A DNA stretch of 51,088 bases, the filler included, from Bipalium vagum (taxonomy: Eukaryota), in the NCBI GenBank assembly GCA_037834085.1. It is 3 parts of 3 records of this genome, joined end to end, with 100 filler letters (N's around TTAATTAATTAA, not from the genome) between each part and the next. Parts side by side here need not be neighbours in the genome. Positions count along the whole stretch, not along the records: positions 16,349 to 34,843 come from JBBMKC010023446.1; 2 more parts are not named here. One strand, written 5' to 3'. The notes under the pieces are model-generated. The model had not been told where the DNA came from. It did not search any database and saw nothing but the letters and a program-made list of their open reading frames with translations. This document shows, one piece after another, positions 1-51,088 of the stretch; position 1 is the first letter of the stretch, and each line of letters begins with the position of its first letter. The position numbers and the translations under genes are program-made.

Positions 1-505
1 TCATTATCGACTAATTTGCACTCCTCAATTGTATTGTGTTCTTGTAATATTTCTGATCCTTTGATAATAGACAAATCTTTTGAATTTATTTTTTCATGAT
101 TAATAATTTGTTTTAATTGAGAAATCGTTACGGTTTTGTCCAGCTGCATTATTTCTGGAACAAAGATATTTCCTCTTATTTGCAAAATAGTTGTCCTATT
201 GATATTTATTAATTTAATAAATATTATTTAATTACATTTAAACCCTTTTTTCAGTTCGCTGTTCATAATACAACAAATAGGATTTGATTCTAGCCCCACA
301 GATTTAGGCAAAAATTGATTATCATCGAGAATTTCGCCATTATAATGTAGTTGCATCATTTTAAAATCATTCACTGTTGTTGTATTCACTAATTTAGCAC
401 AAATTTTTTGTTTTAATGCCACAATGTTATCATTCTCTTGGACAAATAGTTTCAGTGATCTATGAAACTCGGGTATATTAAAATAAATATTAACACCAAT
501 CACAT
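1..505 (-). CDS. Tandem ubiquitin-like (UBL) domain protein, internal exons 244-505 and <1-195 (partial; runs off the window)
   Basis: Exon 244-505 (acceptor tttcag) encodes VIGVNIYFNIPEFHRSLKLFVQENDNIVALKQKICAK...QLHYNGEILDDNQFL, a UBL pattern. A 48-nt gt..ag intron (196-243) joins it in frame to TTILQIRGNIFVPEIMQLDKTVTISQLKQIINHEKINSKDLSIIKGSEILQEHNTIEECKLVDN, a second UBL pattern. Confidence 0.7.
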
Positions 506-789
506 CTGAAATATATGAATATATTCAACATCTTCATCAAATATTCCAATAGCAAAAAATATCAATGAAAAGCTGAAGTAGACTTGGCAATAACTTATTG
601 AAAAGAATCCAAAATCACTTATAAAAGAAATATTCAAAAGAATCAAAATTTTCATATCAATAGACTCTTCAGATGAAATTACTTTTATCAAGCAATTAAA
701 AGAATCTATTACTATTATCATAACAGATCGTTATAACACATATCTTTAATATTATATCAAGAAAGGAAACTTAGGCAGTTTTTAAAGGG

Positions 790-2050
790 TTCAGTTTATA
801 TTCCAGAGATCTATTATTCTACTTGATATTGTAATCTTTGTATCTCGAATTCTGACTCCAATTGTTTGTTCGTCTACAGTGATAATCATTAATAAAAATA
901 GTGGTAGACAAAACCATTTATTCAGTTTTGGCTTTAATACTGCTGCCACTATTGGTTGTTCCTCGACTAGTTGTCTAGATCGCAATGGATATCCCGAGCT
1001 CATTTCTTCTATCACTTTCTTGCATCTGTTCACGTGCACTATAATTGAGGACTTTCCTCCTCTTTTGATTTTTAGTTGTAAATTCGTGGGAGTAACTTTT
1101 TCAACTATATATGATCCTTTGAAAATTCTTTAAAGCTTCGGCAATTCTTCTTTTCATTACTTTGTCTCCAACTTGTATTGAATGTGGTTTTTCGCGTTTA
1201 TCGTAATTGTCTTTGTATTTTTCTTGATTGTACTTCATATGCAATCCTGCTCTCTGCCAGGCCTTTTGATATCTTTCATGCATTACCATTTTATAATTTT
1301 CTTCTAAATATTGTGATGCTGAAAATTCCAGATCTACTGGCATGTTCTTATCTCTTAGATACATGAGATAAAACGACGTTTTTCCTCAGGATGGGTGCAC
1401 AGCATATCTGTAGGCAAATAAACACGATGCAATATGTGCTTATATATATTGGCTTATGTTGACAACATTTTTAATAAAGTACCATTAAATTTCTCTACCA
1501 AGCCACCTGTTTGTGATCGATAAGGTGATGTGTTCAATTTTAATATCGCGAACATGAAGCATATTTCTTTTATAACCACACTCATAAAATTAGTACCGCG
1601 ATATGTCAGCAACTTTCGTGGTGCTCCGTATCTAAAGACGATTTATTCGACAAATATTTTTGGCTACTATTTCTGCCTTTTGATTTTTCATGGGAAAGGC
1701 CACTGGTCATTTTGTAAAGTAGTCACACATCACAAAAATATACTTTTCCTCTTATCGTTTCTGGTAGTGGCCTACTACATCTATTGCTGTTAGCTCCATT
1801 GGTTTGGTTGGAACTGATATAGGCTGCAATGGTAAAAGATTTTTGTGCCTGTTCCTTGTCTTGTTTGATAGACTGCTATACTGCTATATATATATATCCT
1901 CTTCCACAAATTCTTTTTCTGGCTCTTGCTTTATTCTCGACAATGCGTCAGCATTCGCATTTGGTTTTTCAGTTCTATATCAGATTTCTGTGTCGTATTC
2001 TTGTAGAATTAGAACAACGTCTGATTAATCTGCTTTCGGTGTGAAAGAGT
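790..2050 (-). mobile_element. Decayed Ty3/Gypsy LTR retrotransposon, integrase and 3' pol remnant
   Basis: Frameshifted minus-strand translation gives integrase core motifs YGAPRKLLTYRGTNFMS, LNTSPYRSQTGG, LFAYRYAVHPS and FYLMYLRDKNMPVD, then QEKYKDNYDKREKPHSIQVGDKV. Confidence 0.85.
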
Positions 2051-2241
2051 GAAAGAGGATAACATTTTTACGAATTCATAAAGAAGATATTTTATCTAAA
2101 ATTACTTTATTTTGTTCTCAGATTAATTTAAAAGCAGTTTTTTGCTAACAAACGGTAATTGAATTTAAAGCACGATAATCGAAAATCAAATATAAAAGTA
2201 TTGGGCACGCTAATCGTGTCTAAATTAACTTAAAAAATTAC

Positions 2242-2268
2242 CTACCATTAGTCGTTTTGATCTATTAT
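2242..2268 (-). CDS. Candidate 27-nt symmetric phase-1 micro-exon (NRSKRLMV), possibly of the UBL gene
   Basis: tttatttaaag acceptor, AT AAT AGA TCA AAA CGA CTA ATG GTA G, gtaatt donor. Phase is compatible with the exon starting at 505. Confidence 0.3.
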
Positions 2269-2513
2269 CTTTAAATAAAACATAAATTAAGAGTTTATTT
2301 AAGTCATTCAATAAAAGTTGGAATCTGTGCATATAAATATAAATTATATAAAACGCAACTTTATCTGTTCATTCTTTCTACATTATTAAATCATTGTGTT
2401 CAGTTTTTTATAGTAATCAGAACAACTTTAAATCGTAAAACAACAAACTCAACATTATAATGAAAAAAATTATATATTATGAAATAAAAATAAATAATAT
2501 AACCGAAACCAAC

Positions 2514-2558
2514 TTAGTATCTGTTTCAAATTGCTTTCAATGGCTTGCTTTTGAATTT
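2514..2558 (-). CDS. Candidate 45-nt symmetric phase-1 exon (IQKQAIESNLKQIL), possibly of the UBL gene
   Basis: ttgttcttttag acceptor, open frame, gttggt donor. Phase 1 at both ends. Confidence 0.35.
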
Positions 2559-2989
2559 CTAAAAGAACAAGACTTAATTTAAATATCCAAATGTGTAATT
2601 TTTAATTATTATTGTGATTAGAAAATAGAAAATATATATTATTTCATGATTCGCAAAAATAAAATAATGCAAAATTTTTATCAACTATAAGGATGATATT
2701 TTGCGTTATTTTTTTAACACCCTGTATAATTTATGAATTTTCTTAAAATTTTTTTTCTAATTTCTAAAAAATATGTCCAAAAAGATGTCATTGATTTATG
2801 AGAATATTTTTTAGATGTTTTGAATCAATTTTATAATCACTAAAATCTATAAAATACCTGTAAATCGATCCCAAAAATATAAAGTTTGTTATATATCGTA
2901 GAAATTTGTCATTCAAAATTTAGCTTTTGTTTTAGGGTTGAATTTAATTTTGCCAGATTTTAAAATATAATTTCTATGGATCAATGTTA

Positions 2990-4262
2990 CGAAGGTTGTC
3001 CTTTAAGTTTTACATAGAGACAAAAATATGGAAAAAAGACTAAAATACTTTATTGCTTTTCAAAATATTTTTAACAAAGATTTATGCACTTCCATGCGTT
3101 GAAACCAATTATGAAAGCAGTTATTCCACTCATCAACACCAAAAATTTCCATTTTGAACATGTCGATTGCCTCTTCCGGTGACTTGAGCCGTTGCCCACG
3201 AAGTTTATGCTTGATGTTTGAAAATATGAAAAAGTTGTTTGGGCTTGAGTTGGGACTATATGGTGGATGACCAAATAATTCTACATTTTGAAGTGATATA
3301 ACAATCTATTGTTGCTAGAGCTGTATGTGAACTGGCCTTGTCGCGATGAAGAATGATTTGGGGTTTTATGTTTATTCTTCGAAGAACTGAAATTATTTCT
3401 GGCAAACATATTGTTGTATATAATTGCGTATTAATTGTTTTTTCATTTTATAAAGGAATTGTAGGGACTTGGCCTGCTTTTGAGACAAACATTGAGATCA
3501 TCTGCTTTGATACACTACGAGAACGGGTAACTTTTGTCGAACTCTCTTCAGATTGGCACACCCAAACACAAGATTGACTTTTCTTTTCAGGCTCGTACGA
3601 ATAAATTTATGATTCGTCATCACTGACAATGTTGCATATATTTTTGAGCTTCCGTTGTTGATTCTATTCAAGGTTTTTCGGCCCCAATTGACTCCAGATC
3701 CTTTTTTTCATCATTTAGATGTGAGATTCAACTGGAAACTAACTTCCCCACATTCAGTTCCTCGTGCAGGATCTTATACAATAAGGTCTTTAAAATTCTA
3801 AACGAACACTTCATTTCACAATATGTTGCATGTCGTTCTCCCTTGACTAGCTGATTTACAGCATCGATTTTTTTATCGGTAACTTCTGGCCTTGGTGCAA
3901 CAGTTCTTCGCTCATCGATCAGACTAGAGCGTCCACGTTGACAATCTCATTACCAGCAGGAAATTGTGAACTGTTGTGGTGCCTCATCCCCAAGAACAGA
4001 TATCATTTAAGATCGACATTGTTCTTCAGATAATCTTCTTCGAAAATTTTACAGGATTATTACTCGTACATTTTCTCTCGTGAATTCAATTTTTTCATTG
4101 ATTATGTTTTTAAATATTTGCTGTAAACAAAGACTTTGAAATAATTTAAACAAAATTTATAATTTTTAGTATCTAAATGTAGACATTTGCTTTACATAAT
4201 CCTATTTTATTATTATTGGATAGTTGTATGCACCCATATGCAAAACTTAAAAGAACCCCTTG
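2990..4262 (-). mobile_element. Full-length decayed mariner element (about 1.27 kb)
   Basis: Degenerate TIRs (TA)cgaaggttgtcctttaagtttt and aaaacttaaaagaaccccttg(TA). Pseudo-transposase includes RENVRVII..FRR at the N-terminus, IVSDDES*IYSYEPE and HHPHIVPTQ, a decayed HPPYSPDL region. Confidence 0.9.
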
Positions 4263-4264
4263 TA

Positions 4265-4330
4265 TAACGTTCGATTTTATTTCTTACTGGGAAAAACTGC
4301 GCGGGAAACATTAATCAAGGTGACTGATCA
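4265..4330 (+). mobile_element. Mariner N-terminal fragment
   Basis: YNVRFYFLLGKTARETL resembles the mariner HTH start IKFCFKLGKTATET. Confidence 0.6.
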
Positions 4331-4870
4331 AAAACTGATTTTAGATGGGTTAAGAAGACCGAAAATTGAGCTTTTAGGTTACTTATCAAAATTTTTAATA
4401 CCACAAGTGTTTACGGATGAACGTTTTAGCACAAAAACTGAAAATCACTGTCACAATGTAAAATAAACCAGTTGAAAAAGATTTAACAATTGTTTAATAA
4501 ATCTTTATTGATAAAGTTCTTTTACAATGGTCTAGGGTACAATTTTTAGGAGATCTTAACTGTCGATCAAAGATATCTTTAGACACAGAATAGTCTGGTG
4601 TGCTAAAGTCCTCAGATGTTTGCCAGCTAGCAACTGTGCAAACTTAAAACAAAACGGAAAAACAAGAAGAACAATAAAAATTTATATAATACTCGATTAA
4701 GAACCGAGTATTTATTTGTAAGAATAATGAATTCAGAATTTAAGTCAATCGGTTAAGATTCCTAAAATTTGTTATTTTATATCAAATTTAATTTAATAAG
4801 GATACTTCTGTTTCGATTAAATCGAACAGAGTATATGTAATAACAATAATGTTAATAATAAAAATAATGT

Positions 4871-5547
4871 TTACTAGTAGTTCTGAGTGTTCTGCCTACC
4901 ACTACCACTGTCACTTGAAAATGAAGTGTAGGAGAAAGGTTGCGAGGGAGGTGGTCGGTGTAAGATAGCTTCATTGCTATTATGAATATGTATTTCTTCC
5001 ATCATTAGTCAAAGATCTTTTGCCAGGGATAGTTCAATACTGAATCATATTTCCCGTAAGAGATGTGTGTCTTGAACAAACTGAACATCTTTCTAGTCGG
5101 AACTTGCTCTTACCAAAGGTGCTAAATCCTTAATGTTGAGGCGGGTAGTCAAAGAATTTAACCTTAGGGTTCCGTTTGGTTGTTGATTCAGTAATTCCCT
5201 GAGTTGTGGTATATATTGAAAATCAATATATCCAGCAATCAGAGTGGTAGGAATGCTGCAAATTGTTAGAAAATAGTCAAACTGATTTGCGACGAGTATT
5301 TCATCTGCAACGGCTTCTTTGACATCCTTAAAAGCTTGGAGGTCGTGAGTACCACAATTAACGGCTGCGTCTGATATGCCGAATTGCTTAAAATTTGACT
5401 TTTACCGATTACGAGGAGAGATGATGGTGCGAAGGACATTTTTGCTATGGTAATTCAAAACATGTATGTCGAAAGAAACATGCTCTGAAATTAGACTACC
5501 GGATTTGAAGGTAGTGAGTTCAACAAAAACTTTTCGCTGTAGGACCA
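4871..5547 (-). pseudogene. Fossil ORF of unknown family (about 224 codons, 4 internal stops)
   Basis: A single frame runs from VLQRKVFVELTTFKSG to SDSGSGRQNTQNY** with stops only at 5402, 5093, 5045 and 5009. GC content is above background. Confidence 0.55.
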
Positions 5548-5760
5548 AAAGCCACATGAAATAGCGATGGAAAATATCAGCAATAAAAAAAACTAGCACG
5601 AATATCAAAGTCGAAAAGTGCATGCTCATCATTCTTCTGATATTAAAGAGTTAATTCACCACAAATTTGTTCCTGGAGACCAAACTGTTGATCAATATAT
5701 TTACAAAAATGTTCTCACGAGATTATTTGAAAAAATACAAAAGAAAAGACCATTAAAACC
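5548..5760 (+). mobile_element. Mariner catalytic-core fragment
   Basis: DIKELIHHKFVPGDQTVDQYIYKNVLTRLFEKIQKKRP matches the mariner DIKGIVHHEFVPPGQTVN..Y...L.RL...I.KKRP pattern. Confidence 0.85.
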
Positions 5761-5809
5761 GATTTCGTTTACATATTTTTCAAAGCTAAAAAAACTAGTA
5801 GTTTTTCTA

Positions 5810-6240
5810 AATATTAAAAAAAGGTTACCATTAAAAGAATGAGTTTGAGCAGCATACTAAAATAAAGATTCCCCATTATTGCACAGCAAACAGATATGTT
5901 TCTTGATCTTAAAGATTGGACAACCTGAATAAGTTTTTTACCTCTCTTAGATTTTATGTTTAGATTAAAGCCAACTTCGTCAATAAAAAAATACGTTACT
6001 TTCAGAAACTTGAAAAGGAAGCTTAATAAATTCTTTTTCATAGCAAAATCTTGAATTTTTATTTTCATTTCTTTTTTCTGGAATATTATGCACCCGTTTC
6101 AAGGTATAATTACAAAAATTCTGTAAAATCTGATATAACATTGTTGATTGAATTCTTTAAAACATTATCAAGAATTTTTGTTAAAGAGATTGAACAGTCG
6201 TCATCAATCCATTCTGTAATAACATTTTGCTGTTCAAAAT
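5810..6240 (-). mobile_element. Tc1/IS630-like transposase fragment
   Basis: YFFIDEVGFNLNIKSKRG and RSRNISVCCAI (first catalytic D region). Confidence 0.8.
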
Positions 6241-6289
6241 AACAAAGTCCAAATTAAACTATACTATATCAAAATTAAAATAACATTTT

Positions 6290-6930
6290 CAACATAGACA
6301 TTTACAATGTCAAAATAGAGTTGAAAACGGTATATGGTTGGGCTAAAGATATGAGTCAAATGGATATTACGTTCGAGATAAATGCTAATGACAATATCAT
6401 TTATGACTGGTTTATTTTTTGTCGTGAATCGTATGAGCAATGATTGGAAAATAACGCGATAGAAATAAATTATTTATCATATTATGCGATGCTTTTACAT
6501 ATCAAAATTATATATATTAAAAATGGTCCGATTAATTATATCGTAATATCCACACAATCGTATTAATCGACTTCCTCTGCATATGGTATGAATAAACAAG
6601 GAAAAACATTGGTGGAAGAAATTGATGAGACAGCGACAGTGTTGATGTTTTTTGGTATACGCATCTGACTGATGAAAGGAAGCATTTGAGCAGCATATAA
6701 TACGATGGATATTAATAAGAATTCATTAATTAATCCCATTAATTGCTGATGGCGTATATACTCAAATCTTATATCAACCAAATTTTTTGGAACTCATACT
6801 CAGTCAATGGAACATTTGTAGATAAGATGTAAACGCAAAATTCGTCGTAGGTTTGGAATCATTAATGATCTCTATCTTTCCTATTTGCATGAATTTGTTT
6901 GCAGAACTTTATCAAAACAACAAAACCAAA
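6290..6930 (+). mobile_element. Merlin (IS1595/ISXO2-like) DNA transposon remnant
   Basis: DWFIFCRE, GKTLVEEIDET, GTHTQSMEHL*..CKRK and YLSYLHEFVCR match the ISXO2 motifs DW.NFCRE, VEIDE, HTQ.IE..W and YL.EF..R. Confidence 0.8.
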
Positions 6931-6938
6931 GTCGTTTA

Positions 6939-7470
6939 TTAGGGTGGGTCATCATCATTTTCGTTTTTTTATAAGAGAGTTAAAAACGAAATTAAAACAA
7001 GAAAATATTTTATTAATTCTCAAAGCAAAGTTACATTACATTCAATGATCTTAAGTCATCTGTCCATCAATTTTTCCATTCCGTGATGATGCCAATCCTT
7101 GTCTTTGGACATAAAACAGTCTCGAAATTCCGTTATTGAAGGTATGTCCTTTGAGGAAATGTGCTTATCAAAAAAGATAATAATCCGATGGCTCCAGATT
7201 CGGACTATACGCTGGATGTGTTAAAAGCTCAACAGATTCTAATTCTTTGAATTTTTTTCTTCGCTGTGTGTAGTTTGGCGTTATCTTGTTCCAGAAGGAC
7301 TCGCTTTCTATATCAATGTCGGATATTTTTACAGTAATTTGGCAAACATGCGATCTATATCAGGATTGGTGTAGATTCCACTTTTCATCTGAAGTAACAA
7401 TTTGGTGAATAAATCGGTCATCATGTGGATTTTGAAGCAGTTTTGCCTGACTTTATGTTAACTTAATGTC
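6939..7470 (-). mobile_element. Mariner 3' remnant
   Basis: TIR (TA)ttagggtgggtc, with motifs HPAYSPNLEPSDYY and DRFIHQIVTSDEKW. Confidence 0.85.
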
Positions 7471-7549
7471 TCGAATCATGGCTATTACGAACTTCTTATT
7501 AACTTTATTCAAGCAAATCTTTATTCTGCTCTTCAGCTGCTAAATGAAA

Positions 7550-7960
7550 ATTGATTTTCAACCGTCTCTGTAAACCTCAAGGCACAGAAGATTCGAAAAG
7601 CCATCAATTGATCTCATTTTGTTCGCATATATTGGGACAAAAATTATTTTTTCATAGTCAATCAATGTTAAGTTTTCGTCCAGTAATGACTTCTAGCAAG
7701 ATCAGACAAGAATATTATTTTATCTTCCAAGTGCCCTGGTAATCTTTTTCAATTTGATTGAAACCAATTTTCTCTACATTTTGACTCACTGTTTCTTTCG
7801 AAATTCAAAATTGTTCACCAAACTTCCGATTACAGACTCCAATATTGTTCTTAGCAGCATTTTTCAATGAAAGGAGTTCAATCTGATTTAAAAGTCTTGA
7901 AAAACCTCTCCTTTTGTGCCAGAACGTGGTTTATCAGCGTCGAAAAGTATTTCTTACGAA
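7550..7960 (-). mobile_element. Tc1-like N-terminal fragment
   Basis: DKPRSGTK (decayed GRPR motif) followed by decayed HTH-like sequence. Confidence 0.4.
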
Positions 7961-9029
7961 ACGAAATATATTTCTTATAATATCTGCTTTTTCTCTGATA
8001 ATTTTAGCATTGTATTTACTTTATAAATAAAAAAATGTATTAAACTCGGATGAATGAGGCATATTAGAACGAATTATCACTAAAGATAAATGAAAAATAC
8101 TACACATAACGAATAAAAGAGAAAAGTTATAAAACTAACGTAAAATTTGTATAGCAATATCTTCGGATAATGAAGGATTCGAAATCGTAACGTTGTCATC
8201 TAAAGATAATTATAAAAATATTATAAATGATAAAATTTATATATATAATATTAAGAGAAAAATATGTGAAAACAATACATCAGTCATCAAGAAGTGACAG
8301 GTTTGGTAGATCGAATAAGTATTGTCAGTCGTAAAGAAAAATAACAAAGATAAATCAATATCAATTTGGTAAATTTAAATAACATGTTTTCATTGAAAAG
8401 CGAAAATTTTTAAATGAGCCTTAAAGTAGTACAATATTAAAGTTTCACACGATTCATTGTTATAAAGAGAATGAATCACAATCAAATAATGGCAGAATTG
8501 TTTGGTGTCTATCAAAAAGCACTACCCATATACGAACAATGCATCGTTGTTAAGATGAATTTCTGAATTTTAGGACACTTGTTTTCCATGACCACAAGTA
8601 TGGATGGCCTCCTGAAATCAATGACAAAATAACTAAGAAGCTGATGAAATTATGTAGACTTTGAAGGAAATTATTTTGAGAAATAGCGTCTATGCTGGTT
8701 GCATGTTCTTTTTCAAAATATAATAAATTTTGCATGACTTTCTGAACCAGTGACAAAACTTATTGTGCGAATCGCGAAAATTATATATTTTTGTAATTTC
8801 TTAAAAATTGAAAATATCTTCTACATGAACCACTATTTTATTAAAACAAGAATTTATTGAATATAATCACAATCATTATAATTCTTTGTTGATTTTTTTC
8901 ACTTTTCAAGCCCATTTATTAACAACTTTAAAATTTTAAAATCGCTGTTCTCAGTCCCCAACTGTTATTTATTTAAACAACCTGAAGAGGAAGTGATTTG
9001 CTAATTCATTCTACAACTTTTTTTCTGTC

Positions 9030-9660
9030 AACACTGTTGAACTGTACCAGCCTACATGTTCCTACATGATTTACCAACAAATAAAAAATTTGAAAAAGTC
9101 GGCAACTGTAGAAATTGCTATGGGAAAGAAGAAACTTCCTCACACGCCTTATGCAGCTGCATCTACATAAGCCTATGGTACGAAAAATGGACAATGATGT
9201 ACGCGAAATCTTAGTTAATTTGTTGACCAAGCTTAAAAAGCAATGGGAAATGCACGTTGAAAAGAAATGAATTTTTCAGGAAAAAATATAATTCCTGATA
9301 TAAAATTAGTGAATAAGAGGCTTAAAAGATATTTAATTATAGACGTCAAAGCTCCCTTTGAATCAGAGATTTCTATCAAGGTTAATGACGAAACAAAAAA
9401 GCAAAAATATCAGACTTTATTGGATGAAGCTCAATCCGAACTCGGAAGAACATAGTATTATGATATCAGAACATTTATAACCGGTGCCGGGGATTCGTGG
9501 ATCCGATCAAACTATCAAACACTCGGGGCATTTGGATTTAAAATAGTAGAAATTAATTTAATTATGGAAAATGTGCGGCCAGAACGATCATTAACACCCA
9601 TAATATCTGGAAAATATTCATAGCCAGAGCAGAGACAAACATTAAAAAAAACTTCCCCAT
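9030..9660 (+). mobile_element. Non-LTR retrotransposon 3' end with restriction-like endonuclease (R2/NeSL/R4-type), decayed
   Basis: CCHC finger CRNCYGKEETSSHALCSC followed by IIPDIKLVN..YLIIDVKAPFE...KKQKYQTL, which carries the PD..D and K..KY motifs. Confidence 0.85.
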
Positions 9661-10359
9661 GTCAATGACAACCACATCTTTGATTTGAAATGAATCACTG
9701 TTTTTGTTTTAGTGCCGTCGAAATAATATTTGGTTAATACATATGATGCGAAGAACAACTGTGGTTTTTCTTCAAGGAAATTTTTTTACAAAAATCTTTC
9801 CTTTTTATTTCAATCAGTCAATTATTATAAATAAAACTGCAATCCATTTTAAACTTTACAAATCTCTTTAACATCAGACAGTGATAATTAAGTACCGTCT
9901 AATTAATTTATTAACTATGGGCTATTTTTCACATTTTTGAAATTTTATATAATTGGTTTAATTTTTCAGTTTACATCTTAAAATCGATTAATCAAGTTTG
10001 CTAAGATTTAAAATGACCTTTTCATAAGCAATCGATAACTTTCATGTGTATTTTTATATTGACGGAACACCTAAAGTTATATTATACATTAAACAATTAG
10101 ATTGTACTAAAAGTTCTTCATTTGTTTACCAAAAATATCACATCAATGCCATATCAAAGATATGGGATTCATGAAAGTAATAACTTCAGGAAAATCACAC
10201 TAGATAACGCTTTGAACGGAACAAAATAGCTAATTTTTGAAACAATTGGCAATGAGATAAAAAATAGATTTACCACAACAATGTTCATTAGAAAAGATCG
10301 TCGTAAAAGTTAAAGGAAGCAGTACATACGTCGTCTAAGATTGATATTCTATATTCTAT

Positions 10360-10682
10360 TTGACTTTTCGGAAAAATCAATGAACTTTGTTTAAAAAGTA
10401 TTACCACATGTACCCTATATTCTAGACCTCATCCTTTCCGATTACCATATTTTCGCTATATGCAAAACTTCTAATGATAAATTTTTTAATAATGACGATG
10501 ACTTCAAGTCCAAATCTGCAGTTTTGAAGAGTTGAACAAGGAATTTTTATGCTTCATAGGAGATGGCACTGACCCTTGATAACAGTGGATAATTCAAAAT
10601 TTGATAGAAATATATTTTCTTATAGTATCATGTTTTTTATTTCTTTAAAAATGTAAGCTATTGATTTCTTCCAAACCAATTA
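10360..10682 (+). mobile_element. Mariner 3' remnant
   Basis: LPHVPYILDLILSDYHIF is a decayed HPPYSPDLAPSDYHLF. Confidence 0.75.
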
Positions 10683-11109
10683 TTTTTGATACATTAATAT
10701 TAATAATATTTATTATTTCTCTTATTTGATTATAAAAATTATGAAAGCAGTTGAACTGAAAATACAAAAATCGTTTTACACCCATTTATCGATTACGATA
10801 CTAACTTGAAGTATTGGGAATATGAATTAGTGAGACAGTATCTTCAACATCGACATCTGAAAACGAACTTTCATTAGAAAATGCATTAGAATGAAAAAAA
10901 AAACATTAATTATTCAAGTTTAAAACCTTTTGCATATATATATTTGAAGAATGCTACTCATAAAAACCTTTCTGATTGATAAAATAATAATTTTAAATTA
11001 TTTTCCTTACCGAAAACTTGATTTTAAAAATGAATAGAGTAAAACTTGTTAAATTGATCATCTCCTGTTACCAAAATCGTTCAATTTAAAATGTTTTAGA
11101 TAATATATA

Positions 11110-11430
11110 CAGTGTGTCAAGTAAGTTTTAAGACTGCATGTGAAATCAAAAGAAACCAATATGCAGAAATTTTATTTATTCAGAATAGTTCACTCTTGCT
11201 TCAATGCACCGGTTACAACGATTCATTAAAGATTGAAATGCCGGTTCAAGCTCATGTTGCGGAATTTCCTCCAAATGCGCATCGATGCCGTTTGTATGAT
11301 TGGCACATCATCAAAATAACACCATTTTAACTTCATTTTGATTTTCTGGCCTAAGGAAAAGTATGAATGTGCTAAATCAGGAGAATACGATGGCTGATTC
11401 CACACACAGACATTTTGTTTTTTCAAAAAC
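11110..11430 (-). mobile_element. Mariner 3' remnant
   Basis: TIR (TA)cagtgtgtcaagtaagttt, with NQPSYSPDLAHSYFSL..KIKMKLK..FDDV. Confidence 0.85.
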
Positions 11431-11757
11431 CGAGAAGGTAAACACAGTATTTAACTTTTTAGATACTATTGTTTGTATTAATTTTGCAAATGGTGATAAA
11501 GTGGAATCAAAATCATTATAAATAACAAAGGTAGATAATATTGTTAAGTGCTCCATTGCTCTGGACACTGTTAATTCTTTTTGAATTCAGATATTTCACT
11601 GGATGGCAATAATAAACCTTAAAAGCTCTAATGATCCCTGTGTCAACTGACTATTTTCCTGTAGTTTTATTAACTAAGCTAACTTTACTTTTAGTATTTA
11701 TTTAAATTATCTAGTTAAAGTATATATTATTATTCGTAAAAAATATATGAGAAAAAA

Positions 11758-11905
11758 ATACTTTCTTGCTGGCTTCTACGTTGTTTGACATCTAGATGAA
11801 GTATTAAATAATTATTAAAATAAATATTTCAAAAATTAAAAGAAACAATACTTTCTTGATGGTTTCTGCGTCGCTTGACATCTAGATGAGATATTATTTA
11901 ATTAT
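11758..11905. repeat. Imperfect direct repeat, period about 90 bp
   Basis: atactttcttgctggcttctacgttgtttgacatctagatga versus atactttcttgatggtttctgcgtcgcttgacatctagatga. Confidence 0.8.
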
Positions 11906-13479
11906 AATTAATTATTATTATTTATTGATAAGTATTAATTAATTATCAATTTTATAAATAATGTTTCACTTAAATAACAAATACAATTAATGAAAATAGT
12001 TAAATATTATTGACCAGTGTTTATAAAGATTTTAATTGAAATTAATAAATAATTAGTAAATATATTAATCAATCAAAATAATAAATTAAGAACTAATTAT
12101 ATTTTTATTTCGATGGAACAGTTTTAAAATTATCTCAATAAAACAGGTCGAAATTAAATTATTTCGATAAATTATTATTGATTAAAATTATTTTTAATTA
12201 ATCGGAAAAAACACTATTAATCCATTAATTTTTTTATTTACTAATTTGTATATTGATTTCTGAGTTTTTTTAATTAATGTTTATAACAATCTCTCACGAT
12301 CACAATAAATTATTCAAAATTGTTTTTTTTTGTTTTTTTAAAATGAAACTCGTAGATTTATCTAAAATTTTGTTGATTTTATTTAGTTGAAAATGTTCAC
12401 TATTTTGTGTCATCAGGTACATATTTAGATTACTCAAAATTAGTCCATGATAACTGTAAGCAATATTTATTTAATAAAGTAATTTAAATTTCAAAACGGC
12501 ATTATTTAGATAGGCTGATAAAATCTTCGAAATATGCCTAATAAAAATAAAACTGTTTTGAATATCTTTGTTTTTTTAATGAAAATCATCGAGAAATCTG
12601 GTAACACAGGAAGAAATTATTCAGTATATAACTGTTAGAAATATGTAAGACATCAACAGTCATCAGACATCAATGGTGTACTTAAACTTAGAAGAAGCCT
12701 AGATTAGAGTAGAAGCAAGAATTTTAGGAAAGTAATCAAGAAATAAATGGTAATGGTATAGTTAATATTGTTACTGAAGATGCCGGAAGTATATTTAAAA
12801 GACAACTTTCATAATATTTCGGTACACCCGGGTCATCCATGTAATATATGTGATCTACGCTGCACAACTTATTTAGACTGAGTCACATAGAAATTGTGTT
12901 CGACAGAAATATCTATAACGATAGACGTTATATGACACTATAGTCAGAATCACTTTAAAAGTTTTTACACAAAAAGAACCTCTAGTTCGGCATCCAATCA
13001 TGCAATACAGCATTCAATTGGAAATATTTTTTTCATCTAAATCTTTAAAGATAGTTTATAAATCCCAATGAAAATTTGTATTTTGATGCAGGAAAGCGTT
13101 GAGAACAACCTTTACCAATTTCAAATAACTCTATTAGCTTCCGTTCCTCTTCAATTGATAAATATATTCTCTTTTCTTTTTTTACCCTTGTTACAAATTC
13201 ATAAAATAAAAAACATATTCAAACTTTATTTATTTAAAACAAACCAATGTTCATTGTTCACAATGACCAAGAGGGTCAGTTGGTTTTGATTTTTGAAAAT
13301 CAAAGAAAGAAAAGCAAAAAAATATTTCGATATGAAAGAATTTTCTAAAGAGACATTATCCATAAGATTTACAATATGGATACACAAATAACATATTGAT
13401 CTGGCCAATTTTTCACAATTTAAAATTTTTGAAAATAAATAAAATTTACGGCATTAACAATTAATCAATATAAACTTAC

Positions 13480-13604
13480 TCAGAAAATGAGCTGTGCTTT
13501 CAATCACAAGCAGTATTGAAATTATCAAGATCAGAATTACTGAATAAAATTCTTACATCTGTCTTAAGAAGTATTCAATTACCGAATATTAAAATGGTCC
13601 ACAT
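13480..13604 (-). CDS. Candidate signal-peptide/TM-encoding exon pair (13583-13604 and 13480-13539)
   Basis: ATG at 13604, a 43-nt gtaatt..ttcag intron and a strong gtaagt donor at 13479. Spliced product is MWTILIFVILILIISILLVIESTAHFL, and this is the only open frame in the second exon. Confidence 0.5.
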
Positions 13605-14035
13605 AGAAGGTTGACCTAAAATAACAAATTAAAAGTTGGAACCTTTAAATTGAAATGTTCAGAATTTAATTTTCTAAATATATATGTATTTAAAAAACAA
13701 GTGCTTGGCGTCAAAATGTATTTATTTACTAAAATAATAATAAGATGCCCATTTCCTCCTTATTTCAGGTGAAAATATCAATATTTTTCTATTTCAAATC
13801 GAAGTTTTATTTAAAATAATAAAAAGTATATTTATAAATGTTTGTTCAGTTTTCATTGGCTCAAATTATTTTAAAAAATGAATTCCATTTTTAAAATTTC
13901 GCAACGTATACTTTCTTATAATAATTTCATTATAGTTTTTAAAGGTTTTTTCCCCTATAATTCACAATCATATTTTTGTGTTAATCGAACCTTTTAGGAA
14001 GCTATACAATTGACATAATGAATTTTCAAAAAAAT

Positions 14036-15234
14036 CTAAATAAAGAATGATAAATTGTTTAAATACATTATTTTTAAACTAAAAAAATTTAAATTTGAAT
14101 CATTAATTGATTTAATTTATGCAAAGGTTTTTAATATCTTGCAAAATAAACATACGCTATTTCTAGCAATTTTTTCTTTTAGATAAGTCCACTATTTATA
14201 GATGGACTAAACTAATAAAAGAGGGAAAATCATTACTTGCTCGAAATTCCCCTGGACGTAAAAGAACCGCAAGAACGAAAACATTTATCAAAAAAATTAA
14301 CAGAAACCTTACAACAAACAAAAAAAGAAATCAGCTAAAAAGTTAGCTTTAGATTTCAAATGTTCAAGAGGAACTATTGGAAATATTATACATAATGGCT
14401 TGGGATTTAAGTGCTACAGGAAAATAAAAGTTCCCTATCTATCTGAGTCCCAAATCAATAGACGAAAGACGTGCGCATGTTGGTTAAGAAAAAGATTTAG
14501 TAAACAGGCAGTGAACAAAATAATGTTTAGTGAGAAGAATCTTTTGTTGCAGATGGTCAGTTTAATCCACACAATGACGTCGTTTATGCTGTGTCTAGAA
14601 AAGATGCAAATTTAAAAGGTGGACTTTTTCCAAAGAGAAAATATCCTTTGAAAGTGATGGTATGGGTTGGACTGACATATCAGGGTCTGACGAAACCTGT
14701 ATTCTTACAAACAAAAACATCTTTTGATACAAGATTTTATATATCAAATGTACTTCCAATCGTTGCAAAATATGGAATGGAGCTCATTGGAAGCGATTTC
14801 ATATATCAGCAGGATGGTGCTAGCTGTCACAGAAAAAAAGAAACGATTGCGGCATTCAAAAAGACTGGTATTTCAATAATAGCTCCAAATTATTGCCCAC
14901 CAAATTCACCAGAAAGTCTTCTTGATTATTTCTTTTGGGATGAAGTATCAGAGAGACTGAAAACAAAAAATTGAAAATCGTACAAAACTGATTGAAAAGA
15001 TTAAAGAAACAATTACACAAATTCCATTAAATATAATTCGCCAAGCCATCGATTCCTTTTCACAATGTATTTTGGTCATAGACAGACACAAAGAAGGGTT
15101 AATAATAAACTGTTTTAATTAAATAAAATTTGGTTTTATTCTTCATTAAATACTTTTAATTGAGTTATTTTAACATTATGATGTCTATGTCAAACGTTAT
15201 TCAAAGAATTATCATTCTTTATTGGCCACCCGTT
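14036..15234 (+). mobile_element. Decayed DD37D (maT-like) Tc1/mariner element
   Basis: Motifs MFSE, KVMVWVGLT, YQQDGASCH and CPPNSPESLLDYFFW (36 residues between the two D residues, one short of DD37D). Right end attatcattctttattggccacccgt(TA) has a partial inverted match aataaagaatgataa near 14039. Confidence 0.9.
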
Positions 15235-15597
15235 ATATTTATTTCCGGAAGTTATTGAATTTATTTGATTCGTCTTTTTAAATTTTATTGTAACTGATTG
15301 AAAAGATTAAAGAAACAATTACACAAATTCCATTAAATATAATTCGCCAAGCAATCGATTCCTTTTCACAATGTATTTTGGTCATAGACAGACACAAAGA
15401 AGGGTTAATAATAAACTGTTTTAATTAAATAAAATTTGGTTTTATTCTTCATTAAATACTTTTAATTGAGTTATTTTAACATTATGATGTCTATGTCAAA
15501 CGTTATTCAAAGAATTATCATTCTTTATTGGCCACCCGTTATATTTATTTCCGGAAGTTATTGAATTTATTTGATTCGTCTTTTTAAATTTTATTGT
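14986..15597. repeat. 306-bp tandem duplication (14986-15291 / 15292-15597)
   Basis: Near-identical copies with one visible mismatch (gccaagcCatc versus gccaagcAatc) and AACT microhomology at the junctions. Confidence 0.95.
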
Positions 15598-16248
15598 AAC
15601 TCTTGCGGTTTTTTAGACATAACCTGTGTTAAACTGTCATCCAACTTGATATACACATCTGTTTTTAAACATGATGCCATTTATAACTTATATGTAATAA
15701 AATGACCGGTAAACCTAATAACGGTTTGTCGAATTATGTAATACTTATAAATAAATAATGTTCAAAGTTGAGAATTTATAAAAGGATCTATTTTTATGAT
15801 GAAAAATTTAAACAAATTCACGATATCTCCTTGACATATCTTTATACTCATTTTCTGACATTTTTCTAACATTATTCATTAATTTAATATCATTACTTTT
15901 ATTTTGTTTTTCAATGATTTAAACCTTAGCACCTATCGTCTACATTCAGAGAATGAGAAGAAACTTGTATTAAATTAATGTGAAAGAATTTTAATTGGAT
16001 CTATTTTTTTCTAGAATGAAATCATTGATTTAATTTTGAAATATTGCGGTTTATTTTTAAAGAATTTAACAAGCTAAGTTTCATTAACCACACGGCCTAG
16101 AAAAGCTTGTTTAAATTTTTTTCTAAACAAACGATATTTTTTCTGTTAAATAGGTAATTAAAGATGTTCCTAAATCTGGTCAAAAGAGATATTGACCATC
16201 AGAATTATATTTGTAATAGAAGGAAGGTTTTTTTATGCAGTGCTTTAA

Positions 16249-16348
16249 NNNNNNNNNNNNNNNNNNNNNNNNNNNNNNNNNNNNNNNNNNNNTTAATTAA
16301 TTAANNNNNNNNNNNNNNNNNNNNNNNNNNNNNNNNNNNNNNNNNNNN
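16249..16348. other. Assembly gap: N44-TTAATTAATTAA-N44 artificial linker
   Basis: An identical 100-nt construct occurs at 34844-34943. The linker has stop codons in all six frames. Confidence 0.97.
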
Positions 16349-16884
16349 ATTACTACATGAATTATGAAAAGTAAATATATTGGAGTGTATGAATTGTTTC
16401 CATAATGGTTTTCATATTTTAATTAGAAAATTTATTTTGATATATATCACTACAGTGATATTGATAAATATCACTAGTACATCTGAAAGGGTTGCAAATA
16501 AAGAATTATGCTTAGTGATAATAAGTGTCATAAATATTAAGTTGTATCAAAATTTCCGTGAATTCAGATTCACATAAACTATAATAAAATTATATGGAAA
16601 AAATAACAACAAAAAAACCTCGATATAAAATTTTTTATATTCATTTTAATATAATTATAAATTCAAATGCATTGATTTTATTTAAACAAAACTTAAAAAT
16701 AAATTTTTATATGAAAATATCAATGATATCAAATTTTTAATTGTTATTAAAAATATAAATTTTGATAAAAGAAAATTATACTATCAAAATCACGGCGAAT
16801 TTTGATACAACATAATACAAATATCGCACCAAATTTGTCTCATTTCTTAACGTCGTAAATACATTATTAATGAATAGATATCGT

Positions 16885-16933
16885 TATACCTCTGTGATAT
16901 GTAGAATAGGATTCTACATATCACAGAGGTATA
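16885..16933. repeat. Perfect 23-bp inverted repeat with a 3-nt loop
   Basis: tatacctctgtgatatgtagaat AGG attctacatatcacagaggtata. Confidence 0.95.
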
Positions 16934-17079
16934 TGATACATATAGAAGCACCAGTTATTTTTAAAATCCCTTGGATCTTTCAAAGATACCGTGAAGACAC
17001 TCACAATTATCTAGAAAACTAAGATAAAAAAACCCACCATAAAATAACAATATCACAAGCAAATCAACAAAAATTTATC

Positions 17080-17545
17080 TTCGTAGGTACTGGAAAATCT
17101 TATTGATGATTACTTTGGGAAACATCTTAACTGGGCATGAGATATGTATGAGAAAAAAATAGTATAAGGTTTATAAGGATATTTTGGAAAAGATGGTTAG
17201 TCCATCTGGGAGACGATTTTTTCAAGAGAAGTATATATTTATTCTTGACAATAAGCCCATACATACTACCGATATATGCAAACCTTACTTGGAGGAGTTA
17301 GAACAGCAGAATATCCTTCTCAATCGCCAGATTTTAACCCTATTGAATTACTGTGGGATGAATTGGACAGAAAAAATCGACAACAGCCATCTTCAGCAAA
17401 GAGTCTATGAGAGACACTACAAATACAATCGCTTTCAATAACACCAGAAATTCTACCGAAATTTCTAAATTGTATGCCGAGGACTTGAGTAGCTGCTATT
17501 AAAAATCACGGAGGCTACTTTGATGAATGTTATGTATGATATAAA
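17080..17545 (+). mobile_element. Tc1 (DD34E-type) 3' remnant
   Basis: FILDNKPIHTTDICKPYL and a frameshifted PSQSPDFNPIELLWDELDRK. Confidence 0.85.
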
Positions 17546-17725
17546 ATATTTTTCTTCTTAGTTCGAATAAATAAAGAGGATTTTTAAATTTTATAAATAA
17601 ATTAAATCTAAAACATTTGTCATAAACAAAGTATTTTATTTAAAAATGCGAGTACTTTAGATCAGTAGTGTATATGATAAGACACATAAGTATTTTATCA
17701 CAACTCCGTAAGAACTTCGAAAGTA

Positions 17726-18420
17726 TTAGGTTGGTGCGATAGAAATTGCCGTTTTCGACATTTAAATTTAAATCAATATGACACACTCGTAACAAAAGTT
17801 TATTAATCAAAATAACCATTCGATTGAAAACGCTTTTCCAATAGTGAAACAAGTTTATTTATTCCAGTCAAAGAAAAGTCTGGTTTTCTGGAGGTGACGA
17901 AATCGTTAAAGGCAGTTTTGAAATCGTTCTGGTTCTTGAAGGTTTTTTCAAGAATGAATGAAGTCAGGTATTTGAGAAAATTATGAAAGGTCCGGTGAGT
18001 AAGTGGAGTGAGGTAGAATTTCGTATCCCAATTCGTGCAACGTGTGCACCGTCATTTTTGAGACTTATGATCTTGCATTGCCTTGCTGAATGACTGTTAT
18101 TTTTCAGTTGACTAATCCCGGGTTTAAACGTAGAAGCTTGTGGTTCATATTATCGATTTCTTAGGCATATTTCTCCGACGTAATTGTTTCATTTTGTTTT
18201 AGGAAGCTGAAGTGTATTAATTCCGCTCATGGCCACCAAACCGTCACCATCAACTTTTTGTGTAAATTCGGCTTAGGAAAGATCGTGGAGTTTGGCCACG
18301 ATTTAACCTCTGACTATATCGTTTCCTGTTGTCACATACCAGCCATATCTCGTCAAAGTAATGCTCGATGCATCGAAGACGTTTGATGACTCTCCAAAAT
18401 TCAGAAAATTGGTGGTATGC
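17726..18420 (-). mobile_element. Mariner remnant, 3' half
   Basis: Classic TIR (TA)ttaggttggtgcgatagaaattgccgttt, with ELGYEILPHSTYSPDL, QQGNARS and VMVTVWW-like motifs. Confidence 0.9.
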
Positions 18421-18833
18421 AATGGTCCACAAGAACAATAACCTTAAGAAAAAAACCTAGAGTACATTCAGAAATAAAATGACGGTCTTGAAAAAATCGA
18501 TTAAATTTTTTTCTACAGACAAAATCGACAGATCACTCAAATAAGTCAATAACAAAATTTTATTTAATTAAGAATAAACGAAATATTTTTTTAAAAACAT
18601 TATATAATGATTAAAACAAAATTAGTGAATTCTTAGTTATATTTATAAATAATAATGAAAATTAAATATTAAGTTGTCTCAAAAGCACCTCAGAAATGCA
18701 GAAATATCATAATTTGGGGTTTTCTATAACGATAAAAATGAAACGTTTAATTTGTCATTAATTAAAATCGTAATTATAAATATAACAAAAATATAATAAA
18801 TAATAAATAAAATAAAGATCATTTAAAAGCAAC

Positions 18834-19400
18834 CTGTTGAATTGCCCAGGGCATGGTTAGTAGAGATGCACCAATCATCGTGTTCCAAAGAGAAAAACTA
18901 TAGCCTGAAATCACTATGAAAAGAACAAAACAATCTCACATTGTCACCAAATTGCTTTGACTATTTTTAACATTTCCTTGAAGAGGTACAGTAAATAAAT
19001 TATGTGCAAATAAAGAAATTGACGAATTCAGAAATCCCAGCCGAGAATAATAACGATTACGGTATAATGATGATGACAAATCGACCTTAATTCTCAATAA
19101 TCAGTCATAAATTAAGACGTTTTTTACTGTATTTTCACTTTCTATTAAGTTCTCTGAATCTAAATGGTTTACATAATCATGATCTGATGACTCTGAGTTT
19201 CTGTAAAACGGAATTCAATAATCTTCGAATCATTTTCACAATCATACCTGACATCAGTTGCCTGTGAAGCATGTTCAGTGGTTTGTTGCACATAACCGTA
19301 ATTCCTGTTGAAAAGTAAATCAAGAAATACATTTAATGTAATACCTATTTAAAGTATATTTTAAAAGATTTGTTTTCTCATTAGTTCTTTGTGGAATCAT
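18834..19400 (-). CDS. SLC38A9: Lysosomal amino-acid transporter/arginine sensor SLC38A9, first five exons (19345-19400, 19248-19304, 19128-19200, 18940-19085, 18834-18897); 3' exons not found
   Basis: Four phase-consistent introns of 40-47 nt give MIPQRTNEKTNLL...RNRYYSRLG...QSNLVTIFSLWNTMIGASLLTMPWAIQQ. This matches the SLC38A9 motifs YYSRL and SLVTIF.IWNTMMGTS.LS.PW...Q. Confidence 0.92.
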
Positions 19401-19849
19401 TAAAATTTTATTATTTAATAATCTAAACAAAATAGTGTCATTTAAAATTCATCATATCACTTTAAATAAACAAAATGTAGATTTCATTAATGAAGATTAA
19501 TTTAAAAGTTAGAAATATAATTCTTAATAAAGTTGAAATGAAAAAAATGTAAAAATATAAATTTACTATATAAAAATACTATATTTATTTATAATTTGAT
19601 TTACTGAAAAATTCTTCTAACAAAAAATTAAAATTCAGAATGGGAAAAATTAACTTTAAAAAGGATATAATAAGAAATTAACATGTTAAATGACTGTGTT
19701 AGAAATTCTTAGCAAAATGAATTAAAAATGGTTTTTACTAAAATTCTTTTTTTTGAAGAAGTTTCAACAGTATAAGAACTAAGTATTTTGAATAATGAAA
19801 TATGCATGAGTCAGATTTAGCGTGTTGGTTAATATGAAAATATTGGGAT

Positions 19850-20010
19850 ATGGATACTGACTGAGAAATGTAGAATGTTTATATTTGCTGATGACCTTTT
19901 TACTGCGAATCTTGATTTTTGAAGAAATGCTCAGAATTGAATCTAAGATTTATGGAGCGGTAAATGGATATGGTGCCAAGAACATAAAATTACCACTTAG
20001 AGACTCAGAT
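19850..20010 (+). mobile_element. Possible LINE reverse-transcriptase fragment
   Basis: CRMFIFADDL, followed shortly by KIYGAV (FADD.KIY pattern of CR1/L2-type elements). Confidence 0.45.
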
Positions 20011-21183
20011 GATTTGGAGACCAAATTTTTACTCTGATCTTATTTTACTCTCTGAGGCAGTATTTTTGACATCCAGGATTTCTGTTGTTCAAAAAACAAA
20101 AGAAGATTTTTAGGTTAACTGAGTATTTTAACTAATTTTGCGCTCTTTATAGATTCTATTATTTGCACTTCCTGAGACAGAGTTGGTGAACTAAATTACG
20201 ACCATATCTTACAAGTCTCCAGGTAAGATACTTACCAAAATTAGGTAGTAAATAATTTTTTTAATTTATTATTTTTTTATTATATTAAATGAAAAGTAAA
20301 TAATATTAACTTATGTTATGAAGGAAATGATAAAGACAAGAATTTCATATTTGGCAGATCCCGATCTTTATTGATCATATCGAAGAACCGAATCAGTAAC
20401 AAGAAGGTTATTTATTAATAAAAAGCTTGAGGTCTATGATCTGCAATGGATTTCTTTTCCCAATGGTTAAAACTGATATATCACAAAAAATTCTCGAATA
20501 CGAGGAGTCACCATAATAATTAATGAGTCGTAAATTTGTTTCGCGGATTGTTTTACGTCTCAAAAATAATATTTCAGGAGAACTCGAAATTCGTGATTTT
20601 CAATTTTCATATTGATAATTTTTATTGACAACTTTGAAATGTGATATAATTAAAAAATTTTTATGTATTTATCTGAAATTTCGGATGTTACATTTTTAAT
20701 TCCTAAATTGTTTATTAACAAAGTTTAAAAACAGTAATGCTAAAATTTGTTTTATTTTTCACGTACTTATTGAACCGCCTACGTAGAATGAATAAAAATA
20801 TTTTAACGAATATAGACAAAAATTGAACCATGTTACTTGTGTTGAGGTTCGATTCCTATCTTATAATCTCTGTAAATAAACTTTTGGCAAAAAATAAAGT
20901 TTAATTAATACGCTGGCCAATTTAAAATTATACATTTTAATTATTAATTATTAATTTAAAATTAATTAAATAAATGTTGAAAAATAAATTTTAAATATTA
21001 CATAGAAGCAACTACTTATTTCTAATCAGTAGCATGTTATCCTAAAATTATCAAATTATAATAATTTTAATAAAATAAATTTTAAGTAGTATCAACTACT
21101 GATTTTTAGTCAGCAGTATGAATTTATAATACTTTAATTTTTAGAAATTTATTTTATTTTTAGTAACAATTAAATATAGAAGG

Positions 21184-21300
21184 TACGTCATGATTGACAG
21201 CTTAACTGGCCAATCAGAGACGTTAAAATGAACAGTAAAATAGTATATAAGCCAGCGAAACTTCATTATTTTTCGCCCAGAAAATTATCAGGTATGAGTT
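21184..21300 (+). promoter_or_regulatory. Compact Pol II promoter-like module
   Basis: TACGTCA (21184), GGCCAATCAG (21208), TATATAAG (21244), Inr-like TCATT (21263) and a splice-donor-like CAG|GTATGA (21292). Confidence 0.5.
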
Positions 21301-21780
21301 TGATAATTTTATTTTTGCTGACCAGGGTTTTCCCTGGCAAAGCTTTTTAATTAAGAGTAACTGCCTTGCAGTTTGTTTGTTAGTGTTTGATAAGACTGTC
21401 TGCTGCAGTTTGTTTGTTTATTAGACGGTTTTATTAAAAGAGTCTTACCCTCATTTTATTAATATACTTTTAAAGAAGTTATTTTTGTGTTTTTTGGTGC
21501 GAGCTCAATAGTTAAGCCCATAGCAACCTTAGTGAGGTCAGATACGCTAAGTAGTAGGTTTGCGCCAACACTTGTTATAAACCTCGAATGAGATTGCCCA
21601 AATGTACTATCTCTATTAGGTCGACCTTTACTCTTAAAATTGTTAGGTTTTGAGGGATAATAATAATAGTAATCGTTGAATAATAATAAATTTTTAAATA
21701 ATAATAATAATAATAATAATAAAAATAATAATAATTTAAAATTAATCATAATAATTTTTCTAAGAATAAATATTTTTTTG

Positions 21781-22200
21781 TGTCATTTGTATAATGACAA
21801 AATCCCGCTGTGGGGATTATTTTTTTGATCAGGCTAATGGATTCCTGTCAGGAATCCATTAGCCTCGACAGAAGAGAGACTATCTCAGCGTGGAGATAGT
21901 GAAGGGCTATTGGGAAAAATAACCGTCTCTGAGCGTAGAGATTGGTGATCATAGATCAATCTCTACGCATATAAAGGGAGACGGCTATTCCCGTTGATGG
22001 CCAGAAGTATCCAGATAAATCAGTGCGCAAAGAGAAATCAGTATCCAGATTCAGTACGTAAATGCCGAAATAACTGATTATGCAGCCGGATTTATTCGCA
22101 GTTATGCCGTCGGATTTTTGCAAGGGGACCCAGCGAGCTTGGGAACCCCTAGGCGACCTGAGAATGGCTTAGAGGGTGACCCGGGGACCCCTTGTCGCTC
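21781..22200 (+). other. Array of seven consecutive stem-loops; candidate structured RNA or element terminus
   Basis: Stems at 21781-21799, 21801-21818, 21831-21865 (perfect 17 bp), 21879-21900, 21905-22002 (nested), 22065-22114 and 22121-22194. GC-rich island with no ORF. Confidence 0.7.
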
Positions 22201-24210
22201 TTGGTGAGACTGATTTTGTTCATTTTCATTTATTTGTTTTTCATTGTTTTTAATTTTATTATTAAATTATTATCATTATTATTAAATTCGCATTCAGCGG
22301 TAGCGAGATTTCGGTTTATCCATAATAACATTCTTTTGTGATCGATTTAATATTTGTAATTGTTAATACAAATAAAGTTTTATTTAAAATATTTTGAATT
22401 GATTTTTGAGGTAGCGGATATTGTATAGTGGAGGATGTTTTACATTCAAAGGAGTTGAGAGGGATTTCGAACACGAGTTACACAAAGTGAGGAGTCATGA
22501 GCAGACGAGCACACGTTACTACATTTAGTATAATAGTAACAAAACTAACTATCCAAATTGACAATCAAATTATTTTTTCGTCTTTAGTGAATCTATCGAA
22601 AGTAAACACTATGATCTAAGTTTCAATTTGAGTCTTTTTCTACTAGCTTTTTTTCAAAAAAATCAGTTCAAATCACAAAACTTTATTGTTTTCACAATCA
22701 ATTTCACATTCAAATAATAAATCAAAAATCAGTAATCGTAACAAGGGAAAAATTAAGATAATAATCAATTTTCAATAATTTTAATCAAATAACAAAAGAA
22801 TTAGTAATTGAATTTGATCAAATTTCAATAAATGTCCATTAATTTCCTATCTACATTCAATGAATTAATAAATCGAATTTTTATTAAAATAAATTACAGC
22901 AAACAAATTAAAAATAATCCTTAAATCTCAAGAAAAACAAAGTATAAAAAAGAAATAGAGCGCTCTAACCAATTGATTGTCCTGATCTGAAAACATGATT
23001 AGCCATACAGAATTGTTATCAATCAATCAAGTCTTCTGTAAAAACAGATTTTCCGACAAATAAATATCTTCTTTAAAAATTGAATTTGAGGGGAGTCCCT
23101 AAGAGTTTGCTAGCCACTTTTATATAATTTTTTCTTCTGCCAATCATATAATAACTTTTGTCATTGACTGCAGTCTCCAATGGAAAAATGTTCCCATAAT
23201 TTAGTTGAGATTTCCAAGTGGAAGTTTAATACTAAACAGCTATTACTTGGGAAATCTATGATTTCAATAAAAAGTAGTAACTCTTTCTAAAGAGTTCTTT
23301 CCAATTTTATTATTATTAAAATTTTTAATATAATTATTTATTGTTAATATTTTATTATCGCAACTCTTAACAAAGCTTTTAATATGTAATATGTAAAACT
23401 TGCCATAAAAATTTAAAATATAACAATTATAAAATCAATTTTTAACAGAAAATAACTATTAAAATACTAATTATCTCAAAAAATGATTTTAGCTAAATAA
23501 GGGTGCACAAGAAATACGAAATGTATGAATATAGTTTGAGAAAAAATTATAGATTTTCAGTTAATTAATATAACGAGAAAGTGGGAGACAGTTAGTTGGT
23601 CAGAATGGCCTTTTATGAATAAATAGATGAACCATTTCTTCGATATACACTGCATCTCCTTTGTATTTGAGTCCCGAAATCATAGCGATCTTTTAAAACA
23701 GGTATGTATTGAGAGGAAAACTGATTTTGATAAGAAAACATTGTTAAATGAAATAACAAAAGTGTGGGAACAAGTTTTTATTGTATTTTAACAAGAACCT
23801 AAATAAAACTGATATTCTTATTTATTTGATTGTTGGTCTATATGACATAAATACATTTACAGCCTACTATTTTCTATTGACTGGTGCTTGTGATTGTTCA
23901 TTCAGAAAGCCATAAAAGATCTCTCTCACCGCCTCATTACCTATTGATAAATATAATATAATAAATAAATAAATAAAATGGAAAACGATTTTCAAAGAAA
24001 ATTACCATAGACCTATAGGTGAAATTGTAACAAAACCGATACTCACTACAATATGTTATAAGATAATATCTATGAAGAATACGTTTTAAAATTTATAATA
24101 AATACATTACACAAAATTCTTATGAAAAATATAAGATTATAAATAAAAATTTCATTGATAAAAATGTGTCCATTTTATCATTTTTCCACGTCACATTTTC
24201 TTCCTGTGGC

Positions 24211-24990
24211 CTAATCAACTTTGTTTTCCGTCGTATTAATCGAAGATGACAATAGCGATTGGTTTTTCTCAGAGACATTTGCTTTTTGCAAACTATCGCC
24301 AAAGGTCAAATAATTAGCATTCAAATGGCGCTTGGCGTGCATATCTCTGACTGAAAAAGACAGAAAATAAAATAATAAATAAATAATAAAAAATAAAAAA
24401 GTACCCATTGAATCAATATAGCCTGACATGGACAAAGTTACTCCGACTAATACTACACACATGGTTAATAATAATATAGCAACTACCATAACAATTCGGG
24501 CAATTCGTTTTTCTTTGGGACTTTGGGTTTCTTGCATATCAAATATTGAAGGGGAAACGTTATTTTTAAAATACGACGATAAATCTATTAATTTGCCATG
24601 TGGTAAAGTTGCATAGCAAATCTCACTTCTATCACCGATTGTTAAAGGAAATAAATTGGAATAAGATTCATCGTAGAGTAAATGAAGTATTTCTTTTTCA
24701 CTGGATGTACTGAAAGAGGACTTTTTTGATAGACCACGTGGCTTGGAATAAAACCTCGACGATAACGGAGACGTTAACAATGGATAAGCAGGATCCAAAC
24801 AACACAATGATTGCGTTAACGGATTTTGTCGATCATCCGTTTCTGATCGGTTGTTATTGTTCGGTGAATTATAGTTGATTTGGAATTGATCAATGTAAGA
24901 AAACTGATTTTTCTGTACATCGAGATTATTAATAGAAAATCCTCGGAGATCTTTTCTAACGTTGACATGTTCTAAATCCTGTTCATCCAT
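24211..24990 (-). CDS. Uncharacterised single-pass membrane protein; exons 24405-24990 and 24211-24350 (5' end uncertain)
   Basis: Long ORF with TM segment KRIARIVMVVAILLLTMCVVLVGVTLSMS. A 54-nt gtactt..tttcag intron (24351-24404) splices to GYIDSMVRDMHAKR. Confidence 0.75.
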   Translation of the reverse strand: MDEQDLEHVNVRKDLRGFSINNLDVQKNQFSYIDQFQINYNSPNNNNRSETDDRQNPLTQSLCCLDPAYPLLTSPLSSRFYSKPRGLSKKSSFSTSSEKEILHLLYDESYSNLFPLTIGDRSEICYATLPHGKLIDLSSYFKNNVSPSIFDMQETQSPKEKRIARIVMVVAILLLTMCVVLVGVTLSMSGYIDSMGTFLFFIIYLLFYFLSFSVRDMHAKRHLNANYLTFGDSLQKANVSEKNQSLLSSSINTTENKVD

Positions 24991-27868
24991 AAACTTTTGC
25001 AACAGGAGTTTATCATAAAAAATGTACTAATCTAGTTCAATTTGAAAAAATAATCATTGAAAAGACATTGGACAGGAATATTTGTTGCAAATTTCTTTCA
25101 GAGATAGAATATTTATTTACTCTGTCCAATTGCATACAAACCAACCATGTCAAATCCGCTTCCTCGAATGGCTTATAACATGAAGAACTTCTTAGTGAGA
25201 GAGGAAATTGAAAAAACAACTCTAAATGAGGATGCTGTACTTCATTTCTTTATCGGAAAATGATATGCATCATTTGAGATATTATTTTCAAAGGCTAATG
25301 AATTTTTGAGGATAGAGAAATATTTAAACTGATAAGAATTTATATATACACCGAGTATATATATATATACATAAATTTTTCCTTAGAAATATATTCGCTT
25401 CTTATAATACTCTTTACAAATATCTGAAATTATTTTTCTCACAAGCTAAATAGGTCTTTTCTCATGGCTGTTTAGATAAATGGAAAAAATTAAAAACAAT
25501 TATGAAAAACCAACCCATTTTGCACACTGAACTTTAAATTGTACCATTTTTTAACAATGAGATAATTAAAAAGACCCTTTACTACAAAGGTATATTTTTT
25601 AAAAATTATATTTCTCCTAGACATTTATCAATGGTCTTTGCGAATTATTTTTGTGTTTGATTTATAAATGTATATAGCCTTCGTAAATCTTTTTTTTTGT
25701 TGTACATATTTTTTCTCCATAAGAATGTTATACCTTATTTTTTATGTATAATTTTATGATCTGGTTGAAATTTTTTTAAAAATTGTCAAACATTACTCTT
25801 AAACACTTTAAATACCACAATATTTATACTTGTCTGACATTTTGGATTATCTTTAAAATTTTTAATGTTATTTTCCTTAAAAATTCCAATTCATTTCAAC
25901 GCCTTTTTATAATTTGAATTTCTTCCTTAAAAATATTAGATGCTTTTGTCTTGGATATATATGATAAATCAAAAAAATTATAAAACAGGTATTAATACAA
26001 CCTTTCATGTTATTGACAAAATTAAACAATGTAATAACTTAAATGTTAACATAACATAAATTTAATTTTAACCAACCGTGTATGTAAAAGCTAATCAATT
26101 CCTATAAATAGGACATAATAGTAAAGTACTTAAAATTGTTTTCTAATTAATAATTTCCACATGTATATAAATATTTCTTAGGAATTCAATATTTATGAAT
26201 ATTATTTATTTATATAACTTAATTTTTAAAATCAATATCTCAGTGTCAGAAAAATTATTTTACAATTAAGTGACTGATTCTATTAACATTTTAATTATTT
26301 ATTTTTCATAAGTTTAATTTTTTGAAAAAATCATTTTCTATCTTAAAATTCTTGAATATTTTATATATAGAATTTATTAAATCTTGAAACCATAATCTTC
26401 CGTAGGTTAATTACTCAAAATAAAGGATCTTTTCATTCATTATACAGATTTAGATGATAATATAGTTTAAAATAAAAAATGCTGCACAACACACTTTAAT
26501 ATTTCTTAAATTTAACTGATCTAGTAATTATAAAAGAATGAACAACCTCACATTACACAAGTTACAAGTATTAAATCATTTTTTACAAGTTGGAAAAATC
26601 AATATATTAATATATTGCTATATGGAACTATAATTCGTATGTTTTTGAATTCTGTTCATGTTTAATTTAAATTGCAATTCCTATCAAACAGCTCAAAGTT
26701 AAAAATTCCATATAATGGCAAAAAAACCATAAGAAAAACGGAAATAACAATAAAATACCTTTATGATTTTAAGAATGTATTAAACTTAATTAGCTGTGAA
26801 AGTTATCTTATTATTCTCCTTTAGTTTTCTGATTTAAAGATTCTATAATTAAAAATAGTTACTATATAACAAAAGTAATTTTACGGTATGAATTTGAAGA
26901 GTAACAAAGTCAAACAAAATAACGGACATAAAAGTTCATAAAATACGCTAATATATATTCATCAGGACAATGGAATAATAACCAGCATTGTTTATATACA
27001 ACCTAGTTTTCCAAAATACTTTAAAATAAATTGATTGATGGTTTGGATTTAATCTAAATTCCTTCTACCTCACCGATGTCTAAGATTTAATATTGGACAA
27101 TAATTAAAAAAAGTACTGAAAAAGACTCATTGGTCAAAATCAAGAAGGTTCTTGAATTTAAAGAGCATGCTTGAATTTTGGCCGACCTCAGAAATGTCTC
27201 ATGCACAAAAAAACAAGGATTTAAAATGAATTATTGATTCAAATGATTTTTCATCATGACACGTTTCCTTTTACAACGTGTTTTTTACAACGTCCTTTTA
27301 TTTTGAACCCTCTACCAACGATCTGACACACCCACACATGCATATTATACCCAGATAAACAAGTGTTCCTTTCTGAACGATGTCAAGACGGGAAAAGAAA
27401 ATGAAGTCTATATTTTATTATTGTTATTTATCAAAAAACAAAGTATTGATCTGAAACATCAAACAAACACTTTTCTGATCAGTTACGCACAAAAGTGAGG
27501 AACCAAAAAACACCACAGACAAAGCGTCGGAAAAATCACTGTTTTCATCAGAGATACCCCTTTCGACGCGCGCCAATTAAAAAATATAATCAAAGTGAAC
27601 AATAAGAATATTAGCAACAGATTTGAACACCCTTGTCCTTCTCCCTTCCATTCTCCTTGTACTCCCATACTTATGGTCATAATTTTCTCATCATAACAAG
27701 AGCAAGGGGTTCTGGAAAACGGGGTTGAGAGACACGGGAAATGGAATTTATATTGATAATTTTGTCTAAGAAAAACAGAAACAGGTTTTTTGATACGACA
27801 AAAGCACAAAAATTGTGACAAAAAAACTTTCTTCAATACGAAAACAGGTAAGACCACGAGCGATCGAT

Positions 27869-30800
27869 TCAGTGCGGAGCGGTGCCAATGCTGGAGGCGG
27901 TGCCACTGACAGTGAAGGAGCCAGAGGAGGAAGAGGAGACAGAGTGTACGGCGATATTGGCATTATCACTCAGCTGGAGTTTTGGCTGAGTCCTGCTGCT
28001 GTCGATGAACATTGTCGATAATAATTTCCCCGCTGATGGATCTGAGGGTATCGAATTGCTCTTGACCTCCTTATCATCGTCATCCATAGAAATCCATTCG
28101 ACTGATTTCTCTTTCTGACTGAGACGTTCATTTAAAGCTTTCAGCGCCAACTGTCTGAATTATTATTATATTCGTCAAAAACGAACGAGCAAAGAGAATG
28201 AAAGAGCAATTAAAAAAAGAAAGTTGTTTCGTCTTTTTCAAAAATATTTTTAAAATATTTATTTTTCATCATTATTACGACTTTCTTATTTGAAAATTAT
28301 TCGGAGATACCGGGATTCGAACCCGGGACCTTCACATGTGCATGGACTGCTCAGACCGCTGAGCTACATCCCCCGACTAATTTCAAATTATCTCACAATA
28401 ATAATAATAATAATGAATGGAAAATAAAACTGCTTTAAAATAATTTAAGAACCTTCAGATAGAATGATGAATAAAAAAATTTTCACCCACTTCTCATAAA
28501 TGAATTATTATAAACATATTGTGAAAATATTGAGATATTGTTATTAGAATAAAATTTCAAATTTTATTTAAAAATAAAATTGACGGAATTTTCTGAAACG
28601 ATAGACATTTACAATATTGATTAATAATCAACTTTATTATTTAGTAAAGGTGTGGATAAAAAAAAAGTTTGTGACTTGATTTTAGATATATAAAAAAGAG
28701 GTACATATAACTTTTATGAGTTCCATTTTCGACTTTCTTAATTAATTCGATGTAATATGAAAAATTTCCTTTTACAATATTATATTCTCAGTACTTATTT
28801 CATTTTGCCTAAAATCACTGTGTTCAGCTTCTCAAATGTTTTCTAATGAAATTAAACAATTTTATACTCTTACTATCAAGAAAAAAATATTATTTTGACC
28901 TGATTTTTCTCATTTTTTATTGAAAAAATATATTAATATTAATAATAATAATGGTTAATAATAATATTAACCAATAATAAAAATAGAAACAATAAAAAAA
29001 TAATGAAAATATTTATATAATAAATTCAAAATAAAAATGTTTATTTAGTTAATATATAATTATAAAAATAATAAATAATTTTGAATTTGTAATTGAGAAA
29101 ATCTCAGACATGCACTTATAATACAAGTTACTACTTAAAATAATGTCTACACTGGATAGATTTAAAATTTATACATAACCTTATCTATTTTATAAAAATT
29201 CAAAATATTATTACTTTTTTTTAACAATAAATCATGTTGATTAAAATTTTTATGGCGATTATAAAATAATAAAACACTTTTAAATGGAATTTTTAGAGCG
29301 TAAGACTAATATTTTTTTAAAGTAGAAACATCAAAATAATAAAATATTGTTTTTCTCTTTCAATAATTTAATAAAAAATTTTCAATAAGTTTGGAATATT
29401 AATTAGAAGATTCGTGACATTTGTAATCAAAAGAAAAAGATTTTCTTATAATTTTTGTATGAGGTCGTCTCATAAGTCTTTACGGAAAAGATGTATAGAA
29501 CAAAAATATTTTATAAAAACAAGAATATTTTATTCGATAATATAATGCCCATCGTTATTAATTATCTTTGTCCAACGTTCAGAAAAATTCCAATACCATA
29601 CTTGAAGAACTTCTGGTACTTTCTGGCGAAATGCACAGAGATGACAGCGCATTTGCTATTGAATTCTTTCCCATTTAAGAAGTGGAGTTATAAACAGAAA
29701 AGATAATAATCTGTTGGTGCGATATCTGCACTATATAGTGGTGAGGAAAAAGTTCTCAGCCAAAATCTTTTTTGACCATTTCTCATTGGTCATTTTTGAT
29801 GTGTGCGGTTTTGCATTATCTTGTTGAAAAATAACTACTCGTCCATTGAGCAGAGATGGTCTGATAAGTTTCAATTTATACCGTAGTTCACTTAGTGATA
29901 GTTTCACCCATATTCAAGAGCTCATATATATATATATATTATTCCCTTCATATCCAACCACACACAGAGAAGAATTTCTTTCGGATGAAGACCTGATTTA
30001 GCCTTTGGGATTGGTTCTTTATCAGAATCTAACCACTGCTTTTTGCGTTCAGCATTGACATATAAAAACCAATTTTTCACGACAACATACAACTCTTTCC
30101 AGAAATGGGTCTAGATCACGGCGAGTGAACAAAGACGTGCAAATTGTCACCCGATTCAAAAGTTGTTTTTCATCTAGAGCATGTGGAATCCATTTTCTGC
30201 ATTTAAAATTTTTCCCATTTGAATTAAATGGCGACGAACGCTTGCTTTAAAAGTGTCGGTCAGTTTTATCCATTCCGTTTTTTTGACAAAGATCCTCTTC
30301 AAATAGTCTATTTAGGTCGTAAATGTCTGTCTGTACAGGTTTTCCGAATCTTGGCTTGTCTTGCATGTAAAAATCTTTGTTCCGAAACTTCTTAAACCAT
30401 TTCTCACATGTATTAATACCATAGATAACCGTTCATAAGACTGTTTGGCATTTAATCCGCACTTAAAGTCATACAGTAGACAGACCCTTATCATTTCTTG
30501 AGTAAATCTCATCTCCAAGAATTAAAAATCTTAATAAATAATGTAAGAATACATTATTTTATGTAAAAACACCTTTAAATAATATTCTTTTGGATAATGC
30601 GCTTATAAATTATTTCACTTAATAGGTAGGTAGGTAAAAAAATACTACATAATACTATATGAAAAACAGTAAAGACTTGTAAGACGATCTAATATTTTCA
30701 AATTGAGTTTGAATTAGATAATATCAATAAATTTTATTAAATTACTAAACGAACCTTTTTTCTACAATTAATCAAAAATTCTGAATTAAATAGAAGATGA

Positions 30801-33800
30801 AGATTTGAGGTCACCTGATAAAAAGTTTGTTGCGTGTTACTAGTTAATGTACTAAATTTAGAAAACCTTTCTTATTCATAATATATGAAACGAAAATTTA
30901 AATGTACATTTAAGAGTTCAAGATTGAAAAAGAAAATGGAACGAGAAATTTTTGATCCATTATTCTTCGTTGATTTAAGAACAATCGAGAGTAAAAGAAA
31001 CATCGGAAAGAATTTTTTAAAAAACAGGTTTAATAAAATAAAAATGTTTTGATTAAAAGTGTAAAAATGTAAAACAAATCTTAATATACTCAACTTCTCT
31101 CTAACAACCAATTTTCATCTCCATTCAAAGGTTGAACTTTGATTTTTCATTTATCCAAAGATAAAGATGTAAAAGTTGCGCAAAAACTCAGACAAAAAAG
31201 AAAATCGAAATTTAAAAAACTTAAACAGTGAAAAACTAAAATCAATTTCTATTTTCCTTTTTCAGATTGTTTCCAGTTAATATATTTATTATTATTAATC
31301 ATAATTACAAAATAACAAGATATTTCATCTTGGGAAATCCCATAAAAACTTATTGAAAGTTCACAAAGAAAAATCAGCTTTTCAGAGAGTGAAATATTAA
31401 GAGTACAATTTTTTTAATTTATTTTATACAGTGCGACACAAATTAATTGCAGCACTAATTAATGACATTATTAAATGCCTTGAAAAATAATCAAGATTTT
31501 TTAATTTTATAAGGTGTATGTATAAGCATTACAAATTGAATAATTTTTAATTTCCATTTTATCATAATCAATTTTTTTTATACACCCCGCACTTAAATAA
31601 AACTTTTTTTTATCAAAGCACAATAAGTTACGTAGTCTTTATTAATTTCGTAATATTTAATATTAGTAAACAAAATTAACGAATTGTATAAACATTTTAA
31701 ATTAATATATTTAAAGAAAATTAAATTCAAAGCCAGAATAAGGAAAATAAGGTGTCTAGTATTTTTATACGCACTTAATGTAACTTTATTTGTTTTAGAT
31801 ATTATCCATTTCCAAAGAGTCAGATAAAAAATTTATGAAGGTAATTAAAGTTTTCAAACATAACCACATAGCTTAAAATAATTAAGTAGTGTAAACATGG
31901 GAAAAAGAAAGTCGCTAATAAATTTTATAATTTGCTTGATCATTACTAAAATATATTCTGCTTTTGTTTTACTGATAATTTTCCCGATTTAAGTGGCGCA
32001 CTCTGTATAGCCTTAATAACCAACATTTTTTGTGCAGTTAATAATACAATCGTTATACACTCTTAATTTAAAAAAAGGCTTATTCATTGTAGATATAGGA
32101 TCTGAAATTGAAAAATGATTCAAGTTCCAGACAACCGACAGAGTTGATAACGATATTTTGCAGTATTGTGTCAGAAATTTAAATTTTCTTATAAACCAAT
32201 TGAAAAGGACATCAAGACCACGGTATACAATCAGAAATTTTGTAAATGGATCCCCATACTCTTACGGATCGTATTTGCATGGAGCTTTTGGTTGTTTGCT
32301 CCTCCCTATTTACTAAGAACTAACCCGAAATTTTTCGTGTGATAACTGGTGATAATAAATGAGTTAAGTATAAGTATATAAGTGTCTTAGAAGAAATTTT
32401 CAATTCTAAAGAGAATGATTAGCTTCAAAAAAGATGATTAATGATTATAGATAACCATGGCGATTACTTTATTGAATCAAAAATTTTTATGCGTCATTAT
32501 TTTCTTGACAATATAATATTTGGTTTATTCTTATAAAATTTAAGAATGTTTAGTGAGAATATTTAGTCAGTTAATTTCAATGTACTTATTATTTAATATA
32601 AGAAAAAAATCACATTTTTTGAAATCCTATTATCTGAAAATTATTTCCACACCAACAAGCTCAATAAATTTATTCTTAAACCAAAAATGTTTAGATAAAA
32701 AGTTTTAGGGTTAAAATTCATGTCTACAAGAAATAAAATAATAATATAATTAAAATATGACAAAAATAAAGCAGAAAATCATTTTATTGATTTCTAATTT
32801 TAAAATATTGAACTAAAATATTTTTTATACAAAATAATCTTACTCGGATGACATAACAGTCAAGAAATCCGTCTTTGAAATTTGTATAATCTTCACTTTA
32901 AAATAATTAATCAATGAACGAAATAATGTTTAATCGAAATGTCTGACAAAATCAATATTCAAGTCAAGTAACAAAATAATTAAAATTGTTTATTAAAAAA
33001 TAATTTAAAGATTAAAAAATTACTTCCGTCGTTCTGAGTCCATAACGTCTCCGGATGAAATGGAAATTGATATTGTTGTGGGAGAGCTGATGTCATAACG
33101 ACGATCGATCTTCTTGCATATCTTTAGATATATCAAAAGACCAAATATGGAATTTGAAATTATAGAAACTGGTCCTTCCAGATAATAGGGAAAAAATCTA
33201 TAATCGATAAATCAGTAAAAAATTGAAATTCTTTAGTTAAAGAATAAAAATAAATTGAGTCAGGCAAAATTTATTATTATTATTATCTATTATTCTATCT
33301 TTAAAACTGACAGTTAAATTTTATTTTCCACCATATTTTATATCGCAGCTTTCAATAAGTTCAATCAAAGATTGCCTAAAAACTTTTACATAAATTTATC
33401 TTTTAGTCACAATTATCATAATACAACTAGTACACGAATTTCCTGCCATTCTTTAACTTAAAAATTATACATTTTATGAAAGTCAGAGCACGATCACAAA
33501 AAAGTACTGTACTTGTAAAATAGATTTTAAAAAATATATTTTCTATTCAGATTATGACTTGTGTTAATTATGTAATATTTAACAATTGCTTAGAAAATGA
33601 AATGAAGAATTTTAACTAATTTTGTACTCAAATAATACTATTAAAATCAACAATAATGTAATAAAATTACTCGGAGAAAGCGAATTTTTCACTCAGATCA
33701 CCAACATTTCCGTTGCCATGCTTTTGAAAAAATCTCAAATAAATCCAACTGATAAACAGCCCATTGATATACATAATCAAAACTGATGAATAAATTATCT

Positions 33801-34356
33801 TTAATAATATCAAGATAATCAATGTTGATAGGAACACAATAGATATATGCTTATTTCGAAATTTACTGAACTTTAAGTTCATCAAAACATTATCACCCAT
33901 TAATTGACGGCTAGCTACAGTCAATGCTGCTAGAAGTGGAATCATCCCATGAATTTTTGTATCAAATAAATAAACTTCATTTCGTGTTATAGCATAAAAC
34001 AGTATATACACAAAAACAGCATTAATTGCTGAAAAACAGTTAACTAAGGCACAGAATTTTATTAATTCCAACCATCCCCAAACAGGTAATAGAAGCTTTT
34101 CCATGAAAAATATGGTTATAATATCCAATATTATAAATAATATTTTTGACTCGAAAAATGAGAAGGTCAATAAGCTAAATATCCAAAAGCCTGGAGGCAA
34201 AATATAAGCAGGAATTATAGTTAAATATTGGGATGCAGAGTGAACAAATGAACATATATAAAATAATATAAGTAAAATACTAATACATTTTGTATATAAT
34301 GTACACTCTTTCATTAAATTTGTAACCAATAACTTAATTGATGAAAACCTAGTCAT
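27869..34356 (-). CDS. TMEM115: TMEM115 (Golgi rhomboid-like pseudoprotease, DUF1751); exons 33671-34356, 33024-33197, 27869-28154; 381 aa
   Basis: Motifs WGWLELIKF, SWIYLRFFQKHGNGNVGDLSEKFAFSEFFP and DSERRKQLALKALNERL...SMDDDD. Both introns are GT-AG phase 2 and restore the frame. Confidence 0.95.
28302..28373 (-). pseudogene. tRNA-Ala-like sequence with a disrupted anticodon arm (pseudogene or tRNA-derived SINE head)
   Basis: GGGGATGTAGCTCAGCGGTCTGAGC...AGGTCCCGGGTTCGAATCCCGGTATCTCC. The acceptor stem (with G3:U70), D stem and T stem pair. The anticodon region is 1 nt short and does not form a 5-bp stem. A TTTT run follows downstream. Confidence 0.8.
29460..30692 (-). mobile_element. Full-length decayed mariner in TMEM115 intron 2
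   Basis: TIRs tgaggtcgtctcataagtctttac and gtaaagacttgtaagacgatctaa flanked by TA. Motifs IRVCLLYDFKCGL, WIPHAL, QQDNAKPH and HHYIVQISHQQ (frameshifted HPPYSADIAPTDY). Confidence 0.92.
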
Positions 34357-34792
34357 TTGGATTTATATCAGCAAAATTTATAAACACATTAAAATTCTGA
34401 TGGCGGTTCTAGCTTCAGAGATTGAATAAAACAAAAATACATGTAATGTAATTTCTCAATATTTGAGATAGTAAAAAATATCCTAAAATTATTTTGTATT
34501 ATTGTAATCATATTTAGATTTGAAAATTTCAACTATTTATTTTTTATTAAATTCTTGTGAATTAAGAATATTCTTATTTTCATATAGTTTTTTTTCAAAA
34601 AAATTATTTATAGTTATAATTTTTTTTATAAACATCAAAATTTCAGGTAAAATAAAATTTAGTAAAAATTTAATTTTTCTAAATATTTTCCAAAAAACAA
34701 GAAAAACTATCTTGAAAACCATAACTGAAATTTTAGAAGAATCTGACAATGGAAAAGTTTTAAAATCGAAAGTGACATTTCTAGAATATTTG

Positions 34793-34795
<3 letters not shown>

Positions 34796-34843
<48 letters not shown>
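34796..34843. repeat. (TTA)n microsatellite abutting a gap
   Basis: About 16 tandem TAT units. Confidence 0.95.
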
Positions 34844-34943
34844 NNNNNNNNNNNNNNNNNNNNNNNNNNNNNNNNNNNNNNNNNNNNTTAATTAATTAAN
34901 NNNNNNNNNNNNNNNNNNNNNNNNNNNNNNNNNNNNNNNNNNN
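34844..34943. other. Assembly gap with artificial TTAATTAATTAA linker
   Basis: N44-linker-N44. Confidence 0.97.
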
Positions 34944-35045
34944 AATTGTCGTTTTAGCTCCGTGAGCTGGAGCCCAGTCCTGCTGAAAAATAACATTAGG
35001 ATGATTTCTCTTCCACGGGATAAATTACTTTACCTAAATGTCTTT
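34944..35045 (-). mobile_element. Tc1/DD37D-like transposase fragment
   Basis: FQQDWAPAHGAKTT. Confidence 0.7.
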
Positions 35046-38000
35046 TATAATTTTTTGGTTTTTATTGTAAAATTACTGTATTATAATAGAAGCACACCAA
35101 AATAGTGTTGCAGAAATCATTATATCAATAAAATAATAAATTTTAAAAATTAGGTTTTCTTTAAATATTTAACTTCATAGTAAAACTGATGATATTATTT
35201 GAAAAAATAAATTAAAGTGATGTTAAATAATATAATTAAGTATTTATAGACTCGAATATGAATATTGCGCTCATTCCATTGTATGCGATTTTAAAAAACA
35301 AAGAGCAAATCTTAGACAAATTAAATGAATGAGGTATATTGCCCAAAGTCAAGATATTTCAGGATTGCGGAAAATAATTTAGGTCACAGAATAAATTTTA
35401 ATGGTTTTAGGTTTCTTATACTATTACCCATTTAAAGGCACCAAATTATTTTTAAAAAATTCGACAAACATTTTTTAAAAAATTATTTCAAAGAATCATT
35501 TGTTTTTTTCTTCTAGTATCATTAAATGACCGAAAACACAAAAAACGTTGCTTAAAATGTCGTTTTCTTCAAAAAAGGTATTGAAATTTTAATCTGAAAA
35601 TATTGACTTTTGTTGACTGGTTTCTGCTTGATTTTAATTGAAAAGATTCCTAGTTTTTATACATACCATTCTTATAAATCCATATATTCGGTAACAGATG
35701 TGATTAGTTTCAAAAGAGTTAATTAAAAATATTTGGATCACTAATATAAATCATTGTCCTGAGCCATGTGTTTTAAGTTAGAATTGAAGATTTACCAATA
35801 GCGTTTCTTTTACTTTATTAATACAAGATTATGAAAATGTCCAAACTTATTCGATTTATTAACCGAAATCTGAAGATAAAGAATGTAACATTAGAAGGAA
35901 CATAATACTCAAAAATGTTATTGATATATTACATGTTGGCCTGTAGAAATGTCTAAGCTGTTAAAGTCAAGGGTGAAGATTTAAAAGATGATATGTGTTC
36001 GATTTGAATTGAAACAATGAATTTGTAATTTTGCTGGAAAAAATCGTTCAAAAGTTCTTTTCTACTGTATCATCATAATTGAATCAAGACAGTCAGAACA
36101 AAATCAAAGGTTCAACTGATCACACCACGACATCTCAATACTTTGAAAATCGCAATAGATGAATGAAAAAGGATTTCCATAAAATTAAAAGAACCGTTAT
36201 TTATGATATTGTCAATCACAAAATTTGAAAACGTTAGAATTTTAGATAAACCACGCTCATAAAAAAACATTTTTCTACCATCAAACTTTCTTTTCAATTT
36301 GTTGGCCTAATGTATTTTTTATGATAAAGGATAAACTCCGTGAAGAGTTATCTCTACTTTGACATTAATGTTTATCTTTCAAAACCTTTTTTAATTTCTT
36401 TTCCCATTTCTTTTATTTTCTTTGATGAAATAGATATTTCAACATTATTTTTTAAAAATAAATAAAGGAAAGGAAAGGAAGGAAGGAATACTTCACAAGA
36501 CCTTTTGTGATATTAATTCGATAAATTATTTAATTTTAAAATAATAAATTAAAGAAAATCATTTTCTCTCATTTATTTCTACTGATTTCATCTCATTAAA
36601 AATGTACGTATGACACAAATTCCTCTGTCAATTATCATTGTTTTTTATTTCAGCTCTTTTAATATCACCAATTTTACTTTTATAGCCCAACAATAAAGCG
36701 GAAATTTTAAAATATATAAACAGAATCAATATTTTACATATTTAATGATAGATCATTGTGGTTCACGGTTGAGACTGACCAGGACGGAGCTCATAAATTT
36801 TATATAATCGCTATTTAAAGATCCCAACGCTAACAGGATAACTTGAAATAAATAATATGCTTGATTTAAACAAAATTTTGTTCATTATTTTCTTTACTAA
36901 GGGTTTATCATTGTGAATTCCATAATCTTTATTGAAATAATTTTATTTCCCATATTATCGACTTTTATTTTTATATAGATCTTCAAAAAAATTAATTTCA
37001 CTTTTGACAGAAATCTGAATATGAAAAATTAATAATATTGATAATTTATTTTAATGAATTTAATGTGTTATTTTTTAAATATTTTTTTTTAAAATAATCA
37101 ACTATCATGAAAAAAATATGAAAAATAATATTTCGTAATATTATTTTTGACATATTTTGTTTGAAAAAACAATGATGGAAATTTTTATTGATTTTATATG
37201 AGAAAATAATATAATTTTGTTGTTCAGAATAATTTTGAAAACCTCATTAACTGGGACCCAAAAACCAGGTTTTTAAAAATACTTTATTTCAGAAACATTA
37301 CAACATTTGTCATCAATATTCCTCATTACACAGAACAGATCGTCTATTAATTAGTTCAACTCACGAGTCAGCGTGTATATTGCCTGAGGTGAACTGATTT
37401 GTGAAAATTTTTATTTCGCGCATTGATTTGGATGTTTTTATTTTTTCCTTTGACTCAAAATTTCCGAATATGAAGCGATCCATGTGGCTCATAACATTTA
37501 GAGTAATTGATTGTAAAACACACTTGATTGCATACTAATCCTAGAAAAAATCCTTTCTTTTTCTGCAAGAGAGAGATTTATGTCTTGCATAATGATAATG
37601 TTTCCATGTTTATGTTTGGCCTTCAAATTAGCTGATTCAAACAAGATATAATAATACTGTCGTTTTATAATCTTTCTTTATTAAAAAGTGATTATATATA
37701 AAATATATTTTAATAGTATAAAAAATATTTAACGCAAAATATAAATGTGCTATTATTGAGTCCCTATATAAGGTAGTATTATACCTATTTAGTTTGTTAA
37801 TTTAGAAATGCTTTATTTATTATAAATATTTATTATTGTATAAACAATCAAAACGCCGCGCATTTCACCTTTTTTAATATATTATGTTTATCTCATAATA
37901 TTTTATTAATAATTAATAATATTATTTATTAATATTCCATTATACAGAATTATCGAATTATTATTTGAGCATCATCACAAAAAAATTAAAATATTTTTAT

Positions 38001-38783
38001 TTTTAAATTTTCGAAAAAAATACCACAAAAAACTTTTGATCCGACATTGATGGAAATGTATAATAAAAAATTGGAAAATGATTTCGAATTTCCTTTTATT
38101 GACAGAATTATACAAATCTCCATCATTATAAAAAAATACAGTACAACTCTTTTAATGAAAAAAAAGAAGAAATATAAAATAATAATTATTGAACATGCTT
38201 ATCAATCTGAAGAAAAAAGCAACTTAAAAGAAAAATATTTTTCAATATTTATTTTCCATTTCTCAAAAATGACTTCCATTAATAATAATTATTATTAAAG
38301 TAGACACGATGACATTCAAATTCGGGGAAAAAATGATAAGAAAAATAGATTTAAGTCGACGATGTTGTGGAGACAGTGGAAAATTTTTCCATAAAAATGT
38401 TTTAAATAATATTTCCTTTTTTTTTCACCATTTCCAGTCACACGGTAACGTTGATGGTGATTAATCAAATTACTTTTCGACAGATTTGTTTTAATGGACT
38501 GACTAATTTTTGTCATATTTCGTTGACCTTCCTGTAAAGGTCGACAAAATTAATGCATTTTTGTTTGTCAATAGAATTAATTAATTATGAAAATTATTTC
38601 GTTTTTAAATCAATGAATTTTTGCCTTTTTCTCAACAAAAGGAAAGTGTATTACTTTCAGCGATTGATATGTACAAATGGGAAAAAAAATACTTATGTAA
38701 TATTTTATTAAGTAAAACAAAACCAATATTTTGGGAATATAATTTAATTTTTTCTTTCGTTCCTTTTAGTTTTCTTTTAAATA

Positions 38784-39700
38784 CAAGAGGTCATTGAAAA
38801 TTAACCTTACAATCTTTTTTTTCTATTTGCAACTAAACAGGATAACATAAGAAGTCACAGGTTAATTCATTGATATTAGCAAGGTTTCGGATTATGATTG
38901 GACAATACATCCTCATGATTTGATCAGTTAATATCAACGAAAACAGTCATTCTCTTTATAACACTCAAAATTACAGAAGATAGATTTTCTGTTTCCTTTT
39001 AAACAGATCATTTGTCGGTCTCTGTCACTATTTACTGATACAGGATTTCCGTTATCCTCAGAAAAAAGGTTCAATAACATAGAGATTATTGAGTGTGGCA
39101 TTGATGGGGAAAACAGAGACATCTCAATTATTGGAACATTAGATTTGGTTTCAGTCCAACAGCGACTATTTTGGCTGTTTGGTAATGAATGAAATTTGAC
39201 TCATCTCTCCACCGGATGTAGTTCAGAAACGCTAGGTCCTCAAAATTGGAAAGGAATATTTGATAAAACGATAGATGGCTTATTTGGCTTGTTTCAGAAA
39301 ACACTGGACTAATTTGTAATTTATAAGGATGAAGTTTTAATCCATGCCGTAAAAGTTCCCCAAACAGTGTTTTGCGACACAGCACATATTTTGCCGATGG
39401 TAGCTGTGGACGATAAAACCAATGTCTGTTCTGAAACTGACTTTATGATGTCTCTCATTTTGTTTTCGGCCACTTCTAGCTAGGTTATGAAATGTTCTAC
39501 ATTTCTCATATTTTACAATCAGCATTCGGGCAGTATGGCGATCAGGCTAGGGTGCCGCCTTGTGATATTCTGTGTATTTCCAAATTCTCGAATAGATTCA
39601 AATAGATTCACCTTTTTGTAGCACATTTTTATATGAAATATGCGGTCTTTTATGGACAAGATTTCCATTTATTTAAAAATCCGCATTGTGGCTTTAGATA
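38784..39700 (-). mobile_element. Decayed Tc1/mariner element (DD41D/rosa-like)
   Basis: LARSGRK, GLKLHPYKLQI and WRDESNFIH, with a left end (TA)caagaggtcattgaaaatt. Confidence 0.75.
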
Positions 39701-39942
39701 AACAAATATTGTTTTTTTTAATTCGATTTATTTAAATAAAATAAAATAAATTTTAAAGTGCCTGATTTATATTTTCAGCCAGGTTTTTTAGTTTTTTGGG
39801 AAATAATCTATAATAAGATGACACAAAAAATCATTTTTTAGTAATTATTTGTTTAAATGGATAAGGAAAAAGTTACTATTTAATAATGAATAATTGAATA
39901 GTAGTAACAATTAACAATGGATTAAAAGGAAAATATGTTCAG

Positions 39943-42900
39943 CTTTTAGTAGGAAATACCGACTCCCGGAATTCAGCCAGGACAATGTTTGAGTCTCCAA
40001 TTGTTGCTAGACGGATTCGAGTTTATCCCATTAGCAAGACAGTTCCCGTTCGAGCTTGTATGAAGATCGGTATTTATGGATGCGACTTCAACGGTCTGGT
40101 TTTGTTTGGGAAATATTAATATTTACATGTTTTTATATTCATACAGATGGAATAGTTGAATATTCAGTTCATCAAGGTCATTTTCTGTTATTGCATCCAA
40201 ATGATACATATGATCTTCGAGATTTAACCTATGACGGCATTAATAGAACTGATAAAGACTCTTCCGACCTGTTACTACAAGGAGGATTGGGACAGCTAAT
40301 GGATAACATTATCTATCACGACCCTGTTAGTAATGACCGAAGCAATAAAATTCAAGGATATCATTTGGTAGGATGGAATCGAAAATTAATATCCTCAAAA
40401 AAGGTCGAAATAACTTTAAAACTTGATCAAAGTAAGTGAAATATTTTATTAAAATATAANNNNNNNNNNNNNNNNNNNNNNNNNNNNNNNNNNNNNNNNN
40501 NNNNNNNNNNNNNNNNNNNNNNNNNNNNNNNNNNNNNNNNNNNNNNNNNNNNNNNNNNNNNNNNNNNNNNNNNNNNNNNNNNNNNNNNNNNNTTATATTA
40601 TTTATTATATATTTTTTTGATAAAAGATTTAATTATACTGTAGAAACGGTAAATTTTACTTGACAGACAGGTAAATTATAAGATGAAATTTAAGTATTTT
40701 AAAATAATAATAATAATAATATTTCATTTATAATTGTTTTTTAATTTTTCAGTTTCTATTTATTACCTTTAATATTTTGCACAAAAATATTGAAAAAAAA
40801 TAATTAAATAGAAAATTTGTATTAAAAAAATAATCATTTTCTTACGTTTCTCTGTGGTTAATTTTCGGTTAAAATTACTTAGCTTAATTATCAAAAAATG
40901 CAGATTATGTCTGAAACATCTAAAAAGATTGAAGAATTTATGAAAGCAACTATTTTGTGAAGATAAAATAATTTTTCATAATTAAAATGCATTATTATAA
41001 TTAAAAAAACAAAATCTAATAGAAACCAGTGATTTTTGCAATAATATTTTTAAGTATTATTTGAAAATTTATGTAAAATGAAAAGTTTTCGTGATTTTTT
41101 AGAATAAATTAAAATAATAACGTAAATATTATTAATTTAAAAATATTAAATCATTTAAAATAATTATAAAAAATGATATCTGAATAATAATTAAGTATAT
41201 TCATGTTTTTTAAAAGGTTTACAGAAAAAAAAACAACAACAACTTTCATTTTATTTAGAAACAATAATAATGTATGTCTTGCATAGTCCTGTATCAAAGA
41301 TGAGCATCTCGTTTGTTAATTAAATCTTTGCCGCACGGTTTGCAAATACTGTGTGTAGCCTCTCGTGCATTTCTTGTTAATTTAAATTCATGTAATAGAC
41401 ATTTTCGAATTTTTGCCGTTGTTTAATATTATTCAAACAAATCTAAATCAATACAATAAAGATTTATATCAATACAGGCTTACCTATTATAATTATTATA
41501 AAAATATTAATCGAAATCGTAATTTTTCTGTTTTTCTTTAAAGTTTGTATATTTTTAAAAACGAGAGTACTTTTACCACAACCTAATATAAAACTAACAT
41601 AAATGACATATTTTTATATGTATATGTGTGATTTAATAATAATATGTGATTTATTAAAATGACTTTTTAATTTATTAAATTCATTTGACATTAAAATTAT
41701 TTAATATGAGAATCCTTTAAAATAAAAACCTAGGTCTACAAATTAGGGTACTGGTCTGGTTTTTCAAAAATAGCAATACCATGACATCTTAAATTAAGTG
41801 GTGATGAATGCCTGTCTTATGTCCTTGTTTTTAGTATTAATCAAGTGAAACCGATTGTCATCCTAATAATGGATTTTGATAATAAGTTTCACATGCAAAG
41901 AGACTCTGCTCATCATCCAGTATTTCGAAGCTCCATTCCCATAAACTTTCTTTTTTATTCATGTGAAATATAGAATATTAAAAGCAGCTGATATTTATTT
42001 ATTCTATTTTTTTTCGAAAACTTAACTCCGGATTCTCATTATTCATCAGTGCACCACAATTAATATTTTATTAAGCATATTATAATTAGCGACTTTAAAT
42101 TTATTAAAAAATTTTAAATTAAAATAAGTTGGAACTCATTAACAATTCGTTGCATTGTCCGAGTGCTGCATCTCACGAGCATTTACGGTATCAGAATGAA
42201 CCATATAAAGATTGGCTTCTCCGTTTTTTGAAGATGCCACGTACGTTTATTCTTGTTGGATATATTTGAAAAACAGGAAAAAGAATTATAATAATTATTT
42301 ATTATAATAATTGTTAAATTAAGTAAAAATTGGTTCAATATCTTTCTAAGTTCTGGATTCATTTCAGAAACCTTATGACTTGAGTAATATTAAAAAATAT
42401 ATCTACCATCCGACCGAATAATAGGTTGTAATCTCACGAAAAGTATGAATGTATATAATTGGATATATTCCAATCAAAAAACCTCATAACCAAATCAAAT
42501 CTGTTTTTGTAGTTCAAAGCTGAATCCATTTTTGTGATAAATCTGAAGAGTATAATGATATGCAAATTTAAGGAAATATCCGAAAACAAAAGTCATTTGC
42601 ATAACCCGGATTCTGGGGGTATCACATGTCTTAGAAGGCTTCAGTGAATGATATCAGCTTTAACAAAGATTAAAATTAGAAGGATCTTTTCATAATTATG
42701 GCTAAAAAGAAGCTTGGTTGTAAAATAATAAGTATTTTTCCTTTATAACTACATGGAAAAATTTCTTAAGTCGTTGGATTTTCTATTTTGCTTTATAATT
42801 TCTTGCTCTATTTTGAAGGCAGACTTTTGAACTGAGAAATGTAGACAAAAGAAATTTAATTTTAAAATATCAAGAATTGTTTTTTTTGTTTAAATCAACT

Positions 42901-45900
42901 CAAATCTTTTATGAATTTTGAATAATATAATTCTCACACGGAACAGAATGAATATTTTATCAAAAAATTTTTTTGTTTATCTTTATATCTTTCAGGAATC
43001 TTGTCTCGTAAAAACGTTTTCTATACTTAGACAATTATAATACTATCTCGCCACGCCTAAGAACAATGAGATAAATATAAATATCAAAACACAACAGTTA
43101 ATGCTATTAGTATGGATGAATCGGTTTAAGATAAATTTATTATCTTGATGATTGGGAAATGTTTAGAAATATTTATCTCTCAAATCAGTTATCTATGGCT
43201 AGGGAAGTTTATTTAGAGCCATAATAAAAATAAATAATAATAATAATAATAATTACTGAATAAGGTTCATAGAGGTATACATCAACCACATAGCCATGAT
43301 ATTGCAACATCAGACTATCATTTATTTCAATCCTTGCAAACATCATTGGTCGATAAAACATTCAGAGATTCCTACACCAAATTGTACTTGTAGGGCTTTG
43401 TGGAACAAAATGATACTTCTTCGAAAGTGAAACTATGGTATTACCTGAAAGATGGTAACAAATAATGTACAGAGCAGTGCATTAATTTTTAATAAAAAAT
43501 ATTTTTCTGGTAGAAATGTCTTTGACATAATAATAAACGCACGAAGTTTCCGAAAAACTCAATATGTAGTTCATATTATATATATATATATCATATATAA
43601 TATATATATATACAATATATTATATATACATATAATATATACAAAAAAATATTTTTTTAATGATAAAATGAAGATTAAAAGTATAATTTCTAATGCAAAC
43701 GACATGACCGTTAACATTATTCAAAAATCATTATTTTACGCTAAGCAATTTCAAAGATATACAATTTTGGAATTTTGTCCTGTGCATTCAAGCGTGTACT
43801 CCATGCATCAATCATCTTCACTGTGACGACTGAAATGAATACAATACTGGAATAATTCCACTAACATAATATTCTACTCACAAAATTAGTAAGCGACCAA
43901 TTTAAAATCATGAACATTTTGAAGGGTAATGACTTTTTGGATACCCTATACAATCATTCGACCAAGATTGTATAATGCACCAAGTGATATCGTTCATTTA
44001 ATAAATATTTTTTAGTAAACAAAAGTAAAAGTAAACCAATTCCGTTAAACTATATTTCTAATATTAAAAATTAAAGCCTATGAAAAAGAAATTTTTTCCA
44101 CTACTTTAGTGGAGGAAAATCTTAAGCGTTTTTCAGTCAGTGAACAATGTGAACGAATTATTATCGGAAATTTAAATAGATGATAAACAATAATAACACA
44201 AGTATCGTAAGATATAAATATATAATCCATAATATGAGAATAACAATGGTTACCATAGAATGGTACCTCCTTACAAAGCGGTGTAATGAAACTTTAATTG
44301 TTAAAAGTGATTAAAAAAACTAATATATTAACAGAGTACATTTAATTTAATTTTCACCATATTCAGGTTTATTTGATAATAAATTGGAATTATTATTTAA
44401 CATATTTAATTTAATTAATATTTAAACCAATAATAGTTTATAATTAACATTAAAATAATTTTCTATTACATAAGAATTATTATGCCGGTTGTATCAGACC
44501 CGAGGAAATTAACTTACTGTCTGTCAATTTTGAATGAAAATATATTTTATTTCAATCTACAGGCCGTCTCAAAAATGCACACACTTTAAATATAAATCGT
44601 TTAGTAGTTATAAGTCCTTATTTCCTGTTTTATAGTTTGTTTAAATACTCCAATAACTGGTAAGAAATTACCGCTATTTTAAACCTATAAATTTATTCTT
44701 AAATGTTGAATCATGAAAGTAGGTTGAACTTTGAGCAGCGAAAATTTATTATCAAAAAGTACTTCAAGTTTGAAAACATAAAAGAGGTACAGAACTTGTT
44801 CAAGAAAGAATTTCAAATAGATCCTCCAACAAAACTGATAATCAGTCGAATAAAGGATAAATTCGAAAAAGACGGGTTTGTTAATAATGTCAACAAAAAA
44901 ATTCTGGAAGACGGAGAATATCAACAATTACACCTAAGGAAGAAAGAATACTGGGATTGTTTAATCGAACCCCACAAACATCTTTGATACAAGCAATTCT
45001 TGATCAAGGAATCTAGAACCGAACTTTTAAGCGCTGCTACATGAAATGCTTTATACTGACGTTAGTTACTTAATTATTTTAAGTGTGTATACATTTTTGA
45101 GACACCCTGAATATATTTTCTTAGAAACTTTTATTGTGCGGAAAGTCTTCAGTTTTTGCATCATGGAAGATGTTAATAATTTTTTGAATGAATATGATGA
45201 ATTATCTCATTTCAGACATATCCCAGAACATATATTAATACGGGCAAGGTGTTTTAATAATTAATAAATACTCACCCTATATTAACAATATCTTATAGAT
45301 TAAATATTATTATTATGATTATTATTATTATTATTATTCTTTTTTTTATTATTATTATTATTATTATTTTTTTTTTTTAAACAAAAAACATCACAATAAT
45401 TGAATGAAAAAATAATAATAAATATTTTAATTAAATTTCTATATTCACAGTCTAGTATTTATTTTTTTGTTTTCATATAAAAATAAAGTTAAAATAGGAA
45501 AGACATTAGAATTCATTTACTTGCATTAATTTCTTTATATTTTTTCTTTTCTCAATTGAATAGAAACATGCTCAAAGGAATTTTAATTATTGCAGTCTAG
45601 GGCTTATCAAGCAGTCAATGCCAATATAAGACTAATATGTTATAGATATTCTAAGTATTAATATACTTTAGCAATTATAGAAAATAATGAGATATCCATG
45701 AAGAATATAATGTTCAACGAAAGCCTCTTTTTTACGCAGTCAAGATTTTCATACCTATTAAAAGAAATTCAATTGATTTTTAAACGTTTTTTATTTCTCC
45801 CCGAATGTTTAAATTATACAAAATATCAATTTGTGAAAAATAAATAAATAATTTTTTTGAGTAAAAGAAAACCATTTTTGGTGGATAAATAAATTTGAGC

Positions 45901-48900
45901 CATTCTATGTATTTTAATATTTTATCGTAAAACTATTTGACAAAAAATTAAATAAATCTTTTATATTTTTTATTTTCATAAAATTTTTGTTAAATATTAT
46001 AAAATAATAAATGATGAAATAATAAAAATAATATTATCAATCAATATTTTGAAAAAAAATTAAAATCATAATTAAATATAATTTATATTCTTCTATGATT
46101 TAGTGCAATTATTTATGCTAAAATATCTTCAGTAATCTTAACAAATTTTTGTATATTTAACATTATTTGTATTTATCTTCTGTGAATGATCACAAAAAGA
46201 ATTTAATAAAATGTAAATTATGTTTTTGGAGATCAAATGAAACAGTAAGAAAAAACATTAAAATGGATGTTCACTTTTTATTATATGAATCCTTTTATGA
46301 ATTACAATATGCTTTTTATATACTTTTTTTTATATAATTGTTAAATTGAAAGATTTTTATACTAGGAATCATATAAAATATTTTCTTTTATTTAACAATC
46401 AATATTTATTACCCTCAAGCTATTTAATTATTGGATAGTCCAGCATGAAATCTGTAGTTAATAATATTACCACCTTTAAAAGTTGATCATTTAACATAGG
46501 CTTAATGTTTTACTATAAATTTTTGGTGTTGGTGATTAGCAAAACCTGTATAAAGTAATCTTTGTAACCTGAAAAAATTATAATCAATTTTTTTAATTAA
46601 TCAATCTTATATAAAAAATTTTATATATTTGAATGTGCACCATTATCAAGTATCAGTTTTTGAGCGATATAACGACCACAAATTACCGGAAACCATAATA
46701 AAGTCATTGGCTGCAGTGTTGCTGTACAACAGATAATATCAACTCGGTTCATTTAATTTGGAAAAGGTAATAGATATAGGGTTTTCATTTCAATTTCGCC
46801 ATTAAGCGTCAAAAAATTTAAAATTAGTTAAAATCTTGCGATTCAATATTAACCTATATTGAAATGAAATTTTAAAACCTTATAAATTTATGAAATCATG
46901 TAAACATACTAATGTAAACAAAATTTTTATGGTTTACTTGCCCCTTATGACAAATGAATATCAGGGGCAGAGGTGAATACAAGCCACCATCAAATGAGAG
47001 CAGAAAGGCCATTGTACTGATGTACACCAATGGTGTTCCGAAACTTCATATTTTTCGGGATTTAGGAGTATGAAGATCTACTGTAAAATCAGTAATTAAA
47101 GGATACATCGAAACGGGAAATATAGAGGTAACTCAAAAAGGAATCCAACCGAAAAGGCAAATGTGTATTAATAATGGACAACGCTACAATTCATCGTGTT
47201 GGTGAAGTACGAGGAGTCATTGAAACTAGGGGGCATGTACTTGAATACTTGCCACCCTACAGTCCATTTTTGAACCCCATAGAAAACTGCTTTTCTAAAT
47301 GGAAGGGGTATGTTAAAAGCTTATGTTGTCAGTCTAAAGAGGACTTATTACATGGGATTAGAAATGGTTTTGATCAGATTACGACGAATGATTATGAAGG
47401 ATGGCTACATAATATGTTACATTACCTAAATGAATCAAGACTCAAAAGAGTAATTGAAAATTAATAAAACAGTGTTTTGATGTTTGTTGTTTATTTAATT
47501 GATTTTATATTATTTTAATTACGATATTTATTAAATGTTCTTTGTTATACTTTTTTAATTTTTAACCCTTTGTGGCGAAATTGAAATGAAAACCATATGA
47601 TAATAAGGTATGTAATAATGAATTAAAGGGTATCGTTTAGACTCATCCATCTTAAAGTGTCAATGTTTTGTAGTTGAAATTTTATGTCAGCATACAAGCA
47701 ATTTTAAATCATTTAGATCAAATAGGAAAGATACAAAGGTAAAATAAGTTGGTTTATCGATCAAACCAGAAATATATACTGTAACTAACTGGACAAAACG
47801 ATGTAAAAAATTTAGGAAGACATCCTACATTAGTCAGTGGATCAACTTCTATCTTATTGCATGATAACGCAAGACGCACATTGCATAAATGACTGAAAAA
47901 ACTTCAAAGACAGCACTGACTACCATTTCTTCCACAATTTTGAAAGATTTTCATAAGGAAAACAATTCAATTCTGACAGTGACGTAAAAACTGGTCTTCC
48001 AGCATTCGTTGACTTTTGCTTTCCAGGTTGACCGGCTTGAACAATCTAACGTAAAGATAATATGGAAGCATACTTTGACGAATGAAATCATTCCATGTAT
48101 TTGTAATCTATCAATAAATTTGGTGTTTCATTTTACACACTTTATATCTGACAACCTTTGTTTTAAGTTATTATTAAGATGTAATATTTGAAATTCTATT
48201 TTTTCTTTATAAAAAATTAACAAGACCCCGCAACATAATTACATAAAATACTAATATTGATAACAATTCTAAAACCAAATTTCCAGTTAAAAATCATCAA
48301 AAAATAATTAAATTAATAATAAATAATAATTAAAAAAATAAAATTTTTTTTTGTTTTTTCTGACTTTCATCTGTCTATGAAAAATATTTTATGTTTTCTT
48401 TGCACTATTTTAAGACAACTTTTTTCAAGATGAATATTAATGACATTTTGATGCAGGATGGCGATGCTTCCTAAGTAAGATTCAGAATAAAAAAAAGAAA
48501 GGGGAATTTTTTTCTTTGCTTTTTTATGTATAATTAACAAAATTTTATATCATTTTTAAAATATTTAAATGATTTTTTAAAATATTTTTTAAAATATTTT
48601 CTGATATGTTTTATATCTTCATAGAATTTTTGAAAAACTTTTTGTCTATGGCATATGTATTTATTTAAAGAATTATAAGGCGATCTACGTGATAGATGGG
48701 TCAATGTAATTTTTAATATTTTATTTAAAATAAATGTGAAATAATAATAATTATTATTATTAATTATATAATTATTTTTTATAATTAATTAATTTTAATA
48801 TTGAATCATTTTTCAAATAATTAAGAAATTAACTAATACGATTTGAAGAAAAAAGGTCAAAGGGATAATTCTTCTAATAAATTACATAATTAATTAATTT

Positions 48901-50588
48901 ATTGATTAATTATTGATTTGCAATATTACAGGATTGAGTGTAAATAAATGAATTTTTAACTTAAATTCACGATTGCTTAAACTGTTCATTGTATAAGAAA
49001 ATGGTGAAGAATTTACAAGTAAAAATAAAGTATCTCTTTCAACTCAATAAAATTGATGGAACTTGGTGGATATCTTGCATAACTTTGGTGTATTTTCTGG
49101 AAAATTATATTGGATAATGTACCTATCCACAAATTTGAAGAACAACAGAAAATCTCGAAATTTTTCCATTCTGTTGTCTTTCTATTAAACAGGAGTTTTT
49201 TTGGTTCTAATTTTGCAAACTTTTCTCATGTTTTATTCGTCCTTTAAAACTTGATGCACTGTGGTATTGTTCAAATCCAGTCTTCTGCAATCTTTCTTGT
49301 AGTCAATCATCGATAATTTCTTACAGAATCTTTAATTTCCCAACATTTTCATCACTTTTTGTTTTAACTGTCTTCCAGAGCGAGGATTATCGTGAACCGA
49401 TTCTCGTTAATTTGAAAAGGCTTTATACCATCTAAAAACTTTAGCTCTTGAAAAAGATTTATCACTATAAGCTCTCTTCAATTTTTTTAACGTTACAGTA
49501 GCAGCTTCACCAAGCTTAACAGAAATTTGATTGCTTGACATAAATAGACTGATGACTAATAGTCACATGACAATAAAAGATTGATGAAATTAATACTCAA
49601 TGTTGATTAGCTATTTTGGTAAACATATGACTACTTCTCAGAGTTACAATGTTGACAGTTTTGCCGGAAATAATCAATCTCTTTACTTAATTTACAGATC
49701 TTATATATATATATATATATATATATAAATTATTCTACGAGTCTGATAACTGTTGAAGATATTTATTCATTTTTCCAACCTGTAAAACTTTCTTTTGAAA
49801 GGAACAAGGAAAGAAAAATTGTCTGGTCGGTCTTCCATTTGTTATGAAAATTGTAGTTGTTTCAATTCAAAGATTTTTTTTCTAGTTAATTTAAGTAAAG
49901 TTTCGTTAAATTACACTTTATCCCCTGTATTTATTGTTAGACTATTAATTTCTATTGGTTCTTGAGTAATAATTATAATCATAAAAATAATAATTATTAT
50001 AATATTAGTTTTTTAAGACAGTTTTTTCTCGTTTTAGTCATTTAAGTAATTGACGGTTTAACCAAGTCGTATTTCACCAGAAAAACTTTTTGAAAAAATT
50101 TTTTGGAGATTTTCTCTTTTAAAATTAAACTCCGAGATCAACTTTTTAATTAAAACCCATTTACAGATATCCAAATCACAGTGATTTTCCTTTCTAAATT
50201 GCCATGCAATTAAATAATCTGGAAATTTTCAGATTATTTTTCTGTTATTATTGTTTTGTTTATTATTAATCAATTATAATGAAAATATTTGAATTGAGAA
50301 AGTTTGTTTGTTTAGTTAGATCAATAAAACAAGTCAGATTCTATTCATTGAATATGATCCTGAGTGACGTTGGAGTGTTTGCCAGGGCCATTATCCACTT
50401 CAGTATCGGAGGACAGATATATGATAAGATTTGTGCTCCATTCCACTACAATACGGTCGCTGACAGACGCGTCTATCACTCGCGATGGATTGACATTTCC
50501 TTGGCCAATGTTTTGACCCGTTACATGAAAATCGATCTCATTTTTGATCTGGACTGGATTGTGTTATCAGAAATTGTCGTCATGTCAG
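39943..50588 (+). CDS. DDR: Discoidin domain receptor-like (DDR) gene, internal exons 39943-40093, 40147-40431, 50316-50588 (end of F5/8C domain plus DS-like domain)
   Basis: Spliced product GNTDSRNS...PIVARRIRVYP...CMKIGIYGC|DGIVEYS...DLTYDG...GGLGQLMD...GYHLVGW...VEITLKLDQ|IRSIKQV...WIVLSEI. Both introns are phase-1 GT-AG. Confidence 0.92.
40460..40592. other. Ordinary sized assembly gap (133 N) within a DDR intron
   Basis: N run without a linker. DDR exons are in phase on both sides. Confidence 0.95.
41270..41420 (-). mobile_element. Mariner N-terminal fragment
   Basis: KIRKCLLHEFKLTRNAREATHSICKPCG. Confidence 0.8.
44560..45109 (+). mobile_element. Internally deleted Tc1/mariner element (DD41D-like, HTH only), 550 bp
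   Basis: TIRs caggccgtctcaaaaatgcacacactt and aagtgtgtatacatttttgagacaccctg. ORF 44703-44987 reads RLNFEQRKFIIKKYFKFENIKEVQ...PPTKLIISRIKDKFEKDG. Confidence 0.88.
46779..47595 (+). mobile_element. Internally deleted Tc1/IS630-like DD34E element, 817 bp
   Basis: Near-perfect 23-bp TIRs gggttttcatttcaatttcgcca and tggcgaaattgaaatgaaaacca with TA flanks. MDNATIH...LPPYSPFLNPIE has 34 residues between D and E, and is fused directly to the N-terminal HTH region. Confidence 0.93.
47640..47960 (+). mobile_element. Mariner core fragment
   Basis: LLLHDNARRT. Confidence 0.65.
49000..49700 (-). mobile_element. Internally deleted mariner remnant
   Basis: VKLGEAATVTLKKLKRAYSDKSFSRAKVFRWYKAF...RESVHDNPRSG. 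Confidence 0.85.
49698..49727. repeat. (TA)n microsatellite at the mariner end
   Basis: Tandem TA run. Confidence 0.9.
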
Positions 50589-51088
50589 GTACTTTCATTT
50601 TATATAATTATTTTTAATTTTTGTTTCAATTAATTACAATTCATAAATTTTATTTTTATTATTACTACTGTTGTTTTATTTTTACTTTTATTTTATTTTT
50701 CTGATTTATATTTTATTTATTTATTTTTATTTTTTTATTAATATTATTAAATATTTTAAAATTAATTATAATTAATAAACTTTTATATGTTTGAACTTAA
50801 AACGTTTTTCAAATTTTTTTTATTTCGTTTGTTTTATTTTTATTATTTTTATTGTATTATTTGTATTATTATTTTTATATTTTTAAATTAATTATAATGA
50901 ATAATTTTTATGTTTTAATTTTATGTCGAATGCAAAAATAATTATTGTTATTATTACTGTTATTTTTATTTTTCTTATGTTTATCCATTTTTAATTTTAT
51001 ATTAGATTTATGTCATTAGTTTTATTTTTATTTTCCCCTATTTTTTTCTTATTTTCATTAATATCATCAAATTATATTTTAAAATTAA

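Follow-up and report, generated by a model that had tools for sequence, protein, structure and literature searches.

The GC-rich, hairpin-dense island at 21781-22200 of our window (the whole 51,088-nucleotide stretch of Bipalium vagum DNA analysed here) lies within a 1702-bp dispersed repeat, 20840-22541, and probably formed a cis-acting RNA domain in the predicted R region, ~1.1 kb long, of a retrotransposon whose LTR this repeat likely is. The island folds strongly, the repeat stands out in the depth of sequencing-run contigs and ends abruptly on its right side, and motifs of LTR type are spread along it. We classify 20840-22541 as the likely solo LTR of an animal LTR retrotransposon from its ends and motifs, no internal region having been seen. 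The likely role of the island would be that of a dimerisation, packaging or export domain of the unspliced element RNA. The original prediction had left open whether the hairpins belonged to a new RNA gene, a non-autonomous retroelement, a rolling-circle element or an endogenous virus. A high-copy repeat with LTR anatomy supports the retroelement option; a stand-alone novel ncRNA gene is unsupported because the island sits inside that repeat as one of its parts.

Extent and copies of the repeat

Copies were collected as contigs of public sequencing runs aligned to 20800-22800; four runs (X1-X4) share words with 21150-22400. The run search listed none of RNA, which has no bearing on expression. 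Run X1 contributes 5,022 contig pieces on 20800-22800, most of them 80-95% alike (473 at 99% or more, 1,266 at 95-99%, 1,900 at 90-95% and 1,383 under 90%). Its summed depth is mostly 1,000-100,000 within 20840-22541, ~100-120 over an AAT tract that is skipped, and 79-156 from 22542 on, where single-copy contig depth in the same run is 22; summed depth is no copy number, and it is the contrast between inside and outside that marks a high-copy dispersed repeat. Pieces from X2, X3 and X4 show roughly 85-95% identity at low depth and carry other organism labels, being either true relatives or trace DNA.

At the right end, depth falls from 33,612 in bin 22475-22541 to 88.6 in the next bin in X1, and X2 shows a parallel drop there, 27.6 to 0.22. 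This junction exists in run X1, since an X1 contig matches 22476-22800 without difference; X1 may be the source of the window itself. On the left, the matching of X2 and X4 contigs begins at 20840, which is preceded by 170 unrelated letters in an X4 contig. No loose contig end fell at 22541 among the 24 of 871 listed. Contigs from X1 and X2 cross 22472 and 22523, and X3 contributes one contig covering 20854-21486 and another covering 22116-22298.

Coverage is uneven across the island. The bin at 22140-22206 reaches a depth of 72,563 in X1 and is covered in all four runs, and 81 X1 contigs join 22120-22195 to different upstream sequence. Several contig joints skip ~21960-22120, and other copies lack 22003-22119 or carry different sequence in its place. 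Hairpins 1-3 may be specific to a subfamily, since the bins that contain them (21738-21871) have coverage in X1 alone, and less of it there. Judged from these contigs, the family is modular, with a fixed core at 22120-22195 and exchangeable neighbouring hairpins. Exact-pattern scans for further copies returned none in viral contigs and none in metagenome contigs, a BLAST of the island against phages gave no match, and the window holds no second copy of the repeat.

LTR-like anatomy

The features that point to an LTR are as follows.

20840..22541 (+), the complete repeat (1702 bp), a likely solo LTR, set by depth limits and TGTT...AACA ends
20840..20846 (+), 5' terminus TGTTGAG, 7/7 to the TGTTRNR integrase-site consensus (PMC3601003)
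20840..21273 (+), predicted U3, 21% GC, its boundary placed from the TATA position
21210..21214 (+), CCAAT box, in the part with highest X1 depth and also covered by X3 and X4
21244..21251 (+), TATA box, sole pattern match in 20800-22600
22371..22376 (+), AATAAA, followed by a GT-rich tract (G+T 70% at 22396-22445 vs 49% in the window)
22535..22541 (+), 3' terminus AGTAACA, 6/7 to the YNYAACA consensus (PMC3601003)

The ends form a terminal inverted repeat, TGTT...AACA, of 4 bp, and the + strand carries CCAAT, TATA, AATAAA and the GT-rich tract in that order. Such motifs are listed as conserved in LTRs in PMC3601003, which also ties conservation within long R regions to stem-loops. The upstream promoter that accompanied the original prediction would, by these motif matches, be the CCAAT/TATA promoter of the LTR itself. 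In one X2 contig only, the letters next to 20840 on its upstream side look like a polypurine tract: a run of four T, then 13 purines, then a single base.

Other parts of the anatomy are missing here. No target-site duplication of 4-6 bp accompanies the ends 20840/22541, which makes it less certain that the copy arose simply as a solo LTR; such a duplication would equally be lost through decay or if two loci had recombined. The left end is itself uncertain because a unit starting at 20831 would match its right end over a 7-bp inverted repeat (20831-20837, 22535-22541), together with a 6-mer bearing two mismatches. This 7-bp inverted match, 9 bp upstream of the left end adopted above, may be where the subfamily truly begins. 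The present copy has no primer site after it, as is to be expected of a solo LTR, no polypurine tract before it and no adjacent retroelement gene, and flanking frames inspected by eye over 17500-24300 include no retroelement gene. A primer-binding site or a link to gag/pol was seen in no copy. This copy is likely an inert relic without an internal region.

B-box-like motifs of tRNA type lie in opposite orientation near both LTR ends, at 20846-20856 (+) and about 22461-22472 (-). Rfam and tRNA searches gave no tRNA match in 20840-22541 (one of the Rfam searches spanned 21000-22500).

Fold of the hairpin island

The GC content of 21781-22200 is 47% against 27% window-wide, as the claim of a GC-rich island had it. 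On the + strand this segment folds at -164.7 kcal/mol (z -7.58) and on the - strand at -148.1 kcal/mol (z -7.01), and 0 of 100 dinucleotide shuffles folded equally well in either case. The structured parts of the island are listed below.

21781..21818 (+), hairpins 1 and 2, mean pair probability 0.96 and 0.92
21831..21865 (+), palindrome of 35 nt with 17-nt arms, candidate dimerisation site
21879..21900 (+), hairpin 4, mean pair probability 0.95
21905..22002 (+), nested stem of 98 nt with an A-rich 8-nt bulge, z -7.6, coverage partial in X2
22003..22119 (+), variable, weakly folded stretch with hairpin 6 and an 11-nt direct repeat (22006, 22040)
22120..22195 (+), GC-rich terminal stem-loop, the most widely shared part of the island, z -2.4, covered in 4/4 runs

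All seven inverted repeats that had been read by eye are present in the sequence (21781-22195), and six of the seven stem-loops hold in the fold. Hairpins 1-4 (21781-21902) reach z -9.1, the segment with the nested stem (21904-22004) z -7.6, and that with the last stem-loop (22118-22210) z -2.4, with 7 of 200 shuffles equally good. The exception is hairpin 6 (22065-22113), which has 11 Watson-Crick pairs but lies 6.5 kcal/mol above the best fold, with an ensemble probability of ~0; its segment, 22003-22120, folds at chance level (z +0.14, 109 of 200 shuffles equally good). The palindrome is perfect in its 17-nt arms, as described, with a spacer of 1 nt, and its predicted self-duplex is worth -63.3 kcal/mol vs 2 x -25.4 as hairpins. 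The island had also been called free of ORFs: no plausible gene is encoded, although stop-free frames of 62-70 codons do cross it. The structure begins ~500 nt upstream of the limits first drawn for the island.

No Rfam family accounts for this domain. At the gathering score Rfam returned no match to the island, and its only match in the window was a tRNA at 28302-28373. With E values up to 10 admitted over 21000-22500, seven matches to miRNA and snoRNA families appeared (best E 0.28), at chance level and far below gathering. The absence of a hammerhead core (CUGANGA) was confirmed on both strands, and a scan with core-motif patterns found no twister, pistol or HDV core; rolling-circle and ribozyme readings have no support from Rfam or core motifs.

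Predicted transcript of an active element

The positions of the TATA box and AATAAA would place the island within a predicted R region of ~1.1 kb. In an active element, RNA polymerase II would start ~30 nt past the TATA box, near 21274, and the transcript would end ~20 nt past AATAAA (22371). Outside the island, this predicted RNA carries the following features.

21281..21310 (+), first predicted transcript hairpin, with a donor-like site (GT 21292) at its apex, z -3.4 for 21272-21345
21322..21337 (+), predicted hairpin upstream of the island
21386..21438 (+), long hairpin upstream of the island, its G:U pairs favouring the + strand
21657..21755 (+), (AAT)n tract, predicted pairing partner of the T-rich tract that follows the island
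22211..22297 (+), T-rich tract with an acceptor-like AG at its end (22296-22297), one of five candidate acceptors

The donor-like pattern at 21292 is the only match in the element and lies ~1,080 nt from AATAAA. If this donor and the acceptor at 22297 were used, the island would be lost from spliced mRNA and kept only in unspliced genomic RNA. No copy of exon 1 was found at the tail of the predicted intron (best match 11/18), and the LTR tail (22440-22541) shows no significant fold (z -0.45 on the + strand, -1.26 on the -).

We propose that the A-rich and U-rich tracts on its two sides would close the island into a domain of several hairpins. The AAT and T-rich tracts pair at -30.6 kcal/mol vs -15.6 +/- 3.9 with the T-rich tract shuffled (0 of 200 equally good), and the whole-transcript fold gives the same closure of the island. 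Four of 1,081 90-mers of the window paired equally well in the AAT-tract test, and because both tracts are of low complexity the closure is a hint only. Within the domain, the palindrome at 21831-21865 would pair two RNA copies, and the widely shared GC-rich stem-loop at 22120-22195 would be the core protein-binding signal (Gag, packaging or export).

Strand preference appears in the fold model clearer in the upstream hairpin than inside the island: 21370-21455 folds at -20.5 kcal/mol (z -3.2) on the + strand and at -9.2 kcal/mol (z -1.4) on the -. The motif of a 6-bp hairpin at 21359-21373 is found again in loose contig ends from X1, X2 and X4, which suggests a conserved early-R element.

Possible constraint on the structure and alternative explanations

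We compared the fold with 14 places of copy difference in 21781-22200, taken from the 40 of 144 rows that the alignment tool selected for listing. Eight of these 14 lie in loops or bulges (five in hairpin loops, three in bulges), where 0.295 of positions are unpaired (binomial P 0.029); in 21781-22002 alone the count is six of nine listed places (binomial P 0.0095). A hypergeometric test of variable against paired places (P 0.001) was set aside as biased, because a private stem change makes a place look unpaired, and the binomial was used. Among the remainder, three places are a stem mismatch or wobble here and a Watson-Crick pair in other copies (read by hand), one, within a peripheral helix, stays paired as G:U, and two touch lone pairs. 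None of the 14 listed places breaks a strong helix, and none shows a two-sided compensatory change. Selection on the + strand RNA structure of the island has, on this comparison, modest support. The original prediction had read G:U wobbles on the + strand as a sign of RNA-level selection. That argument is weak inside the island, because two + strand wobbles are Watson-Crick pairs in many other copies and G:U pairs number 12 in the + fold vs 11 in the - fold.

The repeat could be an LTR whose hairpins are mostly by-products of duplication or template switching at the DNA level, with no selected RNA role. Perfect palindromes can also arise through DNA template switching. The two strands fold almost alike (z -7.6 and -7.0) with G:U counts of 12 and 11, two-sided compensatory change is absent among the 14 listed places, and hairpins 1-3 are confined to X1, all as this origin would have it. 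We nevertheless consider it unlikely: copy differences favour loops, the hairpin arms are mutually unrelated, the core at 22120-22195 is kept in 81 contigs while its upstream neighbour is swapped, and the upstream hairpin at 21370-21455 is strand-biased. Another kind of element altogether, a non-LTR or non-autonomous one with a catalytic or circular RNA (a retrozyme, a Penelope-type pseudo-LTR or a rolling-circle element), would share the high copy number, dense structure, missing coding frame and missing target-site duplication. It would be hard to reconcile with the Pol II promoter, poly(A) signal, TG...CA ends and polypurine flank, which are LTR traits, or with the absence of CUGANGA on either strand, of twister, pistol and HDV cores and of any Rfam ribozyme match, and we regard it as improbable.

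The LTR anatomy might instead be partly coincidental, the 1.7-kb unit being a composite of at least two nested repeats, for example with a small tRNA-promoter LTR at its right end. B-box-like motifs near both ends (20846 +, 22472 -), the missing target-site duplication and the uneven depth along the unit are what such a composite might leave; X1 and X2 contigs nonetheless align across 22472 and 22523, X3 contigs span 20854-21486 and 22116-22298, and the promoter and poly(A) motifs stand in LTR order, so that a composite seems very improbable. A host ncRNA gene with its own promoter (telomerase RNA, a 7SK-like RNA or a new one) would explain the CCAAT and TATA boxes upstream of a strong fold. 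It is already largely refuted, and we give it hardly any weight, since the repeat is hundreds- to thousands-fold over single-copy depth, most of its copies diverge by 5-20%, with modules exchanged between them, and no Rfam match comes near the gathering score. We retain a structured R region within an LTR as the probable explanation.

Relation to known elements

As it stands, the finding is a repeat annotation, a structured LTR and no new RNA gene. To our knowledge, few retrotransposons other than yeast Ty1/Ty3 have had their cis-acting RNA signals mapped, and this high-copy family, which combines a fixed core with hairpin modules that vary, lends itself to the study of covariation. Our search of the literature met no paper on how the RNA of planarian LTRs folds; the family may already be catalogued in Repbase or Dfam.

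The LTR resembles those of animal Metaviridae (Ty3/gypsy) as portrayed in PMC3601003 in its TGTT...AACA ends, TATA-like box, AATAAA, GT-rich tract and long-R stem-loops. It differs in having a predicted R of ~1.1 kb with a dense multi-hairpin domain, and assignment to a superfamily (gypsy, BEL/Pao or copia) needs the internal region, of which none was seen. Planarian genomes are reported to exceed 70% AT with abundant LTR/Gypsy elements (PMC11410931), and the composition of the window fits. By description only, the family can be set beside Burro/GYPSM1, giant gypsy-like planarian elements that likewise combine high copy number and a long LTR in an AT-rich animal genome (PMC6431247). These encode a giant polyprotein with gag, env-like, PR-RT-RH-IN and accessory domains, and their internal region of up to 25 kb in a total of over 30 kb implies LTRs longer than 1.7 kb; no LTR RNA structure was met in that description.

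HTLV-1, HIV and MLV are known to have structured R regions (PMC2664473). Foamy viruses control their LTRs through a splice donor that precedes the poly(A) signal and is gated by RNA structure (PMC3694450), and the layout predicted here, a donor before the poly(A) signal and a structured R, would work like foamy virus R and the HTLV-1 Rex response element (PMC2664473). Unlike in those vertebrate retroviruses, donor and AATAAA are ~1,080 nt apart here, and the likeness drawn is one of layout, not of sequence or of a known regulatory protein. In Ty1, palindromes have been suggested to mediate RNA dimers, while the R region is reported dispensable for retrosome localisation (PMC4974528), so a packaging role of R is not general. 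If the island proved intron-resident and protein-responsive, RNA control in the style of complex retroviruses would extend to an invertebrate retrotransposon. It is tempting, though doubtful at present, to go further and picture an invertebrate LTR retrotransposon with a 400-nt multi-hairpin RNA switch inside an LTR intron, with a palindromic dimer site and swappable hairpins around a fixed core, exerting control of unspliced RNA export and packaging like that of Rev/Rex response elements outside vertebrate retroviruses.

Two further groups were considered. Helenus tRNA-bearing TRIMs (PMC10886601) also occur as solo LTRs, and B-box-like motifs lie near both ends here; membership in Helenus (TRIMp3) was rejected, as its LTRs are described as not exceeding about 323 bp and as containing a segment derived from a tRNA, and the present LTR is 1.7 kb with Pol II motifs and no tRNA match. 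Retrozymes (PMC4918200) are likewise non-coding, structured and repeated retroelement sequences; membership among retrozymes or hammerhead elements was rejected because the hammerhead core (CUGANGA plus GAAA) is absent.

Other features of the window

The window is AT-rich animal sequence with host exons and Tc1/mariner fragments. Transposase fragments of Tc1/mariner type lie at 14301-14974, 44703-44987 and 47132-47464 (Pfam HTH_Tnp_Tc3_2, weak; DUF4817; DDE_3). Two broken frames at 791-1385 (-) have no Pfam match; we take them to resemble the end of a gypsy integrase. The tRNA-like sequence at 28302-28373 (-), scored at 42.5 bits by Rfam and not called by ARAGORN, may be a tRNA-bearing repeat. 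The 306-bp tandem duplicate at 14986-15601 is near-perfect and a possible assembly artefact, as are the N gaps near 16249, 34843 and 40440, at least two of which are bordered by the same 12-letter AT filler. Host genes are represented at 33667-34362 (-), 40035-40439 (+) and 50270-50617 (+) by a TMEM115-like (DUF1751) frame and two exons of a discoidin-domain receptor; the TMEM115-like frame is very divergent, with only one close relative found.
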